Position numbers and translations under genes: made by a program
Shown: one piece after another, positions 1 to 64,000 of the stretch
How the letters are laid out: each line of letters opens with the position of its first letter
Numbering within the stretch: position 1 is the first letter of the stretch
Notes under the pieces: generated by a model
Databases searched by the model: none
What the model was told of the DNA's origin: nothing
The model's input: the letters and a program-made list of their open reading frames with translations, nothing else
IMG/VR virus record: IMGVR_UViG_3300018875_000003
Coordinates: 32,001-96,000 of that record
Length of the DNA stretch: 64,000 nucleotides
Direction: 5' to 3' (one strand)
From: a virus

Positions 1-186
1 ATCCACAAACGGCTCTGCAAAGTAGAGCTTATATGGAGAGCACAGCAACAGCATGTCATATCGCTCGTACATGGTTTTCAGCTTGATCGCTTCCGAGATA
101 TTCTTCTGCATCGTGTTCAGATGGAAATCGTGCAGAACTTGTCCATCCAGGAAGGCGATCCGCTTCATGTAGTTGGGTGTAGCCAT
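1..186 (-). CDS. Partial hypothetical virion-region protein (runs off the window)
   Basis: ATG at 186 after a GGCGGTGA RBS, directly downstream of 204..1952; frame open to base 1. Confidence 0.6.
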   Translation of the reverse strand, partial: MATPNYMKRIAFLDGQVLHDFHLNTMQKNISEAIKLKTMYERYDMLLLCSPYKLYFAEPFVD

Positions 187-203
187 GCTGTCACCGCCCT
201 ATC

Positions 204-1952
204 TTAGATTGTCATTGCCCAAGTTACGCGCATGCCTGTGCTGGCATCCTTCGTTACAGGACCGATACCGGAGATGTTGGACATCTTTCCGTCTTCCTGC
301 TCAGCGAACATACCCACTTGATAGATAACATGTGTCGATTCGCTGTACTGATACTTCGCAGTCACACTGTCTGTGTCCTGAAGCGTCACTTTGAATGTGA
401 TCTGCTTGCCGTCTGCGGAAACTTCGTATCCTGTGCCTTCTACCTGCAGCACACCGTTCAGCGTAACTTCCAGGATGAATTTGCCGTTTGCATCTTTCAC
501 AGCTGCTTTAGCCAGTGCGTAAGTTGTTACAGCCGCGGAGATGTTCAGGGTTTCTGTTTTCTCCACGTTCATTGGACCCGGCACGCCTTTCGGGAAGTCT
601 GCTACAAACTGCACAGCCGTTCCGCTGTTGACGCGATATTCGAAAGTCAGCAGACCTGGTGTTTCCACCACTGGCGGCTTCTTCGATGGATCGAGCGGAT
701 CAACACCAACTGGAGCTGCGCTGAATTGAACAATACCCTTGGCAGAGTTCATGATCCATACATCGCCCTGACCGAGCGAGAGACCTTTATCTACGATCTT
801 GTATTCCTTGACGGTATTGTCTAGTGCCTGGTGACGAACAGCTACCAGCTCCATCAGAGGAGCATCTGCCATATCGAAAATCAGGTGACTGTTATCCAGC
901 TGGTCTTGGAAGCGAACGTTCACTTTTTCACCGGCAGCGGGCGCAGTAGTAAATACCACGTTTGCAACGTCCTGCGTGAATGCTACGTCTGCAGCATTTG
1001 TATCCAGCTTGGCACTGAGGATTTTCAGTACTTTGTTTGTTGGATTCAGTGGGAATTTTGTTTGTGTGCCGTCACCGGTGACGGTTACTGTTTTTTCCGT
1101 GAAAGCGATCGGCTTCGTAGGGAAGACTTCGATTTCTGGATCACCTGTGCTGACTACGGATGGATATTGAATCATCTGGCGCGCGTCTTTAAACTCGCCT
1201 TCCATCTTGATTCTGATCTTGTCGGAATCCGAGAACTCAACCGGCTTGTTATCCGGATGACCTGCTGGCTTGCCGCCAAGACCCATGAAGCCCAGGGAGT
1301 AGAACAGCTTAAACTGGTAGTCTACCTGAACGTTCGTTTTCGCTTCAGCGAAGTATACCTTGCCCATCTTGTAGTCGATCGCATAATGCTTGTCTGCTTC
1401 CGAAGGAACGTCAGACAGCGTATAGGCTTGACCATTTACAGTCACGACTTCGGACCCTTCCGCGATTTCTGCATAGTCGCTTACGACCTTGCGGAACGTG
1501 ATGGATACGGTGTTTTTCGGTGCTACTGCAAATCGAACGGTTGCTGTGTCTGCATCTTTGATGGATACATCTTTATTCAGGACCAGATCCTGCCCATCAA
1601 CGCGAACAGATACGATTCTCAAGAGACGTGTGATTTCCGGAATGACAAGCTCAGTGCTTGTATTAGCGGAACCTACATCAGTCGTGTAGGTTCCTTCGGA
1701 TTCACAGGCATGCTTGAGATCAAATACATAAACGCCGTTTGCATTCGGAGTCAGCGTAGTGTCGCCTTTATCCGTGTGCTTTGCGCGAGTCTTGCCGGCA
1801 GGATCAGACATCATCTGTGCGATGATGTTGTTCAGACTGTGAACAGCGATATTCTTCTTCTCTTTTGTGAAGAAGACACCATCCTGATCGTTGTACATCT
1901 CCAGCTTAACGTGGCCCTTTGGATTCAGAGCGCTATGAAAGTCTCTTAACAT
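204..1952 (-). CDS. Virion structural protein (beta-rich, fibre/collar/baseplate-like), paralog of 1973..4030
   Basis: 582 aa; N-term KGHVKLE..KN and C-term VGMF..KD.STGMRVTW shared with neighbour; repeated Ig-like F..AP..V...Y units. Confidence 0.6.
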   Translation of the reverse strand: MLRDFHSALNPKGHVKLEMYNDQDGVFFTKEKKNIAVHSLNNIIAQMMSDPAGKTRAKHTDKGDTTLTPNANGVYVFDLKHACESEGTYTTDVGSANTSTELVIPEITRLLRIVSVRVDGQDLVLNKDVSIKDADTATVRFAVAPKNTVSITFRKVVSDYAEIAEGSEVVTVNGQAYTLSDVPSEADKHYAIDYKMGKVYFAEAKTNVQVDYQFKLFYSLGFMGLGGKPAGHPDNKPVEFSDSDKIRIKMEGEFKDARQMIQYPSVVSTGDPEIEVFPTKPIAFTEKTVTVTGDGTQTKFPLNPTNKVLKILSAKLDTNAADVAFTQDVANVVFTTAPAAGEKVNVRFQDQLDNSHLIFDMADAPLMELVAVRHQALDNTVKEYKIVDKGLSLGQGDVWIMNSAKGIVQFSAAPVGVDPLDPSKKPPVVETPGLLTFEYRVNSGTAVQFVADFPKGVPGPMNVEKTETLNISAAVTTYALAKAAVKDANGKFILEVTLNGVLQVEGTGYEVSADGKQITFKVTLQDTDSVTAKYQYSESTHVIYQVGMFAEQEDGKMSNISGIGPVTKDASTGMRVTWAMTI

Positions 1953-1972
1953 TGTCTGTTTCCCCCTATTTC

Positions 1973-4030
1973 TTAGAATCCACCTTTAAAGGCGTCTCCG
2001 TCTTTATTCAGCAGCTTGATTGTCCATGTGACGCGGATACCGGTTGTGATATCCTTGACGGTTTCGCCTGTACGAACCAGGGAGTAAGCATCAACTGGGA
2101 ATCCAGTGAATCCCTCTACCTTGTCGTCCGTGCGCGGGCCGTTAAAGAGTCCCATTTCGCGGATCGTTACATTGTAAGCAGGTACTTGCTCAGGGAACTC
2201 AGCGATGAAGCTAACGGTTCCTTTATCCAGCTGGTACCATGGGTAGGCGGTTCCTGCTTTTGGCTTTTCGATAACGGCGCGGTGATAGCCCGTAGCGAAG
2301 CCTGGCAGATCAGGAGTCGTAAACACGATCTCGTAGTTTACAACAGCAGACTTGTCTGCATTGCGGTCACTGATCACGATGGACTTTTTATCCGCAGACA
2401 GTTTGTACTTACCTGCGCCGAAGTCCTCATCGGAAGTAACAGCAGCAAATACCTCGCCGGTTTCTGCATTGGCTACGACAACCGTGTCCAGTGCATAAGC
2501 GGAAGTGTACGTCTTGGTGGCCGAAGTGTACTTGTAGTCAGCAGTGATCACTGCATCTTGAGCTGGAGCAGTTGTGAAGGTAATCACGCCTTTATCCTGC
2601 GTAAAGTTGCTTACTGCCGCGTCGTCTACTTTCAGCACCAGGGTTCCAGGAACCAGTGTCGTATGAGCCAGTGTGAACTTCACAGCGGTTGCATCGCCTT
2701 TGCCGACTGCTTCTGCCGTTACGGTTTTGGTTACATTTCCGCTTGTCAGAGCAGCTGCAGCTTTCAGGTCGTAGCGCTCTCCTGTAATGTCATACGTTAC
2801 GTGCAGTCCGCTCAGCGTTTTGCTGAATTGCAGCGTTCCGCGTTTTGCATCCAGCAGGTATTTGCCGTCAGCCAGGTCTGCTTCCTTATCAACACGCTGC
2901 AGCTCTGTGCCGTCATATTCGACAACCAGGCTTTCCGGAACGATTGGGAAGTGTTCCAGCTGCGCCAGATACGGAGGAACGGTAGTCGTGCTGTACGCGG
3001 TCACGGTCTGGAAGGACTTCGTGAAGTTCTCGAACTCGTGAGCCAGTGTGTTCATCGAAGTCGTCAGACCATCAGAACGAAGACCTGTAATCACGATGTT
3101 CTCGCCAGTTGTGATCGAAGGATCTTTACCGGAGAACCGCAGCTCGACTTCATGAGAGGCTTCACGGTCAAGACCAGTGATAACCTTCTGTGCTGCTTCT
3201 GGGGCTGACAGAGCGGAATCATACGTCTCGATCGTCTCTTTCAGAGTGCCATCGACGTAAATGCCAATTTGACCACCCGTGTTGGACTTCTCGTACTGAA
3301 TAACGAGCCGGCTAAGCTTCTCAGTGAGCTTTAGGGATGCGTTCAGCGTATCAGCCGTCGCTTTACCGCCTGCTACATCAAAGCCGCCTGCAAGGGCAAT
3401 GCGTGCGTCTGTGAGGTCGATCGCACGGTCCAAACCATCACCGAGTCCGATGAACATGTTTGTCTGGGAGCTGTAGATTTCAGAAGTAATTGCAATCGAT
3501 CCAGCGACGGGCTTCGTCGAGATGCTGAATGCTTTCTTCCCTACCTGATCCGAGGTTTCTTCTTTCAGATATACCGTGATTGGACGATAGCTGAATGTGA
3601 TTTTGAACTGGCTGTCATCGACAGCTTTCCAGAACACATTCGGTGCGAAGTTCAATTGATCAACGCCATCCACAACTGCCGAGATGTTGCCATTCAGTCC
3701 GATGTGGAATTTCTTCGTTACCCCGGTTGCATCTTTCGGTACGCGGTTTTTATACAGAGTGCGATCCGGATCGCCGGAGAATGCACGCAGCATAATTTCT
3801 TCCGCACCATCTACGACCAAGTTGGGTTGGTCAGCCAGAACGCCAAGGCTGTTGCCAGCTTCGTCAATGCGCTCAATAGTAATGTGACCTTTGGCTGCAA
3901 ACTCGAACGTGTCGTTCAGCCCGCTGCCTGCTTGAGGAGCCGAAGCCGATTGATACTTTTTCATCAGCTTTTCTTTGTTCGGGCCATCCGGCAGCTTGCT
4001 CAGCAATTTACCGATTGCTTTCAAATTCAT
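1973..4030 (-). CDS. Virion structural protein (beta-rich, fibre/collar/baseplate-like)
   Basis: 685 aa; KGHITIE..PNLVV and IREMGLF..KDITTGIRVTW motifs; in structural operon. Confidence 0.6.
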   Translation of the reverse strand: MNLKAIGKLLSKLPDGPNKEKLMKKYQSASAPQAGSGLNDTFEFAAKGHITIERIDEAGNSLGVLADQPNLVVDGAEEIMLRAFSGDPDRTLYKNRVPKDATGVTKKFHIGLNGNISAVVDGVDQLNFAPNVFWKAVDDSQFKITFSYRPITVYLKEETSDQVGKKAFSISTKPVAGSIAITSEIYSSQTNMFIGLGDGLDRAIDLTDARIALAGGFDVAGGKATADTLNASLKLTEKLSRLVIQYEKSNTGGQIGIYVDGTLKETIETYDSALSAPEAAQKVITGLDREASHEVELRFSGKDPSITTGENIVITGLRSDGLTTSMNTLAHEFENFTKSFQTVTAYSTTTVPPYLAQLEHFPIVPESLVVEYDGTELQRVDKEADLADGKYLLDAKRGTLQFSKTLSGLHVTYDITGERYDLKAAAALTSGNVTKTVTAEAVGKGDATAVKFTLAHTTLVPGTLVLKVDDAAVSNFTQDKGVITFTTAPAQDAVITADYKYTSATKTYTSAYALDTVVVANAETGEVFAAVTSDEDFGAGKYKLSADKKSIVISDRNADKSAVVNYEIVFTTPDLPGFATGYHRAVIEKPKAGTAYPWYQLDKGTVSFIAEFPEQVPAYNVTIREMGLFNGPRTDDKVEGFTGFPVDAYSLVRTGETVKDITTGIRVTWTIKLLNKDGDAFKGGF

Positions 4031-6096
4031 TATGAGTCCACTCCTTTAAGGGTATTGACGCCAAGTACAAACTCACCGAGCGGCCATCCTTGATCAAAGT
4101 CATTGCCCAGCGCATACTGCACCTTCTCTTTGCCGCTAATCGTGAGTCGATCGGACAACTCAGGCAGGATATTCTGGGTTTTGAGGTCTCTCGGAAGGAT
4201 TTTGCTCTGATCGCTGATATTTGGCATGTATACCGGGTAAAAGCCGACTGTCGGATTCAGTGAAACCACTTCATCCATCTTGCCGTCAATATCTGCCCGG
4301 ATTTTTGTATCATCATGGATCAGGACATTGTAGTACTCCAGCAGCCTGTGCTGGTAGTTTGCAATGATCTGATGCGTGAATCCGATGCTCATGTGTGTCT
4401 GCTCACTTATTTCTGCAGAAAGTCCGGCAGACGATGCTATCGATTCTCCAAACAGGGCATCCATCGATTCTGCCACGCGATTAAACAGATTTTCAGTCAT
4501 CGCGTGCGACTCGTTCAGGCTTACACCCATTACATCCACAGCGCTCAGTAGAGGCGCCTGACGGGCTTCTACAGCGTCCGCCATGCCAACTGCCCATTCC
4601 TCTGAATAGGCGGTCTTAATCGCCGTATAGCCGCTGTGAATCCGTTCTCCCATGCCTGCAAAATAGCTGAACACATCGGTCATTTCGTAATCAACGATGA
4701 TGTGAGCTTTTTCCTGGACGCGGTAGATGAGCTTATCCAGTAGTGTGACAAAATAGTCGTCGATATGCGGCAGCAGGTCGCCACCGATCAATTCCTTAAT
4801 AATGTCTTTTACAATAATGTATTGCGTTACATTATCATCCTCGTAGAGGTCGTACTGGACGATACCCGCTGGTCTGCTCTTATTCAGGTCAGATCCATCA
4901 TGGAGGTTATGCTGGACGATGGATTGCATCTGGTCGATCGCCAGATAAGGGAAGATCGCATCCTGGACGAATAACCGCAGCAGCATCAGCAGCTCTTCGG
5001 CCGGCTCGGCAACGAGCGCTTCCAGGACTTCTGTTTTAAAGTAGCGAAGTTCGGTCTTTGTGGACTCCAGATGGACGTAATCCACCTGTTCCTGCAATGC
5101 AGGTTCTAACAATAATTGTACTGCACTGCTTGTCGCAATCACAAAGTCGTCTTGAGGCATCAGATCATAGGATGCCTTCAATATCTCACTCTTTATATCG
5201 AAATCAATGGTTCCATCTAAATAAATCGCTTGATTTTCCCCGTTTTCTACGAAGACTTCGATAGTGGACTTCTTTACGATCCGATCGAGTGAATCTTCCA
5301 GGAAAACTTCGAGGATCATCGTCATCATATCGGTTGTCCGGTTGCGATAGTTATCCGCCACCCGGTACAGCTTCATAATCTCAGAAAACTCTTTCTGGGA
5401 TGACATGAAGCTTTCTTTGAACTCATGTCCGAGTTCTTTGCCGATCATCTGGAACAATTCGGTGAGAACGGCAGTCACCTGCTCATTCACCTCGGAAGTT
5501 CCGCCCTTCCCGATTTCAATCTGCTCTTCTCCGGCCATCGTAGCCTCTTCCGCCTGATCAATCAGGTGGTCATAGCGAATACGGTCTTTTCGGAGTGTAG
5601 CCTGCAGAGCATCTTCTGTAATCAGGGAGATCAAGCTTTCGATCTCTCCTTCCCGGACCATCGTCATGATGTCCAGAAGATCATAGAGCATTTCATAGAC
5701 CAGCAATTCGTTCTGGTCGTCTTTCAGATCGGAGTAGACCCAATCGCTTCGATAGCCGACATCGGATATTCCTCTGATTCGGTACTGATTCAGCCGCCTG
5801 ATCTCGCCTGGCTGCGGCCCATTGCCGAGTGTTAACCAGTAGGATTCGGATACCTCATCCTGTGGCGTATCGAGAACAGCTTTGATTCGAAATATAGCGC
5901 CGTCTACGTTGTTTGCTGGGATACCGGTATCAACGTACTTTTGTGTCACTGCCGATTTGGTCTCACCTTCCGCAGAAATAACGCGAAGGCGATAGACACC
6001 TTCGCTTCCTGGGAATGATACCTGTTTGAAAATCCGTTCTTTCAGCGGATTCTTGGAATCAGCAGTGAAAGGCATGACACTCATTTCTTCATTCAT
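4030..6096 (-). CDS. Hypothetical virion-region protein
   Basis: 688 aa ORF translationally coupled to the next gene; acidic; C-term GWPLGEFVLGVN. Confidence 0.6.
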   Translation of the reverse strand: MNEEMSVMPFTADSKNPLKERIFKQVSFPGSEGVYRLRVISAEGETKSAVTQKYVDTGIPANNVDGAIFRIKAVLDTPQDEVSESYWLTLGNGPQPGEIRRLNQYRIRGISDVGYRSDWVYSDLKDDQNELLVYEMLYDLLDIMTMVREGEIESLISLITEDALQATLRKDRIRYDHLIDQAEEATMAGEEQIEIGKGGTSEVNEQVTAVLTELFQMIGKELGHEFKESFMSSQKEFSEIMKLYRVADNYRNRTTDMMTMILEVFLEDSLDRIVKKSTIEVFVENGENQAIYLDGTIDFDIKSEILKASYDLMPQDDFVIATSSAVQLLLEPALQEQVDYVHLESTKTELRYFKTEVLEALVAEPAEELLMLLRLFVQDAIFPYLAIDQMQSIVQHNLHDGSDLNKSRPAGIVQYDLYEDDNVTQYIIVKDIIKELIGGDLLPHIDDYFVTLLDKLIYRVQEKAHIIVDYEMTDVFSYFAGMGERIHSGYTAIKTAYSEEWAVGMADAVEARQAPLLSAVDVMGVSLNESHAMTENLFNRVAESMDALFGESIASSAGLSAEISEQTHMSIGFTHQIIANYQHRLLEYYNVLIHDDTKIRADIDGKMDEVVSLNPTVGFYPVYMPNISDQSKILPRDLKTQNILPELSDRLTISGKEKVQYALGNDFDQGWPLGEFVLGVNTLKGVDS

Positions 6097-6121
6097 GATG
6101 GTCCCTGCCTTTCACGCTATA

Positions 6122-6622
6122 TTATTCTTCTGTTTTTGCTGCTGCTTTCGCAGTTGTGCGTTTTGTGGTGGTTTTTGCCGGAGCTGGCTCTGCTTTTGCT
6201 TCTTCGGCAGCTGTATCTTCTGCTTTCAGCGTAACGACTTCAGCTTCGCCCACTTCTTTCGCATTCGGCATATCTGCATTACCTGCAGCCAGCTGATCAG
6301 CACGATCGGCAGCCATCGATGGCACCGGCTGAATCACTTTGCCTTCATGGTTTCTGCGGAACTCCGCGGTATTGGTGTTGAAAATCTTCGTGAATTTATC
6401 TTTCCATGCTTCAATCTCGGAAGCTGGAAGATTCCCCTCATATAACACCAACGCTGGCGTCTTACACAACACAGCGTGAACGATATTTTTCATCGTCTCA
6501 GGCTTGGTCTCGTCATACTCAAATGACCGTGTAGGATTAGCCAGCGTAAGGTAAGTGTTAGTGAGGGGATCAAAATAGCCGTGTTTACGTGGAGCCAAGC
6601 CCACGGTAACTTTTGTCGCCAT
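6122..6622 (-). CDS. Hypothetical protein downstream of capsid gene
   Basis: 166 aa; GGAGG RBS; Ala/Glu/Lys/Thr-rich tail. Confidence 0.7.
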   Translation of the reverse strand: MATKVTVGLAPRKHGYFDPLTNTYLTLANPTRSFEYDETKPETMKNIVHAVLCKTPALVLYEGNLPASEIEAWKDKFTKIFNTNTAEFRRNHEGKVIQPVPSMAADRADQLAAGNADMPNAKEVGEAEVVTLKAEDTAAEEAKAEPAPAKTTTKRTTAKAAAKTEE

Positions 6623-6675
6623 TTATGATCCCTCCAAAGTTTTGTTTTGTTTAATGCGTTATACCATACTCGCCA

Positions 6676-7761
6676 TTAGGAAACGACGCGGATAGTTTGT
6701 GGAGCTGGGTAGGAGCGCTCGAATGCCAGGTTGCGGGCAGTTGCTACTGCTTTACCTTCGTTCAGTACGCCGACACCATAACGTTCTTTGATTTTGATTG
6801 TTTGGATATCGCGCATTGGATCGTCGAATTGCTCAGTGGACAATGGATCTTTCACCAGCAAGATACCGATGTTGGACTTGTCTACCACGTACATGTCGAA
6901 TTTCTTCTGCTCGTAGTTGAACGGCGCGAACGGCGTGAAGTTCAGGTTGATGCTGAACGGGATACGTCCTTGTACGCTGTCTGGGTTGATTTGCAGGTTC
7001 GTGATTTGGGAACCGCCCAGTGCTGCGTGAGACAGGGAATCCATCAGGTCGTTTTTGAAGAACACGCTCCAAGTCAGTGGGTGCATGATGATGTCTGTCG
7101 GGTTAAAGCCGTTAGCCATTACCGAGATGAACAGGTCGATCATGTCCTCAGTACTCATTGTGTTATTCAGGTTGCCATCGATATCGCGACCAGTTGTACC
7201 CGCTTCGGTGTACTTCTGACGGATGTCGTTGTCGAACACCAGGTGTCCGTGCTTGGAGAACTGATTGAAGATTTTTTCTTCTTTCAGACGAGCCATTGCT
7301 TCGCCCGCTTTACGAACGAGAATACCGATTACGTCCCATTGGGAGTCGTTGATCATCTCATCAGTTACGCGGACCACCATACCGGATTTACCAACTTTGA
7401 CTTCTTGTGTGCGGTGCATTTGGAAGTCAACAGTTTCTTCCAGGTAGGATTGGCTTTCCCCGATATCGTGCGCACGCATTGCGCCGATAGACGGGAACTC
7501 GATGGAGCGGCCTTCTGTCAGACGAACCGTCTGCATCAGCTGGGAGCCCAGATACAGTGGCTCAGCTGCTTCGCGCATCATACCTGTGATGACGCGAGGG
7601 ATCAGGATGGAAGCATCCTGCGTGGACAGTGCTTCTTTTACGCCAACCAGTTCGGATTTCGGAATCTGTGTCCAATCCTCTTCCAGGTTAAGCTGACGCT
7701 GCATTCTCTCGTAGACTTTCATAGCCTCGGGTTTCAGTTGCATTTCGTTAAGATTAATCAT
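6676..7761 (-). CDS. Major capsid protein (HK97-like fold)
   Basis: 361 aa; LIPRVI, K.G..V.VTDEMINDSQWD, IMHP and ERYGVGVL motifs; follows protease/scaffold. Confidence 0.85.
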   Translation of the reverse strand: MINLNEMQLKPEAMKVYERMQRQLNLEEDWTQIPKSELVGVKEALSTQDASILIPRVITGMMREAAEPLYLGSQLMQTVRLTEGRSIEFPSIGAMRAHDIGESQSYLEETVDFQMHRTQEVKVGKSGMVVRVTDEMINDSQWDVIGILVRKAGEAMARLKEEKIFNQFSKHGHLVFDNDIRQKYTEAGTTGRDIDGNLNNTMSTEDMIDLFISVMANGFNPTDIIMHPLTWSVFFKNDLMDSLSHAALGGSQITNLQINPDSVQGRIPFSINLNFTPFAPFNYEQKKFDMYVVDKSNIGILLVKDPLSTEQFDDPMRDIQTIKIKERYGVGVLNEGKAVATARNLAFERSYPAPQTIRVVS

Positions 7762-7792
7762 TAGTGGCTAGGCCCCTTTCCTTGAATACGGA

Positions 7793-9019
7793 TTATTTAT
7801 GAAGCAGGATGCGGACCGCACCGATCGAACCTTTGAAGTCCCAACCTGTTGGGATACCAGGAATCTGGCCAGTCGCTTTATACGTCGCAGTTACATTTTT
7901 CGGAGTTGTGCCAGCAGTGTTGTCCACTGTTACAACAACCAGACCGAGTTCAGCATTTACATAGTCAGGTGTGATTACTTGACCGTCGAATTTCACTTCG
8001 ATTGTGCCGGCTACAGCTGGCAGATGTTCCAGACGGAAGTCGTGGCGGCCGGATTGTCCAGGCTGGATTGTACCGATCACTTCGTCAGCGTAAGGAACTT
8101 CGATGTTGGCACCGTTGGTCAGGCCAGGGATACCTTGCGGCTTGTACTGACCTTTATCCCAGTTCGCATACGTTTTCTCGTATGGGTAGCCAGGGAAGCC
8201 ATCAGTTGCACCAATGTCTTCAGGACGGAAACCGGAGTTGTTAATCCATTTGTCATCTGTGCGCATGTCTTCTTGAGACCAGCCAACCCATTTCAACCAT
8301 CCTTGCGGCGGCATGTTGGTTTCAACAGCCCAGATCTGGCCGATAACCTGATCACGCATGATGCTTTCTTTTTCCATAAGAGCTTTCAGCTCATCCAGTG
8401 TAGTAGCAGCTTTGATCTGCTCACGGATTTGGTCGAAGTCAGCAACAATGATGCGTCCGTTCTCATCGGACATTACCAGGTCGCCGTTTTTCGCAGGGCG
8501 CGCAGGGTTAGCATCGTAGAAGGAACCCCAGTGGATTTCTTCAGCATCCGCTTTAACCGGGATGTAAGGCAGCTCGATGTAGATTTCGTTTTCGATGGTT
8601 GGCTGCATGCCGTTGAATCCATCGACGAACTCTTCATACAGGTTGCCGTAGGCTACGCCGATTGCCTTGTTGGCTTTACGCACATACGTAGAACCGTCTG
8701 TTTTGTGGACGTCGTTTACGTCTTTACCGCCGTTTGCCAGTGTCAGAACAGGCAGCAGTGTGTTGCTGTCAAAGTCCTTGATTACGCCATCTTGGGAAGC
8801 GCCGAAGCTGTCCGTTGCCGGTGCTACTGCACGACCTTTAGGGATGACCACCCAGCCATCGCCACCGAAATGATAGCGGAACAGGCGTTTAAGCCGTGGG
8901 TCGATTGCGAATTTCTCACCCGGAGAATCGTGAGTACCTGCCTGCAGCTTGGTATTCGTGCGGTTGTAGTTATCCGGGGTGTCTTTAATTGGGCCAGAGT
9001 TGCCAGAGAACAATGCCAT
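7793..9019 (-). CDS. Putative head decoration/structural protein
   Basis: Between protease and MCP; VVIPKGRAVA motif; ATG at 9019 chosen from the AAGGAG RBS. Confidence 0.55.
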   Translation of the reverse strand: MALFSGNSGPIKDTPDNYNRTNTKLQAGTHDSPGEKFAIDPRLKRLFRYHFGGDGWVVIPKGRAVAPATDSFGASQDGVIKDFDSNTLLPVLTLANGGKDVNDVHKTDGSTYVRKANKAIGVAYGNLYEEFVDGFNGMQPTIENEIYIELPYIPVKADAEEIHWGSFYDANPARPAKNGDLVMSDENGRIIVADFDQIREQIKAATTLDELKALMEKESIMRDQVIGQIWAVETNMPPQGWLKWVGWSQEDMRTDDKWINNSGFRPEDIGATDGFPGYPYEKTYANWDKGQYKPQGIPGLTNGANIEVPYADEVIGTIQPGQSGRHDFRLEHLPAVAGTIEVKFDGQVITPDYVNAELGLVVVTVDNTAGTTPKNVTATYKATGQIPGIPTGWDFKGSIGAVRILLHK

Positions 9020-9067
9020 TGTGAATGTCACTCCTTAATTTGGTTTACTTGCCTTTATAGGCTTTTG

Positions 9068-10558
9068 TTATTTCTTGCTGCCAAACATGCCCTTAAACAT
9101 GTTCAAAGCATCTTGGCCAGTCATGACTTTCGGCTTTTCGCTCTCGTCAGTACTGAGTCCAGGATTTGCTACGCTGCCTGGTACCGGCTTCGCCGTTTTG
9201 GTTTCTGCCAGCAGATCAGCTTTCGTATTTTCCAGAGACTCTTTGGTGCGGGTTGCGTGAGCTTGTACAGCTTCCTCGTAATCCACGCCTACCACATCAG
9301 GCTTGTTCAGATCGCGTTTCAGCTTAACAACGCTCTCTGCCAGTGCGCGATGGGAGTTCTCATTTGCTTCGGCCAGTGCTGCTGTCAGACGCTGAACCTC
9401 AGCTTTCGACTCAGCCAGTTGACCGCTGATACGTTGGTTTTCCATGACCAGATTGGTGATGGTTTGCTGCATCTCGGTTACATTAACCGTAGGTGCTGCC
9501 GGAACCGGTGGCGTAGCTTGTGCGCCTTCAGCAGTTGTTGCTGTTGGAGTCGCAGGCGGTTCTGTAGTTACTGCTGCAGGTTCAGTTCCTGCTGCTTGTG
9601 CGCCTTCAGCAGTCGTTGCTGCGGCAGGCTCCGGAGTTGTAGTTGGACCAGCAGCTGGCGGAGTTGTTTGTGCGCCTTCCTGTGTAGCTGCAGGTACTGC
9701 AGGTGCAGCAGGATCCGCTGGGGTTGTTCCTTTTGGTGTCGTCATCGGTTGGCTCCCTTCCTCGAAAGTAAGCAGGTTTTGGAAAGCTGCTTTCTGACTT
9801 TCATTCATTTGTTCGAATAGATTCACACTCGGCGCGTTTACATGCTGCATCAGGCCTTCAGCGACCTGGAAGATGTGCATGTGTACGGATTCCTGTGAAG
9901 CAGCAGATGTTTTATCATCGCTTCCGTCTTCGTAAACGGCAGTTACGCCAGTATTGCCGGCGTATTCGTCAGCCGGAACGTTTACATATGAAACCTCGCG
10001 GCCATAGGTTGTTCCGATGATGAAGTGGCAAGTTTGGTCTTCGTAGTTCTCACCTGGGTAGTGTTCACACCACTCCTGAGTGCGGTCCGTTCCGCAGATG
10101 TTACATGTTACTTTGTCGGTGTTCGCGCCGATGGAAACCGTCTGATAACGTCCATCCAGTACTTTTTCAATAGCAACCGGATCGGTAATTTCGACTGTAA
10201 ACATCAGTCCTGGTTTACCAGACATCGTAACGTCATGGAACTCTGCTTTCAGGATACGTCCGATTGGTTCACCGTCCACATCATTGTGGTGGGTTAGCAC
10301 CGGCTTCTGCCGTGGCGATGTCCAACTTTCCAATCCCGCGGTCAATCCTTCTTTGGTGTAGTACGTAAAGTTACGTGTACGGCCAACGTGGATGGCTTCG
10401 ATCTGAACGATCAGTTTCTTTGGCTTCCCCTTCGCTGATTCATTCAGAACTTGTATTGATTCCTGCTGAATCTTCCCGATCGTGCCGAGATTTTCATTCA
10501 GGATTTTTGGTACCCATTTCTTTTGCTCATGCTCTTTGAGCGAATACACATTCCTCAC
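9068..10558 (-). CDS. Prohead protease with C-terminal scaffold region
   Basis: PVLTHHN..PIGRI, YQTVSIG, CNICG..CEH and EVSYVNVPAD motifs; Pro/Ala/Thr linker then coiled coil. Confidence 0.8.
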   Translation of the reverse strand: MRNVYSLKEHEQKKWVPKILNENLGTIGKIQQESIQVLNESAKGKPKKLIVQIEAIHVGRTRNFTYYTKEGLTAGLESWTSPRQKPVLTHHNDVDGEPIGRILKAEFHDVTMSGKPGLMFTVEITDPVAIEKVLDGRYQTVSIGANTDKVTCNICGTDRTQEWCEHYPGENYEDQTCHFIIGTTYGREVSYVNVPADEYAGNTGVTAVYEDGSDDKTSAASQESVHMHIFQVAEGLMQHVNAPSVNLFEQMNESQKAAFQNLLTFEEGSQPMTTPKGTTPADPAAPAVPAATQEGAQTTPPAAGPTTTPEPAAATTAEGAQAAGTEPAAVTTEPPATPTATTAEGAQATPPVPAAPTVNVTEMQQTITNLVMENQRISGQLAESKAEVQRLTAALAEANENSHRALAESVVKLKRDLNKPDVVGVDYEEAVQAHATRTKESLENTKADLLAETKTAKPVPGSVANPGLSTDESEKPKVMTGQDALNMFKGMFGSKK

Positions 10559-12765
10559 TGAGTTTCACCCCCTTCGTCATGGATTGTTAAATCACATTCG
10601 CAGTTCGTGTGAAACGGAGGAATGCGATAGAATATAGCAATCTCATCGTAGGATGAGAGTTCTACCAGAGAGATTGTTTCTTGCGACCGCTCATAGCAAG
10701 TCGAGCAGCTTCCAGGCTCATTCAGTGCCTTTACGCTTTCCACTCCGCTTCTGCCCAGCGCCAGCACATAGCCGTAATGGTATGTCTTAATCACTGTCGT
10801 TTTTGCGATCGCTTTGATACGGTGCCTGATGGATTCGAATACGCTGCGGGTGATGATCGCTGCATTGCTGCTATCTTCAACGCCCTTCAGCTTCTCGTTC
10901 AGCACGCCGTGGATTGTCTCTTCGATGAGATCGAAAGAGTCCTGGGTAAATTCAGATACGATCCGGAGCGATTGCGACAGGTTAATCCCTGGCGTCTTGG
11001 AAAGCTTCAGCTGAGCTGCTGCCTTCTTGGCTCCTTCCAGAAGCACGTTACGGGCTTCTCTCTGAATAACCTGATCCATTTTGTCCTTACTGAAATGAAT
11101 AGCGGAGAGTGCTTCGGCCGGCGACGTCATCGGGAATCGATTACGCGCCTGTGACCGCTGAATCTCGCCAATCACGTCGGCCTCCATGGTGTCGAAGATG
11201 TTGACCATCTCTTTATGGAGTGACTGCACCGATTCAAGAGGGATTTTAAATTCCTGCTGAATCTGCTGATATTGGCTGCTTTCTTTCACTGGGAATTGGA
11301 TCGCTCTATCCAGTGCTTCTCTGATCGATTCCGTGCTTTTCTTCGGACCCGAGCGTGTGCCGTTTTGATTGGTCGGCTGCTGCTTGTTGTCCGTTTCTGC
11401 ACTTTTCTCTGCTGCAAGGCTGGCTGCATGCTCAGCTTGTTGCATACCGACCATTTGATAGTACAATCGCGTTTCGTCGGCTACAGGGTCTTGGCCCAGG
11501 TTCTTACGCGTCTCATCCCATGTCTGAACGTTATGCTCAAACTTGAAGATTTCGTGCGTCTCTACCTTAATCCGCATTTCCTGTTCAATTTCGTTAAAGA
11601 CGAAGTTGACTTTGAAATCCGGGTTTGCCATTGGATCATAGCCGCCCTCAACCAGAAGTTCTTCGATAATGAATTTATCAATATACATCTGGATGATCTG
11701 CTGCCATCCTTTGACCCGATCCGCTTTATTACCGCTCATGGCGTCTGCCGTGTTGCGGTTGGCTGTATCTCCTCGACCGAAGTCAACCTGAGACATTCCG
11801 AGACCCGAGAACACGCGGTTCTCGAAGTAATCCAGATACGTTCGTCCATCGATCGCAGTAATATTAACGGCTTCAACCTTATGGCGTTCTGGAATTACGA
11901 TCGCCCCGTCTGTCGGCATATCTTCGATAACCGACCGCATATTGTCCAGCTCTTCATCGCTGGCTTCGTAGCCAGGTTTATCGATACCCACCGTGTAGGT
12001 GAGAAGCGGGAAAATATGACGATACAGCAGTAAGGCTGCGTTCTCTTCCATCTTCCGAAGAAGTTGAATGTCTCCGATTACCGGAGCCAGCCATGGAAGG
12101 CCGAATGCTTCGCCTGCCGGACGGTTCGCTGCGATATGGACGATATCCTGAATTTGAAAATCCTTCGTATCGCCGCCTGATCCGGTGCTTTGCGTGTACT
12201 TTTTGATGTTCCCGGAATCATCCCGAGTAATCGAGATGGTCGCCGGTGCAAGTCTAAAGTAGCCGCCGACTGGATCTTTCGCTGGCAGGACTGCCGTTGC
12301 CGGTAAACCCGGCGCAAGCCCTACTCCGCCTTTAGCTCTCGCCTTGGCGATAAATGAGTTGTGGAATCGCACCATATCTTCTGCAATCCCAAAGAAAAGT
12401 TCATCGGTCGGCACCTGAGTGGCGATAGCCATCATATCAAGCCGCGTCTTGACGTACTGCAGTGCTTCGTCGTTCTTGCCCTTGAATGTATATCCGGACT
12501 TCACAATCAGCTCGCTGTATTTCATGACGGTCTGCGTCAGATAACTATCTCGCTCAATGGCGGTGGCAATGGCTGCAAGATCCGCTTTTGGACTTTCTGC
12601 GTCGCTTCCGCCTGAGCTATTCTTTACCGCATACCCTATTCGCTTTACCTGGGTTGCCTTTGGATCACGATTGACAGTGACGCCGCTGCTTGAGCTTCCG
12701 CTCGATGGAGTAGTTGCGTTCTTTAGGCCAATACGTGACAATGCCTTCATCAAAAGCTTAGCCAA
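10555..12765 (-). CDS. Portal protein with C-terminal MuF/gp7-like head morphogenesis domain
   Basis: DIVHI...GEAFGLPWL portal-like motif; C-term CSTC..IPPFHTNCEC; between TerL and protease. Confidence 0.75.
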   Translation of the reverse strand: MAKLLMKALSRIGLKNATTPSSGSSSSGVTVNRDPKATQVKRIGYAVKNSSGGSDAESPKADLAAIATAIERDSYLTQTVMKYSELIVKSGYTFKGKNDEALQYVKTRLDMMAIATQVPTDELFFGIAEDMVRFHNSFIAKARAKGGVGLAPGLPATAVLPAKDPVGGYFRLAPATISITRDDSGNIKKYTQSTGSGGDTKDFQIQDIVHIAANRPAGEAFGLPWLAPVIGDIQLLRKMEENAALLLYRHIFPLLTYTVGIDKPGYEASDEELDNMRSVIEDMPTDGAIVIPERHKVEAVNITAIDGRTYLDYFENRVFSGLGMSQVDFGRGDTANRNTADAMSGNKADRVKGWQQIIQMYIDKFIIEELLVEGGYDPMANPDFKVNFVFNEIEQEMRIKVETHEIFKFEHNVQTWDETRKNLGQDPVADETRLYYQMVGMQQAEHAASLAAEKSAETDNKQQPTNQNGTRSGPKKSTESIREALDRAIQFPVKESSQYQQIQQEFKIPLESVQSLHKEMVNIFDTMEADVIGEIQRSQARNRFPMTSPAEALSAIHFSKDKMDQVIQREARNVLLEGAKKAAAQLKLSKTPGINLSQSLRIVSEFTQDSFDLIEETIHGVLNEKLKGVEDSSNAAIITRSVFESIRHRIKAIAKTTVIKTYHYGYVLALGRSGVESVKALNEPGSCSTCYERSQETISLVELSSYDEIAIFYRIPPFHTNCECDLTIHDEGGETQ

Positions 12766-12842
12766 GAATCACATCTCCTTTCCGAGCAAGTCACTTTGTC
12801 TTTATCAATTATATATTAAACTTGTAACACGTTACACTTTGA

Positions 12843-14096
12843 CTAGACGCGGTATCCATTTGCCTCCAAATACTCACTCGCCCATTCGTCGGTGATTTCA
12901 CCGACCTCTTGCAAATCCTCTAATATCCTTAAAAATCTTCGTATTTCCTCCTTTTTTTGAATCAGCTGATATTGTTGGCTATAAAAAATAGCTTCTTGCT
13001 GATAAAAACGAGTCATATCCGTAACACTGGAATCGTATTGTTTTTTGCTTTCCAAAAGGGAGCCAACCATGATTTCGGCCAGTGCATTCATCGATTCATT
13101 GGATTCAGATTGATTGTAGAGCCAGTTCTTTACACCAGTGCCGGACTTGGACTCCAGCTGCTGATGAAACCACTGCTGCTTCGACACATACGCTTCCTTC
13201 TGGTCATCAACCAGCGCGTATTGTCCTTTGAGAGAAGTCAGCTTATCTTTGATCGTTCGGAAGGACAACATAATGTAAGCTGCTGCCGAGGATTTGTCTG
13301 CCAGCGTATTCAGCTGCAAGATCATCTCCTTCAGATCATCTTTCATAACGATGGTCGGGTCGGCAATCAGGAACTGGAACTGATCGATCATCTGGGAATA
13401 CATCACATACCGGTTCCGGTGAACGAAGGATGTGTCTGCCAAAGACACATGCAGCGTCTCCATTTGTTTACGGGCGACATCCTGGTTGTAAATCTCCTTC
13501 TCCATCGAAGCGATGTTTGTATTCTCCGTGTCTTCCTCATGGCTGTGTTCTTCTGAATAGGCGTCTTGAATTTGATCTGTCAGATCGTTGAAGCTCTGTT
13601 CGGCTTGCACCCATTGATCGATCATAGACGACTCGGCATTCGCTACAGCTTCCAGGTCGGAGTTATCCGTAATCTGATTACGGTAGTGATTATCCAGAAA
13701 GGTTTGCTGCAATTGGCAGGAAGCCTTCATTCGGTAAAGGATCGTATACAGTTCAGCATCGCCAGAGCCCCGTGGACCGCATAGGATGTCCTCTTGCGCA
13801 ATGATGGCATCTTGCTTGCCGCTGGTGAGCGCCGCCTTATACGCGGCAAAATCCTTCGTCTGGTTGCGGTTGTCGATGACCTGCAGCAGGGCAGCAATCC
13901 GTTCAACCAGTTCAGCATAGCCGGTCAGGGCGCTGGTGATCGTAAAGTCCTCGGACCGTTTGATCTTCTGTACAGTGGATGGGTCGATCCGGAAGAATCG
14001 ATCTTTTTTCGGCAGCTTTACGTCTGGGCGATAATTGATTTGGCTGCGCTCATAGGACGTGTCTATCCCGCGCTGTCCAAAGATATCTTCAGTCAT
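12843..14096 (-). CDS. Hypothetical helical protein
   Basis: 417 aa; AGGAGG RBS. Confidence 0.7.
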   Translation of the reverse strand: MTEDIFGQRGIDTSYERSQINYRPDVKLPKKDRFFRIDPSTVQKIKRSEDFTITSALTGYAELVERIAALLQVIDNRNQTKDFAAYKAALTSGKQDAIIAQEDILCGPRGSGDAELYTILYRMKASCQLQQTFLDNHYRNQITDNSDLEAVANAESSMIDQWVQAEQSFNDLTDQIQDAYSEEHSHEEDTENTNIASMEKEIYNQDVARKQMETLHVSLADTSFVHRNRYVMYSQMIDQFQFLIADPTIVMKDDLKEMILQLNTLADKSSAAAYIMLSFRTIKDKLTSLKGQYALVDDQKEAYVSKQQWFHQQLESKSGTGVKNWLYNQSESNESMNALAEIMVGSLLESKKQYDSSVTDMTRFYQQEAIFYSQQYQLIQKKEEIRRFLRILEDLQEVGEITDEWASEYLEANGYRV

Positions 14097-14262
14097 TGAT
14101 TCGACCTCCTGTTATATGTAAGGCGCAGACCGTTGTAGTCTGCGCCCCAGGGAAAGAGAGTTGATGAGCCTAGCCAGAAAGGATACAGGGGATTTTGTGC
14201 CTTCCACCCGCCCGCGCATTTACAGGAAGGGACAACGCATTACATCAGGCATTCCAGAGGAT

Positions 14263-16023
14263 TTAGAACTTGGCTCTTGTCGGGCGGTGTTTCGTGTTTC
14301 CACGACCCCATACACTTGCGCCCGACCGGCTTCTTTTCCCGCCGTACCCGAGGGCTACCTTTTCCAGGTGCCAGTTCGGATTATCTCGAAGCTCGCGCTC
14401 CGGTTTCTTATTTTGTGTGCTGAATACATCCCGGTTGTCTCCGAACACCCGATCGGCAATCTTTTGCTCGAATTGGTTGTTGACGGTGAACGCCCGGCTG
14501 GCCACGTTGAATTTCTCCAGAATCTTCGCGATATCTGGGTATTCGATCGTGAATCCAAGGATCGTCAGCATGAACGCATCCAGTGCGTGCTCGTTTTCAG
14601 AAGTATAGATTGGTTTACCGTTTTGAGAGATACGGATAACCTGGTAGTCCATCATTTGCTTCCAAACCATATCGTCAAAGGCAGAGAGGATAATGCGGTC
14701 TCGTTCCAAGAGGATGGCAGTCTGGTTGACCATGAAGTTTTTGGCGTCTTTCTTGTCGATCTCCCGAGTCGCCGGATCACGAATCTCAATCGTTTGGGAG
14801 AACTGAATCCGTTTAACCTTTTTATCAAGGCGCGTATATGGGTTTTCTCGACCGTGAAGACGGAGGGCTTCGATCTGATATTCACCGCTACCGGCATCCA
14901 CATAGATGAATGCTGGATCGTAGATGTCATTCAGCTCGATGATGCGTTTAACGGCGTTATCGAAGGTGAAATCACCACGAGGAATTTCTGATCGGAGGGC
15001 AACCCTGAATTTCTTATGGACTTCATCGAACTCGGTGACGATAATCTGGGTGGCTGCGCCGTATTTATCCCAGTCAACACCGATGATCCGAAGCGCCCGT
15101 GGAGCAGGGTTATTTATAGTATAAGGCCCATAATAAACGATGTCATCCAGGTTAAGACCCTGCTTCTGATACTGCTCGCGCTCATACAGGTTCAGCTCGC
15201 GATAACTATAGTAGAATTGGCTTTTTGCTCGCTCTACCGCGTCTTTATTGAAAACTCCGACAGTTTCCTCACCGAACTCTGCTTCAACCTCGTGAATGTA
15301 ACCTTGAGCGGTCATTGTTGCACGAAGCTCGCCTTCCATCCGCTCATCAAAGTCAGGGTTGACTTTCGAAGGGAAGTGATAGGCTTTGTAACCCGTATCC
15401 GGGTTCGTGCAAATGTCATAGAAGAAGTCGCGCTTACCGGTCGGCGTGGAGCTAACCCAAATCCCGATACGCTTCGGATCTTCCATCGCAATGGCCGTAA
15501 CTGCATCGATACCGTCACGAGACATGTAATCGACCTCATCGAGAAACAGCCAGTCCGCCCGCTGACCACGGACAGAGGCACCGGCTTGGCTACCTGCATT
15601 GGCGCCGGCCGTAAAACCCATGATCTTCGAACCGTTACCGAACGATGCGATAAACGGGTTCTTTGTGATCGTTACGGACGCAGCCAGCTCCTCGCAGTCG
15701 CGCACAAGCTCCTGGAGACGCATGAAGATCAGTCGAACCTGGTGCTCGTATGGTGTTGCGACAAGAAGACGACTATTCTTATGATGAAACGCGTACCAAA
15801 GACAGAAGACTACCATTGTTTCTGTTTTACCTACACGTCGTCCCATTCGGGCGGCGATACGTCTGTCTCCACTGAGAATGCCCTTGATCATCATTCGCTG
15901 ATACCAGCGGGCTTTCCAAGCGTTCCCCTTCGGATCCTTCAGCTTCCAATATGCCCACTTAACAGGATCTGAGCGTATTTCTCGCTCCATCTCTATTAAT
16001 TGCTGTTCTGTTTCTTTTGCCAT
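14263..16023 (-). CDS. terL: Terminase large subunit
   Basis: Walker A GRRVGKT, Walker B LFLDEVD, SSTP coupling motif, nuclease IGVDWD and HALDA. Confidence 0.92.
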   Translation of the reverse strand: MAKETEQQLIEMEREIRSDPVKWAYWKLKDPKGNAWKARWYQRMMIKGILSGDRRIAARMGRRVGKTETMVVFCLWYAFHHKNSRLLVATPYEHQVRLIFMRLQELVRDCEELAASVTITKNPFIASFGNGSKIMGFTAGANAGSQAGASVRGQRADWLFLDEVDYMSRDGIDAVTAIAMEDPKRIGIWVSSTPTGKRDFFYDICTNPDTGYKAYHFPSKVNPDFDERMEGELRATMTAQGYIHEVEAEFGEETVGVFNKDAVERAKSQFYYSYRELNLYEREQYQKQGLNLDDIVYYGPYTINNPAPRALRIIGVDWDKYGAATQIIVTEFDEVHKKFRVALRSEIPRGDFTFDNAVKRIIELNDIYDPAFIYVDAGSGEYQIEALRLHGRENPYTRLDKKVKRIQFSQTIEIRDPATREIDKKDAKNFMVNQTAILLERDRIILSAFDDMVWKQMMDYQVIRISQNGKPIYTSENEHALDAFMLTILGFTIEYPDIAKILEKFNVASRAFTVNNQFEQKIADRVFGDNRDVFSTQNKKPERELRDNPNWHLEKVALGYGGKRSRSGASVWGRGNTKHRPTRAKF

Positions 16024-16032
16024 GCGATCACC

Positions 16033-16275
16033 TTAGTTTCGATACAAGCTGCTCAGCTGGTGATACCCCTTCTGCGAAAGGTTGACCTCATAACCGCGGC
16101 CCTTATTATTCCGCATGTGAAGTAGTCCCGCTTCCTCTGCCTTGTTCCAGTCCATCTTATCGTGCAGGCCATGTGGCGTTAGGTTCTTGAGCGGCACCCA
16201 TTGATCATTCCTTCGACCGTGAAGCAGAATCCTGTTGAGAGCTTGATTTGATTTCATAAACACTTTGTGCGTCAC
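16033..16275 (-). CDS. Hypothetical small protein (possible winged helix)
   Basis: 80 aa; AAGGAG RBS; GLL..YEVNLSQKG. Confidence 0.55.
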   Translation of the reverse strand: MTHKVFMKSNQALNRILLHGRRNDQWVPLKNLTPHGLHDKMDWNKAEEAGLLHMRNNKGRGYEVNLSQKGYHQLSSLYRN

Positions 16276-16331
16276 GCTCCTTCACATAACGATGAAGTTG
16301 CATGTCAACACCTCCTGTACGCTTGCCTTTA

Positions 16332-16676
16332 TCAATCGTTCACACTGTCAGCAATACCGCCAAGTAGTGCGCCACCGAGAGCAGCTGCGCCATAAGTTAA
16401 CGCCTTACGTTTTCCGGAGCCAGCCATAAACTTATTATGCATTGCTCCAGTTCGGGCAGCAGCTCGTCTTACCTGGCTGCCAGCATAGCCTTTGGCTTTT
16501 GTCCCGAACGATCCGCCGCCACCCATTCGGATTGGACGGTTTGTGATCGAACTGGAAAGGCGTCCGGCTCCGTATTGGAAGCCCGCCATCGCCGCACCGC
16601 CAATTACAGCACCGCCGACAACTCCAGCTCCGATGCCGTCATCCACACGGTTGTACGGATTATTTGTCTGCATCAT
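16332..16676 (-). CDS. Gly/Ala-rich glycine-zipper protein
   Basis: GAGGTGA RBS; two GxxxG hydrophobic segments; paralog of 16687..16923. Confidence 0.65.
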   Translation of the reverse strand: MMQTNNPYNRVDDGIGAGVVGGAVIGGAAMAGFQYGAGRLSSSITNRPIRMGGGGSFGTKAKGYAGSQVRRAAARTGAMHNKFMAGSGKRKALTYGAAALGGALLGGIADSVND

Positions 16677-16686
16677 TCGAATCACC

Positions 16687-16923
16687 TCAATCTGTCATAT
16701 AATCGATTCCTGCGCCAAGTCCGGCGCCGACTACCGTTGCCGCAGCATATACGCCTGCGCGCTTCCAGCTATTGCCGAAGAACTTATTGTGTTTCTTCAT
16801 GAGCCGGGCAGAGCCATGGATTGCGCCCATACCAGCCGCGCCCGAAGCTGCGCCGATTGCAATGCTGTTATACAGAGGGTCGTGGTTTTTAACACGCTGG
16901 TAAGGCTGATTGCTTTGCATCAT
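16687..16923 (-). CDS. Gly/Ala-rich glycine-zipper protein
   Basis: GGAGGTGA RBS; MMQSNQPYQRV N-terminus resembles neighbour. Confidence 0.65.
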   Translation of the reverse strand: MMQSNQPYQRVKNHDPLYNSIAIGAASGAAGMGAIHGSARLMKKHNKFFGNSWKRAGVYAAATVVGAGLGAGIDYMTD

Positions 16924-16937
16924 CTCTTCTCACCTCC

Positions 16938-17381
16938 TCAGTAGGATTTCGAAGCTCCTCGCGCGTGACGAGACATAATGCCAGATGCTGTGCTGCGCGC
17001 GCTGGTGGTGTTTTGCAGTCCTACCTGCTGCATATACATCTGTCCTTCGTTCTGAGTGAATCCGCCGCCAAACATCGATGACTTCTGACGGATTCCTGAC
17101 TTCGCCGCATCTGTCATCCGGATGATCTCCGGCGTCATCGATACAGCAGCCATAGCACCCATCGCAAGAAACCCTCCGGGAACGAGCCCCCAGGCGGCGT
17201 TCGTCAGGGCGGCTTTACCGATCGCCACGGCAGCATTCTCTCCGTTTTTGATCCTTGAATATGAATCGAAGGCAACCATGCCGGCACCAAATGTCCGGGG
17301 AAGGATGCCTTCTTTCCTGAGCTGTTTAGCAGCCCCGCTGCCGGATGCTGGCGGCAGAGCTTGTGTCGTTAAATCCGGCAT
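16938..17381 (-). CDS. Gly/Ala-rich protein, possible ejection/internal virion protein
   Basis: 147 aa; central hydrophobic segment. Confidence 0.55.
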   Translation of the reverse strand: MPDLTTQALPPASGSGAAKQLRKEGILPRTFGAGMVAFDSYSRIKNGENAAVAIGKAALTNAAWGLVPGGFLAMGAMAAVSMTPEIIRMTDAAKSGIRQKSSMFGGGFTQNEGQMYMQQVGLQNTTSARSTASGIMSRHARGASKSY

Positions 17382-17386
17382 TTACT

Positions 17387-17749
17387 TTAGCCCCCATGTC
17401 TTAAATTGTGCAAAGCGAATACGAGGTCCCCTCGGGCTGCCAGATCCTGATTGCCTGCTGGATCGCCCATGTACCCCATGCCATCTGCCTGGGTTCCAGG
17501 AAGCGACATGATTCCACGGTCATCCATATGATCCATCGCATTCTGGTTAGCGGCTTCCTGCTGTCCAGCGAGGACTTGATAGGAAGCGTAAGTGCCCATA
17601 CCCGTCAGAGCAGCCGCCTTTCCTTTTCTGGATAGTCCTATCCCTGTATACAAGTTATTGATGCTTCGCTGGGTGTTCCGCTCAAAGAGCGAAGGCACCT
17701 GCTTGGCCATGAACTTGCCTACATTGTAGGCGCCTCTTACGTAGACCAT
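17387..17749 (-). CDS. Gly/Ala-rich protein, possible ejection/internal virion protein
   Basis: 120 aa; GGAGGT RBS. Confidence 0.55.
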   Translation of the reverse strand: MVYVRGAYNVGKFMAKQVPSLFERNTQRSINNLYTGIGLSRKGKAAALTGMGTYASYQVLAGQQEAANQNAMDHMDDRGIMSLPGTQADGMGYMGDPAGNQDLAARGDLVFALHNLRHGG

Positions 17750-17759
17750 AGCCTACCTC

Positions 17760-18500
17760 CTACTCGATGGGTTCGACATCGATCGGATTAATATCGATGA
17801 TATTGTCTTCCCCACGCATTTTTCTGTAGTACGCTTCTTCTGCTTCGTCTTCCTTTTCCATGTGAGTCGCCATGTCGTCTTGCACCTTAATCATTTGTGC
17901 GGCTCTTGAAGATGGATCAAGCTCGACAGTCAGCTTCGTACCCTGCTTGTCGCGTCGTGTGCTGTTCAGCAGCTGCAGCGTTTTGTTCTTGCTGGATCGC
18001 AGCTTCTCTTTGTACTCCACGACAGGGTGAAGTTCTTTCTTGGTCAAGGCTTCTCCCTCTTCGGTCATGCCAACGACATTATCGATGATAAAGTCCGCAT
18101 CGATCGCCATTTTGTTGTCGCAGCGAAGCAGGGATACATCAATATCAACCAGCTCTTTGACCATGATCAGATCGACAGTATTCCGCGGATCATCACGGTC
18201 AATATTCAGGTCGGTGCAGTATCGCTCAAAGAGGTCTTCGATCGCAGCGATTTCAATGGGGCATTTTTCTCCGAATGGGGCCATCTGCATTTGCATCAGC
18301 GGGCAGGCATCTCTATAAGGGCAGCCTTCCGCTTTACAGATGATAGGTACAGACGCATACAGTCCGTGCTTTGTGCTGCGCAGTCTGCGGGCGACGTCAA
18401 TCGCCTGTACAGCTGCAGGGTTCTGTGTCCAAGCAGTGGGGTTCAGGTTCTGGGAAACAACCATCTTTCCTGCTTCGGTGCGAGGTCCAGTGTTCGACAT
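17760..18500 (-). CDS. Candidate terminase small subunit
   Basis: N-term TGPRTEAGK..SQN..KHGLYA motif, Cys cluster, helical body; upstream of terL. Confidence 0.5.
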   Translation of the reverse strand: MSNTGPRTEAGKMVVSQNLNPTAWTQNPAAVQAIDVARRLRSTKHGLYASVPIICKAEGCPYRDACPLMQMQMAPFGEKCPIEIAAIEDLFERYCTDLNIDRDDPRNTVDLIMVKELVDIDVSLLRCDNKMAIDADFIIDNVVGMTEEGEALTKKELHPVVEYKEKLRSSKNKTLQLLNSTRRDKQGTKLTVELDPSSRAAQMIKVQDDMATHMEKEDEAEEAYYRKMRGEDNIIDINPIDVEPIE

Positions 18501-18503
18501 GGA

Positions 18504-18869
18504 TTACTCTCCCTCCGGCTTAATGCCGCAGATATCCATGACGTTATTCCATTTTTCAATCGTTGAATGACCATCCCAGTTCGGCTCGATCTCTGGCAGT
18601 GTGCCTACATCAAAGCTGTCCGGAATATGGAATGTAATCGATCCATTGTTGATGGATATCACGCGAAGCCAGCCTTCCCAGTTATTGTCCCGGTCGTAAT
18701 ACCATCCGGACGGATAATACTCAGGGCTGACTTCCGCCATGCCTATCACATTGCGAACAGTGTCGTTCGTATAATTGGCCAGCAGCAGTGCGAGCATGTT
18801 TCGCTCCCAGTAGGCGCCATCGGATTCCTGCTCCGGTGTCATGCCTTCTTTCCATACGTAGGGTTTCAT
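18504..18869 (-). CDS. Hypothetical phage protein
   Basis: 121 aa; AAGGAG RBS; YWERN..ITFH..WDGHST. Confidence 0.7.
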   Translation of the reverse strand: MKPYVWKEGMTPEQESDGAYWERNMLALLLANYTNDTVRNVIGMAEVSPEYYPSGWYYDRDNNWEGWLRVISINNGSITFHIPDSFDVGTLPEIEPNWDGHSTIEKWNNVMDICGIKPEGE

Positions 18870-19014
18870 TTATATCAACTCCTTTTATAAGTACGCAAAA
18901 AGGGGTAGATCTAATGGCCCCCTGACCCCGATCGGTGCTGTTTGGGCAGTCTATCCCCTTATGTCAATTGTACAGGCTATGGTATTTTCAGGACATTTCC
19001 GTATAGAAGGGCAT

Positions 19015-19042
19015 AAAAAAATAGGGCCCCTCTCGGAGCCCC
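19015..19042 (-). terminator. Intrinsic terminator of the parMR operon
   Basis: Minus strand GGGCTCC-GAGA-GGGGCCC followed by a T7 tract. Confidence 0.7.
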
Positions 19043-19088
19043 ATCTTATCGAATCTTATTTCGTTTTGTTGTATTGCAGGAGAATACC

Positions 19089-19262
19089 CTACTTTCCTTC
19101 GTTTTTCTCCATTGTGATCGCTTTGAGCAGCAAACGCCGACCCTCGCTCGCCCAATCGCCAGGCTTGATATTGCTGAAATGCTCATCGATCTCCGTATCC
19201 ACTTCGCGGATAATAACTTGGATTTTCGGAATCTTCGGCGCTTTGTGTTCTGCCATGTTCAT
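19089..19262 (-). CDS. parR: ParR-like ribbon-helix-helix adaptor (57 aa, not in ORF track)
   Basis: ATG overlaps parM TGA; MNMAEHKAPKIPKIQVIIREVDTEIDEHFSNIKPGDWASEGRRLLLKAITMEKNEGK has a strand-helix-helix pattern. Confidence 0.65.
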   Translation of the reverse strand: MNMAEHKAPKIPKIQVIIREVDTEIDEHFSNIKPGDWASEGRRLLLKAITMEKNEGK

Positions 19263-20506
19263 GATGCCTCGCTTTCAAATACGTTCTTAATAAAACGATC
19301 GTAGACTGCTTCGAAGTTCAGCGAACCATCCTCCTGCGGCTTGATCTGGCTGATAGCTGCACGGATATAGAAGCCGTACACGTTTGCCATTTGCGGATCA
19401 TCGACAGCAACGAAGGCTTGCACCTTGCGGGCAACAAACTCTTCACGCAGTGCGTCCTGGAAGATGTGGGCGCCGCCACCGGTCAGCAAGATAATCTTCA
19501 CGCGGTTTGCATGCTGACCCCACGATGTGATGACCTCGTGTGCAATGACTTCGGCAATCTCTTTAGCAGCCTGCTGCACTAGCGGAGCCATGTCGTGCTG
19601 ATCGCCATTGAAGTCGATCTTTATGCCGCGTACAGCATCGTCCAGGTCTGCGTCGGTTGGCGTGTAGGCGATGCCGAAATTTTCATCAAAGTATCGCGGC
19701 ATGCTCACTCTCAGGCGCTTATACAGTTCAGATGTTGCCACAGTGGAAGCGTAAGTACCCTGCTCGTCCATAAACACGCCTTCGGAGAACAGCGCATAGT
19801 CTGTCGTCAGGTGGCCGATGTCGATAACAGCCGTCATGGATCGATACAGTTCAGTTGTCAGGAGACCTTCTCTCGTAAACGCGAATTGCGAATAGGATAC
19901 GGTGCCTTCTGGCTGTCTGACAATTTCAGAGCCAATCACGTTGATGTTCTTGGTAATCGTCTTACCGAATCCAAGGTAGAATGTCACCGTGAATGTCTGA
20001 TTAATGTATTCTTCAAGTCTCTTCTTGATTCCCAGCTCGTAGTCATCGTTTGGCAGGCCGGTTGTCACGTACACATTGTAATCCCCATCCTCGTGCGGCA
20101 GGCACATGGCTAGGTTTGTTTCAAACAGGACACGGAAACTCTGATCGCTTGCCCGGTCGTGGTTGGTGGTACGGTTTGTCACCAGAAGCGCATTGCTCTT
20201 CATTGCCTGGGTGCCAACGTGGAAGATTCCATCGCTAGTCTTCACCATCAAACGATCCTCATCGATTGTTGTGTTTCTCAAAGAGTTTGCATATTTCTCG
20301 TTTGTTGTTTGCACAGTCGATGGCATTACGCCTGCTTGACCTGTGCTGGATAGACGCTTCGCTCCGCCGAATCCGATATCGAGACCAACGATCTCATAAC
20401 CGAATGCGTCAGCGAGTACTTGCAATACTGTCTGGCGCTGGCCTGTCTCCTCTTGACCTGTTTCAATAGCTTTTGCCTTTGCTGCTGCACCTGTTTTAAC
20501 CGCCAT
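19259..20506 (-). CDS. parM: ParM/StbA-family actin-like partition ATPase
   Basis: GLDIGFG..K, TGLP, QPEG, VIDIGHLTTD, LLTGGGA, PQMANVYG. Confidence 0.9.
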   Translation of the reverse strand: MAVKTGAAAKAKAIETGQEETGQRQTVLQVLADAFGYEIVGLDIGFGGAKRLSSTGQAGVMPSTVQTTNEKYANSLRNTTIDEDRLMVKTSDGIFHVGTQAMKSNALLVTNRTTNHDRASDQSFRVLFETNLAMCLPHEDGDYNVYVTTGLPNDDYELGIKKRLEEYINQTFTVTFYLGFGKTITKNINVIGSEIVRQPEGTVSYSQFAFTREGLLTTELYRSMTAVIDIGHLTTDYALFSEGVFMDEQGTYASTVATSELYKRLRVSMPRYFDENFGIAYTPTDADLDDAVRGIKIDFNGDQHDMAPLVQQAAKEIAEVIAHEVITSWGQHANRVKIILLTGGGAHIFQDALREEFVARKVQAFVAVDDPQMANVYGFYIRAAISQIKPQEDGSLNFEAVYDRFIKNVFESEAS

Positions 20507-20526
20507 ATTATATTTCCTCCTAATTT

Positions 20527-20599
20527 GACATGTTACAACATGTTATACCATGTTACGACATGTTCTGATGTGTTCTCTCATAATCGATCATAACATGTC
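20527..20599. repeat. parC-like centromere: 10-bp-period repeats with core CATGTT
   Basis: gacatgttac aacatgttat accatgttac gacatgttct gatgtgttct, plus a further copy inside the parM promoter. Confidence 0.7.
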
Positions 20600-20615
20600 C
20601 CATTAGAGGAAGCAA
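20587..20615 (-). promoter_or_regulatory. SigA-type promoter of parMR
   Basis: TTGCTT-17-TATGAT with extended TG on the minus strand. Confidence 0.65.
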
Positions 20616-20644
20616 GCTTTATTTGTAAGGTTTTTTTACGCACG

Positions 20645-20678
20645 AAAAAAGCAGCAGGTGTGCCGCCCGCTGCTTTTC
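20645..20678 (-). terminator. Intrinsic terminator
   Basis: GCAGCGGG/CCTGCTGC stem then T6 on the minus strand. Confidence 0.7.
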
Positions 20679-21095
20679 TAACAAGTGATGCTGTTGTGAG
20701 GTTGGAGATCTCAGGTGTCCTAGCTGAGTATATTTTATGCCAGTTGGCAATAAATATCAAGAACAAGTGTTCCTATTTTTGTGATTGTCTTTTTCACAGA
20801 AAAGGCTTCGAGAACGCGGCCAGCGTTATTGTGAACTTGGAGGAAACACAATATGCGTGAGGTGTGAGAAGGAACATACCTTTGAGAGGATATGATTTAG
20901 CTTTTTTCTCGAAGCCCTTTTCTCTGAAAAAGAATGGCGTATATGGTCACGTCCCGGATTACTTGTTTGAAGGAGGTGTCGTGGGCCATGCTAACCCACG
21001 ATGCAATCCAGGACGCGCATATACCAGTCAGCCAGTTTGAGGAGAGGCTGTCGTCATCTGCCCAGTCGTTCGAGTCTGTGGTATCGTTCGACTTG
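20645..21095 (-). ncRNA. Putative ~450-nt structured sRNA with anti-SD loops
   Basis: Promoter at 21101-21129, terminator at 20645-20678, long stems whose mismatches are G-U on the minus strand, no convincing ORF. Confidence 0.55.
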
Positions 21096-21100
21096 AGTTC

Positions 21101-21129
21101 ATTCTACACTAAAATGTAACGCGTTACAA
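21101..21129 (-). promoter_or_regulatory. SigA-type promoter overlapped by operator palindrome TGTAACGCGTTACA (21115-21128)
   Basis: TTGTAA-17-TAGAAT on the minus strand. Confidence 0.65.
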
Positions 21130-21136
21130 TACCAAA

Positions 21137-21322
21137 CTAGAATTTTCTTTTTCTCTTTTTACTTTTGTCTTCGTATCGCTGATCCTGGACGTATTTATCG
21201 TCTACAATGACCGCCTTGGCTGTCTGGAATACGTGAGGCGCTGTCATGGATACAATGACCAGCAGCATCGCTGCCAGAGCCCCTTTATTCCGGCGTGTAA
21301 TCCGGCGTTTGGTAAGTAGCAT
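21137..21322 (-). CDS. Small single-TM protein
   Basis: MLLTKRR..LAAMLLVIVSM; basic tail; GGAG RBS. Confidence 0.5.
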   Translation of the reverse strand: MLLTKRRITRRNKGALAAMLLVIVSMTAPHVFQTAKAVIVDDKYVQDQRYEDKSKKRKRKF

Positions 21323-22034
21323 ACATTTCCCTCCTTCTCCTGTTAGATGCGTGCCTGCGGGCTTCTGAGAGGTCGCAGGTGTACTCCATGTGGAACCGCT
21401 CTTCACTCATGCCGTAATTATCATCGCTGTATTCCTTTTTCGTTGGATGAGGAATAATGAAAGGCTGGACACATCCGTCTCCGAATGCTGGCTTGAGCTT
21501 ATTGTCCATGAATTTCTTAAACGCGTTATCCATCACGGTTGAATAGCTCGAAACCATGATGACTTGTGCATAGGTCATCAGCTGCTCCAGCCATCCAGAA
21601 TCAATAACAAAGCTGTCTGCGTCATCGAAGAGGACGAGATCGTTTTGGTATCCGTCTGGCCGGTGCGCCTGCGGATCTGTTGCGAATATAACGGTGCGCT
21701 GTCTGTGCCGCGGCCCGATCGTAATCAGTGTTGCACGGCTTCGGTAATATTCCACACCACGTTCGCGCAGCATGCGCTCAAACGCATTCTGGTGATAATG
21801 CAGCTGCTGGTTGAATCGGCAGAAGAACGTCACGTCCTTGCTGGATGCCAGCGCCTTCTCATACAGCGTATAGCTCTTCCCTGCTCCCCTGTGTGCGACA
21901 GCGGCGATATGCTCTGCTGTGGACTCATGGAACTGCTGCCACGCCTGGTCTCGATCAGATGCGTCCACGACGATAGTTTGGACGGTTTCCTTTACTGGAA
22001 CGATTCGATCCAAATATTCCTTTAACAGCTCCAT
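21285..22034 (-). CDS. Terminase-ATPase-like P-loop protein lacking a nuclease domain
   Basis: HRGAGKS Walker A, DLVLFDDAD Walker B, VSS motif, FHMEYTC. Confidence 0.6.
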   Translation of the reverse strand: MELLKEYLDRIVPVKETVQTIVVDASDRDQAWQQFHESTAEHIAAVAHRGAGKSYTLYEKALASSKDVTFFCRFNQQLHYHQNAFERMLRERGVEYYRSRATLITIGPRHRQRTVIFATDPQAHRPDGYQNDLVLFDDADSFVIDSGWLEQLMTYAQVIMVSSYSTVMDNAFKKFMDNKLKPAFGDGCVQPFIIPHPTKKEYSDDNYGMSEERFHMEYTCDLSEARRHASNRRRREMYATYQTPDYTPE

Positions 22035-22272
22035 GCGGCGTGACTCCCTTCGGCAGAATTTCCTCGAAGCGGGTGAAGGTCTCGCCTTCGTACTCTACTT
22101 CGTTGTGCCACTCCACCAGTGGTCGATGGTATTTCTGGTCTGGCTGATCCTCGTTGTAGTACCAGATCGACTTGCCGTCGTCGTGCCGGCTGGCATCGAT
22201 TCCGATGTCTGCGATCACGTAGATGCCGCCTTTATAATGCTGCCAGCGGCTTCCGATTTTTGGGGTACGCAT
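21955..22272 (-). CDS. DUF1653-like protein
   Basis: WQHYKGGIY..RPL..W..RF motif. Confidence 0.7.
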   Translation of the reverse strand: MRTPKIGSRWQHYKGGIYVIADIGIDASRHDDGKSIWYYNEDQPDQKYHRPLVEWHNEVEYEGETFTRFEEILPKGVTPHGAVKGIFGSNRSSKGNRPNYRRGRI

Positions 22273-22312
22273 AACCCATTGCCTCCTATTTGAGCCGAAG
22301 GCTCAAAGTTTT

Positions 22313-22489
22313 TTATGCTCCTAACTCCAGCGAGATATTGATGCGATCGATCGGTTGGTGCTTGATAACGTGCAGCTCGATGGCTTCTTCCCCGATATAC
22401 ATGACGATACGGTCGTTTTCTGACACGATCGATTCAATGTCGTCCATATGCGCGTCCAGCGCGTTGCGGATTCTGTCTGTGATATTCAT
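22313..22489 (-). CDS. Hypothetical 58-aa protein (not in ORF track)
   Basis: AAGGAG RBS; MNITDRIRNALDAHMDDIESIV... Confidence 0.6.
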   Translation of the reverse strand: MNITDRIRNALDAHMDDIESIVSENDRIVMYIGEEAIELHVIKHQPIDRINISLELGA

Positions 22490-22494
22490 TTTGT

Positions 22495-22878
22495 TTAATT
22501 CTCCTTAATGACATGCCATTCTTGCGAATGCAGGTCTCCGTCTGTGAGTCGGTATGGTCTCCACTCTTCATCGTCATGCGTTCTACCTACGACAGCGCCG
22601 AGCTCCATTTTGAGATAGACATCTGAACCATCTCTTCTGGTGACAACGTGTCCAGACTTCATCATCACGATTGCGATGCTCACGTCAAACTTATGGACAT
22701 ACTCGAAGTCCATGTATTCTGCTGGGACGAAGATGATGGGCTTTCCTGCCCCGTATCTGTCCCTCCATGCTTTCCCGATCTCTACGAGCAGTTCCACCTT
22801 GACGTCTTGTTCGACTTTGCAGATATGCACGCCGCCGATGTTTTGAACCTTATCCAGATACTGCTGTAACAGCTCCAT
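22495..22878 (-). CDS. Hypothetical protein
   Basis: 127 aa; GAGGT RBS; MELLQQY N-terminus. Confidence 0.7.
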   Translation of the reverse strand: MELLQQYLDKVQNIGGVHICKVEQDVKVELLVEIGKAWRDRYGAGKPIIFVPAEYMDFEYVHKFDVSIAIVMMKSGHVVTRRDGSDVYLKMELGAVVGRTHDDEEWRPYRLTDGDLHSQEWHVIKEN

Positions 22879-22885
22879 TTTCTCT

Positions 22886-23191
22886 TTACCTCTCTATTCT
22901 GTATAACTGCTCGTATAATTCTAACGGACGCAGTAGAACGGACTGGAATCTCTGCATGATTCTCCCCTTGTATACTTCCATACATTTTCCCGTGTGAAGC
23001 TCAAGGTCGTTGAAGCAGTAGACCAGCTTTTCTCCTGTAGTAGCTTTACTGCATCTGATCTCAAATCTGCCATTTTCACTCAACGCAACTTCGCCTGGCT
23101 GAATGTAGTGGATCGTATCCGCGAGGTGCATCGATCGCTTTTGCCTGTCGTATTCCCTATTTTTTTCTGAATAGGCCTTCATCAATTCCAT
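22886..23191 (-). CDS. Hypothetical protein
   Basis: 101 aa; coupled to upstream gene; MELMKAY N-terminus. Confidence 0.65.
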   Translation of the reverse strand: MELMKAYSEKNREYDRQKRSMHLADTIHYIQPGEVALSENGRFEIRCSKATTGEKLVYCFNDLELHTGKCMEVYKGRIMQRFQSVLLRPLELYEQLYRIER

Positions 23192-23556
23192 TAGGCACCT
23201 GCCCTCTTGATGGTGCGCGGCTTACGCTTGGCACGGCAGCTGCTACATTGTTCGTAAGGCCCATCGTTCGGTGTGCCGCAGGCTACGCATTTCCCTGCTT
23301 CCAGGCGGCGTCTACGCTTGTCTGCCTGGTAGTGCTTCATACAGAAGCCTTTCGACTTATGCGGCAGCCCGCAGCCTTCTACGGTGCATACGATGTATTC
23401 GTGTATCGGTCTTCCTGTGGAAGCCAGTGCAATGCTCGCATCGTTATGCCGCATGTATCGTCTGTAATGCTTCCAGCAGTATCCTCTGGCCACGACTCTC
23501 GAATCGCAGTCGTCCATCTTGCAGATCGGGTTGATTGCCGGCTTTTCCTTTTTCAT
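23191..23556 (-). CDS. Cys/His-rich zinc-binding basic protein
   Basis: Two C...GC..G.C.KHY repeats plus CxxC..CxxC. Confidence 0.65.
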   Translation of the reverse strand: MKKEKPAINPICKMDDCDSRVVARGYCWKHYRRYMRHNDASIALASTGRPIHEYIVCTVEGCGLPHKSKGFCMKHYQADKRRRRLEAGKCVACGTPNDGPYEQCSSCRAKRKPRTIKRAGA

Positions 23557-23720
23557 TTTTTTATTACATGAATCTTCTGAACCTGGGCGTAGTCTCCTTC
23601 AGTGTCGATGATCGTCGCTTCGATCAGAGCTGCCGATGGATACGCTTGGCCTGCCGGTACGCTGTCGATTTTCTTCCCGCCTGTTTTATATACGTCAATG
23701 ATGAATGCTTCTGCCAACAT
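23553..23720 (-). CDS. Hypothetical 55-aa protein (not in ORF track)
   Basis: AAGGA RBS; stop overlaps the next ATG. Confidence 0.55.
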   Translation of the reverse strand: MLAEAFIIDVYKTGGKKIDSVPAGQAYPSAALIEATIIDTEGDYAQVQKIHVIKK

Positions 23721-23764
23721 GATTGATCAATCCTTTATTTTTTATTTACTTCCGTATTCTCAGA

Positions 23765-23793
23765 TTGTAACGCGTTACAAAGTAGTTGACAAC
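23765..23793 (-). promoter_or_regulatory. SigA-type promoter containing a perfect operator palindrome (23766-23779)
   Basis: TTGTCA-17-TACAAT on the minus strand. Confidence 0.65.
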
Positions 23794-23961
23794 AAGTAAT
23801 TTTCCTATAGGGGGCATTTTCTACAAAAAAATTTTTCGGAGGGTACCTAGTTGTTTATTGTTGGTGAGTGGTAGCGTTCGGCGCCCCACCCCCTTCAATA
23901 GACAACACACATTTGGGTTGGCAGTGATCCCATCAAACTGCACAAACGAAAGGAGTCTATC

Positions 23962-24504
23962 ATGACTACACAAGCATTCAGCAAGAAAGGTCTTAACATT
24001 CTTCAAGGAGCAAGCATCCAAGGCGCACGCTTACTGGGTCAAACAGTACGTGGCATGGATAAGGTAGCTGCTGTGGTTGCCCCTGTATTGGGTACGGCAT
24101 GGAGCGTTATTAAGAAGGTAGGCATCGCTGTATACGATATGGTACGTGATGACATCGTTCAGTTGGCAGGCTTTGTACGTGAGCACAAATGGCAGACAGG
24201 TGTAACAGTAGCCTCTGCTGTGGTAGGTGGCATGGCTACCTCCACTATGGTAGGGGCTTCTATACTGGCTGCTATCCTGGCTATGACTACCATTGTCACT
24301 GTACACTACCTGATTGCGAAGCGTAAGAAGCAAGCTATGGACTGGCGTACAACCATTGCAGCAGCGCTTCTTTCTGGAGCATGGGCGTTTACTATTCCAT
24401 TCGCTGTATTCACCCTGCTTGCAACGCTTATCTTTGGTGCATTCTTCGTATTCAAAGGTATGCTGCTTGTATTCGTACAAGTAGCTGCCCTGTTCGTGAT
24501 CTAA
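23962..24504 (+). CDS. Multi-TM membrane protein, first gene of the plus-strand arm
   Basis: 180 aa; AAGGAG RBS; several hydrophobic segments. Confidence 0.75.
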   Translation: MTTQAFSKKGLNILQGASIQGARLLGQTVRGMDKVAAVVAPVLGTAWSVIKKVGIAVYDMVRDDIVQLAGFVREHKWQTGVTVASAVVGGMATSTMVGASILAAILAMTTIVTVHYLIAKRKKQAMDWRTTIAAALLSGAWAFTIPFAVFTLLATLIFGAFFVFKGMLLVFVQVAALFVI

Positions 24505-24862
24505 TAGGTCATGGACATGGCATGGCATAGGTATATAGGGAGTACACGATAACGGTGGATGATCCCCTCTATAGGCTATGCCCTCTATCTATGTCCTGCA
24601 TGGTGACATAGGTAGCAGTACTGTATCATGCTATGCCTTGTATGTGGGCATATGGGCGTGTAGGTGCGCTTACTCATATACACCCCCTGCATAGTACGTA
24701 TTGGTTAAGGGTCAGCCGCCCCCATACGTAGTGTGCAGGGGTTTTCTTTTATTTACTTATAGCTCCCTGTATAGGTGGCCTATATAGACCCCCTCTATAT
24801 GGCACCCCCTATATAGGGAGCTGTATGTAAGTACAGCAAATACACTACTGGAGGTTTTCTGT

Positions 24863-25036
24863 ATGACAAAGCAACTCTTATTAAGCAAAGGTGAACACCT
24901 GGGCTTCTGCCCAATGAAAGGCGATCTGTATTCGGTAGAATCGGGCCTTTCTATTTTCGGTAAGCCGCAATACCGCATTTATTCCCTGAAAGGAGATTCC
25001 ATCAGTGAACTCATCTCATTCCAAGTCATCCGCTAA
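24863..25036 (+). CDS. Hypothetical 57-aa protein upstream of RNAP (not in ORF track)
   Basis: GGAGG RBS; MTKQLLLSKGEHLGFCPMKGDLY... Confidence 0.6.
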   Translation: MTKQLLLSKGEHLGFCPMKGDLYSVESGLSIFGKPQYRIYSLKGDSISELISFQVIR

Positions 25037-25106
25037 TCTGTCGTCCCGTCTGTCGTCCGCCGCTCTGTCCAACCAAACTAAAACTAACCAAAAGGGGTTT
25101 TCCACA

Positions 25107-28100
25107 ATGACAACTACTAACAACAACAAACAAGCTCAAATCAACAAGCAACTGGCTCAAGTTAATCGTCTGTTCAACCAAGCTGTAAAAGGCAACAAAG
25201 TGAAAGCTGAAATGTCCGAACTCAAGTCTGCTTCTGTAATCCTCGATGCGATCGCTACATTCCCAGGACTGGGCGTGAAAACGAAGAACTATGAAGCGAT
25301 CACAGCAGCTATGGCAGAAGGACACAGCCTGCGCAGCATCATGCTTAATCCGGAGCTGACCGGCGTAGCGAAGAACCAATACCGTTACTTCCGTGCATTC
25401 ATGGATGCTAAAGGTGACGACATCCCTGAGATGGTTATGGCTCCGACTCGTAAACGTGTACGTACTGTATCGGTCGATCTGCTGAAGCACTCCCGCAACG
25501 AAGCTGGTGAAGTGGTGCTCAACGCGGAGGTTAACTTCCAATCTCAGTCTCAGCTGGCTGATGCGTTTGGCTCCCTTGCTGCCGACGACAAGAGCGATCT
25601 GTACTTGGATATGGCTCACGTTGTTTACATCGACCTCAACATCGCTGATCAAGAGAATCAGGAATTGAAAGACTTGCAGGTCGAGGTTGTACGCAACGGA
25701 TTCTACTACAGTGTGGATGGCGTTACACACAAAGCCAACTTCTTCATTCAGACAGCATCCCAGGCTCGTCAGCTGCAAGGTATCTACATTGCCGAAGACT
25801 TCATGACGATCCCGCAAGCATTCAAGAAGCTGGGTCATGACTTCCTCGCTTACTGCAAACTGAGCAAAGATGGCATCTATACACTTGACATCACGAAGTA
25901 TCTGAAACGTCCAGGTCTGTCTGGTACAAGCTCGGTATCTTCGAAAGCAATCACATTCCCGAATGCTCGTATCAGCAAGCTGGCTAATATGACTACTGGT
26001 GAATACCTGGTTGAATCCGATCGTCACACGATGGCGGTTATCGAGGATCGCTTTGCAAAGATCACCAATGGCACATTCAAAGCATTCTACAACAACCGTG
26101 TGGTAACTGTGTCTGCTGTTGATGGTGTATTCACCGCTCAATGGAAAGATGGCCGTCTGACTAAACAAGAAGTGCTGCCTATGAACTACCTGAAGCTGGG
26201 TGTAGGCGATGGCTTGGTTCTGGCATCCGAGTCGATCTACTGGGCACTCAAAGCCGAGCATGGCAATGACTCTGACGCATGGCAAGTACGTATCACCCCA
26301 TTCGTTAAAGGTCTGATGGTATTCGTCCCTGGCCTGCGCAAGTATTATGATGCAGACATCGTTGCATTCAAATCCGCTGTGAAAGGTGACTTCCGCCTGA
26401 TCGCTGACGAAGAAGGACGCTTGGACTTTAACATCGAGCTGCGTATTGCTCGCTTTGCTAAACGTCCAGGTAAGAAAGCGGAGTATGTAGAGCTGCCGTA
26501 TCAGTTCGCTCACGTATCCAGCATCACTGCAGAGCAAATGATCAATGTAGCTGCTCCACGTCTGGAGGAAGCAAGAAACGTACTGTCCAACCCTGCACTG
26601 ATCCAGAAGTATACTGGCGTGGCTCACCTCGAAGACCTGAGCAAGCTGACGACTGCGGAAGCTGAGTTTATGCGTGATCGTTCCCTTGTATCCGTATTTG
26701 CTAACTTCATGCACTATGCCCCATTCACGTATGAGGATGCTTACATGCAAACACGCGCTCTGCAACTGATGGGACAGCAAGTAGACAAATGGGTTGCTGG
26801 TACAATCCCTGTAGAAGGCGAGTATCGCTTCATGGTTCAGGATCCGTATGCTCTGCTGCAAGCTGTGGCTGACGAAGATGGTGATATGATTGTTCCCGCT
26901 TCCGTTGGTCTGCGTCCGCATCAAACATTCATGACTGCACGCGATAACAAACACTTTGTGACTGGACCGGTTGCTTCCTTCCGTAACCCAGCGATCGCTA
27001 AAGGTGAAGGCCGCGTACTGAAAGGTGCTGCTCCGGAGAACTATGTAACCGCATCTGCGAAAGGCGCATTCAACTCGGTCTGCATCATGAGCTGCCACGA
27101 TCTGGACACGTTCGCTGAAGGCGGCGCGGATAACGATGGTGACGAAACATTCGTAACGCAAGTGCCTGAGATCGTAAACAGCATCATGGGCAAAGATGGC
27201 GAATCCAAGTTCCTGGCTATGCTTGACCTGCATGTAGGCAAAGATGGTGAGTGGGCTTCCGGTTGCCCGTTCCCTATGGAATCCGATGAGAAGCTGACAT
27301 TCGGTGCAGCATGCGTGGATCACGATGGACAATTCAAAGTGAAGTTCACTGCTGATCAATACGATGATGCTTTCATCCAAGCTGTGCATGAGCTGAGTAA
27401 AGAGTATGTCATCCGCACGCTGAACCCGAACAAGATCGGACAGCAAACAAACATCGCTACACGTCTGGCGGATGCTGTGCGTAAGGTTGGCTATATGTAT
27501 GCTGAGGGTGTAGACGAGTTCGGTCAAGCTGTCGATCGTACCGAAGCAGAGAAACAAGATCTGCTGCATGAGATTGTACGCATGGAAGAAATGATCGATC
27601 TGGTTCGTCTGACACAAGGATGGGAGATTGACCGTGCGAAGCATGGCGGTGCATACGAAGAAGCACTGGCTGCCGAGCTTAACTTCATCAACAACCCACC
27701 GAAGTATGCTGGCTTCCAGGAGAATCCGAAAGCGAAACGCGTATGGATCAAGCAAGCATGGTTGTCTCACCACAAAGGCACTGAAGGTGGAATCGATACA
27801 GGTTCTGTAATGAGCCGCGTACACAACCACATGAAAGCATTCGTACAGGAGAATGTAATCGACAAGTCTGAGGAAATCAAGAACGATGTCGAGAACAACA
27901 ACATCATCCATGTACTGAGAAGCGAATATGCTATCGATGCTAACAAGTATGAGGCTTTGGCTGCTGTGATCCGCTCGATCCGTGCATCCTACACTGCCGA
28001 CCTGATGAATGCCCGCAATAAGAATGCAGAGTTCAACAAGCTGGCTGAAATCAAATACAACGGCAACGACCACGCTATTCGTATGGCGAAAGCTAAGATC

Positions 28101-28667
28101 GAACGTATCTATAGCGAAGATTGCGATGCGATCACATTCAAGCACCAGGCTGCACTCGCTGCACTGGAATTGTCTTACTCTGCTACAGATATCGGCTATG
28201 TATCCTATATGGTGACATATACGGAGCGTGGTAAAGATGGCAACCGCTCGATCAGCTTCCCTTGGGTTGTGGCTAAGAAACAATTCCTGGAGCTGTGCGC
28301 GAAGATTGCTAATCGCGAGATCGTGAAGAATCCTTATCTGGTTCCCGCTTCTGAAATCAAAGCAAACTTCCGTATTGCAGAAGATCCACGCAGCACAGAA
28401 GGCAAACACTATGATGGTATGAAGATGGCTGAGGTTATCAAGCAAGCTGGTTCAATCGAGGTTATGTATACGCTGAACGAGGTAACTGGTGTGTATGGTT
28501 ACGTGGCATTCGTGCCTGTAGGCAGCAGACTGGTATATGTCGGAGATTTCTATCAGGATCAGGTTGCATTCATGACCGGAGCTACCCACTTCGAACTGAA
28601 TGTATCCAATGCAGAAGCAAAAGGACAAGCCATGACCCTGACAGTCTCCAGCGTAGGTCGTAAATAA
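25107..28667 (+). CDS. YonO-like / eukaryotic-RdRP-like single-subunit RNA polymerase
   Basis: Catalytic GADNDGD; GDG.V.AS, WQVR..PFVKG, FRNP, IG..TN and EIDRAKHG motifs in RdRP/YonO order; ATG 25107 after AAAGGGG. Confidence 0.85.
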   Translation: MTTTNNNKQAQINKQLAQVNRLFNQAVKGNKVKAEMSELKSASVILDAIATFPGLGVKTKNYEAITAAMAEGHSLRSIMLNPELTGVAKNQYRYFRAFMDAKGDDIPEMVMAPTRKRVRTVSVDLLKHSRNEAGEVVLNAEVNFQSQSQLADAFGSLAADDKSDLYLDMAHVVYIDLNIADQENQELKDLQVEVVRNGFYYSVDGVTHKANFFIQTASQARQLQGIYIAEDFMTIPQAFKKLGHDFLAYCKLSKDGIYTLDITKYLKRPGLSGTSSVSSKAITFPNARISKLANMTTGEYLVESDRHTMAVIEDRFAKITNGTFKAFYNNRVVTVSAVDGVFTAQWKDGRLTKQEVLPMNYLKLGVGDGLVLASESIYWALKAEHGNDSDAWQVRITPFVKGLMVFVPGLRKYYDADIVAFKSAVKGDFRLIADEEGRLDFNIELRIARFAKRPGKKAEYVELPYQFAHVSSITAEQMINVAAPRLEEARNVLSNPALIQKYTGVAHLEDLSKLTTAEAEFMRDRSLVSVFANFMHYAPFTYEDAYMQTRALQLMGQQVDKWVAGTIPVEGEYRFMVQDPYALLQAVADEDGDMIVPASVGLRPHQTFMTARDNKHFVTGPVASFRNPAIAKGEGRVLKGAAPENYVTASAKGAFNSVCIMSCHDLDTFAEGGADNDGDETFVTQVPEIVNSIMGKDGESKFLAMLDLHVGKDGEWASGCPFPMESDEKLTFGAACVDHDGQFKVKFTADQYDDAFIQAVHELSKEYVIRTLNPNKIGQQTNIATRLADAVRKVGYMYAEGVDEFGQAVDRTEAEKQDLLHEIVRMEEMIDLVRLTQGWEIDRAKHGGAYEEALAAELNFINNPPKYAGFQENPKAKRVWIKQAWLSHHKGTEGGIDTGSVMSRVHNHMKAFVQENVIDKSEEIKNDVENNNIIHVLRSEYAIDANKYEALAAVIRSIRASYTADLMNARNKNAEFNKLAEIKYNGNDHAIRMAKAKIERIYSEDCDAITFKHQAALAALELSYSATDIGYVSYMVTYTERGKDGNRSISFPWVVAKKQFLELCAKIANREIVKNPYLVPASEIKANFRIAEDPRSTEGKHYDGMKMAEVIKQAGSIEVMYTLNEVTGVYGYVAFVPVGSRLVYVGDFYQDQVAFMTGATHFELNVSNAEAKGQAMTLTVSSVGRK

Positions 28668-28689
28668 CACGAAGCACTCATGAGATTTA

Positions 28690-29066
28690 CTGCAGTCGGT
28701 GTGTTCTCAGCACATCGACTGCACCCTTATTATAGCACACCCTTCGGGTAGGTGCTAATGCTATCGACAGACGCCTGCATGCTGCCCTGTGACGCCCTGC
28801 TCCTCTCGCATGACGAATCCTTCGACCGACAAGAAGGAAGCGGCAGACGAGACGACAGGCGGCTTATAGGACGCGTTCTTATGCAGCGGCTTATATATAG
28901 GCAAACTTACGGCAACTCAGCTCGACGGCTGAATCATACGATTATTGCGACCGGTGTGTGAGGGAGCTGCTTCGCACCACGATCGTTGCTGTTATTCGTA
29001 AGCTGAAATATAGCCTGTTTTCCTATATAGTCGATGGCATCATCACCTACCCGAAGGGTGTGCTAT
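28690..29066. ncRNA. Highly structured non-coding element downstream of RNAP
   Basis: Perfect 23-bp inverted repeat 28732-28754/29044-29066 enclosing nested stems. Confidence 0.5.
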
Positions 29067-29115
29067 TCCTGGGCGTATGCGTATTTTGCGTATGTTGCTA
29101 TATGTGTGTGATCGA

Positions 29116-29170
29116 TATCATATATCGTATTTCATACGTTGTATGCTCATTTCATATTTCGTATATCATA
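29116..29170. repeat. Heptad repeat array (TWTCRTA-like)
   Basis: tatcata tatcgta tttcata cgttgta tgctca tttcata tttcgta tatcata. Confidence 0.7.
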
Positions 29171-29277
29171 TGCTATCGAAAGAGGTGAACCCACATCCGA
29201 AAATTTCTTGCTACTTGAGTATGATTTCATATAGCCTATATAGGTATCTTATGATGAAATAGGATGCTGTAGACGAA

Positions 29278-29306
29278 GGTCGCTAACGCTCCTGTGGCTT
29301 TGTGAA
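29278..29306 (+). promoter_or_regulatory. Hairpin-GGCT element copy 1 (candidate phage RNAP promoter)
   Basis: ggtcgcTAACgctcc-tgt-GGCT-ttgTGAa. Confidence 0.55.
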
Positions 29307-29392
29307 TGTGTGTCTTATGAGTATGGCTATATGCTAATCGGACATACGCGAATGACGATAGATATACTATGACTATATAGGGAGATGTATAT

Positions 29393-29689
29393 ATGAGTTA
29401 TCCTGATTGGCAACCTAAGTTTGATTTCAATGACGATCTTGTTTGTATAGAGAGATACTTCGATAATGAGAATGTCGATGATCTGGCTCCATCTATAGAG
29501 ATGGTTGTTGGTAAAGGTATTACTCTAACGTTGATTCCTTCAGCTTTATTCCCTGCATATAGGGTGAACAATGCACAAGGTGAATGTATTGGTCATATTA
29601 GTCGTGAGACATCTCTTTATCTTGTTACTCTATATCCTCGTGCTATGAGTGATGGACAGATTAAGTATCTTCGTTCATTGCGTAAATAG
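29393..29689 (+). CDS. Hypothetical protein
   Basis: 98 aa; GGGAG RBS. Confidence 0.65.
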   Translation: MSYPDWQPKFDFNDDLVCIERYFDNENVDDLAPSIEMVVGKGITLTLIPSALFPAYRVNNAQGECIGHISRETSLYLVTLYPRAMSDGQIKYLRSLRK

Positions 29690-29837
29690 CATATATGATG
29701 ATGGCTATATAGGTTGTTTATGCTATATAGACTTTATATCGTTAGATATATGATTAATAGGATGGCGCTTTGCCTTTTTTTCTTTTGCCAATCCTTTGGA
29801 TCGGCGCTAAAACACTATGCAATGGGGGTTCCATCAC

Positions 29838-30065
29838 ATGGAAGCATTCATCAGGTTCTACGCTAAAGTCAATCCAGGACACTGGGCTTTGGATATTCGT
29901 CATTCGAGTATAGTCGATTGGTCTATCACCGTTGGCTATAAGGCATCGCATCCGAAGTATGGCGAAAGCATTATTCATGTACAGGGTTGGGATGTCGATC
30001 TGGCCTTTGCGAAAGCACAGGTTCAGCTGAAAGAATGGTTGACCGAACATAACGGCGGCTATTGA
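29838..30065 (+). CDS. Hypothetical protein
   Basis: GGGGG RBS before MEAFIRF. Confidence 0.6.
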   Translation: MEAFIRFYAKVNPGHWALDIRHSSIVDWSITVGYKASHPKYGESIIHVQGWDVDLAFAKAQVQLKEWLTEHNGGY

Positions 30066-30090
30066 TTAACTATATAGGAGGATTCATCAT

Positions 30091-30375
30091 ATGAAGAAAA
30101 CGATCGCCATGCGCCAGTCATCCGTATATGGTGCTATATCCAAGATGATTAATGCCATGTCTGGAGATTCTATTCAGTTTCAAACGGCAGTGAAGATGTA
30201 TAAGCGATTTGCTACAGGCTTTGTTCTAAGAGAGAACGAGGTGGCTTTCTTTCTCCGCGAGCTGGTTGATGCTGGTCACTTGCACCTGGAGGTAAACGAT
30301 CAAGGCAAAGAGATGTTGTCGCTCACTCCAGCGGGAGACGAATACCATACCATAAGCTTTGGTGATGACGAATGA
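30091..30375 (+). CDS. Hypothetical protein (possible winged helix)
   Basis: AGGAGG RBS; LVDAGHL..LSLTPAG. Confidence 0.65.
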   Translation: MKKTIAMRQSSVYGAISKMINAMSGDSIQFQTAVKMYKRFATGFVLRENEVAFFLRELVDAGHLHLEVNDQGKEMLSLTPAGDEYHTISFGDDE

Positions 30376-30620
30376 ACGTTTACGATATTGGCATGCACTA
30401 TGATGATATACTGCTGCGTATGAAGGATGTGCGCAGCTATATTCCTGTGCTTATGTCTGGATATAAGGCTCCGTATGATATCGAGGACATTATCCGGGAG
30501 TATGCTGCTAATCCGATGTATGATATGTCTTTGGATGAGTTCCGCAGCCGGTTGAATCTATTATCGTCTATAGTGCGATTAGATTACGATAAGCTTGCGG
30601 CTTCATATGGGATGTCGTAA
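30372..30620 (+). CDS. Hypothetical protein
   Basis: ATGA overlap with upstream gene. Confidence 0.6.
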   Translation: MNVYDIGMHYDDILLRMKDVRSYIPVLMSGYKAPYDIEDIIREYAANPMYDMSLDEFRSRLNLLSSIVRLDYDKLAASYGMS

Positions 30621-30761
30621 TCGTAACGCGTTTCATTTTTTCTTTTGTCTATGTTGATCCAGCTGAATTGCCTCCTACTTTTTTCCGCACTGGTTGGCAG
30701 GCAGGATGGATGGCAGCAAAAGTGATTGATGTTGATTGATTCCAGAAAGGAGGTTCCCGCA

Positions 30762-30932
30762 ATGAGCACAAACTTTAAAGCTATATCGTTTGCTGAGTTT
30801 ATGACGGATGTAATGGGTATAAGCGATAAGCAATACTATGAGATGGATGCCGATCAGCAGCGTAAGATTTTTGACCAGTGGCATTCGCTCACTCAGCTAC
30901 AGTTTGATTTGTGGTCTTCTAAAGTTAATTGA
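30762..30932 (+). CDS. Hypothetical small protein
   Basis: AAGGAGG RBS before MSTNFK. Confidence 0.65.
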   Translation: MSTNFKAISFAEFMTDVMGISDKQYYEMDADQQRKIFDQWHSLTQLQFDLWSSKVN

Positions 30933-30965
30933 TTGGCGTTACATTACGTATAGTGAGGTGGTATC

Positions 30966-31100
30966 ATGATTAAATCACTGGTTTCAATCATTCGAGGTGA
31001 CAATGAGGACATAAGCACTGTCCACCTGTTCGCTTGGCATATTATTGGCGCCATGCTTGCTTCTGCTGTTGCACTTGCTGTCGGTCATACGTTTATATAG
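30966..31100 (+). CDS. 44-aa membrane peptide (not in ORF track)
   Basis: GAGGTGG RBS; C-terminal hydrophobic helix; stop abuts the hammerhead. Confidence 0.55.
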   Translation: MIKSLVSIIRGDNEDISTVHLFAWHIIGAMLASAVALAVGHTFI

Positions 31101-31161
31101 CCGCCTGATGAGTCCCTGGCGTGGGACGAAACCAGAATGTCGTGAGATATGCTGGTCGCGG
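31101..31161 (+). ncRNA. Hammerhead ribozyme (type I topology)
   Basis: ccgc-CUGAUGA-guccc/gggac-GAAA-ccag/cugg-UC^-gcgg; complete core; predicted cleavage after C31157. Confidence 0.9.
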
Positions 31162-31192
31162 ATTGCCGCAGCTTATACAAGGAGGAATGTTT

Positions 31193-31528
31193 ATGCCATT
31201 AAAGCTATATACAGCTCAGTATGCTTATCGTGGTCCGGATCGTGTGGATACCACAGTGAAAAGCAGTGATGGTATCTTTGCGCCGACCTGGGATATTGTC
31301 ATGGGTGTGAAGAAAGGTCGGATCACCGAGCAGCAGTATACGGATGAGTATTATCGTATGATGCGCGATTCATATACCCAGAACTATGACAAATGGATGG
31401 AGCTTCTATCCAGAGATGAGGCGACGATCGTATGCTTCTGTGCGTATGGCCAGTTCTGTCATCGTCATCTACTGAAAGACATGCTTGTTAAATGTGGCGC
31501 CACTTATATGGGCGAACGTGGAAGGTGA
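31193..31528 (+). CDS. DUF488-like protein
   Basis: FAPTWDIV..Y..M..IVCFC..FCHRHLL. Confidence 0.65.
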   Translation: MPLKLYTAQYAYRGPDRVDTTVKSSDGIFAPTWDIVMGVKKGRITEQQYTDEYYRMMRDSYTQNYDKWMELLSRDEATIVCFCAYGQFCHRHLLKDMLVKCGATYMGERGR

Positions 31529-31532
31529 TATC

Positions 31533-31724
31533 ATGGAAATTACACACGAATATGTATCTGGAGAGATCAATAAGCTACTGTCGAAGTATGACTTCCCTAT
31601 TTATGCGCTGCAGGATGTATCCAAGCGGCTGGGTGATTCTGATGACCCAAACTATGCAGCGCAGCAGCTTCGATATTTGCAGAACCTTGTTGGAGCTGGC
31701 TATGCTAAAATGAAGTCTAAATAA
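31533..31724 (+). CDS. Hypothetical protein
   Basis: AAGGTGA RBS; MEITHEY. Confidence 0.6.
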   Translation: MEITHEYVSGEINKLLSKYDFPIYALQDVSKRLGDSDDPNYAAQQLRYLQNLVGAGYAKMKSK

Positions 31725-31741
31725 TCTTATCGGAGGTATAT

Positions 31742-32047
31742 ATGACTAAACAATCTAAAGCATTGAATGCACTCTGCGTTTTGTATCCTCATGCGCGCCC
31801 TGCTGCAGGTGAAGGATACAATATGATCCGTGCTGAGCGTTATGACAACCCTGTTGACTTTCAGAATCTTGTTACCTGTCTTCTTGCTGCGTTCCCCTCT
31901 TCCCTATTCGATCATGCAGATTATGTGGAGGTTAGATTCTCCGCCGACACGATCACAGTGTACACTGGCCACTTCCTGGTTGAGTCTGACGTATATAACG
32001 TTCGATTCCTCTATGAAGCTTCGTACCAGACAGACACTGACTCATGA
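31742..32047 (+). CDS. Hypothetical protein
   Basis: GGAGG RBS; 101 aa. Confidence 0.65.
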   Translation: MTKQSKALNALCVLYPHARPAAGEGYNMIRAERYDNPVDFQNLVTCLLAAFPSSLFDHADYVEVRFSADTITVYTGHFLVESDVYNVRFLYEASYQTDTDS

Positions 32048-32057
32048 GGTGTGCTTT

Positions 32058-32327
32058 ATGGAGCTGATGACTTACTATATCGATAATGCTTATGTGACGC
32101 TGCCTGATATGATCCCTGGTGTCCGATATCAGTTCTTGTATCACCACGACGATCCAGATGCTCGCTATATTGCCGAATATATCGGTCGTGATGATGATAA
32201 ATGGTATCATCGAATGTTGTTCCGTATTATATGGCGAGATGCTGATATACATCGTGAGCAGATGTCTCTGTTCACGAATAAAATCACTCATATCAAGCTA
32301 CATGGTGGTGATGCCGCATGGAACTGA
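32058..32327 (+). CDS. Hypothetical protein
   Basis: GAGGTG RBS; MELMTYY N-terminus. Confidence 0.65.
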   Translation: MELMTYYIDNAYVTLPDMIPGVRYQFLYHHDDPDARYIAEYIGRDDDKWYHRMLFRIIWRDADIHREQMSLFTNKITHIKLHGGDAAWN

Positions 32328-32566
32328 TCAGTCGCTATTGTTTAACCAGAGGTATCGGCGGCGTAACTATCAAAGATCGAAGCTTTGGTTACGGAGATTA
32401 TTTGCGCATCAGGCATGCGGATCTGACAGGCAGCTATGAAACGACAGGTACTCTTGCTCCCTCTATCGATGATCAATATATCATTCTTATAGATGATGAT
32501 GACGATGATATTCATATATGGCGTGGTGATATTAATTATGTTGAGGATCTGTGCAGCCTTTGCTGA
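32318..32566 (+). CDS. Hypothetical protein
   Basis: GGTGA RBS; MELISRY N-terminus. Confidence 0.65.
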   Translation: MELISRYCLTRGIGGVTIKDRSFGYGDYLRIRHADLTGSYETTGTLAPSIDDQYIILIDDDDDDIHIWRGDINYVEDLCSLC

Positions 32567-32651
32567 ACAGGTTCTCTTTTTCTTTTGTCTACCCTTCGGG
32601 CAGACGCGATCGGCGGATGATGCTTCATGTATTCGAATGCAGCATACGAAT

Positions 32652-32680
32652 GGTCGCTAACGCTCCATCGGCTTGACGAT
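32652..32680 (+). promoter_or_regulatory. Hairpin-GGCT element copy 2
   Basis: ggtcgcTAACgctcc-atc-GGCT-tgaCGAt, about 15 nt before a GGAGG RBS. Confidence 0.55.
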
Positions 32681-32708
32681 GACTATTATCCTATTGGAGG
32701 TTTTATAT

Positions 32709-33101
32709 ATGACAACTCAACAAACGCAGGTAACTGAAGAACTCGTTGCAATGATGCTGGATGTCGCTCTGACTCATTATCCGAATGCTCGTAAGGTATC
32801 CAGAAGCTATCTGCTGGATCAGCTGGAAGAGCGTGACGATTCCGGTCCGGATGAAACGAAAGAACAAGCGGTGCAGCGCATCTTCGATTTCCTCGATAGC
32901 GAGTATCGTTATGACTTCAATGCTGCTGGCGATCTGATCTCTCCTCCACTCGTTAAACGCTCTCCAGCCGGCTATTATATTGGACGCGACTATTATGATT
33001 TCGAATTAGGAAGCGAGATGCACTATGAACGTGAATCTGGCTACATGACAGAAGAAGCAGCCAATCGTGCATTTGCATCAGGTGTATGGTGGAGGAGTTA
33101 A
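32709..33101 (+). CDS. Hypothetical protein
   Basis: GGAGG RBS; C-term SPAGYYIG..RESGY..EEAA motif. Confidence 0.7.
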   Translation: MTTQQTQVTEELVAMMLDVALTHYPNARKVSRSYLLDQLEERDDSGPDETKEQAVQRIFDFLDSEYRYDFNAAGDLISPPLVKRSPAGYYIGRDYYDFELGSEMHYERESGYMTEEAANRAFASGVWWRS

Positions 33102-33164
33102 TCCTCCTCCTTCACTTCCTTTAACACTTATCTCACTACATAAACTATTTAGGAGCTGATATTA

Positions 33165-33698
33165 ATGATTAAGTCTATTAAGAAGTATGTTTCTCAGGTG
33201 AAGATGGTTGCTCAGGGTATGATCGATATGCAGAATCCTTTCCGCACCAGCAAGATTGTGGAGATGAACCATTTTGGTGTACAATGCAAAATGCTACATG
33301 ACCCTGCCCTACTTCATAGCAAAGGATATATGGTTGCCGGCGCTATGCGTGTGATTATGGGCGACGTCGTTGAAGATATGATTGTCGTTGATGATCACTT
33401 CTTTGAAATGGATGCTGCCCACCAGCTGGCTATATATTTTCATGAGTTTGGCCACATTCACCTGGAGCATTTGGAACGTCTCGCTTCAGGAGGAAAATAC
33501 GCCAACATGAAGAATCTGTTTAAGCGTTCGGCTGCTGCTATTCATGGTGTGCAAGACATCGAACTTGAAGCGGACCAGTATGCCGCAAGCAAGGTTGGCC
33601 CTGTCATCCTCTCTTCTGCCCTCGAAGCTGTTTCTGCCGTTGTCGGCCCTAAAAATAAGGAGCTGCAAAGACGTATTCGCATTCTCCGCAACCAGTGA
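33165..33698 (+). CDS. Zinc metallopeptidase-like protein
   Basis: HEFGH plus E.EAD.YA and RI..L (M48/ImmA-like). Confidence 0.7.
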   Translation: MIKSIKKYVSQVKMVAQGMIDMQNPFRTSKIVEMNHFGVQCKMLHDPALLHSKGYMVAGAMRVIMGDVVEDMIVVDDHFFEMDAAHQLAIYFHEFGHIHLEHLERLASGGKYANMKNLFKRSAAAIHGVQDIELEADQYAASKVGPVILSSALEAVSAVVGPKNKELQRRIRILRNQ

Positions 33699-33707
33699 GG
33701 TGTCCGT

Positions 33708-33950
33708 ATGGATAAGATCATTCAATCCCTGCACAATGATGCTCCCCTCCATTGCCATAAAACGATTGACTACAGCCAGGATGAGCATGCTGATCAGGTT
33801 GATGATGCTGTCTATTGTGCCGGCGCCTTGGGATATATGGTAAAAGCGAAAGATATCAATCTCCCTATTCGTCTTGGCATAATGTTTGATTTATTCCGTC
33901 CGGACGAGCTTCAGGATCTGGATGATCTCATCGATCCGAAAGAGGAGTGA
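33708..33950 (+). CDS. Hypothetical protein
   Basis: GAGGTG RBS; CHKT..CAG. Confidence 0.6.
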   Translation: MDKIIQSLHNDAPLHCHKTIDYSQDEHADQVDDAVYCAGALGYMVKAKDINLPIRLGIMFDLFRPDELQDLDDLIDPKEE

Positions 33951-33956
33951 TTTTAA

Positions 33957-34376
33957 TTGGAGATTCGCAATGGTTCCCCTGTTATTGGCCACCGTGTTGA
34001 GGTATACGTCAATCTGAATAAGAATGGGTTGTTCAGTATCCTTGACCGGCAGCCAAAGAGCCCCACGTATAACAAAGTTTTAGCGTATGCCGAGCGCGTT
34101 ACATTACGAGAAGCCCGCTCCCGTATCAGTCAAAGCAAGTATGATTCTATTCAGAACAAGAAGCAGCGTGCTGTGTGTGCCATGTTTACTGGAACCCTGG
34201 TTGCTATCGATGAAGCAAAGCCTGCCGGACTTGATGTTGAGGTCCACTATAATCCTTACCGCGCCCGTGAATTTCACACGAATGACGGTCATGTCATTGA
34301 AGAAGCAGATTTGATTCATTTCGAGGATAAGCTGGGCTGGGTTTCCGATCCGGAAGCACCCATGCTGCTATTTTAA
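33957..34376 (+). CDS. Phage hypothetical protein
   Basis: VYVNL..FSI..V.L..YNPY pattern; GGAG RBS. Confidence 0.65.
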   Translation: MEIRNGSPVIGHRVEVYVNLNKNGLFSILDRQPKSPTYNKVLAYAERVTLREARSRISQSKYDSIQNKKQRAVCAMFTGTLVAIDEAKPAGLDVEVHYNPYRAREFHTNDGHVIEEADLIHFEDKLGWVSDPEAPMLLF

Positions 34377-34394
34377 TTTCGGAGGTTATTTATT

Positions 34395-34628
34395 ATGCAA
34401 ACAGCACTACACGAACAGGTTCGCCATGAAGAGATGGTTCCTGGTCATATGTATGAAATCGAAGATGATCGCGGCGGCATCATCCAGGGTAATTATGATC
34501 AGCGTTCAGATTCTATGATTACGCTCAAAAATACGATGTATATTATGCCAAGCGGCTATCACATGCCTTATCCTTCTTGGTGTGTATCTATCCATCGCAT
34601 TGTCAGTTGTAAGAAATTTCATTTTTAG
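34395..34628 (+). CDS. Hypothetical protein
   Basis: GGAGG RBS. Confidence 0.65.
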   Translation: MQTALHEQVRHEEMVPGHMYEIEDDRGGIIQGNYDQRSDSMITLKNTMYIMPSGYHMPYPSWCVSIHRIVSCKKFHF

Positions 34629-34639
34629 GAGGATGCCAT

Positions 34640-34957
34640 ATGACTCAGCGTAAAGGCTTCAATGATTTCTTCACGTTCACCCGAGATGATAAGTTTATTC
34701 AGAATAAGACCTATCTCATTCATCTGATGCAGCTGGTCGAGTCCATGGATGAAAACTGCGATATGTCCGTTACTTCCACCGGTAGGATCCTGATGCTCTT
34801 TTTCGAAGAAGATGGCATGTCTGCACACATCGATGTTAATTTGGACCACATCCTCACCTATATTGATCGGTTACTCAAGCTGCAAGCTCACACTGATTTC
34901 TTCACTACACAAGTTGACCGCGATAAGATATACGAATGCTTCACCATTAACGAATGA
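34640..34957 (+). CDS. Hypothetical protein
   Basis: AGGAGG RBS. Confidence 0.65.
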   Translation: MTQRKGFNDFFTFTRDDKFIQNKTYLIHLMQLVESMDENCDMSVTSTGRILMLFFEEDGMSAHIDVNLDHILTYIDRLLKLQAHTDFFTTQVDRDKIYECFTINE

Positions 34958-34985
34958 AGGCTACCAATCGGTGGCCTTCTTTTTT
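34956..34985 (+). terminator. Intrinsic terminator
   Basis: gaaggctacc-aatc-ggtggccttc + T6. Confidence 0.7.
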
Positions 34986-35012
34986 ATTACACACACTATT
35001 GGAGGGTTTCCC

Positions 35013-35264
35013 ATGAAAATTAGATACGCCGTATTATTCTTTGTTGTCCTGTTCGCGATTGTTGCATTCAAGAACTATGAGCCAGAGCCGCGCTTTGTTG
35101 AATATGTAGTTGGATCCGGCGACACCCTGTGGTCTATCGCAAATCAAAGCGACATCGATACCGACAAACGTGCAATCATCGCATATATGATGGACAAGTC
35201 TCATATCAAGCAAGCTGCTGATCTGCAGCCGGGCATGGTTATTCAGGTGCCGATGCTCAAATGA
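35013..35264 (+). CDS. Membrane-anchored LysM protein (YneA-like)
   Basis: N-terminal TM then YVV.SGDTLWSIA..LQPGMVIQVP. Confidence 0.8.
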   Translation: MKIRYAVLFFVVLFAIVAFKNYEPEPRFVEYVVGSGDTLWSIANQSDIDTDKRAIIAYMMDKSHIKQAADLQPGMVIQVPMLK

Positions 35265-35398
35265 ATACAGCTCATGTGATTTTCATCCTTTGCCTGGTTG
35301 CAGCCACATTTCTTGAGCATTACATAGATAGCAGCACTGATTAATATCTCGCTTTGTATGGCGTTACGTTTATGTTAAAATCGGGGAGCCACGCTCCC

Positions 35399-35456
35399 TA
35401 TTCTGTCTGCGGTTATCCAACCGTACTGATGAGCTGTCGTGCAGCGAAACAGAATA
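35399..35456 (+). ncRNA. Hammerhead ribozyme (type III topology)
   Basis: uauucug-UC^-ugcgguu/aaccgua-CUGAUGA-gcug/cagc-GAAA-cagaaua; predicted cleavage after C35407. Confidence 0.92.
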
Positions 35457-35474
35457 AAACTGGAGGTGTTTCTT

Positions 35475-35963
35475 ATGACACAACTCGAACAAACTAATCG
35501 TGTATTTGATGCTGCTGATTTCCGTGAAGGCATGCAGGAAGAATATGAATTTCAATATACTAATTCCAAGATGTCCGTTTCTACTGCGTTTCAATTGTTG
35601 AATGAACAAGGATGGGAAGTCCATGACGGAGACGTGATCGATGGACTCAAGCGTGCTTTGGCGGATGCCCTTCACTCTGTCATCATGGAGCATATGCTGG
35701 ATGCCTACCAAGTTGTCGATTTCGACCTTTTGTATAGTGACAGCTTTCTTGGCAATCCAGGCGGATACACCGATGAGTATGGTGTCTTCTGGGTCGAAGC
35801 CGAATCGATGTGCCATTACAAAATCGATCATAAGGCTCGCAAATTCACATCCGGTCGCATCAAGCTCAGTGCATCTATCTATAACGATGACGCGAAGCTG
35901 AATGAAATGCTCGGTGCAATCCGGAAGCATGTTGATGATCAAGTCAAAGCACTGAATCTTTAA
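35475..35963 (+). CDS. Hypothetical protein
   Basis: GGAGGTG RBS immediately after the hammerhead. Confidence 0.7.
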   Translation: MTQLEQTNRVFDAADFREGMQEEYEFQYTNSKMSVSTAFQLLNEQGWEVHDGDVIDGLKRALADALHSVIMEHMLDAYQVVDFDLLYSDSFLGNPGGYTDEYGVFWVEAESMCHYKIDHKARKFTSGRIKLSASIYNDDAKLNEMLGAIRKHVDDQVKALNL

Positions 35964-36012
35964 TCCTCGGCGCTCATTACGGGCGCCCATTCCCCTATGG
36001 AGGTTGATTATC

Positions 36013-36300
36013 ATGAAGAAAATCGCATCGTTTATTTATACTCCATTCGAGACTGTGCCTGTGTTCGAAGCGACAGGCACTCTTCTCGATACACATATGT
36101 CTGATGGCGTGCTGCTGGCACTGTTCGATATCCCAGGTGTTTCGAATTGTTATCCGGTGTTCTTTGAGCAGCCGGAAATGATCCACTACATATCCACGTC
36201 CTGCCCTGCGGGTACAACCCTTCTTCTTTCCGGCAGGAACTACACCGACAATGAGTGCCCTCACTTGATTGCGAGCAGATGCTTTACTCTATCGATGTAG
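36013..36300 (+). CDS. Hypothetical protein
   Basis: GGAGG RBS. Confidence 0.6.
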   Translation: MKKIASFIYTPFETVPVFEATGTLLDTHMSDGVLLALFDIPGVSNCYPVFFEQPEMIHYISTSCPAGTTLLLSGRNYTDNECPHLIASRCFTLSM

Positions 36301-36301
36301 C

Positions 36302-36330
36302 GCAGCCTACGGCTGCAGTGGCTTTATGAT
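36302..36330 (+). promoter_or_regulatory. Hairpin-GGCT element copy 3
   Basis: gcagccTACggctgc-agt-GGCT-ttaTGAt, just before a GGGAGG RBS. Confidence 0.55.
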
Positions 36331-36349
36331 ATTATATGGGAGGCGCATT

Positions 36350-36448
36350 ATGCTTAAAGAACGTTTGGCATTTGTCGGATTGGCCCTTGGTTCAATCGCC
36401 TTGTTTATCGCCGTTGTCTTCGGCGTTATGCTTATATTGGCATCGTAG
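36350..36448 (+). CDS. 32-aa hydrophobic peptide (not in ORF track)
   Basis: GGGAGG RBS; MLKERLAFVGLALGSIALFIAVVFGVMLILAS. Confidence 0.6.
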   Translation: MLKERLAFVGLALGSIALFIAVVFGVMLILAS

Positions 36449-36456
36449 GAGGTTCT

Positions 36457-36648
36457 ATGGATTTTTTGTTTTCAACCTTGGCATTCATCTTGTTTGAATC
36501 CATCGGCGTGTGGGGGCTTATCATTTGCCTGCACGATCTGCGCAATCCTTCGATTGGATTCTGGTATAGATTCAAATATACAGGTGTCGTTATTCTTCTG
36601 ATGCTTGTTATCTTCGCTTTTTACTTGTTAGATATTCATACATCATAG
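36457..36648 (+). CDS. Small two-TM protein
   Basis: AGGAGG RBS; two hydrophobic helices. Confidence 0.6.
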   Translation: MDFLFSTLAFILFESIGVWGLIICLHDLRNPSIGFWYRFKYTGVVILLMLVIFAFYLLDIHTS

Positions 36649-36654
36649 GAAGTA

Positions 36655-36717
36655 TTTCATATTTCATACGTTATACGATATATTTCCTACGATGTATGAT
36701 GTATTTCGTATTTCATA
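36655..36717. repeat. Heptad repeat array, 9 in-phase units
   Basis: tttcata tttcata cgttata cgatata tttccta cgatgta tgatgta tttcgta tttcata. Confidence 0.75.
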
Positions 36718-36736
36718 GGATTGGAGGACATATCAT

Positions 36737-36973
36737 ATGAATTTAATCGTAGCTTACCAGAAGTCCATCACTCCCCTCAAACCTGATGTATGGGAAGTCG
36801 GCAAGCGATATGAGATCACTGACAACCATGGCAATCTAGTCTATGGTGATTTTTACGCTGCTCATGGTCGCCAGCTGTGCTTCACTAATTGCTTTTGCGG
36901 AGATGACTACGAACCTGGAGAGTACTTTTATTTCCCGGATGAAATCAAGGAGGCTGTTGTCGTTGACGATTAA
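36737..36973 (+). CDS. Hypothetical protein
   Basis: GGAGG RBS; MNLIVAY. Confidence 0.65.
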   Translation: MNLIVAYQKSITPLKPDVWEVGKRYEITDNHGNLVYGDFYAAHGRQLCFTNCFCGDDYEPGEYFYFPDEIKEAVVVDD

Positions 36974-36974
36974 G

Positions 36975-37412
36975 ATGAATTATAACTTTCAGTTTTACAA
37001 GGAGATTAAGCTCCAGCTGATCCGCCGTGACTATACCGGCTACGATGCCAAGCGTTTTACGCTGAACGGCACCAATCAGAATGTATGGATTCCAAATAAG
37101 CATCTGCTGGAAGACGGCACGATCAAGCAGGATGAGAACATTGATTATGTTTTCAGACGTGCCATCCGTCAGCTGGAGCTTGCTGGATACACCGGCCCGA
37201 TTATCGGCATCAAGCGCACTACCAAGGTCGATCCGATCATCTATGTCCGGCAGCTTACTTGGGATGAGCAGCAGGCGCTCCTCTCCCCTCTCGAAGCCAA
37301 GCTTAAAGAAGAAGGCTTATCGAAACGCAAAATCTATAGGGCGCTTGCTGATGCCAGAGACAGCAAGATTAGTGATATCCAAGACCAATTCCCAAAGGAG
37401 AATGAATTATGA
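36975..37412 (+). CDS. Hypothetical protein
   Basis: ATG right after upstream stop; AKRF..NQNVWIPNKH. Confidence 0.6.
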   Translation: MNYNFQFYKEIKLQLIRRDYTGYDAKRFTLNGTNQNVWIPNKHLLEDGTIKQDENIDYVFRRAIRQLELAGYTGPIIGIKRTTKVDPIIYVRQLTWDEQQALLSPLEAKLKEEGLSKRKIYRALADARDSKISDIQDQFPKENEL

Positions 37413-37852
37413 CTGGACACAATGACTATTTCCGGTTGCGAAAAGTATTCTTAAAGAACTGCACCACCGATCTGCTGGGCGCCAGCAAGGAAACGATCGA
37501 TGACATGATTGCTTATCTTCAGGCAACGCGTGAAATGACGCCGGATGATACTTCCCTTGAAGAGATCATCAAACGATTCTATTGGCGGCACCAGGAGGAA
37601 TACGGCAGCGGCCATATCAATTCGCGGTCGATCACTCTCATTCCCGGGCATCATCTCTATGATGATTTCGTTCTGGCTGCCGGCGATCTGCTGCCAGACG
37701 GGTTTAACTCTCCGGCGCAGCGCGAAGAACGTATCATTCAATTCATCGTTAAATATACACCTGCCTATAGCGAGTTCAATCTGATCGGAACCGAGAACGA
37801 CATCATCATGAAGCAAAGAGTCGATCACGTTCTCTGCCGGTTCAAAGTTTAA
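37409..37852 (+). CDS. Hypothetical protein
   Basis: AAGGAG RBS; ATGA overlap. Confidence 0.65.
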   Translation: MTGHNDYFRLRKVFLKNCTTDLLGASKETIDDMIAYLQATREMTPDDTSLEEIIKRFYWRHQEEYGSGHINSRSITLIPGHHLYDDFVLAAGDLLPDGFNSPAQREERIIQFIVKYTPAYSEFNLIGTENDIIMKQRVDHVLCRFKV

Positions 37853-37868
37853 TCCAATACGAAATCTC

Positions 37869-37900
37869 AGGTCTGCTCTTTCGAGGGCAGGCCTTTTTTT
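37869..37900 (+). terminator. Intrinsic terminator
   Basis: aggtctgctc-tttc-gagggcaggcct + T tract. Confidence 0.75.
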
Positions 37901-37916
37901 GTATGCAAAGGAGGAA

Positions 37917-38069
37917 ATGAGTATGTCCCAACCTACTGTTCTTGATGATCCGGAGTTCCAAACCATGCAATGGGGGTTCGATCCCACCGGTTACGAGCAG
38001 GATGTCGATTCTTACAAATTATGCGGCTGCGAACATGACGAATTTTGTCTTGAATGTGTGCCATTTTAG
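37917..38069 (+). CDS. 50-aa Cys-containing peptide (not in ORF track)
   Basis: AAGGAGG RBS; C-term CGCEHDEFCLECVPF. Confidence 0.55.
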   Translation: MSMSQPTVLDDPEFQTMQWGFDPTGYEQDVDSYKLCGCEHDEFCLECVPF

Positions 38070-38080
38070 GAGGATATGTC

Positions 38081-38320
38081 ATGGAGAAATTTATCATCAT
38101 CGATCGCAATGATCGACAGATTTTGCACGGTCCGCAGCACTTGCTGGTGGACACTTTAAAGGAGCTGGGTACGCATCCAGACTTCTTTTACGACTACTTC
38201 AGCGGCTTGGATGATCAAGACTACCAGGAGCTGTACGACAGCACGGTGTCGGAGTTGTCCGATGAATTTAAAATTGTGGAGGTTAACGATGAACATTTAT
38301 ACGTCTGTGAGCGGTATTGA
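38081..38320 (+). CDS. Hypothetical acidic protein
   Basis: AGGAGG RBS. Confidence 0.65.
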   Translation: MEKFIIIDRNDRQILHGPQHLLVDTLKELGTHPDFFYDYFSGLDDQDYQELYDSTVSELSDEFKIVEVNDEHLYVCERY

Positions 38321-38576
38321 TCTACAGGATCGAATCTACTTTCTCCAGAAGACATTTCTACCGATTCAACTCAATGTGGATTTGATTCGGGCGGACACCC
38401 TGCATCTGCAGGATAAGGATGACGAGGCTGCCGAGCTGGTCGGCAAGATCGAGGAAGAATGCGCAAAGCTGGGCATTAAGATCTATCAGCCGATGCCGAT
38501 CAGCATGAAGTCCGGCGAAGCTTATCGGCAGAACGCTGTCCAGTGTTACGAGGCGCAAACGAAAATTGACGCATAA
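38289..38576 (+). CDS. Hypothetical protein
   Basis: GGAGG RBS before MNIYTS. Confidence 0.6.
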   Translation: MNIYTSVSGIDLQDRIYFLQKTFLPIQLNVDLIRADTLHLQDKDDEAAELVGKIEEECAKLGIKIYQPMPISMKSGEAYRQNAVQCYEAQTKIDA

Positions 38577-38643
38577 AGTCGGCTTGGCGACTATAAATAG
38601 GCCTTTGGCCAAGCGCGGGCTCCCGGGTCGTCGGGAGTATGGC
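38577..38643 (+). ncRNA. Pistol-like ribozyme
   Basis: P1 AGUCG/CGACU; loop GCUUGG pairs with CCAAGC (pseudoknot); AUAAAUAG linker; P2 GCC/GGC; GCG; P3 GCUCCCG/CGGGAGU. Confidence 0.78.
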
Positions 38644-38674
38644 AACACATACTATTCCAAACGAGGTGCTTACT

Positions 38675-38887
38675 ATGAATAACAACGAAATTGTACGCTA
38701 TTTTATGAAACCTATTCAGAATAACTTCGCTCTTGTCGTGGCAACCCGCAGCAAGGGCGATATCACGATCGAAGAAGGCGCGAAGCCTTTTGTGAAAGGT
38801 CGTTACACGATGTATGCCAAGAATCGTCAGGCCCTCGAATCGAGAGTCCATGAGGTGCTGTCTCAGCAAGATCCTTTCGCTTCTTGA
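38675..38887 (+). CDS. Hypothetical protein
   Basis: GAGGTG RBS just after the pistol motif. Confidence 0.65.
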   Translation: MNNNEIVRYFMKPIQNNFALVVATRSKGDITIEEGAKPFVKGRYTMYAKNRQALESRVHEVLSQQDPFAS

Positions 38888-39252
38888 TTCGTTTCCCTAT
38901 GCCTGTAACCACCCCATGTATAGGGTTTTAAATGGGTTTTAATCTTTTCCAAAATTGGACAGACTCTGCCCCAAGGCTGCTGTATATGTATCTTACTTCG
39001 TAAGCTCATTCTAAAGAAGGATCAGACGATTCTGTGCGACAGTTTCCTTCTTGTTTCGGAAGCTGCCGTTTTTGCTCCTCCTTTTTATTTTATCATTCTA
39101 CTTCCAAAGAAAGCTGACGATAAATACCAGCGTTACTTCTTTCGATTCCTTCGTTAGCTTTCTCTATATATAAAGATTACCGGAAAACATGGGGTAAATA
39201 CACACAGTCACAGAATGTTCACAATTTGTTCACAATTAGCTTATAATTAACT

Positions 39253-39281
39253 TTGTAATGCGTTACATTCTACATTAGAAT
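39253..39281 (+). promoter_or_regulatory. SigA-type promoter overlapped by operator TGTAATGCGTTACA
   Basis: TTGTAA-17-TAGAAT; operator 39254-39267. Confidence 0.6.
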
Positions 39282-39317
39282 CTAAATACAATCACCATTC
39301 GACAGGAGAAGATCATC

Positions 39318-39701
39318 ATGACTAATATTCCAGTAACACCAGCAGCATCCACAGGCGAAGCGCATACTTACGAAAGAAGATGCGATGTATGCAGCCAGGT
39401 TAAAGAGCTTCACGTCCGAGCATCCAGCTGCGGCCCAATCTCGTTCGCATACTGCGTAGAATGCCTTCAGAAGGGCGCAGAGCCTTACGGGGCACTAGCA
39501 GCCTACCTATCGCAAGTCGTGGACAAGGGAAGCGATCTGGAGCCGGATAAGAACATGATTCATCCCGGATACCAGCAGCTTATCGATGTGACCCTGGAAG
39601 TTGTCGGCAAGACTCGTGAAGAGTTCTATGCAGCTGTCGATAAAGATATCCAAGACTATATCGACTTCATGAATAACCTTGATGAGGAGTCTGTGGAATA
39701 A
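39318..39701 (+). CDS. Zn-finger hypothetical protein
   Basis: CDVC..ASSCGPISFAYCVEC..GAEPY. Confidence 0.7.
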   Translation: MTNIPVTPAASTGEAHTYERRCDVCSQVKELHVRASSCGPISFAYCVECLQKGAEPYGALAAYLSQVVDKGSDLEPDKNMIHPGYQQLIDVTLEVVGKTREEFYAAVDKDIQDYIDFMNNLDEESVE

Positions 39702-40222
39702 TGTATCTGGTGCAATATAAAGACCAGACCAGCTATGGCGAACTCAAAGTTTCTATCTGCAAAGATCAGTACGAAGTAGAACAGATGTGGAATCTTGATG
39801 ATTCCGCCCTGGACATGATCGACGTCAGAGAAGTGGATGAATACTTCCGCGTTGTTGTTGCCGGCTCTCGTCATTTCAAAGACTACGATCGCCTTTCCCG
39901 TGAACTCGATTACCTACTGCAGTTCAAAAAGAACGCGATCATCGTATCCGGAAACGCAGAAGGAGCAGACAAGCTTGGTGAGCAATATGCCAGGGATCGA
40001 GATCTGCTGATCGATACGTATATTCCAGATTGGCGCCCTCAAGGTCCAAAAGGCCCGTATGATAATGCTGCTGGTCATAAACGCAATCGTGAGATGGCAG
40101 ACAATGCCGATGCTGCCGTAATCTTCTGGGATGGTGTTAGCCGTGGATCGGAAGGCATGATCAATTATTGCAAGCGTATTGGCCTTGATCACAGAGTTAT
40201 TAAATATAATCTTGCAATGTAA
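39701..40222 (+). CDS. SLOG-family (DUF2493/YspA-like) protein
   Basis: VVAGSRHF, VSGNAEGAD, AG..RN.EM, FWDG.SRG. Confidence 0.8.
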   Translation: MYLVQYKDQTSYGELKVSICKDQYEVEQMWNLDDSALDMIDVREVDEYFRVVVAGSRHFKDYDRLSRELDYLLQFKKNAIIVSGNAEGADKLGEQYARDRDLLIDTYIPDWRPQGPKGPYDNAAGHKRNREMADNADAAVIFWDGVSRGSEGMINYCKRIGLDHRVIKYNLAM

Positions 40223-40254
40223 CGTATAACATTGTCGAATAAAGGGGATTTAAC

Positions 40255-40478
40255 ATGAAACGCGAGGAATTATTAAGTCATGTGGCGCAGGCCAATGGTC
40301 ACATCTGGTTTAACAATGGCAAGACACGTAGCCGTTGTGTCACTGGGTTGGTTACATGATCTGCTATTACACCGCCAGTAAGCCTAATTATACCCAGTGC
40401 ATACCTGTCGATGTTTTCGCCAAGTGGGCGCAGGGTGTCGGTAAAGTTGGAGAGAAGGAGGCTACTTCGAATGGATGA
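40255..40478 (+). pseudogene. Possible frameshifted small gene
   Basis: MKREELL..VTGLVT* ends near 40359; the -1 frame continues YMICYY..FAKWAQG..* overlapping the next start. Confidence 0.4.
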
Positions 40479-40953
40479 GCAGTTAAAGAACTGGGCTAAA
40501 CATCGCCCTCCGGGCTTCCCTAATCTTGATGCGGTAACAGTGAAGCAATATCGCGCGGGGCTGGGCTTACTTGCATTGGAGGTATGCGAAGGCTTTCTGG
40601 ATATTCCGCCGCTTCCTGATAGCATAGAAGAGGCGTGCCAGACTGACGGGCTTTATTATGACATTCCATTCTTCCGCAGCGATCCGATTTGGTCTATATC
40701 TGGCGAACGCACTCTGCTGGTTGTCCATAAGGTCGAAGACAGGTCGATAACTGGCGTGTATCGATTCGACTTCAAAGCGACACAGATCGATGGGAATCGC
40801 GTCGATTACTGGATAAAAGCGTATGACCAGCGCGGAGAAAGATCGACATCGCGCGAACTTGTTTTATACGAGAATAAAGAGTGTTGGACGATGATTCCCG
40901 ATCATTCGACAATGAAGCTGTCCGATTACCTGAGAGAGGAGGTGAGAGCGTGA
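40471..40953 (+). CDS. Hypothetical protein
   Basis: AAGGAGG RBS before MDEQLK. Confidence 0.65.
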   Translation: MDEQLKNWAKHRPPGFPNLDAVTVKQYRAGLGLLALEVCEGFLDIPPLPDSIEEACQTDGLYYDIPFFRSDPIWSISGERTLLVVHKVEDRSITGVYRFDFKATQIDGNRVDYWIKAYDQRGERSTSRELVLYENKECWTMIPDHSTMKLSDYLREEVRA

Positions 40954-41129
40954 ACGAACACTTTATCTACTTGGATACGGTCGAAAGCATCCGAAGCTAT
41001 TTTAGGTCTGAAGAAGAATCGAAGCGTGAACGTCAGATGGAGGCCCGCGATCCACGTACCAATAGAGCAAACTTCCGCAACGGTGTCCGCAGTATGCTTG
41101 AGAATCGCAAGTCTCGACGGTATTGTTAA
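40950..41129 (+). CDS. Small basic protein
   Basis: GGAGGTGA RBS; GTG start overlapping upstream stop. Confidence 0.55.
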   Translation: MNEHFIYLDTVESIRSYFRSEEESKRERQMEARDPRTNRANFRNGVRSMLENRKSRRYC

Positions 41130-41140
41130 TGTCCCGCTTA

Positions 41141-41170
41141 GCAGTCTAACGACTGCACAGGCTTCTTGAT
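41141..41170 (+). promoter_or_regulatory. Hairpin-GGCT element copy 4
   Basis: gcagtcTAACgactgc-aca-GGCT-tctTGAt, about 20 nt before an RBS. Confidence 0.55.
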
Positions 41171-41204
41171 AAAAATAAAACATACACTTGGAGGAATACA
41201 CACT

Positions 41205-41534
41205 ATGAACGCGAATATCACTATTAAAGGTCTGTCTATCCACAACATAAAGCCGGTTGAAGGTTCCGATCGTGAAGAGCAAACACATATCAAGCTGGAT
41301 GAGATCACATTCAGTCTGACTCCGGATTCTCCGAAGCCACAGATTCACCCGATGGTGGATTCGCTCATGGATGATCTGATGGATCATCTCCCTGGATTCC
41401 TCGGTAAGAAACACGGCATGGGCGATCTGCCAAGCCACATCATTGTTGGCGGTCCGTTCGGTCCGAATGACATTCCAGACGAAATCAAGGACGCGATGTC
41501 AGAAGAACTCAAGAAAATGCTCGGCATCCACTAA
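41205..41534 (+). CDS. Hypothetical protein
   Basis: GGAGG RBS. Confidence 0.65.
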   Translation: MNANITIKGLSIHNIKPVEGSDREEQTHIKLDEITFSLTPDSPKPQIHPMVDSLMDDLMDHLPGFLGKKHGMGDLPSHIIVGGPFGPNDIPDEIKDAMSEELKKMLGIH

Positions 41535-41669
41535 TTCATATATCATATGAAATATTAAATACGAAATACGATCTTGGTCTATATCATACGATATAGGCCT
41601 TTTTCGTATGTAATTCTTCATATCATATGATATATGAAATATGTTATACGATATAGATCATATATCATA
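41534..41669. repeat. Heptad repeat array (two blocks)
   Basis: attcata tatcata tgaaata ttaaata cgaaata ... tatcata tgatata tgaaata tgttata cgatata gatcata tatcata. Confidence 0.75.
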
Positions 41670-41758
41670 CGATTTGTTGATAGATGTGGGTTGATCGAAC
41701 CTTCGGTCATCCACCTGTTTCAGCAAATACATTCACTTAATATAAGGAGGCATTGGCA

Positions 41759-42274
41759 ATGAGTAATGCTAATGGGAAAAGAGAGTTCGATAAGATGCGT
41801 ATTGAGATGTGGGTGTCTGGCACAGCCAATGCAGACCGAGATGGCGGATACTGCGTTAAGCTGCATTCCGTCCTGGGTGGCCAACACTACACCAAGTTGA
41901 TGGCCGGATATGGCAAGGACACTACCGTTACCCGAATGACACTGAAGGCGGTTCTGGAAGGTCTTCGCGAGATCAAGAAGAAGGCATTTGTTCATATTTA
42001 TACGGGCATCCCGCAGGTTAGCGCTGGTCTCAACAGAGACATCCATAAATGGGCGCAAAACGATTTTAAGAAAGCCAACGGCCAGCAGCTGCAGCATGAA
42101 GATCTGTATCGCCAAATATATGCTCTGCTTCAAGAGAAAGCGATCAGCTGGAAAGTTCACTACATGTCAGATAGTCCTTCGCCGGACAGTAACATCGAAG
42201 TCATCCATACGTCCAGCGAATATGCAATGAAGGCACAGCAAAATATTTACGAAACTGCTATGGCAGTATCTTGA
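41759..42274 (+). CDS. RNase HI-fold protein, catalytic carboxylates apparently absent
   Basis: TTVTRMTLKAVLEGL, IHKWAQNDFKKANG, DLYRQI; expected D/E residues replaced. Confidence 0.7.
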   Translation: MSNANGKREFDKMRIEMWVSGTANADRDGGYCVKLHSVLGGQHYTKLMAGYGKDTTVTRMTLKAVLEGLREIKKKAFVHIYTGIPQVSAGLNRDIHKWAQNDFKKANGQQLQHEDLYRQIYALLQEKAISWKVHYMSDSPSPDSNIEVIHTSSEYAMKAQQNIYETAMAVS

Positions 42275-42292
42275 GGGAGGCAGATCATAATC

Positions 42293-42523
42293 ATGGTTTT
42301 ACCTTACATGGCAAACAGGCCCGGATGGGTTCGCGAGGGGGCGGTCATTGAATTTATGTACCAAGGTCGCATCTATCAAGCAACGATCGAATCTCACTCG
42401 TATAGTTTTTGCATTTTTAAATCGATAATCGATGTGGAGAAGAATAGACCAGCTTTTACTATTCCAAGTGCAATACCCTATCCTGCGGTACAAAATCCAA
42501 TTGTGAAGGAGTTGCCAGAATGA
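42293..42523 (+). CDS. Hypothetical protein
   Basis: GGGAGG RBS. Confidence 0.55.
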   Translation: MVLPYMANRPGWVREGAVIEFMYQGRIYQATIESHSYSFCIFKSIIDVEKNRPAFTIPSAIPYPAVQNPIVKELPE

Positions 42524-42774
42524 AACGTTTTATGGATGTTGTCGGTCCTGCTATGGACTTCATTGCAGATCGGATGTGGCTCTGCTTGTTGACCGCGGCT
42601 ACCCTGGCTGTCGCCGCTTGTCTTCTGCAGATGTTTGGATTGATCCTTATACTTATCGTCGCCATGATGTTTGGTCTTTATGTTCGATGGAGTCTTCAAC
42701 GTGATTACTTAATAAGCGCAGCAATGCAGAAGGGTGAAGTGCAATGGGAAAACAAATCAAAACGACGTGCTTAA
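42520..42774 (+). CDS. Small membrane protein
   Basis: Long hydrophobic stretch; AAGGAG RBS. Confidence 0.6.
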   Translation: MKRFMDVVGPAMDFIADRMWLCLLTAATLAVAACLLQMFGLILILIVAMMFGLYVRWSLQRDYLISAAMQKGEVQWENKSKRRA

Positions 42775-43205
42775 AATGTAAATCGGAGGTTACGCTCGAT
42801 TTCGGGGATGCAAACTACTCTGAAGCGCTGAAGCTTGCTGATCAGATCGATAAGCGCCCGATGGAATGCCCTGGCTTCCATGTTGAGGTTGGCGGCTGGA
42901 AAAAGTACTGGCAGATCGTCAACGCGATTGATTCTGCCTACAGCGAAGAAGATAAAGATGCTTGTCGGGATATTGTAAGGCGTATCATTGTCAAACTACC
43001 CGATAGTTCTACTCCTGAAAAAGAACATGAGTTCAAAACGGAACAGGAGACGCATCAATTCGTAACTGGTCTTATCGATGGCGGAATGAGCGATCTTACT
43101 TCTCTGATTGTAACGCATTTCAATGCACTGAAAGAATATATTGGCGAGTACAAAGGCTCTGCCAAGAAAATACTGACTTATCTGGACGACAGCTATCTGT
43201 ATTAG
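42744..43205 (+). CDS. Hypothetical protein with possible Zn site
   Basis: CLKC..ECPGFHVE. Confidence 0.65.
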   Translation: MGKQIKTTCLKCKSEVTLDFGDANYSEALKLADQIDKRPMECPGFHVEVGGWKKYWQIVNAIDSAYSEEDKDACRDIVRRIIVKLPDSSTPEKEHEFKTEQETHQFVTGLIDGGMSDLTSLIVTHFNALKEYIGEYKGSAKKILTYLDDSYLY

Positions 43206-43232
43206 TCGCTGACGCTCCCCGGGCTATATGAA
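43204..43232 (+). promoter_or_regulatory. Hairpin-GGCT element copy 5
   Basis: agtcgcTGACgctcc-ccg-GGCT-ataTGAa, about 10 nt before GGAGG. Confidence 0.55.
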
Positions 43233-43250
43233 TAAACATTGCGGAGGTAA

Positions 43251-43514
43251 TTGATTATGTTAATGACAGTAGTAAACGGAATTGTAACGTGTGGCACACT
43301 GGAAGGAATCCATGGCTTGCTTACACCGCTGGCTCCTATGCAGCGTCATGAAGTACTGCGTGCAGCTGCCGAAGTTCAGATTGCGGAGAAAAACACGCAT
43401 CATGCGCTCTGGATTATGTCCAAGCTGGCATTGATCGATGATCTGGCGCTGCAAGAAGAACGCAAAGCGCACGGCATTATCCAGCTTGATCGATTGGAGA
43501 GAGTTGGCGTATGA
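43251..43514 (+). CDS. Hypothetical protein
   Basis: GGAGG RBS. Confidence 0.6.
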   Translation: MIMLMTVVNGIVTCGTLEGIHGLLTPLAPMQRHEVLRAAAEVQIAEKNTHHALWIMSKLALIDDLALQEERKAHGIIQLDRLERVGV

Positions 43515-43651
43515 TTTGGTATTTCGTATTCGCGATCGCCGTTGTCTCTGGCCAGTTCTGGCTGCTGCCGGCGATCGTTGCTTTTGCTATGATCCAGCAC
43601 TTTTGGAAGAAAGAAGTTAAGCTCCCTAAACGTAAGCCGCATAGACGGTAA
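43511..43651 (+). CDS. 46-aa membrane peptide (not in ORF track)
   Basis: ATGA overlap; MIWYFVFAIAVVSGQFWLLPAIVAFAMI + basic tail. Confidence 0.5.
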   Translation: MIWYFVFAIAVVSGQFWLLPAIVAFAMIQHFWKKEVKLPKRKPHRR

Positions 43652-43681
43652 AATAAAAACTAATCATTGGAGGAATTTACG

Positions 43682-44725
43682 ATGTTGGAAAACATTAAAA
43701 ATCAGATTCAAGGTGCAATTGCAGTAGAAGTTGGGCAAACAAACGCGAACGGAAGTTTCCCGGTTATCGTGCAAGACAACTTGGAGGGCTCTATTACTCG
43801 CGGCTGGTCGCTGACATACAATCCGAAGCTAATTACAACCAATGGCCCAGAACGACTGTATGATGGCAGAGAAGCGTTCTCTACACTTCGTATTGCCAAC
43901 TTCAGCGCCTTATATGACGTCCTGATGGGTGTAGATCAGCGCTTCCTGAAAGGTGAACTCGTTGAGCTGGGCAATAACAATACAAAACGTGCAACCTATG
44001 AAATGAACGGCGCTCGCTTTACAGCCGTCGAGTATGAATCCAGCGTTTCCATCTCGCTCACGATTACACAGGAGAAATCCCCGTTCCGCATGCTGAATAT
44101 CAATTTCCGTATCGTAAACAGCGACAAGAACCCAGGCAGCCGTCACCTGATCGGCTCGGAAAACTACTGGGATCGCAACACGAATATATTCACAGAGCAG
44201 AATGCTTCCCTGACACCGAAGAAGAGACGCATGCTTCAGGTGTACCAGGATCGTTCTAACAGCCAAGTAACGCCTTACATTAAGACATTAACCCAACCCG
44301 GCAATACGCCGAATACGTCTTTCGTACACCCAGATCAATCGCCATTCGAATATGTTCAGGACGTGCGCAGCAAGTATAAAGCGCTGGCTTATATCCAGGA
44401 GCAGACGATCATTGAGATTGCAATGGAGCGCGCTTTGGCAATGCTGAAGCAGCATTCTTCTGCACAGCCGCAGGAGTACGGTTTCCAGCCACAACAATCG
44501 TTTGATCTCCATGCTCCATTTGGCCAGCAGCCAACATTCGCTCCACAGCAGCCTGTATTCGGCACTCAGCAGGGCTTTGCTGGTCAGCAGCCGTTTGGTC
44601 AGCCGCAGCAGCAAAGCGCGCCACAACAGCAGCAGGGTCAGCCACAAGCCTATGCGCAGCAGCAATCCTTCCAAGGTCAACCGCAGTGGACGGCATACGG
44701 AGAGAATGGCAAGCCACTTTTTTAA
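43682..44725 (+). CDS. Hypothetical protein with Q/P/F-rich low-complexity tail
   Basis: GGAGG RBS; C-terminal ~85 aa Q-rich, ending KPLF. Confidence 0.75.
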   Translation: MLENIKNQIQGAIAVEVGQTNANGSFPVIVQDNLEGSITRGWSLTYNPKLITTNGPERLYDGREAFSTLRIANFSALYDVLMGVDQRFLKGELVELGNNNTKRATYEMNGARFTAVEYESSVSISLTITQEKSPFRMLNINFRIVNSDKNPGSRHLIGSENYWDRNTNIFTEQNASLTPKKRRMLQVYQDRSNSQVTPYIKTLTQPGNTPNTSFVHPDQSPFEYVQDVRSKYKALAYIQEQTIIEIAMERALAMLKQHSSAQPQEYGFQPQQSFDLHAPFGQQPTFAPQQPVFGTQQGFAGQQPFGQPQQQSAPQQQQGQPQAYAQQQSFQGQPQWTAYGENGKPLF

Positions 44726-44850
44726 ATAGACACTGCTACAGCACCTGACGCTTTCATAGATCAGGTGTTGAATGAATTGCCTATTTAACACAAATAAGTA
44801 TTGAACAATGAGTTAACGTGTTATAATGTATGGAGAAAGGAGGAGTCATC

Positions 44851-46725
44851 TTGATTCAAGTTCGCAGTCAATATGAAAATGTATACATCAAAGTCCTTGA
44901 TAACCCCGATACGATCGACTACACACTTTCCAAGGTTAGAAGTCTGCCCGGGCGCGCATTTAATATGCAGACTGGCGAATGGATGATCTCCCGTGATCAA
45001 GTCGGACCGCTTTTATTCAATTTCAGTAACCAAATTATTTGGATGACGCCGCTCAAAGAAATTGTTGCAGGTCTTGAGATACACGATGAGGTCGTTCAAA
45101 AGCATCTGCAATGGGAAGCGGAATCCGAATTTAAAAACTTTAAACTGTCGCTCTATCCTTATCAGAAGGTGGGAGCAAATTTCCTGATCGATCGCGGATG
45201 CGGAGCTATATTCGATGGATGTGGTCTCGGCAAGACACCGCAGCTGATTGGCGCCTGCGAAAAGATATTCGAGCGTGTTCGCGGTGGACGTGCGCTGATC
45301 GTCACCTTGAACTCACTGAAACGTCAGTGGGCAAGAGAGATTGAGAAGTTTACCGGTAAGCCAGCAATTCCTGTAACCGGCACCGCTTCTCAAAGAGCGA
45401 AACTAATCAAAGGATTCGCCAGTCATAAGAAGACACAGTACCTGGTGATCAACTATGAGATGTTGCGCGATGATAAACTTCGTAAGATGATTACGGATAT
45501 TCCATTCAGCGCTGTTGGACTCGACGAGGCTCAGAAGATTAAGAATGGTGTTACAGACACTCATCTAAAAATGTTCCCGAGCCAGATTGCCGCAGCAACC
45601 CATGAGCTGAAGTATATCCCGCATCGCTTTATTGCAACGGCTACGCCAATGCAGGGCAAGGCAGAGGAAGTGTGGAGCCTATTTTACTTTATCGATGAAA
45701 ACATCCTCGGTAATTGGTATGTCTTTCGTGATAAGTATTGCGAATACGGAACCAAGTTTGGCATCACCGGCTACAAAGACCTGGGCGAGCTTTACTACCG
45801 AATCGCTCCGTATTTTATACGACGGACAAAAGAGAACCCAGAGGTTCAGCAGCAGCTGCCTACGGTGACGAGTGATCCGATTTTCCTTGACATGACCGAT
45901 AAGCAGCGCCAGCTCCATGACTATCTTCTGGATAAGTACATGGAGGTGAAGGAGACTGCGAAGAAGGTTACATCCAGCCCGAACCAGTATCAATTTATCG
46001 CTGGGAGGAGCATGTCCAAAGACGAAGCCAAGGAGTATTATGATTCCCTTGCGCAAGGCTATCAGATATTCATGCTCAGTGTTTGTGATTCTCCTGAGCT
46101 GCTGGTCATGTCCGATTCATCCATGGCACAGAATGTCCTTAAAGATATTCCGCTGTCAGAGAAAGACCTCAAGTCACCGAAGGTTGACCACATCGTTCAG
46201 TTCTACGAGCAGATGACGTTTGACGAACCCAATTCTAAAGTCGTTATCTTCACGCAGTTCTCGCGGATGGCAATGCTCATCCAGAAGAAGCTGAAAAACT
46301 CGGTCATCTACCACGGCGGACTCAGTGATAATGCCAAAGAGTTTGCGAAGGATCAATTCGTAAGCAATCCCAATATTAAAGCGATCGTCTGCACAGATGC
46401 CGGAAGCACCGGTCTGAATCTGCAGGTGGCCAACTACATGATCCATGCCGACTTGCCTTGGGATCCAACCCTGGTTGAACAGCGAAATGGCCGGATCGAT
46501 CGCACCGGTAATAAGTTTAGCAACGTAAACATCTATTACACCATCATGAATGGTGGGTATGATGAACATCTGCTGGACATCCTGGAGCGAAAATCTACCA
46601 TGTCCAATATGGTTATTGATGGCGGCAGGGCAACGGCTTCATCGTCCAATATCAGCAAACTGGCCATGGATAAGATGGTCAAGGATCGTAAGAAGCAAAT
46701 GAAGCCTGCAGCCGTCCTAAATTAA
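44851..46725 (+). CDS. SNF2-family helicase
   Basis: LYPYQ, GLGKT, DEAQKIKN, TATP, GLNLQ.A, QRNGRIDR.G. Confidence 0.92.
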   Translation: MIQVRSQYENVYIKVLDNPDTIDYTLSKVRSLPGRAFNMQTGEWMISRDQVGPLLFNFSNQIIWMTPLKEIVAGLEIHDEVVQKHLQWEAESEFKNFKLSLYPYQKVGANFLIDRGCGAIFDGCGLGKTPQLIGACEKIFERVRGGRALIVTLNSLKRQWAREIEKFTGKPAIPVTGTASQRAKLIKGFASHKKTQYLVINYEMLRDDKLRKMITDIPFSAVGLDEAQKIKNGVTDTHLKMFPSQIAAATHELKYIPHRFIATATPMQGKAEEVWSLFYFIDENILGNWYVFRDKYCEYGTKFGITGYKDLGELYYRIAPYFIRRTKENPEVQQQLPTVTSDPIFLDMTDKQRQLHDYLLDKYMEVKETAKKVTSSPNQYQFIAGRSMSKDEAKEYYDSLAQGYQIFMLSVCDSPELLVMSDSSMAQNVLKDIPLSEKDLKSPKVDHIVQFYEQMTFDEPNSKVVIFTQFSRMAMLIQKKLKNSVIYHGGLSDNAKEFAKDQFVSNPNIKAIVCTDAGSTGLNLQVANYMIHADLPWDPTLVEQRNGRIDRTGNKFSNVNIYYTIMNGGYDEHLLDILERKSTMSNMVIDGGRATASSSNISKLAMDKMVKDRKKQMKPAAVLN

Positions 46726-46736
46726 AGGAGGCTACC

Positions 46737-47591
46737 ATGAGTAACATGCCGGTTATTATCAGGCAGACCGAAAGCTGGCGAGGGGCGGTTAAAGAAGAAG
46801 TTTGCTATGCTCATGAGCTGGTGGATTTCAAAGCCGTACATCGATCAGATTACTGGGGAGAAGAATACTTCTTTACCGGTGATTACAACATCGAGATCAA
46901 GCCCGGAGCTTTCGGAAACCTGCACACCTATGCCGGCCGGCTGGAGCACAAGCGGGTTCATCGTTACGACAAGCGCCAGAAGAAACGTGTCTGGCGCTCT
47001 CTTTTTGACTTATACCTGCAGTTTTACCAGTACGGCCATAAAAAGAACATATGTGAAGTTAAAGGCGTAACCAAGCAGCAAGCTGCCAAAATATGCGTGC
47101 GCCGAGTCCTACAGTTTGAAAAGACCAACTACTTCCGTGAAGAGGTCTGGCCAAAGGTGCTTCATAAAAATAAGGTAACACATATCTTCAAGGATTTTGG
47201 CGAGGACGGTCTTCTATGGGTCGCATCCACTTATTGTGGCGCAAACCCAATCACCGATCGCATAAGTAATTCCTGGGGTATCGGAACCCCGATGCTTGGC
47301 ACAGGGAGGTTCTACGACTACCGACTTAACTTTCATATCCCATTCCATTTCTTCATGGATACGAAAGACCCTGATAAAGAGATCGACGATGAAAAACATG
47401 GCGTATATGAGAATCCGCATGTGCATTTTACCCATATACACGGGGATGGATATTCAGGCGGAGGCAAGGTCGATCCGGCGATCATCGAGGAAATCGAAGC
47501 GCAACTTAACGTGAATAATTTGGTCTACCAATACCACCTGCGCGATCGGGCGCAGGCCATCTTAGATAAACATTACACTCGGAGGTACTGA
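46737..47591 (+). CDS. Hypothetical protein
   Basis: 284 aa; GGAGG RBS. Confidence 0.7.
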   Translation: MSNMPVIIRQTESWRGAVKEEVCYAHELVDFKAVHRSDYWGEEYFFTGDYNIEIKPGAFGNLHTYAGRLEHKRVHRYDKRQKKRVWRSLFDLYLQFYQYGHKKNICEVKGVTKQQAAKICVRRVLQFEKTNYFREEVWPKVLHKNKVTHIFKDFGEDGLLWVASTYCGANPITDRISNSWGIGTPMLGTGRFYDYRLNFHIPFHFFMDTKDPDKEIDDEKHGVYENPHVHFTHIHGDGYSGGGKVDPAIIEEIEAQLNVNNLVYQYHLRDRAQAILDKHYTRRY

Positions 47592-47592
47592 T

Positions 47593-47781
47593 ATGGTCCC
47601 GATTATACAAACACCTAAGAATGTACTTCAGCAATACAAGCTGACACCTGCTTCGATTAATAAAAAAGCAGCACTCTTAGGATGCACCATTAACCACCTG
47701 TACTATTCACCTGATAACAGCGATCGACCATTCTATCGCAAAATCGATGGTGACATGGTTCCGGTCGATATGAATATGTAA
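47593..47781 (+). CDS. Hypothetical protein
   Basis: GGAGG RBS. Confidence 0.55.
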   Translation: MVPIIQTPKNVLQQYKLTPASINKKAALLGCTINHLYYSPDNSDRPFYRKIDGDMVPVDMNM

Positions 47782-47796
47782 CGAGGTGAACGTCAC

Positions 47797-48156
47797 ATGG
47801 AATTAATGAGTGGTTATCATTATCGTCCACCTGGCGAGTTCCAGGCACAAATCAACCGAACAAAAGCAAAAAACGGCGGCTTTCCAGGATGCTGGACAAC
47901 GCAAGAAGGACTGGTTCTTCTTCCACAGAATATGCGTGATGGACATCTTTTAAACTCCATTGCCATGACAGAGCGACGCTATATCGATAAGATGGGTATT
48001 CCTAATATCCGATCGATTGCCACGAAAGTTATCAATGGCACGTATAACAACAGTTATCAAGATCACCACATCCGAGAAGTCGTTCGCTCACTACGAAAAA
48101 GCCGAACCTATATTAATATGCTGAAAGAAGCCAGGGATCGGGGGATATTGGAATGA
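47797..48156 (+). CDS. Hypothetical protein
   Basis: GAGGTGA RBS; MELMSGY; WTT.EG..M...HL.N motif. Confidence 0.65.
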   Translation: MELMSGYHYRPPGEFQAQINRTKAKNGGFPGCWTTQEGLVLLPQNMRDGHLLNSIAMTERRYIDKMGIPNIRSIATKVINGTYNNSYQDHHIREVVRSLRKSRTYINMLKEARDRGILE

Positions 48157-48491
48157 AGCAGAAGTTTAACTTTGATCATATTCATCGGATGGCCGCCGAT
48201 ATTCCACCGATCGGACAGACGGACGTAGAATATGCAAATCAGACGATGAAGGTTTTTAACGTCATTTTAAACCATGACGAAGCAAACGATGAGATGATCG
48301 ACAACGTGGACATTGAAGGCATTCGCCGCGCTTTCGACATCGTTAACTACTCGACGACATGCGAAGATGATATCGAGGAGGGAACTTCTGATAGTCTCCG
48401 TGAAAGTCTATACCAACATGTTTACGTCCGCGGATACTTAGAGGAGCTTCTGTCTATGGCTCCCGTCCAGCCTGTCGTCAAGTTTTTCTGA
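48153..48491 (+). CDS. Hypothetical protein
   Basis: ATGA overlap. Confidence 0.6.
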   Translation: MKQKFNFDHIHRMAADIPPIGQTDVEYANQTMKVFNVILNHDEANDEMIDNVDIEGIRRAFDIVNYSTTCEDDIEEGTSDSLRESLYQHVYVRGYLEELLSMAPVQPVVKFF

Positions 48492-48504
48492 AGGAGGTTT
48501 TACC

Positions 48505-49044
48505 ATGCACGAAGTCGGTTATTTGTCCGGTTATGAGGAGAAGGAGTACTGGCTGAATCAAATAGACGCCTTGGCGATCATGAAACTATGCCGTCTTTAT
48601 AACGTGGAAATCGAGGAAAACGAGTATGCTCTTTGCTCTCGCGCAGATGATGGCCATGTCATTACGTTTTTCCGGAAGACGATGGCTAAAATCCTTGACC
48701 CTTACGCATACGTTCATCCATATGAGGACGATACACATCCCAACAGCATTCTGGATATTACATTTCATTTCAGGGATGATCTTACGGAAGAGGAGAAGAA
48801 GATCGCTGAAGAAATGAAGAAGGGTATTCACCATGCCTTCGATGATCTATCCTACGAATATTGGGATGAATGGGAAGGCGATCGTTTATCGATACGCGCT
48901 GATTTTTACGTAGGATACGGCGTTGCTGCTATTAAATTTATGGAAGATTTCAACAAGTTAAAGAAATACTTAAAGGAGGTGCCTTCCGATGTCTACGATA
49001 ATGATCGAATTACATCCGGAGAAGCTGCCGCTTCTGATCATTGA
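48505..49044 (+). CDS. Hypothetical acidic protein upstream of E2
   Basis: AAGGAGG RBS. Confidence 0.65.
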   Translation: MHEVGYLSGYEEKEYWLNQIDALAIMKLCRLYNVEIEENEYALCSRADDGHVITFFRKTMAKILDPYAYVHPYEDDTHPNSILDITFHFRDDLTEEEKKIAEEMKKGIHHAFDDLSYEYWDEWEGDRLSIRADFYVGYGVAAIKFMEDFNKLKKYLKEVPSDVYDNDRITSGEAAASDH

Positions 49045-49666
49045 GGAGGACGGCAATAAAACCAGCAAATACGTGTACGCAGATCAAATCATTCACATGC
49101 TTACGTCTTCGGTGGATGAGAATATCGCGGCTCTCAATGATGAGGTGACGCTTTCGTCTCCGGCGCTGCCGCCTGGGACAGTAAAGTATTCGAAGTCTGC
49201 GCGAGGGAAAGATTACTTCTTCATGACTGTCGATGAAGTAACGCATGACATTCAGTATAACGAGTTTTCGTTTGAAGGCGTATCATACCCCAAAATGGTG
49301 TTTGCTTTTGCTGTTGCCGGCAAGCAGCTTGTGGGAGCTTCCTGTGCAACGTATAAGGACACCTTTCTCCGAGATAAAACGGAGTTATTCCGCTTTCCTT
49401 ATTCCAATGTCCACTCTGATGGCAAGCTCTGCTATTTCACGAATGAGCCGGTTCACGATCTCGTTCAGCTGCAGACGTTTCCTTATCAGTGGAGAGACGT
49501 AAAGAATAATGATCACATTTACTTTGCCGGACAGACCAATCAGCTCAAAGACACGCTGTTCAATGTCTACAAGCGGTTTGAAGGGCAGCCTTTCGATTAC
49601 AACATCTTAACCCCGATGCAGAAGTCATTTGATACATGGGCGCAGGAATTTATTAGAGCCAACTAG
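48989..49666 (+). CDS. Prokaryotic E2-like protein (Prok-E2 family D / PRTRC-B-like)
   Basis: LPPG, YP.MVF, LFRFPYSNV..DGKLC; adjacent to Ubl and ThiF. Confidence 0.7.
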   Translation: MSTIMIELHPEKLPLLIIEEDGNKTSKYVYADQIIHMLTSSVDENIAALNDEVTLSSPALPPGTVKYSKSARGKDYFFMTVDEVTHDIQYNEFSFEGVSYPKMVFAFAVAGKQLVGASCATYKDTFLRDKTELFRFPYSNVHSDGKLCYFTNEPVHDLVQLQTFPYQWRDVKNNDHIYFAGQTNQLKDTLFNVYKRFEGQPFDYNILTPMQKSFDTWAQEFIRAN

Positions 49667-49677
49667 GAGGAGATCAC

Positions 49678-50112
49678 ATGGAATTTTCACAAGAGCAAGA
49701 AAACAAAGACCTGGAGCAGCAGAAGCAAATCGATTATTTGAAGCAGGCGGTTGAGCCGGATCCCGAGGATGAAGAAGGCGGCGATGATGCTGCCGGCAAT
49801 ACTGCCGAGGAAGAAGATGTGGAGCTCGACTTGTTCGGGCAGCCGATTCAATCTACTCGGAAGTCTAAGCCGAAGCCAAAGGTCAACGCGGAGAAGCCAG
49901 CAAGTAAAGATGAGAAGTATGGCACCGATTGGATATGCCTGGTGTACGACCAGCGGATTCCTGTTCCGGAAGATGATATGACTCTGGATAAGATTCGTCA
50001 CTTCTTGGAAATGGACTATCCTCAGTTTTCCAAGGATCGCACCGAAATGATGGTGGACAAGGCTCAGAAGTATATCATTCCGAACGTGGCCAAAGCACCG
50101 AAGAAGGGGTGA
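49678..50112 (+). CDS. Ubiquitin-like protein with acidic disordered N-terminus
   Basis: C-term domain P..DMTLDKIR.FL..DYPQF ending KKG; between E2 and E1. Confidence 0.6.
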   Translation: MEFSQEQENKDLEQQKQIDYLKQAVEPDPEDEEGGDDAAGNTAEEEDVELDLFGQPIQSTRKSKPKPKVNAEKPASKDEKYGTDWICLVYDQRIPVPEDDMTLDKIRHFLEMDYPQFSKDRTEMMVDKAQKYIIPNVAKAPKKG

Positions 50113-50116
50113 TCTT

Positions 50117-50917
50117 ATGCTCAGCATTGCGCTTGCGGACAAAAACACCAGCTTTAATATCGTGCAGATCGGTGTCGGCGGCAATGGGGGATACCTGACT
50201 CAGCGGCTCTCCAAGATGCTGTATTCATTCAAGCAAGGGGACGGCCTATTCCGGTTCAAATACACGTTGGTAGATGGCGATCGCTTCGAGCGCAAGAATC
50301 TGCTTCGACAGCCTTGCATCGAGGATGACATGGGTATGGTGAAATCCCGTGTCCTGGCCGAGCGATACGGCATCACCTACAACATCCCGATGTATTTCAG
50401 GGATACGTATATTGAGTCGGTCGATCATATCAAAGAAGCCTTCGGCAGCAGTTCTTCTTCCGATGAGCTGGATATCCTGATCGGCTGCGTGGATAACCAT
50501 GCGTCCAGACGAATCATGCACGAATACTTCCATCAGCACACCGGCAATATTCTTTACATCGATAGCGGCATATCAGCCTACGATGAGAGTGATCCGATGT
50601 CTGGCTATTCCGGACAGGTCGTGTGCGGTTTGAAACTCAAAGGGAAGCTCATTTTGGAATCGGTAGGCGATCTGTTCGAGGATGTGCTGACCGAGACCGA
50701 ATCGAAGCTGCCGACCGAATCCTGCGGCGATGTGGTCTTCTATGAGCCGCAGCGGATGATTACGAACGAGATGGCTGCACTGACCATGGCAGGCCATTTA
50801 AACAGCGTAATGGGCTCCTATTCGTTGTTCGGACACGTCACGTATTTCAATGCGCTTACGATGCTGTCCAGAACGGAGTACATCACACAAGAAGATGTCC
50901 TTTTGGCAACAAATTGA
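50117..50917 (+). CDS. ThiF/E1-like adenylating enzyme
   Basis: QIGVGGNGG, DGD.FE.KNL.RQ, GCVDN..SR, ESCG..Q..N. Confidence 0.88.
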   Translation: MLSIALADKNTSFNIVQIGVGGNGGYLTQRLSKMLYSFKQGDGLFRFKYTLVDGDRFERKNLLRQPCIEDDMGMVKSRVLAERYGITYNIPMYFRDTYIESVDHIKEAFGSSSSSDELDILIGCVDNHASRRIMHEYFHQHTGNILYIDSGISAYDESDPMSGYSGQVVCGLKLKGKLILESVGDLFEDVLTETESKLPTESCGDVVFYEPQRMITNEMAALTMAGHLNSVMGSYSLFGHVTYFNALTMLSRTEYITQEDVLLATN

Positions 50918-51020
50918 ATGATAACCTGCGGAATCTTTCGTATTCTGCAGGTTATTTCTGTTTATTCGGGCCTATTCGCTCTATAATGTAACGTGTTACA
51001 ATATTTATAGTTTTTTATTT

Positions 51021-51058
51021 TGTAACGCGTTGCAAAACATAGGGTAAAATGCTATGAT
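51021..51058 (+). promoter_or_regulatory. SigA-type promoter with two nearby operators (50987-51000, 51021-51034)
   Basis: TTGCAA-17-TATGAT; TGTAACGTGTTACA and TGTAACGCGTTGCA. Confidence 0.6.
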
Positions 51059-51095
51059 AAGCTACGACAACCGAACAAAGCGAGGTGGAAACAGA

Positions 51096-51800
51096 ATGAA
51101 AGATCGCAGATTTTATGCGACCGGCGTCATTAATGTCCTTCTTGCTGCCGCACTTGTTACTAACGCCCAAGAGGCACATAGTAGCTTGCAACAAAAGCAC
51201 AACACGATACATGACTTAAACCAGACTGTCGATAAGCAGCAGCAAACGATCGACAACCAGCAGAAGGAGCTGGCCGATCAGAAAAAGCTGGCGCAGGAAA
51301 ACAACGATCTGGTCTACAAACTCAATCTTCTCAAGGAGAAGAGGGAAGAGGATCAGAGCAAGTTTGATCGACAACTGGAAGCGCAAAATCGTTTGTTCAC
51401 TCAGAAGATTGAGAAGCTTTCGGGCGAAAAAGAACAAGCAAAGCAAAGTACGATTGCTATGCCTACAAAGCTAGGTGAAAGCAGTCGTGCCGGTTCGTCT
51501 TATTTGGCTACGTACTATGATTTAGGCGTTGCATCAACAGGTAAGAGACCTGGAGATAACGGTTATGGAATTACCCGCAGCGGACGCTATGTAGAATCAG
51601 GCGTTACGATTGCAGTAGATCCATCCGTCATTCCTCTGGGTTCATGGGTCGAAGTCGTGTATCCAGACGGCAGAAAAGAGAGACGACGTGCTGACGATAC
51701 GGGTCGTTTGATCAAAGGTCATCACATCGATATCTATGTTCCTGATGCGTCAGGGTACGGAAGAGACACTGTTAAAGTCCGGGTGCTTTCGCTCCCGTAG
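51096..51800 (+). CDS. Secreted coiled-coil + 3D-domain cell-wall protein
   Basis: Signal/TM; ATYY..GITRSG..IAVDPSVIPLGS..ADDTG..IKGHHIDIY. Confidence 0.85.
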   Translation: MKDRRFYATGVINVLLAAALVTNAQEAHSSLQQKHNTIHDLNQTVDKQQQTIDNQQKELADQKKLAQENNDLVYKLNLLKEKREEDQSKFDRQLEAQNRLFTQKIEKLSGEKEQAKQSTIAMPTKLGESSRAGSSYLATYYDLGVASTGKRPGDNGYGITRSGRYVESGVTIAVDPSVIPLGSWVEVVYPDGRKERRRADDTGRLIKGHHIDIYVPDASGYGRDTVKVRVLSLP

Positions 51801-51844
51801 TCATAAGTTTGAGGAGAAGTTATCTGTTTGAAGGAGGAAGCAAC

Positions 51845-52084
51845 ATGATGGAAGGGCAAGGAGATTTATTCAACGATCTTGTTCCACCGGCGAGAAATGA
51901 AGAGCCAGCAGCACATGCTCCGCTGGAAAGAGAAGACTTACTGCGTACTGCATTTGTACTCAGCAATGTGCTGCTTAATGTTTTGATCGAGAAAGGCATC
52001 ATTACTGAGGCCGAATCGAACGATCTTTTGGGCGCAGCGCTGAAGGAATACCAAAAGAAGGTGAAGCTGAATGAAAACTCTTAA
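51845..52084 (+). CDS. Hypothetical protein
   Basis: AAGGAGG RBS; LIEKGIITE.E. Confidence 0.65.
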   Translation: MMEGQGDLFNDLVPPARNEEPAAHAPLEREDLLRTAFVLSNVLLNVLIEKGIITEAESNDLLGAALKEYQKKVKLNENS

Positions 52085-52409
52085 TGATTTGCGCGAAATT
52101 GTAACGCATTTCTCTTTGCAGCTAGAAAAAAACGAGCATGCAAGTGATGTTACGATCGCCGGCAAAATCACTTCAGTTCATCCGGCTCCGCTCCCGATTA
52201 ACGAGGGCGAGTCTGCAATGTATTCGTTTATGCTTGATGATTACATAGGGGAGACCCGTGTATACATCAGCCAGGAAGGATATGAGGAGTTCAGTTCGCT
52301 GATTCATCCCGGGCAATTCGTTCGGATCGATGGCGTGCTGAATGTCATCGATAGACTGCCGCAAAAGGAGTGCTCTGTCGTTGCTTACGATATGAGCCTA
52401 TTGCAATGA
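52071..52409 (+). CDS. OB-fold protein (DnaE C-terminal-like)
   Basis: VTIAGKIT..M..FMLDD..G...V. Confidence 0.65.
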   Translation: MKTLNDLREIVTHFSLQLEKNEHASDVTIAGKITSVHPAPLPINEGESAMYSFMLDDYIGETRVYISQEGYEEFSSLIHPGQFVRIDGVLNVIDRLPQKECSVVAYDMSLLQ

Positions 52410-52585
52410 GGAATGTACTGGTTTTTCCAGACGGCACCGAGCAGGATTTTATGTATCCTCCGGACCGCGATGTCACTGTCGGAGAGAAGTTGGTTTTGCA
52501 AATGACAGACAATTCGGAACACCACTTTGTTGTGGCTGAAATCGTGCATGAAGCAAAACGGATTCTCTACAAGCTGTCGTATTAG
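52406..52585 (+). CDS. Hypothetical small protein
   Basis: ATGA overlap; MRNVLVFPDGTEQDFMYP. Confidence 0.55.
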   Translation: MRNVLVFPDGTEQDFMYPPDRDVTVGEKLVLQMTDNSEHHFVVAEIVHEAKRILYKLSY

Positions 52586-52613
52586 GTCGCTGACGCTCCG
52601 TTGGCTTCTTGAA
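52585..52613 (+). promoter_or_regulatory. Hairpin-GGCT element copy 6 (upstream of ssb-recA)
   Basis: ggtcgcTGACgctcc-gtt-GGCT-tctTGAa. Confidence 0.55.
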
Positions 52614-52646
52614 AATTTATATTAAACACTATGAGGAGGACTTCAC

Positions 52647-53444
52647 ATGTCTAACTATCAAAATAACGGTCAAGGTAATGGTCAAAGTAATAACAGCGCT
52701 CCGTCCCACGTCGAAATCGAAATCATCGCCAACCTGGCAACAGTCAAAGATCCACAGAATCCTAACGGCGAACGTGTCCATGCTTACGCGAAACAAGTCG
52801 GCCAAAGCAAGGTAGCTAACGCCAGCATCGCGGTCAACTTGCAAGGTCAAGACGAGCCGGATTACTGGAACCTGGAAATCTGGGCAAACGGCGAGCGCGA
52901 TGGTAACTTCAACTTCCTGATGGATCACTGCTTCAAGGGTCGCCAGGTGTTCATCAAAGGTATTCCGATGCTCAAGAAGAACGCAGAGGGGCGCATGTTC
53001 CCGACCATCAAAGTTAACTACATCAAAGGTCTGGGCTCCAACGCACAGGGTGGAAACGGCGGCAGCGGCGGTGGACAACAGCAAAGTGGGCAACAACAAG
53101 GCGGATACGGCCAGCAACAAGGCTATGGTCAGCAACAGCAGCAAGGCTATGGTCAGCAGCAGGGAGGATTCCAGCAGCAGCCGCCAGCTCAAGGTGGATT
53201 CCAACAACAAGCCGGATATCAGCAGTCCGCAGCTGGGCAGCAACAAGGTTTCCAACAGCAGCCGCCAGCTGGTCAACCAGCTGCAGGTCAATGGGGCAAC
53301 CAACAAGGCTACCAGCAGCAGCAAAATGGCTTCGCAGGCGGTCAGGCTCCTGGCCAAGCTCCTGGACAAGGCTACGGCGCTCCACAAACCGCTGGTGCTC
53401 CGAATGGAAACTTCCAAGCTCCATTTGGCGGCCCACAACGTTAA
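52647..53444 (+). CDS. ssb: Single-stranded DNA-binding protein with Q/G-rich tail
   Basis: OB fold VAN.SIAVN..YWNLEIW..KGRQVFIKG; next to recA. Confidence 0.8.
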   Translation: MSNYQNNGQGNGQSNNSAPSHVEIEIIANLATVKDPQNPNGERVHAYAKQVGQSKVANASIAVNLQGQDEPDYWNLEIWANGERDGNFNFLMDHCFKGRQVFIKGIPMLKKNAEGRMFPTIKVNYIKGLGSNAQGGNGGSGGGQQQSGQQQGGYGQQQGYGQQQQQGYGQQQGGFQQQPPAQGGFQQQAGYQQSAAGQQQGFQQQPPAGQPAAGQWGNQQGYQQQQNGFAGGQAPGQAPGQGYGAPQTAGAPNGNFQAPFGGPQR

Positions 53445-53465
53445 TCAGTAAGCAGGTGATGCACT

Positions 53466-53840
53466 ATGTCTCAGCATAAACCTGCAGAAGCCTTTAAGCG
53501 CTTCCTGCACGGCATCTTCGCCTTTTATCGAGATAAGGGGATGAACGTGCAGGGAGCAAAAGGCCGAATGTATGAGGAATCCCTCGACAGCATCTATGAA
53601 ATGATGAAGTCCGAGGAAGACATCCCTGATCATTCGACCGTGATTTCTGCACAGTTCGCAGTCCGGACGCTTCAGGCTCGCGGCCAAGCGTTAACCAAAC
53701 AATTAGAGTCCGCTATAGCGGCCGGAGATGAACAGTTGATCGCAACACTCCGAGTCGCTATAAGCGACTTGCATAAGACAAGAGTCGCCCTTAACGACTT
53801 CATTGTCAATTATAAAGGGGTGTTCGATCATGGCAGGTAA
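53466..53840 (+). CDS. Hypothetical protein
   Basis: AGGTGA RBS. Confidence 0.65.
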   Translation: MSQHKPAEAFKRFLHGIFAFYRDKGMNVQGAKGRMYEESLDSIYEMMKSEEDIPDHSTVISAQFAVRTLQARGQALTKQLESAIAAGDEQLIATLRVAISDLHKTRVALNDFIVNYKGVFDHGR

Positions 53841-55020
53841 AGCAACAGCAGAGAAAAAAGCAGCCACAGAGAAAAAATCGCCAACGATGATGGATAACAA
53901 AGCCATCCAAGCGGACTTCAACAAGCGCTTTGGCGAAGGCACATTCTTCACTCTTGGCGGCAGCGATCGGGCAAAGGTTACACCGATCCCTACCGGTATT
54001 CCGACCCTGGATTATTGCAGTGGCATCGGTGGTATTCCCTCCGGTCGAATCATTGAGATTTACGGCGCAGAGTCTTCGGGTAAAACCAGCCTGTGCCTCA
54101 TGGTTGCCGCAGAGTTTCAGAAGCTTGCGAGACTTCCAGGTCCGTTCTTCGGAAAGAAAGTCGGCTTCATCGATGCAGAGCACGCACTTGATCCGCTTCA
54201 CGTTCAGAATCTGGGCGTTGACGTTTCTCCGGAGACAGGTATGCTGATCAATCAGCCGGAGACCGGAGAAGGCGCATTTGATTTGATGGAAGCCATGTGC
54301 CAATCTGGACAGTTTGGCTTGGTCATTGTCGATTCAGCTGCAGCACTCGTGCCGCTGGCGGAAGTCGAGAATGATATGGAGTATAACCCGATTGGTTTGC
54401 AAGCTCGCATGTTGGGTAAAGGTTTGCGTAAGCTAAAAGGGCCTGCGCATACAACAAATACGGCATTTATCTTTATCAACCAGCTGCGTGAGAAGCCAGG
54501 CATGAAGGGTATGGTAGTTAATACAACACCAGGCGGTAAAGCACTGCGGTTCTACGCATCTATGCGTATGGAAGTGAAAGCAACCAAGATCGTCAAGAGC
54601 AATACCGAGTTGGGTCTTGCAACAACAGTGAAGATCGTCAAAAACAAAGTTGCCGTTCCGTTTACGACAGCCGAGTATGATTACTACTGGATCGGAGGTG
54701 TCGATCGAGTCAAAAACATCATGGATGTTGCCGTAGACCTGGGCGTCATCCATCAGCGCGGTGCGTACTACTTCTATGGTCCGGATCCATCCGACAGCAA
54801 GAACGTCTACAAAGACGGTGCAGGCAACGAATTGAAATGGCAAGGCAAAGATGCTTTGCTGGAAGCTCTCCGTGTCAGTCCGGCATTGTATGAGTACACG
54901 AACGACCTTGTTCTGGGTAAGATTCCAAGCGACACAGTTTTTGTGGACGAGTCTGCGGATTCGGAAGAAGAACTGAAAGACGAGGAAGGCGCAACCGAAG
55001 AAGAAATGACTTTAATCTAA
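53830..55020 (+). CDS. recA: RecA recombinase
   Basis: GRIIEIYGAESSGKT, FIDAEHALDP, VDSAAALVP, FINQLR, TPGGKALRFYAS. Confidence 0.95.
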   Translation: MAGKATAEKKAATEKKSPTMMDNKAIQADFNKRFGEGTFFTLGGSDRAKVTPIPTGIPTLDYCSGIGGIPSGRIIEIYGAESSGKTSLCLMVAAEFQKLARLPGPFFGKKVGFIDAEHALDPLHVQNLGVDVSPETGMLINQPETGEGAFDLMEAMCQSGQFGLVIVDSAAALVPLAEVENDMEYNPIGLQARMLGKGLRKLKGPAHTTNTAFIFINQLREKPGMKGMVVNTTPGGKALRFYASMRMEVKATKIVKSNTELGLATTVKIVKNKVAVPFTTAEYDYYWIGGVDRVKNIMDVAVDLGVIHQRGAYYFYGPDPSDSKNVYKDGAGNELKWQGKDALLEALRVSPALYEYTNDLVLGKIPSDTVFVDESADSEEELKDEEGATEEEMTLI

Positions 55021-55037
55021 AATAGGGAGTGGTTGAA

Positions 55038-55616
55038 ATGGCAGCGGCCGAAAGACCTGTCTACTTTGATGAATTACTTCATGAAATGCCGCAGGAGTGT
55101 ATGTTGCAGCAATCGCACGATATTCTGCGTCAAAGCATTCAAAACTGCAGAATGTGTCCGCTTGCTAAACTTACCAAGCCGCTGCCTCTCAGCAACTTTG
55201 ATGCGTCCATCATGATCGTCGGGGAAACTCCCGGCGATGTGCTTTTTGATGGGGATCAGGGCAAAAAGCTTGGTAAGCTTTTAGTGGAGACGGGCATTGA
55301 TCTGAAAGACGTTTATTTGACTTCGCTTACGAAGTGCGCAGAGTCCTCCGATACGGAGCGTTGCACACATCATCTGACGAGCGAAATCTTGACTGTCCGG
55401 CCATCGATTGTGGTCTGCTTGGGTTACAAAGCATCAACCGCTGTAATGCAGCAGCCGCAGTTTGGCCAGTATGTTCAGATTACGCCCCACACTTACGCTC
55501 TTGCGACCTATTCATTTGCGGATGCGAAAGACGGCCAGGAATCTATGGTTTTCGACACGATTCAGGGGCAATTGAGTTATATATTAAATGTTTTGCGGGG
55601 GACGAAGACAGCATGA
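55038..55616 (+). CDS. Uracil-DNA glycosylase family 4-like protein (degenerate)
   Basis: CRMCPL, IVGETPG, VYLTSLTKC, VCLG. Confidence 0.7.
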   Translation: MAAAERPVYFDELLHEMPQECMLQQSHDILRQSIQNCRMCPLAKLTKPLPLSNFDASIMIVGETPGDVLFDGDQGKKLGKLLVETGIDLKDVYLTSLTKCAESSDTERCTHHLTSEILTVRPSIVVCLGYKASTAVMQQPQFGQYVQITPHTYALATYSFADAKDGQESMVFDTIQGQLSYILNVLRGTKTA

Positions 55617-55861
55617 TAAGGGATTTTACAATACACCAGGCAGCCCGGATACTTGGCGTCCATAAGGATACCATCAAGTACTGGGAAGAAAAAAACCTCA
55701 TCCCACCGGCCCGACGATCGATAAAAAAGAGTCTGCGTCACAGTTATCGCGTCTATAGCGTAGACGAGATCAAAGCCATTGCTAAGGTAAGAGGCATATA
55801 CGACGTTGAAGTGGATGCGGCAGTGCAGAATCTATTGAATGACAAGGCGAAGCTTTCGTAA
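55613..55861 (+). CDS. MerR-type HTH protein
   Basis: TIHQAARILGVHKDTIKYWE..LIPP.R..YRVYS. Confidence 0.8.
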   Translation: MIRDFTIHQAARILGVHKDTIKYWEEKNLIPPARRSIKKSLRHSYRVYSVDEIKAIAKVRGIYDVEVDAAVQNLLNDKAKLS

Positions 55862-55913
55862 GTTAATGACAGTAAGTATTTCAAATTTTTTTCAATTTCG
55901 TTCCATAATTTCG

Positions 55914-55942
55914 TTGACATGTTTTGATAGATTCTTTATAAT
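55914..55942 (+). promoter_or_regulatory. Consensus SigA promoter
   Basis: TTGACA-17-TATAAT. Confidence 0.8.
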
Positions 55943-56012
55943 CGAAAAAGTAAATCGGTAATCGATGGAAACGTGAGGATTCCAAAGAGATCGAGCAGGA
56001 GTGTGAGCTTTT

Positions 56013-56426
56013 ATGGAAATAAGACAGCTAGAGAGAAGACTTGCTGCGGATTACGCCAAGGTCATTAAAGCATCGACCGGTAGAGGTCCGTTAGATTGCA
56101 AGGTACGCATCGTGGATTCCGTAATCATCTTCCGTAGTAGGCTTGATTTCACAATGTTGGAGCAAACCATGTTTAGTCAGTTGAAGATATCTGGTGTTGT
56201 AGACGCTATGCTTGATCAATGGGCAGAGCAGTTGATGCCGATCCTCACCAAAATGGTGGAGCCTTTGCGACACGGAGTTCAAATCCAGCAAATCCAGTTG
56301 TCATCCGGCATTCCTAATTCTTATTGCGTCTGCGTATGTCACTTAAACATGGACCTTGAAAAAATGATACTTACCGAACCTTCTCTTGCTGGCGGTGTTC
56401 CCGCTCAAAGAGAAGCCTTTCATTAA
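56013..56426 (+). CDS. DUF2294 (MpsC-like) protein
   Basis: K..TGRGP..KV.I....I.......T.LE pattern. Confidence 0.6.
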   Translation: MEIRQLERRLAADYAKVIKASTGRGPLDCKVRIVDSVIIFRSRLDFTMLEQTMFSQLKISGVVDAMLDQWAEQLMPILTKMVEPLRHGVQIQQIQLSSGIPNSYCVCVCHLNMDLEKMILTEPSLAGGVPAQREAFH

Positions 56427-56711
56427 ACGATAAGCAATTAGCTGAAATAGTGATGTTCAGCTAGGGCTGGTCAGAAACCTATTACATTTTGGGTATACTG
56501 TCCGGCCTTTTTTATGCCTTAATCCTTCAAAAATTCGCGCAATCGTCAGCTTTTCGGAGTAATATGCCTCTTCCGCTATTGCCGCATACTTAAAATGCGG
56601 CGCATTCTATCTTTTCGCTTTGTAACGTGTTATAATATCGTTAACAAGTGGAGTAGTGTGCGTTGCTTTGTGCCAAAAGGCAATGCAAAATTGCGAGGGG
56701 GATGAACAATC

Positions 56712-57344
56712 GTGTCCGAAAATTATTTAGAAAGCCGCCTAACCAAGAATGAACTATTGGTCTACGAGTATATTAAGCAGAAATCGAGTATTACGGGTTC
56801 TGTTCATGAATCGATGGTGCAAATGGCTGAAAACATTAGTGCAATGTTTAAAGACCGCATCGCCGTTCGTAATGTGCGCTCAGTAGGCGGAGGTAAGGGA
56901 AAATCGGATCCCGCCATCAGTACAGCAACCGTTTCACGCGCAGTGAATCGTTTGAAGTCTGAAGGCATAATCGATATCAAACAATCACCAGATAGCTCAC
57001 AGCCAAACGAGTATGTCTTCCTGGGACTTCCCGATGAAGAGAAGCAAGTGTCTGACATCATGGACTTGGCCGACAAATTGAACAGCCACCTGCGCAGATT
57101 CGAAACCATGCTGAAGAATCGTGACAAAGAGATTCATCAGCTGAAAACAGAGAAAAAGCAGTTGTACTTTCAACTTGACGGCAAGAATGAAGAGATTCGA
57201 AGATTGAATCAGACACTGGAATCACTGCAGAATGATCTTAAACAGATCAACACGGGTGATTTCAATCCATTCACCGAGGGACAATTCCTTGGAATTACCG
57301 AAGTTGGCGAAGGAGTTCGAGCTTATCTTGTGAAAACTCATTAA
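56712..57344 (+). CDS. Winged-HTH regulator with coiled coil (candidate operator-binding repressor)
   Basis: ISTATVSRAVNRLKSEGII; operator-like TGTAACGTGTTATA over its -10 (56621-56634). Confidence 0.65.
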   Translation: MSENYLESRLTKNELLVYEYIKQKSSITGSVHESMVQMAENISAMFKDRIAVRNVRSVGGGKGKSDPAISTATVSRAVNRLKSEGIIDIKQSPDSSQPNEYVFLGLPDEEKQVSDIMDLADKLNSHLRRFETMLKNRDKEIHQLKTEKKQLYFQLDGKNEEIRRLNQTLESLQNDLKQINTGDFNPFTEGQFLGITEVGEGVRAYLVKTH

Positions 57345-57369
57345 GACCGCCAAGGGGGAACATGTCCAC

Positions 57370-57975
57370 ATGCTTAATACTTTGACCAAACAATCACGCA
57401 CATCTGATACTGTTGCGCGCTGGGTAGCCAGCTCCGTCATGAATGGCGGAGCTTTAGGTGGGGATGACTACCGCCAAAGCCTAGCGCTTTCTTTTGCCAA
57501 TAATCCCGCATTCAGCGGCATGGTAAAAAACCTGATGGGTGACGTGCTCTGCGATAAAATGTCGAATATGTTGGATGAGTTTGACCGCCCTTCGCTGGAC
57601 GAGTCGTATTACCGTATAGCAATGGTCAAAGGGAAGCTTGTACATGTTGAGGCAGACTATGAATTTTGCTGCAGAATTGGAGTAACTTCCTATCAATTTC
57701 TGGGCAAAGAGCTTTCAGAGGAATTTATGCCTGAAAAGTACGTGGACAATGCGCGGGAGTGCTATTCTCGCGCATGGAATGGTGAGACTGTGGATTTCAT
57801 CAGCAGTGGACTTACGGGAGAGTCTTACCGAGCCAAATTAAAGCCCGTCTACGACGATGACGGCATTCTACGATTTGTGGAAGTCATTTGTCGCTTTACG
57901 AACTCGATCGAGATCGATCAGAGTGTTCGGGATGAAATTGGGGAGTTTCAACCCACTCAATATGTATTAATGTAA
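57370..57975 (+). CDS. PAS-like domain protein
   Basis: F.GK.L.E..P..Y.RAW.GE..L.PVYDDDG. Confidence 0.55.
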   Translation: MLNTLTKQSRTSDTVARWVASSVMNGGALGGDDYRQSLALSFANNPAFSGMVKNLMGDVLCDKMSNMLDEFDRPSLDESYYRIAMVKGKLVHVEADYEFCCRIGVTSYQFLGKELSEEFMPEKYVDNARECYSRAWNGETVDFISSGLTGESYRAKLKPVYDDDGILRFVEVICRFTNSIEIDQSVRDEIGEFQPTQYVLM

Positions 57976-57996
57976 TTCCGCGAGGAGTGACTGTAT

Positions 57997-58464
57997 GTGG
58001 CTGTAATCGACATTCTGCTTATGGAAGATTTGATGTACTGGAATGAATTAACCTCAAATTACGAACATGAAACAAAGAATTTAAAAGTTCCAAAAGAAAA
58101 TTCAACAGTCACATTATTGGACTTCAATATGCGACTGGATGAGCTCTATACTCGCGCTGCGTATGATTATGGCCGAATACGCAGAATGAAAGATATCATG
58201 GACGGCCTGCTTGAGAGTGTTCTGAAGGATCTATACTCGGGTGCTAATGATGCAGCGAGACGCGCTGGCGGCATCCAACATGCCCGGAGGTTTCCTGTTG
58301 AGGGATATCCTTTTGAGGCTGTCAATCTGTATGAACTGCAAGCCAATATCTTAAACCTGTATTACTCAATGCAAGCAACAATCAAAGCCATCGAAGGAAA
58401 GCTTGGTGCGAAAATCACCAGCAATGCCTTACTCAAGATTGAATACGAGTCGTTGTCAAAGTAG
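57997..58464 (+). CDS. Hypothetical helical protein
   Basis: 155 aa; GAGGAG RBS. Confidence 0.65.
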   Translation: MAVIDILLMEDLMYWNELTSNYEHETKNLKVPKENSTVTLLDFNMRLDELYTRAAYDYGRIRRMKDIMDGLLESVLKDLYSGANDAARRAGGIQHARRFPVEGYPFEAVNLYELQANILNLYYSMQATIKAIEGKLGAKITSNALLKIEYESLSK

Positions 58465-58523
58465 ACAGAGAAAGCGGTCTGGTTCTCCAGGCCGCTATTT
58501 CATATATATTGGAGGGATCAATC

Positions 58524-59072
58524 ATGTCCGAATGCGAGCATGCTGACAACTGCGCCAACCTGGGGAAGTCCTGCCGAAAGTGTTTCGGATACAATATGTT
58601 CCGCCCCAAGAAAGAACAGCGCCGCCTGGGTCAACAATCCGGGGCCAAAAAGAGCAAGAAGGAAGGCATGGCGTTTGAGGAGCGTGGAACCAAGAAATAC
58701 AACCAGGCGGTTTCTCAGGCAAAGGATGTAGCCAAGCGGCAGATCGCATCAGGAGCCTTATATTACGCGCTGGGCGATATGATTACAGAAGAAGCCCTCA
58801 CTGCAGCCCTTGCGGAATATAAGGAGCGCGGCACGTTAAGCTCGACCGGTGCCAAGCAAATTACGATTAAGAAGGAATGGCTGGATAAGCTGGAGGAGGA
58901 GGCAAAACTCATGAATCGTGAGTTTTACTTTCTCCCCTTCACCTTCAAAGATCAGGATCAAGATTATGTCGTGATGAATTACGATCGGATGCTTGCCTAT
59001 GTGCAGATCATCCAGGTACTTCAAGAACAGGTTCAGTATTACCGCAGCAAACTCGAAGACCAAGCCGACTGA
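58524..59072 (+). CDS. PD-(D/E)XK nuclease, Holliday-resolvase-like
   Basis: G.AFE..R..ASGA..GD..AEYK..ITIKKEWL. Confidence 0.6.
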   Translation: MSECEHADNCANLGKSCRKCFGYNMFRPKKEQRRLGQQSGAKKSKKEGMAFEERGTKKYNQAVSQAKDVAKRQIASGALYYALGDMITEEALTAALAEYKERGTLSSTGAKQITIKKEWLDKLEEEAKLMNREFYFLPFTFKDQDQDYVVMNYDRMLAYVQIIQVLQEQVQYYRSKLEDQAD

Positions 59073-59093
59073 CGCCGGCAAGGGCTTTACGAA
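59064..59093 (+). promoter_or_regulatory. Hairpin-GGCT element copy 7
   Basis: gccgacTGACgccggc-aag-GGCT-ttaCGAa, just before an RBS. Confidence 0.5.
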
Positions 59094-59111
59094 AACGAAA
59101 GGGTGATTGGT

Positions 59112-59837
59112 ATGACAAACTTGCTTAATATGGCTCATATGGTTGAGCATGAAGATATGATGCTTGAGCTGGACGCCATGCTGGAAGAGTACAAGGAGAA
59201 TGGCGGTGTTGTCCGAGAGTTTAACGATCTGGACATTCGTCGTATGGTTATTCGCCGTAAGTATCTGACGCAAGAAAGAGACAGCCTCAAGGAAATGAAA
59301 GATGCCGTTGTCGATCAGTGGAATCAACGCATCAAAAGCAAAGATAATCAGATTGAGCAGATCAATGAGATCATTTACAACTATGCTCTTCAGCGCGGCG
59401 GCAGCGTCGTTTTGGATGTTGCTACAGTCAGCACGCGGACCAATAAACATAAAGTGGAGATCACCGACCTGGATGCACTGACTACTCTGATTGAGACTCG
59501 GGAAGACAAGGATAAATTCCTCAAGAAACCCGAGTACGACCAAACAGCAATCAAAGCGTACTTTACTGGTTTATTGGATACTTCGATTGAAGGTATCGAG
59601 CTTAAACGCAAGGCTGAGCTGGACGCACTGGACGCGAAGTATAACGAAGAAGTAAAGGAAATCAAAAAGCCGGCTGATAAGAAGATCATCCAGGTGAAGT
59701 ATGCGGAGCTCAAGAAAGAGGTCCATAAGGAAAAGGATGCGCTTATCGAGAAAACAATCGAAGAGTTCAAACAATGGATTCCAGACTGCGTATCGTATGT
59801 TCCTTCCAGCAAATCCTTGTCTATTCGCATGAACTGA
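59112..59837 (+). CDS. Gam/Gp157-like coiled-coil protein
   Basis: Long coiled coil, then ATVSTR..VEITD..FLK..DQTAIK. Confidence 0.5.
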   Translation: MTNLLNMAHMVEHEDMMLELDAMLEEYKENGGVVREFNDLDIRRMVIRRKYLTQERDSLKEMKDAVVDQWNQRIKSKDNQIEQINEIIYNYALQRGGSVVLDVATVSTRTNKHKVEITDLDALTTLIETREDKDKFLKKPEYDQTAIKAYFTGLLDTSIEGIELKRKAELDALDAKYNEEVKEIKKPADKKIIQVKYAELKKEVHKEKDALIEKTIEEFKQWIPDCVSYVPSSKSLSIRMN

Positions 59838-59841
59838 ATAT

Positions 59842-59873
59842 AAAGGCGCTACGATCGATGTAGCGCCTTTTTT
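59842..59873 (+). terminator. Intrinsic terminator
   Basis: aaaggcgctac-gatcgat-gtagcgccttt + T tract. Confidence 0.75.
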
Positions 59874-60030
59874 GTTCGAATTAAGATATAGGAAACTGTA
59901 TGAATGCAACGCCGTACAGTTTCCAATGTAATAATTCTTATTGCTCAAAAATACTTTGGATTCTGCTTGTTTTTCCCTATGTTATAGTTTATATTAAATG
60001 TAACGCATTACAATGTGAGAAGGTGTCCTT

Positions 60031-60855
60031 ATGAAAATGAACGACGAGCTGCATCCAGATCGCGATCAAATGCGTTTTATTGGCGTGACCAAAGATGCGA
60101 CAACAGCAGGGCCAGGAAAGCGCCTGGAACTGTTTTTGAAAGGTTGTATTCGTGGCATAGTAAATCCATGCGAAGGCTGCTTCAATCCCTCTACGTGGGA
60201 ATTTGGAGGTCTACGCCGGGATATGCACATCCAAGAGACAGCCGATATGATTATCCGAGATGCGTGGAATCTTCAAGTTACATTTTGCGGCGGTGAGCCG
60301 TTGCTTCAAACGCGCAATCTTATTCGATTATGTAAAGAGTTGAAACGCCATAACAAGCGATTCCATATCGTGGTTTATACAGCCTATACGCTTGAGAATC
60401 TGCTGAATAACGGGATTACTTATCGCATTCGTAAAGGCGATGACGAAGCCGTAAGGGAGACGCTGCTCGCCTATAGCGAAAGCTGGGACGAGAACAAAGA
60501 GCGCTTTACTATTGCCACTCCGGCACAAATCCGACAGCTGCTGGAAGTCATCGATATTCTGGTCGATGGCGACTATCAGTCGAAATACCGGATTCCGACC
60601 GAGAAATATATGAATGACGGTATGTTTATTGGTTCGAGCAACCAACGTGTATTCGATACGCAAAAGACACTTTCTAAAGAACCGGCATTTGTTTACCTGC
60701 ATGCTGACGAGTGGATGGATGAACATTCACGCCTGAAGCATTGTAAGTGCTGCGGTCATGCTTTGCAGATTCAAACGAACACCTATTGCGACGACCTCTG
60801 TAAAAAACTGTATCGCAAGCGAGATAAAGAGATGGCTCTGTTAGGTGGTGTCTGA
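60031..60855 (+). CDS. NrdG-like radical SAM activase
   Basis: GPG.R..LF.KGC..CEGCFNP..W, TFCGGEP, DILVDG.Y, GSSNQR. Confidence 0.8.
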   Translation: MKMNDELHPDRDQMRFIGVTKDATTAGPGKRLELFLKGCIRGIVNPCEGCFNPSTWEFGGLRRDMHIQETADMIIRDAWNLQVTFCGGEPLLQTRNLIRLCKELKRHNKRFHIVVYTAYTLENLLNNGITYRIRKGDDEAVRETLLAYSESWDENKERFTIATPAQIRQLLEVIDILVDGDYQSKYRIPTEKYMNDGMFIGSSNQRVFDTQKTLSKEPAFVYLHADEWMDEHSRLKHCKCCGHALQIQTNTYCDDLCKKLYRKRDKEMALLGGV

Positions 60856-62090
60856 TGGACGACTTTGATTTCGATGACTTGGCAGATGTCGTGCCATATG
60901 AAGATGATGCACCTGTGATTGATCTGACGCCTGCTCTTGAAGCGGCCGCTGCTGCCGAGATGTCCAGACGCGATCCAAACAATACCTTTCTGGCGCTGCG
61001 GTCTATTGCGCTGAATCCGCCTGAACTGGGAGCTGAGCTGCCTGATCTTTTCCGTCAGCCCATGCCAGACCTTATACAAAGCTTTTCTGCTGCTCTTGAT
61101 GATTTCAACGACATTTATCTGCAGCAGCGCATTACGCCTTATGAGCATACGCAAAACGTACTTGCTCACCGACATTACAAAGAATTATTGGAGGTTCTTC
61201 ACATGCCAATCCCTAACCCGAACAAACCTGGTGAAATGGATTACGTGGATTATTCTATCGTCCACAAGACGGTCATGAATCCAGATCACATTTATTCTTT
61301 TGAGAATATGTCCACACAAAAGGTCGATTTTTCCCTGGCTATTCTGCCGGATGACGATCGCCACATTTACTTCGTGTCGAAGTTGCCGGAGGAAATCAAA
61401 ACACCGGTTGAGCGAGATGTGTTCGAGAAGTTAATGTCGGACATCGTTCATGCCGACGCAAACAAGAATTTGCGCATCGAGCAGACACCCCTATTCAGAG
61501 AAATGACCGGACGATCCATTTCCGAATACATTCTTCAGCAGAAACAACAAGGTCGCTTGTTCCTGAAAACCGGAATCCATGATTACGACAAAGGGCTGGG
61601 CCTGATCCGAGATACTTTATCCGGAGAAGAAGTTGGCGTATTCGAATCCATGCAGATCATTGTCGAGAAGAATCGTGATTCTAATTATTACTATATCCAC
61701 GATGTCACGATGTCGATCGGCAATGAAAGCACCATTCTGGATAATATCGATCGGTATGTGTTCGTCTTTTACAACACCGATGATAACATCGCCTATTCTC
61801 TGACCAATGTTAAGGCTGCCGCACCTGAATCTTCCGTTCTGGCTTCCTTCTCCTTGCGTCTGGAGCCGACCAAGGTATCCATTCAGAAGGATATGGATAT
61901 GACGCAATCGGATATGATCAAGGAGGCATCCAGCTCCCGTGAGAAGCTGAAGAACCTGACTGCCGATGATGTGTTCTATCCGGAGTACAAAGAGAAGTTC
62001 GTTTCCGACCGAAGTGCTATTCTTCGTTCCAGTCAGAAGCGCGCGGAGCAAAACAAACTGGAAGACCTATTTACTGATATCGAATTTTAA
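60855..62090 (+). CDS. Hypothetical protein
   Basis: 411 aa; coupled to upstream stop. Confidence 0.7.
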   Translation: MDDFDFDDLADVVPYEDDAPVIDLTPALEAAAAAEMSRRDPNNTFLALRSIALNPPELGAELPDLFRQPMPDLIQSFSAALDDFNDIYLQQRITPYEHTQNVLAHRHYKELLEVLHMPIPNPNKPGEMDYVDYSIVHKTVMNPDHIYSFENMSTQKVDFSLAILPDDDRHIYFVSKLPEEIKTPVERDVFEKLMSDIVHADANKNLRIEQTPLFREMTGRSISEYILQQKQQGRLFLKTGIHDYDKGLGLIRDTLSGEEVGVFESMQIIVEKNRDSNYYYIHDVTMSIGNESTILDNIDRYVFVFYNTDDNIAYSLTNVKAAAPESSVLASFSLRLEPTKVSIQKDMDMTQSDMIKEASSSREKLKNLTADDVFYPEYKEKFVSDRSAILRSSQKRAEQNKLEDLFTDIEF

Positions 62091-62116
62091 TTTAACCGTC
62101 TTGAGGAGGACTATAC

Positions 62117-63760
62117 ATGTCAACTGCTATTCAACAATCATCTGTGGACGAACTTTCTGTGCTGCTTAATTCGCGGCACAGAGCCATTCTGGTTAAAACT
62201 TACGAGGAATCCCGCTTTATCGAAAACTTGAAACACATCGCCCAGGAGAAGGGCTACCAAAACGTATACTTCTGGTCTGTCACTTCGGGGCTGGTGGATG
62301 CCATCACCGGCAAAACAAGAGAGAAAGCGGACAATCCGATTCAGCTTTTCGATGCAATCGCCAAAGACGACAAGCAGAACATGTATGTCATCCGCGACTT
62401 CCACGATGTCTGGCCAAATGCGCAGGCGAAGCGTAAAATGCGTGACTGGCTGGAAACGCCAAGCAATGTATACAAACCTATCATCCTGACTGCACCGGAA
62501 GCATCCATTCCACTGGAGCTGGAAAAACTGATCTCCGTGATCAACTTTGACCTGCCGGATCGTGACCGTGTAACATCACTGCTCGAAGCCAGCTTGAAGA
62601 TGCTTCAGAAACAAGAACTGCCTGTTCCCAAAGGGCGCGAATATGATGCGATCGTGCATGCACTGGTGGGAATGACGCAAAACGAAATCACCAACATCCT
62701 GCGCAAATCGATTTCCAAACACAAAGCTATCGTGTTGTCGGAGATCGTGGCTGAGAAAGAACAAGTTATCCGTAAAACCGGTCTGCTGGAGTATATCACC
62801 AAGCTCGGCAACATGGATAATGTCGGCGCAATGGATCGATTTAAAGAATGGGCGGACGATGCGTATTATGCGTTTCATCCCGAAGCCCGTAACTATAATG
62901 TCGATCCGGTTCGTGGCGTGGTTATGGCGGGTGTACCGGGTACCGGTAAATCTCTGACAGCGAAATCCATCGCTCATCAGTGGAACCTTCCGCTTCTGAA
63001 GATGAATATGTCCGACATCATGGACTCCAAAGTCGGCCAATCCGAGAAGAATATCTCTCGTGCATTGAAGCTTGCTGAACAGGTGTCTCCGTGTGTTCTC
63101 TGGATGGACGAGTTCGAGAAGGGTCTTTCTGGTATGTCCAGCTCTGATAAGTCGGACTCTGGTACCCTCTCCCGCGTGGTTCAGGAAATCCTGACGTGGC
63201 TGTCTGAGAAAGAGAAGCCCGTATTCGTTATTGCCACAGCGAACGATATCACCAAGCTGCCGCCCGAACTGACTCGCGCCGGTCGTTTCGATGAAATCAT
63301 GTTCGTCAGTTTGCCGCACACGCAGGAACGCGCGGAGATCCTGGGCATTCACCTAAAGAAGCGCGGATACAAAATCATTGAAGGCGAGTCGGAGGAACTG
63401 GATACATTTAATCAGATCGACCTTCAAGACCTGGCTTCCAAGATGGAAGAGTTCACCGGTGCTGAAATTGAGCAAGCAGTGTCCGAAGCCGGCCGACGTG
63501 CTTATGCTGCTTTCCGCAAGGCACAGCGCAAGTCTCACTATATTGCGCTGGCAGACCTTGAGGAGCAGGCTGAGAAGATCGTTCCGATCGCTAAGCGAAA
63601 TCCATCGCTGGTCAATGACCTGCGCGAGTGGGCCAAGCATTCTGCGGTCTGCGTATCCAGTGCAGAGCACAATTATCTGCACAATGGACAGGCGTCTACG
63701 CCGGAATCGTCTAAAGCAAGCCCGCTTCGCATCCTTGGTGATGAGATCGAATTTAGCTGA
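62117..63760 (+). CDS. AAA+ ATPase (Ycf46-like)
   Basis: [32 protein letters not shown]; N-term YEE.R. Confidence 0.9.
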
Positions 63761-63775
63761 TAAGGAAGTGAATAT

Positions 63776-64000
63776 ATGGCTTACTGTCGTGAAGAAGCCC
63801 GCCGTAAAGCGCTGGAGATGATCCAGCCGCTGCGGCCAGACACACAATCTCAGCTCAGCCGAGCGATTAATTTCGCCTTGGAAGAGCTTCGTGATCTGGA
63901 AAGACAGATGAAAGAGATTAACGAAAAGCTTCAAGATAACGTCATCTATTCTGAATTGAAGCCGCCGTTCATGGAATCCTTCAATGTGTTCGCAGCAAAT
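63776..64000 (+). CDS. Partial hypothetical protein
   Basis: AAGGAAGTGA RBS; open to the window end. Confidence 0.55.
   Translation, partial: MAYCREEARRKALEMIQPLRPDTQSQLSRAINFALEELRDLERQMKEINEKLQDNVIYSELKPPFMESFNVFAAN

What the first reader, a model, noticed from the sequence alone, without database searches (positions are those of the whole stretch)
31101..38643. Cluster of three self-cleaving ribozymes punctuating the early-gene region
Seen: two complete hammerheads and one pistol-like motif within 7.5 kb, all on the coding strand and each ending 5-20 nt before the next RBS; two begin directly after a stop codon. Inference: the phage may cut its early transcripts with ribozymes, analogous to RNase III processing of T7 early mRNA, giving 5'-OH/cyclic-phosphate ends that could alter stability or translation. 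Two ribozyme classes in the same positional role suggests selection.
Basis: partly seen in the sequence, partly recalled or inferred. Interest (0 to 1): 0.85.

Follow-up and report, generated by a model that had tools for sequence, protein, structure and literature searches.

The report
Three self-cutting RNAs between phage genes
Two hammerhead ribozymes and one pistol ribozyme really do sit between small genes of this large uncultured phage and probably cut its messenger RNAs, but this layout has been described in phages since 2011 and its purpose is still untested.

Summary
Rfam models find a pistol ribozyme at 38577-38644 (49.1 bits, above the curated cut-off). They also find a type III hammerhead at 35400-35455 (44.2 bits, cut-off 48.5) and a type I hammerhead at 31099-31163 (29.7 bits, cut-off 34). 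All three lie on the coding strand, in gaps between genes, and end 6-18 nt before the next ribosome-binding site. The type I hammerhead and the pistol start at a stop codon. Nothing else in the 117-kb virus record matches any Rfam family at E <= 1.

The only syntenic relative I could fetch is a complete 206-kb phage. It keeps the pistol and the type III hammerhead at the same junctions, 88-91% identical, while the flanks diverge and the neighbouring genes differ. It lacks the type I hammerhead and the DUF488 gene behind it.

The most likely function is cis-cleavage of phage transcripts at these junctions. No RNA data exist, and "early" is not shown. Terminators and possible promoters lie between the ribozymes, so this is not one punctuated operon.

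The arrangement is published (Perreault 2011; Harris 2015). This scan has noted it on other DNA before (248 notes). This case is a sparse new example of a known kind.

The parts
30966..31100 (+). 44-aa ORF (hydrophobic C-terminal half) whose TAG stop (31098-31100) abuts or overlaps the type I hammerhead
   Evidence: No Pfam or PHROG match.
31099..31163 (+). Type I hammerhead. Stem I is CCGC 31101-04 with GCGG 31158-61. The core is CUGAUGA, stem II is GUCCC/GGGAC and GAAA follows. Stem III is ACCAG...CUGGU with a 22-nt insert. The predicted cut is after GUC, between 31157 and 31158.
   Evidence: RF00163 at 29.7 bits, E 1.3e-6. The free-energy fold gives the three-way junction. Sequence.
31158..31169 (+). 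GCGG-AUUG-CCGC hairpin that would form at the very 5' end of the downstream cleavage product. It re-uses the 3' strand of stem I.
   Evidence: Fold of the 3' product. Its role is inferred.
31193..31528 (+). DUF488-N3a gene (111 aa) with RBS AAGGAGG at 31179-31185. The leader after cleavage would be 35 nt.
   Evidence: PF22751 E 7.3e-10. phrog_2450 E 1.5e-27. The exact 111-aa product is on record in the protein collection.
34956..34979 (+). Intrinsic-terminator-like hairpin plus T run, 33 nt before the LysM gene start
   Evidence: A counterpart lies before the LysM gene of the relative, at L006:1069-1093.
35013..35264 (+). Small LysM-domain membrane protein gene upstream of the type III hammerhead
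   Evidence: PF01476 E 8.4e-08. Homologue in G001 at 56% identity.
35355..35381 (+). Possible extended -10 promoter (TTGTAT, 16 nt, TAAAAT, with TG before the -10) overlapping an operator-like half-palindrome. It is read by eye, is not listed by the scan, and is absent from the relative.
   Evidence: Sequence. Not among the sites. In G001 the LysM stop lies 16 nt before the hammerhead.
35383..35399 (+). G/C hairpin directly 5' of the type III hammerhead. It is kept in the relative with a different sequence.
   Evidence: 9 of 17 columns are identical, yet both copies fold.
35400..35455 (+). Type III hammerhead. Stem III is AUUCUGU/ACAGAAU. Stem I is a closed hairpin at 35408-35425 and stem II a closed hairpin at 35433-35445. 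The predicted cut is after GUC, between 35407 and 35408.
   Evidence: RF00008 at 44.2 bits, E 2.2e-06. Free-energy fold. Homologue in G001 at 42.7 bits.
35475..35963 (+). 162-aa gene of unknown function with RBS GGAGGTG at 35462-35468. The leader after cleavage would be 67 nt, of which 48 nt are the ribozyme body.
   Evidence: No Pfam or PHROG match. Absent from G001.
37869..37894 (+). Intrinsic-terminator-like hairpin plus T run, about 680 nt upstream of the pistol
   Evidence: A counterpart in the relative lies at L006:2174-2200, about 700 nt before its pistol.
38289..38576 (+). 95-aa gene whose TAA stop (38574-38576) is directly followed by the pistol
   Evidence: Homologue in G001 at 57% identity.
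38577..38644 (+). Pistol ribozyme. P1 is 38577-80 with 38589-92. The pseudoknot is 38582-88 with 38608-14 (7 pairs). P2 is 38601-03 with 38641-43. P3 is 38619-25 with 38632-38. The two-nucleotide junction is A38639-U38640, and the predicted cut lies between them.
   Evidence: RF02679 at 49.1 bits, above the gathering score of 34.5. Pair counts. Homologue in G001 at 47.3 bits.
38675..38887 (+). 70-aa gene of unknown function with RBS GAGGTG at 38663-38668. The leader after cleavage would be 35 nt.
   Evidence: 78% identical in G001 over residues 1-63.

Best explanation
These are three genuine small self-cleaving ribozymes: a type I hammerhead, a type III hammerhead and a pistol. They are encoded on the sense strand in three intergenic gaps of the rightward small-gene arm of an uncultured phage of roughly 210 kb. 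Its distant similarities are to phages of Bacillus.

WHAT FOLLOWS FROM THE CHEMISTRY. When a transcript runs through a gap, the ribozyme folds and cuts itself by internal transesterification. This chemistry is established for both classes. The predicted cuts are after C31157, C35407 and A38639.

The upstream RNA then ends in a 2',3'-cyclic phosphate behind a compact structure. That structure is the ribozyme body for the type I hammerhead and the pistol, and a G/C hairpin for the type III hammerhead. The downstream RNA starts with a 5'-OH, 35, 67 and 35 nt before the next start codon. For both hammerheads a hairpin sits at its first nucleotide.

WHAT IS INFERRED. The cut uncouples the fate of neighbouring cistrons, in stability and perhaps in translation, without needing a host RNase.

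SHOWN VERSUS NOT SHOWN. The motifs, their positions and the conservation of two of them are shown here. Cleavage itself, and any effect on expression, is inferred.
For: - Model matches. Pistol 49.1 bits, above the cut-off. Type III hammerhead 44.2 bits, E 2.2e-06. Type I hammerhead 29.7 bits, E 1.3e-6.
- Hammerhead core nucleotides (CUGAUGA, GAAA, GUC) are all present, and the helices form in unconstrained folds.
- The pistol has P1, P2, P3, a 7-pair pseudoknot and the two-nucleotide junction. 41 of 42 pair cells are standard pairs across the two phages.
- The three sites are the only ribozyme matches in 116,980 bases.
- A complete syntenic phage, G001 (RNA polymerase 80% identical), keeps the pistol and the type III hammerhead at the same junctions.
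- In that phage the changes lie in loops, apart from one compensatory C-G to U-A change in pistol P2. The flanks are largely unalignable.
- The gene upstream of the pistol and the gene downstream of the hammerhead differ between the two phages.
- DNA contigs about 90% identical from two other runs cover all three sites. Among the 40 difference rows shown, 18 fall in 30986-31101, none in 31102-31212 and 18 in 31213-31469.
- The literature proposes the same role for such clusters. It also shows in vitro and heterologous in vivo cleavage for comparable prophage hammerheads (PMC3088659, passages).
Against: - Both hammerheads score below Rfam's curated cut-offs (29.7 against 34; 44.2 against 48.5).
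- No RNA data bear on cleavage.
- The region is not one operon. Terminator-like sites lie at 34956-34979 and 37869-37894, and possible internal promoters exist.
- Only 3 of about 8 gaps of 60 nt or more in the block, and 3 of about 22 in the whole arm, hold a ribozyme.
- The type I hammerhead is missing from G001, so it is dispensable for this phage type. Its stem I has only 4 standard pairs next to the core, and no tertiary contact was demonstrated.
- The pistol has U where the Rfam consensus has a well-conserved A (model position 30), and A rather than G before the cut. Harris 2015 says the junction identity varies. I found no statement on position 30.
- The covariation evidence rests on two sequences and one pair. 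237 of 500 shuffles do as well.
- Predicted access to the ribosome-binding site is unchanged by cleavage: 0.44 to 0.56, 0.46 to 0.45 and 0.50 to 0.49.
- In Bacillus subtilis a ribozyme-made 5'-OH end is an entry site for RNase J1 (PMC3997798). Cleavage could therefore lower rather than preserve downstream expression.
- 1082 of the 1122 difference rows were not shown.
Confidence: 0.6

Rival explanations
1. The ribozymes act as built-in down-tuners. In a Bacillus-type host the 5'-OH end left by cleavage is attacked by the 5'-3' exonuclease RNase J1, as for the glmS mRNA. The cut would then lower expression of the downstream gene relative to the upstream one (discoordinate expression) rather than producing stable single-gene messages.
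For: RNase J1 degrades the 5'-OH product of glmS ribozyme cleavage in B. subtilis (review PMC3997798, passages). The pistol's 3' product has an unstructured 5' end in the fold. Similarity to Bacillus phages suggests such a host.
Against: The 3' products of both hammerheads begin with a hairpin at nucleotide 1. From recalled knowledge of 5'-terminal stem-loops, this is expected to hinder 5' exonucleases. The host is not known. Nothing was measured.
Confidence: 0.2
2. The ribozymes are passengers. They would be small, self-contained modules that travel with gene cassettes or persist at cassette borders in mosaic phage genomes, cleave or not, and give the phage little benefit.
For: The type I hammerhead lies in a 2.1-kb block (29393-31528) with no homologue in G001. 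Gene content differs right beside both conserved ribozymes. Unrelated viral contigs carry arrays of hammerheads with the same stem II (L013 and L014, four each).
Against: The pistol and the type III hammerhead are kept at 88-91% identity between phages whose neighbouring proteins are 56-78% identical and whose flanks do not align. Differences avoid the cores. Mosaic breaks are common across the whole region (about 9 blocks of window genes have no G001 hit), so a break next to a ribozyme is not special.
Confidence: 0.12
3. Pairs of ribozymes excise a defined RNA, for example the 3.2-kb stretch from the type III hammerhead to the pistol. Its 5'-OH and 2',3'-cyclic phosphate ends are then joined into a circle or spliced by an RtcB-type ligase.
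For: The end chemistry of both classes matches RtcB substrates (established chemistry). Perreault 2011 raised the possibility.
Against: No RtcB (PF01139) or RNA ligase (PF09414) match, and only a 13.1-bit sub-threshold P-loop kinase (PF13671) match, in the 116,980-bp record, which is 59% complete. A terminator-like site lies between the two ribozymes. Perreault 2011 looked for circular or spliced products and reports finding none.
Confidence: 0.03
4. The hammerhead matches are chance look-alikes, and only the pistol is real.
For: Both hammerheads are below Rfam's gathering scores. The bare core pattern occurs at chance frequency.
Against: E-values are 2.2e-06 and 1.3e-6. The cores are complete with all three helices. 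The type III copy is retained in G001 with changes only in loops. Both lie in intergenic gaps on the coding strand.
Confidence: 0.03

Closest known systems
Clustered hammerhead ribozymes flanking single genes or short gene blocks in prophages (Perreault et al. 2011, PMC3088659; passages read)
   Same: Several self-cleaving ribozymes lie close together on the coding strand between phage genes of varying identity. Processing of long phage transcripts is the proposed role.
   Different: Two ribozyme classes are mixed here. The density is low (3 in 7.5 kb). Terminator-like sites lie between them. The element is a large uncultured virus record, not a prophage.
Pistol ribozyme class (Rfam RF02679; Harris et al. 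2015, PMC4604425, passages read; Weinberg et al. 2015, recalled only because the paper is not held)
   Same: P1, P2, P3, a pseudoknot and a two-nucleotide junction. It occurs near phage genes of Firmicutes-type elements. It scores above the gathering cut-off.
   Different: The junction reads AU, not GU. Model position 30 is U, not A. Both variants are shared with the relative G001.
Type I and type III hammerhead ribozymes (Rfam RF00163, RF00008)
   Same: All core nucleotides, the GUC cleavage triplet and the three helices are present.
   Different: Scores are 4.3 bits below each curated cut-off. The type I copy has a 22-nt insert in stem III and a stem I of only 4 standard pairs.
glmS ribozyme of Bacillus subtilis (review PMC3997798)
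   Same: A cis-cleaving ribozyme in a leader, whose 5'-OH product decides the fate of the downstream mRNA.
   Different: glmS is metabolite-activated and belongs to a different class. No ligand pocket or switch is evident here.
RNase III processing of T7 early mRNA
   Same: Intercistronic cuts in a phage polycistronic RNA.
   Different: That process uses a host protein enzyme and gives 5'-phosphate and 3'-OH ends. Here the RNA would cut itself and give 5'-OH and cyclic phosphate ends.

Membership tests
Pistol ribozyme (RF02679) | Score at or above Rfam's gathering cut-off over the full model | tested here: met
   49.1 bits against 34.5, model positions 1-68 of 68.
Pistol ribozyme (RF02679) | P1, P2 and P3, plus a pseudoknot between the P1 loop and the internal segment | tested here: met
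   21 pairs were named. 41 of 42 cells are standard pairs in the window plus G001. The pseudoknot has 7 of 7 pairs in both.
Pistol ribozyme (RF02679) | Junction of exactly two nucleotides between P3 and P2, carrying the cleavage site (Harris 2015: identity varies, length strictly conserved) | tested here: met
   A38639-U38640 in the Infernal alignment. The statement is from PMC4604425.
Pistol ribozyme (RF02679) | Highly conserved nucleotides, including the active-site purine and the G-C-G segment that the review calls purine 32, G33, G40, C41 and G42 | tested here: inconclusive
   The upper-case consensus positions match, except model position 30 (A to U) and position 63 (G to A). The mapping of the review's numbering (PMC6154101) onto the Rfam columns is my own.
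Pistol ribozyme (RF02679) | Mg2+-dependent self-cleavage | not testable with these tools
   Needs an in vitro transcription and cleavage assay.
Hammerhead ribozyme, type III (RF00008) | Core CUGANGA, GAAA, cleavage triplet UH, and A15.1-U16.1 | tested here: met
   CUGAUGA at 35426-32, GAAA at 35446-49, GUC at 35405-07.
Hammerhead ribozyme, type III (RF00008) | Three helices, with stems I and II closed and stem III open | tested here: met
   The unconstrained fold gives 7, 7 and 5 pairs. The Infernal alignment shows no non-standard pair.
Hammerhead ribozyme, type III (RF00008) | Rfam gathering score | tested here: not met
   44.2 bits against 48.5 (E 2.2e-06). G001's copy scores 42.7 bits.
Hammerhead ribozyme, type I (RF00163) | Core CUGANGA, GAAA, cleavage triplet UH, and A15.1-U16.1 | tested here: met
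   CUGAUGA at 31105-11, GAAA at 31128-31, GUC at 31155-57.
Hammerhead ribozyme, type I (RF00163) | Three helices, with stem I open | tested here: met
   The fold gives 4 pairs in stem I, 5 in stem II and 5 plus 5 in stem III. The Infernal alignment flags one non-standard pair in the outer part of stem I.
Hammerhead ribozyme, type I (RF00163) | Rfam gathering score | tested here: not met
   29.7 bits against 34 (E 1.3e-6 for the record).
Hammerhead ribozyme, type I (RF00163) | Tertiary contact between stem I and loop II, needed for fast cleavage at cellular Mg2+ | tested here: inconclusive
   By eye, loop II UGGC could pair with GCCG at 31165-68. No relative differs in this stretch in the rows shown, so there is no covariation to test it.
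Ribozyme clusters flanking phage genes (Perreault 2011) | Two or more self-cleaving ribozymes close together, in sense orientation, between phage genes | tested here: met
   Three in 7.5 kb, all on the + strand and in gaps.
Ribozyme clusters flanking phage genes (Perreault 2011) | The ribozymes lie on one continuous transcript | tested here: inconclusive
   Terminator-like sites lie between them. There are no RNA data.

The most novel reading that the evidence does not exclude
Both phages share a repeated unit. It consists of a strong terminator-like hairpin with no room for a promoter behind it, then one to three small read-through genes, then a ribozyme, then the next gene. The window has the terminators at 34956-34979 and 37869-37894; G001 has them at L006:1069-1093 and 2174-2200.

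In addition, the 3' products of both hammerheads begin exactly with a hairpin, and for the type I copy that hairpin re-uses the stem I strand.

The boldest reading not excluded has three parts:
- This is a protein-free expression-setting device.
- The terminator sets how many polymerases pass.
- The ribozyme then insulates the downstream message from its upstream history and gives it a hairpin-capped 5'-OH end that host 5'-end-dependent decay (RNase J1, RppH) cannot use. The product-trapping hairpin would make the cut irreversible.
Probability: 0.12. Interest if true: 0.55.

Novelty: new member of a known kind. Interest (0 to 1): 0.3.

Why it matters
What small self-cleaving ribozymes do in bacteria and phages is still an open question. 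The 2019 review (PMC6765202) says more work is needed to define their purpose.

This locus adds a clean small case. It has three ribozymes of two classes with exactly predictable cut sites, and two of them are kept at the same junctions in a diverged relative while the neighbouring genes change. That makes it a usable test bed for asking whether cleavage stabilises or destabilises the flanking cistrons in a Bacillus-type host.

It does not change what is known about the arrangement itself.

Tried and rejected
RNA EVIDENCE. The look-up of sequencing runs listed no RNA holder, so expression and RNA ends could not be examined. Read laying could use only DNA contigs.

WIDER COMPARATIVE SET.
- Single-protein scans of viral contigs with the DUF488 protein and with the 162-aa protein found no relative.
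- The 70-aa protein and the 139-aa alignment each found only G001.
- Exact patterns for the type III hammerhead and the pistol found only G001.
- The type I core pattern found five unrelated contigs, which I did not follow.
- Two scans each of metagenome contigs and genome contigs found nothing.
- The search for homologous proteins on the 162-aa protein found only its own cluster.
- The 'phages' collection has no near DNA match. Its only distant match is 146-183 nt, within window 37045-37227, to Bacillus phages.
- It has no protein match for the 70-aa protein or the RNA polymerase.
- The DUF488 protein matches only phages of Gram-negative hosts, at under 60% identity.

UNMASKING OF THE RIBOSOME-BINDING SITE BY CLEAVAGE. 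Rejected as unsupported.

RNA REPAIR OR LIGATION GENES. None found in the record.

RIBOZYMES AS RECOMBINATION BORDERS. Considered and dropped, because mosaic breaks are frequent everywhere in the region.

LITERATURE SEARCHES.
- 'DUF488' with 'ribozyme': 0 papers.
- 'hammerhead ribozyme' with 'jumbo phage': 2 irrelevant papers.
- 'self-cleaving ribozyme', 'phage', 'mRNA processing', 'operon' from 2019 on: 4 papers, none on phage biology.
- Weinberg 2015 is not held. What I say of it is recalled, or taken from Harris 2015.
- I asked for no supplements. The supplements of Perreault 2011 may list similar loci.

Full report
WHAT IS THERE

The window is bases 32001-96000 of a 116,980-base virus record that CheckV rates 59% complete.

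A search of the whole window against Rfam at the curated cut-offs gives one match, a pistol ribozyme at 38577-38644 on the + strand (49.1 bits, cut-off 34.5).

At E <= 1 there are four matches:
- the pistol;
- a type III hammerhead at 35400-35455 (44.2 bits, cut-off 48.5, E 2.2e-06);
- a poor type III fit at 31079-31137 (24.8 bits);
- an irrelevant microRNA model on an AT-rich repeat.

The third ribozyme is in fact a type I hammerhead. The type I model matches 31099-31163 at 29.7 bits (cut-off 34), with E 1.3e-6 for the record.

The other 56,980 bases of the record have no Rfam match at E <= 1, and there are no tRNA genes. All ribozyme signal in 117 kb therefore lies in one 7.5-kb stretch.

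ANATOMY

Type I hammerhead:
- The stop TAG of a 44-aa ORF lies at 31098-31100.
- Stem I is CCGC 31101-04 with GCGG 31158-61. The model adds an A-U pair and one mismatch outside it.
- The core is CUGAUGA, stem II is GUCCC/GGGAC, and GAAA follows.
- Stem III is ACCAG/CUGGU, extended by a second helix. This 22-nt insert costs score.
- The cleavage triplet is GUC at 31155-57.
- The cut would leave a downstream RNA starting at G31158. Its first 12 nt fold as GCGG-AUUG-CCGC.
- That RNA would have a 35-nt leader before the ATG at 31193 of a DUF488-N3a gene.

Type III hammerhead:
- Stem III has 7 pairs, with GUC at 35405-07.
- Stems I and II are closed hairpins.
- The core nucleotides are all present.
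- A G/C hairpin at 35383-35399 abuts it on the 5' side.
- The ribosome-binding site starts 6 nt after the ribozyme ends, and the ATG is at 35475.

Pistol:
- It starts at the base after the stop TAA 38574-76.
- It has P1, a 7-pair pseudoknot, a 3-pair P2, a 7-pair P3 and the two-nucleotide junction A38639-U38640.
- The next gene starts at 38675.
- Harris et al. 2015 state that the identity of the junction nucleotides varies while its length is strictly conserved (PMC4604425), so AU is acceptable.
- One well-conserved consensus A (model position 30) is U here, and I could not evaluate that.

CHANCE

The bare core pattern is not informative: 6 matches against 4.53 expected. The helices, the model E-values and the placement are what make the case.

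SURROUNDINGS

My rough gene map shows an all-plus-strand arm from a large RNA-polymerase-like gene at 25005-28667 to the window's end. That gene was noted by earlier readers of this scan. It has no Pfam match and is 80% identical in G001.

The arm has about 70 ORFs. From 29.3 to 38.9 kb these are small genes of unknown function. Beyond that come SNF2 helicase, RecA, ThiF, radical-SAM and AAA genes.

About 22 gaps in the arm are 60 nt or longer, and three hold ribozymes. Within the 29.3-38.9 kb block the figure is 3 of about 8.

Two strong terminator-like hairpins lie between the ribozymes, at 34956-34979 and 37869-37894. Each is followed within 45 nt by the next gene's ribosome-binding site, with no room for a promoter.

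A possible extended -10 promoter with an operator-like half-site lies just before the hairpin and the type III hammerhead (35355-35381, by eye). The scan does not list it, and the relative lacks it.

"One early operon punctuated by ribozymes" is therefore not what the sequence shows, and nothing tested here says the block is early.

RELATIVES

Only one relative could be read: G001, a complete 206,307-base viral record that is syntenic across the arm. It has a pistol (47.3 bits) and a type III hammerhead (42.7 bits) at the corresponding junctions. It has no type I hammerhead, and 38 kb of its arm has no other Rfam match at E <= 1.

Pistol:
- 60 of 68 columns are identical, against 5 of 19 upstream and 17 of 32 in the leader.
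- The differences are the P3 loop and closing pair, plus one compensatory C-G to U-A change in P2.
- With two sequences this single pair is not statistically meaningful (237 of 500 shuffles do as well).

Type III hammerhead:
- 52 of 57 columns are identical, against 19 of 43 and 16 of 35 in the flanks.
- All the differences lie in the distal ends of stems I and II: the loops and one loop-closing pair of stem I.
- The hairpin before it is kept as a structure with a different sequence.

Gene neighbours change between the two phages:
- G001 has an extra 83-aa gene before the pistol.
- G001 lacks the three genes 35475-36448 after the hammerhead.
- In G001 the LysM stop lies 16 nt before the hammerhead, against 135 nt in the window.
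- In both phages the pistol starts at the stop codon of whatever gene precedes it.

The 2.1-kb block 29393-31528, which holds the type I hammerhead and the DUF488 gene, is absent from G001.

DNA contigs about 90% identical from two other runs (one is a 212-kb contig) cover all three sites. In the 40 difference rows shown out of 1122, none falls between 31102 and 31212, while 18 fall on each side. The one change at the ribozyme's edge, C31101T, keeps a wobble pair. This is suggestive only, because most rows were not shown and the contigs could not be fetched.

MECHANISM

What is shown is the motifs, their positions and the conservation of two of them.

What follows from the established chemistry of these classes is a cut that leaves a 2',3'-cyclic phosphate on the upstream RNA and a 5'-OH on the downstream RNA.

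What is inferred is that this separates the fates of neighbouring cistrons.

The direction of the effect is open. In B. subtilis the 5'-OH made by the glmS ribozyme is an entry site for RNase J1 (PMC3997798). That would argue for down-tuning of the downstream gene. Against this, both hammerhead 3' products start with a hairpin, whereas the pistol's does not.

Folding shows no change in access to the ribosome-binding site. The record has no RtcB or RNA ligase match, and only a 13.1-bit sub-threshold match to the P-loop kinase family, so ligation or circle formation has no support.

WHAT IS KNOWN

Perreault et al. 2011 described multiple hammerheads flanking single genes or short gene blocks in prophages. 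They proposed processing of long phage transcripts and showed cleavage for some (PMC3088659).

Harris et al. 2015 note that pistols lie near phage genes, and that the class was found by searching near ribozyme-associated genes (PMC4604425).

The 2019 review says the purpose is still undefined (PMC6765202).

This scan's own index holds 248 notes with the same key words in at least 220 genomes. Several followed-up cases are far denser, with six to ten ribozymes per operon.

VERDICT

This is a new and rather sparse member of a known kind. Its modest interest lies in the two-class conservation across changing neighbours and in the terminator-genes-ribozyme unit shared by both phages.

Noticed in passing
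window 39253-39281, about 44790-44830, about 50960-51060, about 56610-56640, about 59990-60020; weaker copies at 30933-30965 and 35355-35372: A palindromic TGTAACG(C/T)(G/A)TTACA-like box overlaps sigma-A-type promoter hexamers ahead of several gene blocks. It looks like an operator for one phage repressor.
   Followed up: no
window about 29270-29300, 32661-32690, 36320-36335, 41155-41175, 43206-43230, 52586-52615; G001 at L017 about 18300-18280 (minus strand): A recurring motif (ACGCTCC, 3-4 nt, GGCT, then T-rich TGA) lies 20-40 nt before start codons and is kept in the relative phage.
   Followed up: partly
window 28950-29390, 29690-29760, 36649-36736, 41535-41660: Dense AT-rich short repeats (TCATAT / TCGTAT / ATATCATA units) lie in intergenic DNA. 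They draw spurious microRNA-model hits (mir-135, mir-944). They may be iterons or protein-binding arrays.
   Followed up: no
window 34956-35012 and 37869-37922; L006:1069-1127 and 2174-2200: Strong terminator-like hairpins are followed at once by the next gene's ribosome-binding site, with no promoter space. This holds in both phages, so the genes behind them would depend on read-through.
   Followed up: partly
window 31193-31528 and 39701-40222: A DUF488-N3a protein lies behind the type I hammerhead. Its phage relatives are mostly in jumbo phages of Gram-negative hosts. A YAcAr/SLOG-family protein (PF10686) lies about 1 kb after the pistol.
   Followed up: partly
L013:9603-11435 and L014:6625-8240 (other viral contigs): Each holds four hammerhead cores with the same stem II as the window's type I copy within about 2 kb. 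These are probably dense ribozyme arrays in unrelated phages.
   Followed up: no
whole record: The window's record is 117 kb and rated 59% complete. Contigs carrying identical or 90%-identical proteins reach 206-213 kb, so the phage is probably a jumbo phage of about 210 kb.
   Followed up: partly

Follow-up and report, generated by a model that had tools for sequence, protein, structure and literature searches.

Hammerhead ribozyme and flanking genes

We analysed a window of 64,000 nucleotides, covering positions 32,001 to 96,000 of the IMG/VR virus record IMGVR_UViG_3300018875_000003 (117 kb in total, with an estimated completeness of 59 per cent). Two co-oriented genes, both on the plus strand, are separated here by a spacer, a small GC-rich hairpin, a type III hammerhead ribozyme and a Shine–Dalgarno sequence (Table 1). 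The upstream gene encodes a small LysM protein. A longer open reading frame from 34812 was rejected as the extent of this gene, and the sequence and its translation place the true start at the ATG at 35013. Between the LysM gene and a 105-aa ORF (34640–34957) lies a strong terminator-like hairpin, which sits 24 nt before the LysM ribosome-binding site. Searches of viral contigs with the LysM protein found no relatives at the protein level, and an alignment-based search found only a Paenibacillus urinalis-like record. With tblastn, the same protein matched P. urinalis only among plasmids and nothing among phages. No homologues of the downstream 162-aa protein were found in viral contigs. The spacer after the LysM stop shows no significant RNA structure (z-score −0.27).

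Table 1. Features at the junction of the LysM and 162-aa genes, and the neighbouring ribozymes (positions in the window).
Feature	Position	Strand	Description and evidence
Type I hammerhead candidate	31099–31163	+	RF00163, 29.7 bits (cut-off 34), E = 7.5e-6 locally
Intrinsic-terminator-like hairpin	34956–34989	+	Strong, 10 pairs and a T run; terminator scan
LysM gene	35013–35264	+	83 aa, N-terminal hydrophobic segment and LysM domain; Pfam PF01476, E = 8.1e-8
Spacer	35265–35383	+	About 119 nt after LysM stop; promoter-like TTTGTA-17-TGtTAAAAT at 35353–35381
GC-rich hairpin	35384–35398	+	GGGAGC-CAC-GCUCCC, adjoining stem III; MFE fold, kept in relative
Type III hammerhead ribozyme	35400–35455	+	RF00008, 44.2 bits; MFE fold; orthologue 42.7 bits
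Hammerhead stem III	35399/35400–35406 with 35449–35455/6	+	AUUCUGU / ACAGAAU
GUC cleavage triplet	35405–35407	+	Predicted cut after C35407
Hammerhead stem I	35408–35414 with 35419–35425	+	UGCGGUU / AACCGUA, loop AUCC
Hammerhead core	35426–35432	+	CUGAUGA
Hammerhead stem II	35433–35437 with 35441–35445	+	GCUGU / GCAGC
Hammerhead GAAA	35446–35449	+	
Shine–Dalgarno and start codon	35462–35477	+	GGAGG 35462–35466, ATG 35475–35477
Downstream gene	35475–35963	+	162 aa; no Pfam or PHROG family
Pistol ribozyme	38577–38644	+	RF02679, 49.1 bits, over the cut-off of 34.5

Rfam family RF00008 (clan CL00010) aligned to the hammerhead from end to end, with an E-value of 2.2e-6 over the whole window and 7.6e-9 in a local search. 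This match is far beyond chance. Its score is 4.3 bits under the curated gathering score of 48.5, which is why a default Rfam scan returned the pistol ribozyme only. The rest of the 117-kb record contained no Rfam match at E ≤ 0.1.

Read from the sequence, all core positions are canonical (C3-U-G-A-N-G-A9, G12-A-A14 and an NUH cleavage triplet). The pairs beside the core are Watson–Crick, namely A35449–U35406 (15.1–16.1), G35433–C35445 (10.1–11.1) and U35408–A35425 (1.1–2.1). Three helices surround the core in both the cmscan alignment and the MFE fold; loops close off stems I and II, and stem III is open. The MFE fold of 35383–35474 consists of exactly the hairpin and the three-way junction (z = −1.87), and an extra U35399–A35456 pair in this fold extends stem III. 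The GUC triplet, with a cut after C35407, gives U35408 as the predicted new 5′ end. The region is thus a genuine-looking type III hammerhead, and its self-cleavage is predicted from sequence. A tertiary contact between loops 1 and 2 is described as necessary for fast hammerhead cleavage at cellular Mg2+ (PMC6155905). By eye, we found no complementarity between the loop AUCC and the loop (U)CGU(G), and the loops differ in the P. urinalis relative.

An initial annotation of this DNA had proposed a type III hammerhead with a small hairpin before it, and had placed the end of stem III 5 nt before the GGAGG of the downstream gene. Each of these points was borne out by the family match, the complete core and the fold, by the presence of the hairpin where expected, and by a gap of 5–6 nt between stem III and the GGAGG (19 nt to the ATG). 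When run with loose settings, a terminator scan also lists 35383–35399 as terminator-like, but the tail after this hairpin (UAUUCUGU) goes into stem III of the ribozyme. A Shine–Dalgarno/anti-Shine–Dalgarno switch, in which the 3′ arm of the hairpin would pair with the ribosome-binding site, was rejected by eye with only four complementary bases.

Source element and neighbouring ribozymes

The minus strand of the element carries genes for a major head protein, a portal, a large terminase and a partition protein. The plus strand carries a long block of small genes, including helicase, RNase H and UvsX-like genes. Among annotated records only one is similar, a circular ‘plasmid’ of P. urinalis with a length of 215 kb, and related contigs of 211–212 kb (about 89–92 per cent identity) are present in public DNA runs. 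Based on the combination of phage and partition genes, the P. urinalis plasmid and the 211–212-kb contigs, the element is best described as a tailed phage-plasmid of about 210 kb and of the Paenibacillus type, with the hammerhead among its early or replication-side genes. A host from the Bacillales is probable.

Three kinds of ribozyme occur within 7.5 kb: the type III hammerhead, a type I hammerhead candidate and a pistol ribozyme. The pistol ribozyme, 3.1 kb downstream of the type III hammerhead, keeps its synteny in the P. urinalis plasmid. Its first base immediately follows the stop of ORF 38211–38576, and its last lies 31 nt before the ATG at 38675. The stop codon of a 44-aa ORF marks the beginning of the type I candidate, whose end lies 30 nt upstream of a DUF488 gene starting at 31193; no type I hammerhead was found in the P. 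urinalis plasmid. A weak Hammerhead_3 match at 31079 is better read as this type I element. The type III hammerhead therefore has the setting of an intercistronic element, between co-oriented phage genes and with other self-cleaving ribozymes nearby.

Comparison with relatives

The P. urinalis plasmid (NZ_CP118109.1) was the single relative available for distant comparison. It carries an orthologous hammerhead (42.7 bits, also under 48.5) after an orthologous LysM gene, the two LysM proteins being 55 per cent identical. In this plasmid the LysM stop codon (TAA) is followed directly by a hairpin (GGGGGG-CCU-CUCCCC) and then by the ribozyme. The 119-nt spacer is wholly missing, and as the hairpin starts at the base after the stop, there is no space for a promoter. 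The block conserved between the window and the plasmid opens with the hairpin, takes in the ribozyme and closes at TGGAGGT, so that hairpin, ribozyme and Shine–Dalgarno sequence are kept together while the flanks differ. The gene after the hammerhead is also a different one in the plasmid, where an unannotated ORF of about 70 aa encodes a membrane-protein-like product.

Within the ribozyme, changes between the two sequences are confined to the loops and the closing pair of stem I, and this two-sequence comparison contains no stem covariation. Of the six hairpin pairs, two have changed on both sides (A-U to G-C and C-G to G-C) and one has changed on one side, and all six still pair. Selection on an RNA hairpin would be expected to leave such a pattern, though with two sequences only the comparison has no statistical power, and 124 of 500 shuffles do as well.

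Four DNA runs (X2, X6, X7 and X9) contain closer relatives with about 89–95 per cent identity, in which the stretch is collinear. Among the sequencing runs found to contain the stretch, none is annotated as RNA. The spacer is kept in all three of the closer relatives that cover it (X2, X7 and X9), with an insertion of at most 3 nt; a promoter within the spacer is therefore possible. A pattern specific to stem I identified only the P. urinalis-like record among viral contigs. The same pattern also matched three metagenome loci, all of which were permuted (type II-like) hammerheads and not relatives.

Hammerheads with the same stem III

We scanned for other type III hammerheads that share this stem III, restricting the census to the one stem III sequence. 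The scan yielded 68 loci in viral contigs and at least 120 in genome contigs, and the genome-contig matches listed come mostly from Patescibacteria genomes assembled from metagenomes. After removal of duplicates, 191 unique hammerheads remained among the matches listed (56 from viral contigs and 135 from genome contigs). An abutting hairpin was defined as perfect, at least 5 bp long, with at least three G-C pairs and ending 0–4 nt before stem III. By this definition, 100 of the 191 hammerheads among the matches listed have such a hairpin, with a gap of 0 nt in sixty-eight of these. At a control position 100 nt upstream, a hairpin was present in 19/187 among the matches listed. The hairpins are diverse, with ninety-five distinct sequences among the 100 in the matches listed.

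The position of these hairpins relative to genes is also regular. Across the viral set, the median distance from the stop of the upstream long ORF to the hairpin is 7 nt (15 nt or less in 26/27), and the next start codon comes a median of 23 nt past the ribozyme. Where a stop codon has a hammerhead within 60 nt, a hairpin begins 0–20 nt after the stop in 19/22 viral and 24/33 genome cases (among the matches listed). For the other long-ORF stops of the same loci, a set that includes spurious frames, the counts among the matches listed are 114/704 and 491/1676, respectively. The usual layout among these sequences is therefore stop, hairpin, hammerhead, about 25 nt and start. Such a layout leaves a promoter no room. 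Moreover, transcription must pass through the hairpin to reach the ribozyme, which rules out efficient termination at the hairpin. In the window, the same layout is seen for the pistol ribozyme and the type I candidate, as both begin at an upstream stop codon.

In the literature searched we found no description of an abutting 5′ hairpin beside hammerheads or of hammerheads in Patescibacteria. The supplementary alignments of Perreault et al. (2011, PMC3088659) may show the hairpin, and we put it forward as a point for checking and make no claim of discovery.

Promoter-like sequence upstream of the hairpin

The initial annotation had placed a promoter with an extended −10 and a degenerate operator (35355–35368) in front of the hairpin, with the hammerhead trimming the 5′ end of the freshly initiated mRNA. 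The extended −10 does exist, as TGtTAAAAT at 35373–35381. Its frequency is that of chance, with three matches to the TGnTAAAAT pattern (TGNTAAAAT) in the window versus 3.03 expected, and the spacer that holds it is absent from the P. urinalis relative. The candidate −35 (TTTGTA or TTGTAT) matches the consensus at 3/6 positions. We scored promoters as the sum of −35 matches, −10 matches, the TG extension and spacer length. The proposed promoter scores 9.5, and equal or better sites number nine on the plus strand and fifteen on the minus strand, compared with a shuffle mean of 14.45 per strand. A sigma-70 promoter scan of the window did not list the site at 35353–35381. The promoter-like match is not above chance.

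A short repeat motif (TTTCATAYG / ATATCATATG) forms arrays at 29115–29176, 36640–36740 and 41526–41670, and these look like real regulatory regions. No copy of this motif occurs in 35250–35480, leaving the proposed operator unsupported. At the usual spacing from a −10 ending at 35381, transcription would start at about 35388. This position falls inside the 5′ arm of the hairpin (35384–35389), and RNA initiated at that point would be unable to fold into the conserved hairpin. The proposal that the ribozyme trims RNA newly started from 35354–35381 is not supported, given the chance-level match, the conserved block abutting the LysM stop in the relative and the truncation of the hairpin that such a start would bring. 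It also sits poorly with the two other ribozymes of the window, which likewise adjoin upstream stop codons.

Interpretation

The likeliest reading, to which we give a probability of about 60 per cent, is that the hammerhead serves as an intercistronic self-processing site and cuts a transcript shared by the LysM and 162-aa genes. The RNA would be made as part of a transcript that already contains the LysM gene and the hairpin, and the hammerhead would then cleave its own RNA 3′ of C35407. Of the two products, the upstream one would terminate in a 2′,3′-cyclic phosphate, 9 nt (UAUUCUGUC) past the hairpin. The downstream product would begin with a 5′-OH at U35408, paired in stem I, and would carry the folded ribozyme body 6 nt before the Shine–Dalgarno sequence of the 162-aa gene. 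This cut would split the two cistrons into RNAs whose ends are defined and structured and whose fates are separate. From the arrangement we infer that the hammerhead is co-transcribed with LysM, cleaves itself in vivo and affects RNA stability. This reading keeps part of the leader proposed in the initial annotation, namely a predicted 5′-OH at 35408 and the ribozyme body as leader of the 162-aa gene. The stability of that leader is less secure: the 5′-OH product of glmS in Bacillus subtilis is a substrate of RNase J1, and a stable structured leader is not a safe assumption in a Bacillales host.

As for the hairpin, we lean towards a role in protecting the new 3′ end of the upstream RNA. The main alternative is that coaxial stacking on the hairpin stabilises the short, AU-rich stem III, which explains the abutting position equally well.

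Several features of the locus run against an intercistronic processing site. The RF00008 score is under the gathering score, and no complementarity between the loops is visible by eye. In the window the hairpin stands 119 nt from the LysM stop, and this spacer is kept in X2, X7 and X9. Finally, LysM is preceded by a strong terminator, and it would be reasonable for the 162-aa gene to have an internal promoter.

The last two of these features bear on the account given in the initial annotation, which we consider improbable. It holds that a sigma-A promoter with an extended −10 (35353–35381) starts transcription at about 35385–35390 and that the hammerhead strips the first 20 or so nucleotides, including the triphosphate. 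Such an arrangement would be the natural counterpart of the synthetic RiboJ insulator. TGtTAAAAT together with a TTG at −35 makes a plausible Firmicute promoter, it lies on the correct strand of a 119-nt non-coding spacer that all three closer relatives covering it have kept, and the terminator upstream of LysM would make an added promoter useful. There is also a precedent in halovirus HF2, for which a transcript 5′ end is reported at the hammerhead site of an operon's first gene (PMC3088659). Against it, the match is at chance level and missing from the sigma-70 scan, and the ‘operator’ has no counterpart in the window. In P. urinalis, the spacer and promoter are missing and the same block adjoins the LysM stop. 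The expected start would also truncate a conserved hairpin, and hairpins of the viral sample begin at a median distance of 7 nt from the upstream stop. Still less probable, in our estimation, is that the hairpin, with its U-rich 3′ flank, acts as a leaky LysM terminator, with the hammerhead acting on read-through RNA only and its 5′-OH marking the mRNA for RNase J1. On this account the effect of the unit on the 162-aa gene would be lower expression, with no stabilisation. The listing of 35383–35399 by the terminator scan agrees with this idea, as do the probable Bacillales host and the reported degradation of the glmS 5′-OH product by RNase J1 in B. subtilis (PMC3328962). However, the flank (UAUUCUGUCUG) has no proper U tract. 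The hairpin directly adjoins the stem III sequence UCUGUC in 68 of 100 cases among the matches listed, and an efficient terminator there would block synthesis of the ribozyme. The pairing of U35408 in the 7-bp stem I should hinder a 5′ exonuclease, and a Shine–Dalgarno sequence and start codon come directly after the ribozyme, as for an expressed gene. We think it very unlikely that the hammerhead is an inactive relic or a functionless chance motif. The score under the gathering score, the missing obvious tertiary loop–loop contact and the lack of covariation in the stems, with changes between the two sequences in loops only, would all fit a relic. A perfect core with an E-value of 2.2e-6 over the window would not, and nor would the conservation of the block between elements that differ in their flanks and share only 55 per cent identity in their LysM proteins. 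The position is also typical, close to a pistol ribozyme that scores over its cut-off.

Returning to intercistronic processing, a broader version can be put forward tentatively, as a possibility to which we give less than even odds. Hairpin, type III hammerhead and Shine–Dalgarno sequence might together form a portable cassette that punctuates operons without a host nuclease. The ribozyme would cut, leaving the hairpin as a protective 3′ end on the upstream RNA, and its folded body would cap the downstream 5′-OH end. The distribution of the cassette would be wide, taking in phages and also, unexpectedly, Patescibacteria (abutting hairpin in 100/191 among the matches listed). As the flanks differ between the window and P. 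urinalis, it might also provide a conserved junction for the exchange of unrelated gene modules.

The locus makes a compact test case, with a ribozyme and a conserved hairpin between two small genes and two further ribozymes (one a candidate) equivalently placed within 7.5 kb. In addition, a cultured relative exists in the form of the Paenibacillus plasmid. If the hairpin does cap the upstream 3′ end, the layout of stop, hairpin, hammerhead and start would explain where these ribozymes lie, and the unit would be a natural, host-independent part for separating cistrons.

Comparison with known systems

The hammerhead shares with other members of RF00008 the CUGAUGA and GAAA core, the GUC triplet, capped stems I and II and an open stem III. 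It differs from them in its short loops (AUCC and CGU) with no recognisable loop–loop contact, and in the extra hairpin, which lies outside the family model. Hammerheads of phages are described as flanking genes, and Perreault et al. (2011, PMC3088659) proposed that they process long transcripts into gene-length mRNAs, a view with which PMC6155905 is in line. Like the prophage and phage hammerheads of these two sources, ours is intergenic, lies among co-oriented small phage genes of unknown function and has other ribozymes within a few kb. The window differs in combining three kinds of ribozyme, and in the literature searched we found no mention of an abutting 5′ hairpin for the earlier cases. 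The role of bacterial and phage hammerheads is described as an open question (PMC6765202; PMC6155905).

In haloviruses HF1 and HF2, a hammerhead is reported 13 nt before a start codon, with a mapped 5′ end no more than 3 nt from the cleavage site (PMC3088659). The distance to the start codon is similarly short here (19 nt). The halovirus ribozyme differs in belonging to an archaeal virus, in its variant core and high Mg2+ requirement and in preceding the first gene of its transcript, whereas the layout here points to a position inside a transcript. The cut proposed above agrees both with long-transcript processing and with the halovirus 5′ end at the cleavage site, as they are presented in PMC3088659.

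Harris et al. (2015, PMC4604425, citing Weinberg et al. 2015) report that pistol RNAs occur in Firmicutes, in the neighbourhood of phage genes and of other ribozymes. The catalytic fold of the pistol ribozyme differs from that of the hammerhead, and its presence in the window bears on context only. The glmS ribozyme offers a closer parallel for the fate of the product, in that self-cleavage in a 5′ leader yields a 5′-OH mRNA in a Bacillales host (predicted here); in B. subtilis, this product is described as degraded by RNase J1 (Collins et al. 2007, in PMC3328962). It is unlike the window's hammerhead in being ligand-dependent and chromosomal, whereas ours has no evident ligand pocket or regulation.

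With gene-flanking phage hammerheads and pistol companions already known, the locus adds a further example to a known type, and both the element and its position are as expected. Two other systems resemble the arrangement from either side of the cut. Phage T7 carries RNase III processing hairpins between its genes, and as in the processing proposed here, a cut between cistrons leaves the upstream RNA with a 3′ hairpin; there, the cutter is a host protein. RiboJ is an insulator in which a ribozyme strips a variable 5′ leader. The removal of a 5′ leader by a ribozyme is common to both, while RiboJ is synthetic and its hairpin follows the ribozyme instead of preceding it as in the window.

Nature of the element

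The element looks like a phage-plasmid, because a partition protein gene adjoins head, portal and terminase genes (window 6676-16023, - strand) and because relatives, found as circular records or contigs, are 211-215 kb long. GC content falls at window ~28000, from ~0.50 in the - strand structural block to ~0.45 in the + strand block of small genes. The sign of both GC and AT skew also flips here, where the coding strand switches.

Features of the window and of metagenome contigs
Feature	Location	Strand	Details
Partition protein (phrog_691)	window 19259-20506	-	
AT-rich repeat arrays, short	window 29115-29176, 36640-36740, 41526-41670		intergenic, + strand block
Type I hammerhead candidate	window 31099-31163	+	RF00163, 29.7 bits vs a cut-off of 34
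Intrinsic-terminator-like hairpins, strong (n = 2)	window 34956-34989, 37869-37894	+	in + strand gene block
Pistol ribozyme	window 38577-38644	+	49.1 bits, above Rfam's cut-off
Permuted (type II-like) hammerheads	L196 767-794, L197 85-112, L195		metagenome contigs

Ribozymes and gene groups of the + strand block

Besides the type III hammerhead, this block carries a pistol ribozyme whose first base directly follows the stop codon of an ORF (38211-38576) and which has a syntenic equivalent at 63988-64052 of the P. urinalis plasmid NZ_CP118109.1. It also holds a type I hammerhead candidate, of which no counterpart was found in that plasmid. The candidate has the element order AGCCGC-CUGAUGA-stem II-GAAA-long stem III-GUC|GCGGAU, and the 3' strand of its stem I is overlapped by a competing hairpin, GCGGAUUGCCGC. 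The stop codon of a 44-aa ORF lies within the overlap of this ORF with the candidate, which is followed by a DUF488 gene.

Downstream of each terminator-like hairpin is a ribozyme-containing gene group, and no clear sigma-70-type promoter was found between either hairpin and the group that follows it. Only 24 nt separate the hairpin at 34956-34989 from the next ribosome-binding site.

At the P. urinalis locus (L005 1562-1780), the orthologous hammerhead and GGAGG are followed by ATA at the position of the window's ATG, and then by an ORF (~70 aa) that lacks annotation and looks like a two-helix membrane protein. The plasmid record has no annotated gene at 62466-63017. Downstream of its hammerhead (L005 1780-1900) the plasmid also has an array of the short AT-rich repeat seen in the window. 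In these arrays the repeats take the forms TTTCATAYG, ATATCATATG and TATACGAT. Such arrays are probably regulator binding sites, or iterons, of the phage-plasmid.

Similar hammerheads elsewhere

Among the matches listed from our genome-contig scan (L075-L194), type III hammerheads whose stem III reads TCTGTC...GAAACAGA abound in metagenome-assembled genomes of Patescibacteria, including Saccharibacteria, Paceibacterota and other groups, and several contigs carry two copies 300-1800 nt apart. A search of the literature available to us on hammerheads and Patescibacteria found no paper on the subject, as judged by titles and the beginnings of abstracts.

The window's hammerhead shares its stem I sequence with three metagenome hammerheads (L195, L196 and L197) in which the order is permuted to GAAA-stem III hairpin-GUC-stem I hairpin-CUGAUGAG, with stem II open. 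These are placed directly after a stop codon, ~25 nt ahead of an ATG.

Follow-up and report, generated by a model that had tools for sequence, protein, structure and literature searches.

The window analyzed here is a 64,000-nt stretch (positions 32,001 to 96,000) of the 117-kb virus record IMGVR_UViG_3300018875_000003, and all coordinates below count from its first base. The record encodes a major head protein, a portal protein, a large terminase, and a helicase, along with a UvsX-like recombinase, a clamp-loader-like ATPase, and an RNase H, and judging by its sequence the source is a large tailed phage. The terminase is closest to that of a Moorella phage (43%), followed by those of Bacillus jumbo phages (33–39%), and the phage probably infects Bacillota. 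This terminase likeness agrees with the association of pistol ribozymes with Firmicutes and phages that is reported in Harris 2015. On the plus strand, ORFs of 121 and 70 aa are separated by a 98-nt gap, most of which is occupied by an RNA element that is almost certainly a member of the pistol ribozyme family. The 121-aa protein had no relatives in IMG/VR, and relatives of the 70-aa protein were found on one other contig alone (L125, a 206-kb IMG/VR contig). The locus comprises the following parts.

38211–38576, plus strand: upstream ORF of 121 aa, no family match; its stop codon TAA (38574–38576) abuts the first base of the ribozyme
38577–38580 with 38589–38592, plus strand: P1 hairpin, 4/4 pairs, spanning 38577–38592
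38581–38588, plus strand: P1 loop of 8 nt, containing the 5′ strand of the pseudoknot (38582–38588)
38582–38588 with 38608–38614, plus strand: pseudoknot, 7/7 pairs
38593–38600, plus strand: linker AUAAAUAG, invariant in all four members of the sub-type described below
38601–38603, plus strand: 5′ strand of P2, GCC, pairing with 38641–38643 in three Watson–Crick pairs
38604–38607, plus strand: turn UUUG; U38604 corresponds to U29 of env25 and G38607 to purine-32
38608–38614, plus strand: 3′ strand of the pseudoknot, GCCAAGC; G38608 is the counterpart of the Mg-binding G33
38615–38617, plus strand: GCG, counterparts of env25 G40 (general base), C41, and G42 by model alignment
38618, plus strand: extra G with no 3′ partner
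38619–38626 with 38631–38638, plus strand: P3 hairpin, 8 pairs, closed by G·U, with a GUCG loop
38639–38640, plus strand: junction A-U in the consensus GU columns; predicted scissile bond between A38639 and U38640
38641–38644, plus strand: 3′ strand of P2, GGC, followed by A38644, which lies opposite G38600
38663–38887, plus strand: downstream ORF of 70 aa, no family match, with a Shine–Dalgarno (SD) sequence GAGGUG at 38663–38668 and its ATG at 38675

The junction AU and the first G of P2 form an ATG (38639–38641) that is in frame with the downstream gene, so that an ORF caller lengthens the 70-aa gene to 82 aa. We rejected this triplet as a start codon: it has no SD, and it reads AUA in L125 and AUC in the two more distant relatives described below (L134 and L136). 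Two further elements near the locus were found by matching consensus patterns, namely a strong terminator-like hairpin (11-bp stem followed by a T-run) upstream at 37869–37894 and a near-consensus sigma-70-like promoter site (11/12) downstream at 39218–39247. They flank the two genes and the ribozyme, and suggest a short transcript of two genes. The 430 nt that separate the 70-aa gene from the gene after it (38888–39317) hold no plus-strand ORF of at least 50 aa, and a permissive Rfam scan of this stretch gave no credible match.

The original prediction, made from the letters of the DNA, was of a pistol-like ribozyme, and this is borne out by the Rfam 15 covariance model of the family (RF02679, Pistol). 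The check that it proposed, cmsearch with this model, gave a match at 38577–38644 on the plus strand that, at 49.1 bits, is not poor but well above the gathering score of 34.5, and that spans the whole model (positions 1–68 of 68). The E value was 6.2e-6 in the 64-kb window, 3.9e-7 in a 4-kb scan, and 2.6e-9 in a search of the element's own genome. Across the whole record (the 64-kb window and the other 53 kb), Pistol at this site was the sole Rfam family above threshold. RF02679 had no matches in 14 control genomes, and no hammerhead, twister, or other Rfam family apart from Pistol matched 36500–40500 even at E ≤ 1. The predicted start at 38577 stands, and the predicted end at 38643 moves by one base, since the model match reaches 38644. 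P1, the pseudoknot, the linker, P2, the GCG, and P3 are all present as foreseen, with the pseudoknot counted here as 7 bp instead of 6. The exact 25-base core of the ribozyme had no match in IMG/VR. Folding of the single sequence, which is unable to represent the pseudoknot, gave a minimum free energy (MFE) z-score of –1.75. The MFE fold favors a competing GGCC/GGCC hairpin; we considered this hairpin as a conserved switch and rejected it, as the L134 and L136 sequences cannot form it.

The element has the P1, pseudoknot, P2, and P3 architecture of the standard pistol (RF02679; Weinberg 2015; Harris 2015; structures 5K7C and 5KTJ), and shares with it the pseudoknot of 6–7 bp, the linker core AUAAAUA (located by model alignment), the GCG, and a 2-nt junction containing the scissile bond. 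The P3-to-P2 junction of the window is exactly 2 nt long (A38639 and U38640), with the U at +1 retained. In the mechanistic literature, N1 of G40 is the general base, Mg2+ at N7 of G33 supplies the water that serves as general acid, and the junction is splayed by a U(+1)·U29 wobble together with a contact from N2 of G(–1) to O6 of G42; the roles of U29 and purine-32 are taken from Kostenbader & York 2019. By model alignment, every catalytic position named in this literature is retained (U29, purine-32, G33, G40, C41, G42, and U(+1)), and by analogy we expect the window counterparts G38615, G38608, U38604, and G38617 to act as they do in the family.

The departures from the standard pistol lie at position –1, at the base of P3, and in the turn. 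The model alignment has A38639 at the consensus G column, so that the junction indeed reads AU and not GU, as first noted. An A at this position offers no N2 amine, which makes the contact with O6 of G42 impossible in the same manner; removal of this O6 reportedly costs 700-fold (Wilson 2019, through a citing paper), and by analogy an A at –1 may slow the variant. The single extra G before P3 was likewise correctly read: G38618 has no 3′ partner, and the model alignment flags a break at the first pair of P3. G38618 and G38619 compete for one U (U38638), which makes the extra base readable in two ways, and it may be inserted right after the G42 counterpart or may bulge out as a single nucleotide where P3 begins. 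In the standard pistol, P3 begins straight after the GCG (the consensus architecture, not a defining trait stated in the literature), whereas the window has one unpartnered G at 38618/38619. Standard P3 helices are closed by G-C, U·G, C-G, U-A, or A-U, in contrast to the G·U of the window; the sole P3 closed by G·U among the 41 standard pistols listed belongs to L092, whose parse is doubtful. In the turn, U38606 replaces the consensus A by model alignment. This base would be position 31 by a constant +1 offset between Rfam columns and env25 numbers, which we anchored on env25 purine-32, G33, G40, C41, and G42. The texts consulted gave no account of what the A at this position of the turn does.

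To judge how unusual these departures are, we scanned IMG/VR with a pistol-core pattern that put no constraint on the junction, which gave at least 119 stretches. One rule was applied to every locus collected, and a sequence counted as parsed if it had P1 with 4/4 pairs, at least 6/7 pairs in the pseudoknot, a P3 with 4 or more contiguous pairs, a 2-nt junction, and at least 2 pairs in P2. Identical sequences were merged, matches less than 16 nt from the start of a locus or less than 140 nt from its end were excluded, and sequences with 3/4 pairs in P1 were filtered out (L068, L086, and the probable chance matches L037 and L096). L001, L128, and L150 were excluded as duplicates of the window or of the L125 contig. 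Among the matches listed, 45 of 48 unique sequences were parsed by this rule. L022, L076, and L115 failed; by eye, L076 has a GU junction and a C·A mismatch in P3, and L022 reads GUC. The junctions of the 45 parsed unique pistols, again among the matches listed, were GU in 37, AU in 7, and GA in 1, the last in the doubtfully parsed L092.

The –1 position of the standard pistol is G, and the A of the window is a state that also occurs in standard-architecture pistols (3 of 41 among the matches listed). These three IMG/VR sequences (L010, L021, and L118) have the AU junction of the window and score above the gathering score (53.1, 49.4, and 61.7 bits, respectively); unlike the window, they have no extra base, keep the turn A, and close P3 with G-C or U-A. 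Harris 2015 describes cleavage at a "modestly conserved" GU, with a junction whose identity varies somewhat and whose length is strictly conserved, and a 2017 review agrees. Because GU is described in this way and AU recurs in standard pistols, we conclude that the AU junction alone is ordinary natural variation. The turn U is also found, rarely, in standard pistols whose junction is the normal GU and which lack the extra base (L114, which is identical to L117, and a copy in L163 that scores 68.6 bits).

The extra base behaves differently from these two states. Among the matches listed, four of the 45 unique pistols that were parsed had an unpartnered base between the GCG and P3, against 0 of the 41 standard ones. 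The four are the window element (49.1 bits), the element on the L125 contig (47.3 bits), and two elements on metagenome contigs (L134, 45.8 bits; L136, 42.8 bits), a range of 42.8–49.1 bits versus 49.4–73.8 bits for the scored standard pistols. All four carry the extra G, close P3 with G·U, read AU at the junction, have U in place of the consensus turn A, and continue with an A after P2. L134 and L136 combine the same departures as the window with other P1, pseudoknot, P2, and P3 sequences. Fisher tests on the parsed table associated the turn U with the extra base (p = 1e-4) and the extra base with AU (p = 2e-4), p values that make the associations look stronger than they are because the targeted searches required UUUGG and GCGG and the members are perhaps 2–3 independent lineages; owing to the same pre-filter, the association of turn U with extra G is partly one of ascertainment. 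Within this sub-type of four sequences, the window and L125 are related to one another, and L134 and L136 have identical P2 helices.

The sub-type is rare by searches with the UUUGG/GCGG pattern. In IMG/VR the pattern was found in one stretch, which lies on the L125 contig; in the metagenome collection, 2 of 9 stretches were real and 7 were chance; and in species-representative genomes, 0 of 12 were real, with P1 at most 3/4 and the pseudoknot at most 5/7. We found no published description of a sub-type with the extra G and AU, and the published alignment of 500 pistol sequences may already contain it. The new finding is a modest one, a sub-type that recurs and covaries, has AU at its predicted cut site and an additional G bordering the active site, and in every member lies shortly before a start codon.

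We examined covariation across the four members in P1, the pseudoknot, P2, and the closing pair of P3; the interior of P3 lacks a common register, and this variable helix was beyond MAFFT alignment. All 60 of the 60 cells were paired, and 6 of the 15 pairs were changed on both sides (2 of 4 in P1, 2 of 7 in the pseudoknot, and 2 of 3 in P2). In a control in which the partners were slid by 1–3 columns, 24–52% of cells were paired and there were no double-sided changes. P3 is a contiguous stem of 6–9 pairs in each member, built from entirely dissimilar sequences. Against this drift of the helices, the four members show no change in the AU, the GCG, or the turn. Because three further sequences show the same departures and every helix is preserved by compensatory changes, the data argue for a maintained sub-type rather than a decaying copy. 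Of the two words offered in the original prediction, attenuated and variant, variant is therefore the better.

The L125 contig belongs to a diverged related phage in which the pistol lies at the syntenic place. The marker that led to this phage is a 173-aa protein encoded at 39701–40222, about 1 kb downstream of the ribozyme, which contains a YAcAr/SLOG-family domain (Pfam PF10686, E 8e-15). This gene is 66% identical in the L125 phage, the 70-aa gene that follows the ribozyme is 78% identical, and the genes that precede the ribozyme in the two phages could not be aligned. With the tip of P3 set aside, only 2 bases (38603 and 38641) distinguish the L125 ribozyme from that of the window. These bases are partners in P2, and the C-G pair of the window is U-A in L125. 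A 212-kb contig from another run covers 38252–39000 with 52 differences, and none of the 34 listed falls within 38544–38656, which is no more than suggestive of conservation.

The placement of the element between genes recurs as well. In all four members, the upstream stop codon ends between –2 and +1 of the first base of the ribozyme, and an SD and ATG follow 26–37 nt after the predicted cut (in the window, the ATG at 38675 is 35 nt after it). The downstream proteins are unrelated across the three groups of the sub-type. Placement after the stop codon of a gene is shared with standard pistols, for which an upstream ORF ended at most 30 nt from the ribozyme in 28 of the 41 sampled; an SD and start codon 15–60 nt past the cut were found in 3 of the 41 by a crude filter (both counts among the matches listed). 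Given this layout of stop codon, ribozyme, and SD-ATG, we read the element as a probable intercistronic processing site. No demonstrated biological role of pistols was found in the literature searched.

Taken together, we favor the reading that the window element is an active pistol self-cleaver within a polycistronic phage mRNA, to which we assign a probability of about 0.75. The plus-strand polycistronic RNA would fold into P1, the pseudoknot with the P1 loop, P3, and the short P2, and these four helices would set the A38639–U38640 junction against the conserved core. As extrapolated from the family, G38615 (the G40 counterpart) would activate the 2′-OH of A38639, and a hydrated Mg2+ at N7 of G38608 (the G33 counterpart) would protonate the leaving group, with the cut predicted between A38639 and U38640. 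The upstream product would be the 121-aa cistron ending in a 2′,3′-cyclic phosphate, with the folded ribozyme as its 3′ end; the downstream product would begin with a 5′-OH at U38640 and carry a 35-nt leader to the ATG of the 70-aa gene. Such a cut would separate the fates of the two cistrons with respect to stability and, possibly, to translation of the downstream gene.

The most serious competing explanation is that the element derives from a pistol but is attenuated or catalytically dead, with the fold kept and cleavage very slow or lost. It might then serve as a structured intercistronic element that, for instance, stabilizes the 3′ end of the upstream cistron or binds a protein. The change of G to A at –1 loses the contact from N2 to O6 of G42 that is known from the structures, a base is inserted beside the G42 counterpart, a nearly invariant turn A has become U, and the Rfam scores fall below those of most standard pistols; moreover, the covariation reports selection on the fold and not on catalysis. 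However, every base with an assigned catalytic role is retained, and two of the departures have precedents in good matches to the family, with AU in three standard-architecture pistols (49.4–61.7 bits) and the turn U in a standard pistol of 68.6 bits. The invariance of AU, GCG, and turn in four members whose helices drift is as expected for an active site, and L134 and L136 sit amid several Twister-P5 ribozymes, a setting typical of working self-cleavers. On balance we consider loss of activity rather unlikely, and the active self-cleaver remains our preferred reading.

Two other explanations bear on the family assignment itself. The pseudoknot hammerhead, as described in Zhan et al. 2024 (PMC11300833), has a 6-bp pseudoknot and helices and connectivity that are essentially those of a pistol, so that the Pistol model might in principle have misassigned an element of this or another class. 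According to the same paper, its core loop is longer (of the C3 U G A U G A9 type) and its general-acid chemistry is different, whereas the window has the short pistol-type turn UUUGG in place of a CUGAUGA-type core loop, together with the AUAAAUA linker and GCG of pistols; with no hammerhead model matching at E ≤ 1, we regard misassignment as very improbable. Chance likeness in an intergenic hairpin region is, in our estimate, effectively excluded. The modest folding z-score is compatible with chance, but the E values of 6.2e-6 to 2.6e-9, the clean control genomes, the syntenic copy in L125, and the covariation of two further members in every helix all speak against it.

Returning to the element as an active pistol, we also considered how the sub-type might cope without the usual contact at –1. 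The added G may compensate for the lost contact with O6 of G42. In a fuller form of this idea, the A(–1), the added G, and the turn U of the window, L125, L134, and L136 would be co-adapted, with a rewired –1 contact, to give a pistol that cleaves at AU with normal speed; we offer this tentatively and would not bet on it. Another phage copy of a pistol is routine, since the class is well studied, and the added value of this one is modest: it lies in a recurrent, covarying sub-type in which the –1 G is replaced and a base is added beside G42. Both changes fall on the contact between N2 of G53 and O6 of G42 that has been debated in structural and atom-replacement studies. If the RNAs of the sub-type cleave well, this contact would be dispensable or replaceable, and designs for trans-acting pistols would be freed from the present rule of a GU target. 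If the co-adaptation is real, nature would have provided in this sub-type a "mutant cycle" that bears on the contested role of G42. In addition, the succession of stop codon, ribozyme, and SD/ATG about 30 nt past the cut makes the locus a clean natural case in which effects of intercistronic self-cleavage on phage mRNA could be studied.

The surveyed loci contained several other arrangements of ribozymes. On the L134 metagenome contig, four Twister-P5 matches and the variant pistol form a dense array on the minus strand (2693–6419). On L136, the minus-strand stretch 1152–3884 holds three Twister-P5 matches, a standard pistol (1152–1221, 61.5 bits), and the variant pistol (1651–1720), with the standard and variant pistols approximately 430 nt apart. 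Three pistols lie within 1.6 kb on the viral contig L163 (2063–3614; 73.8, 63.9, and 68.6 bits), the third of which is the copy that combines the rare turn U with a normal GU junction. Finally, near-identical standard pistols of a widespread family head phage tRNA arrays. In L031 (5432–8339), a pistol at 5432–5494 is followed by nine tRNA matches, the first of which lies about 180 nt beyond the end of the pistol. In L056 (2080–2295), the end of the pistol at 2142 is followed by a tRNA that begins at 2144; because the predicted cut lies a few bases before the 5′ end of this first tRNA, the L056 ribozyme may take part in tRNA 5′ processing.
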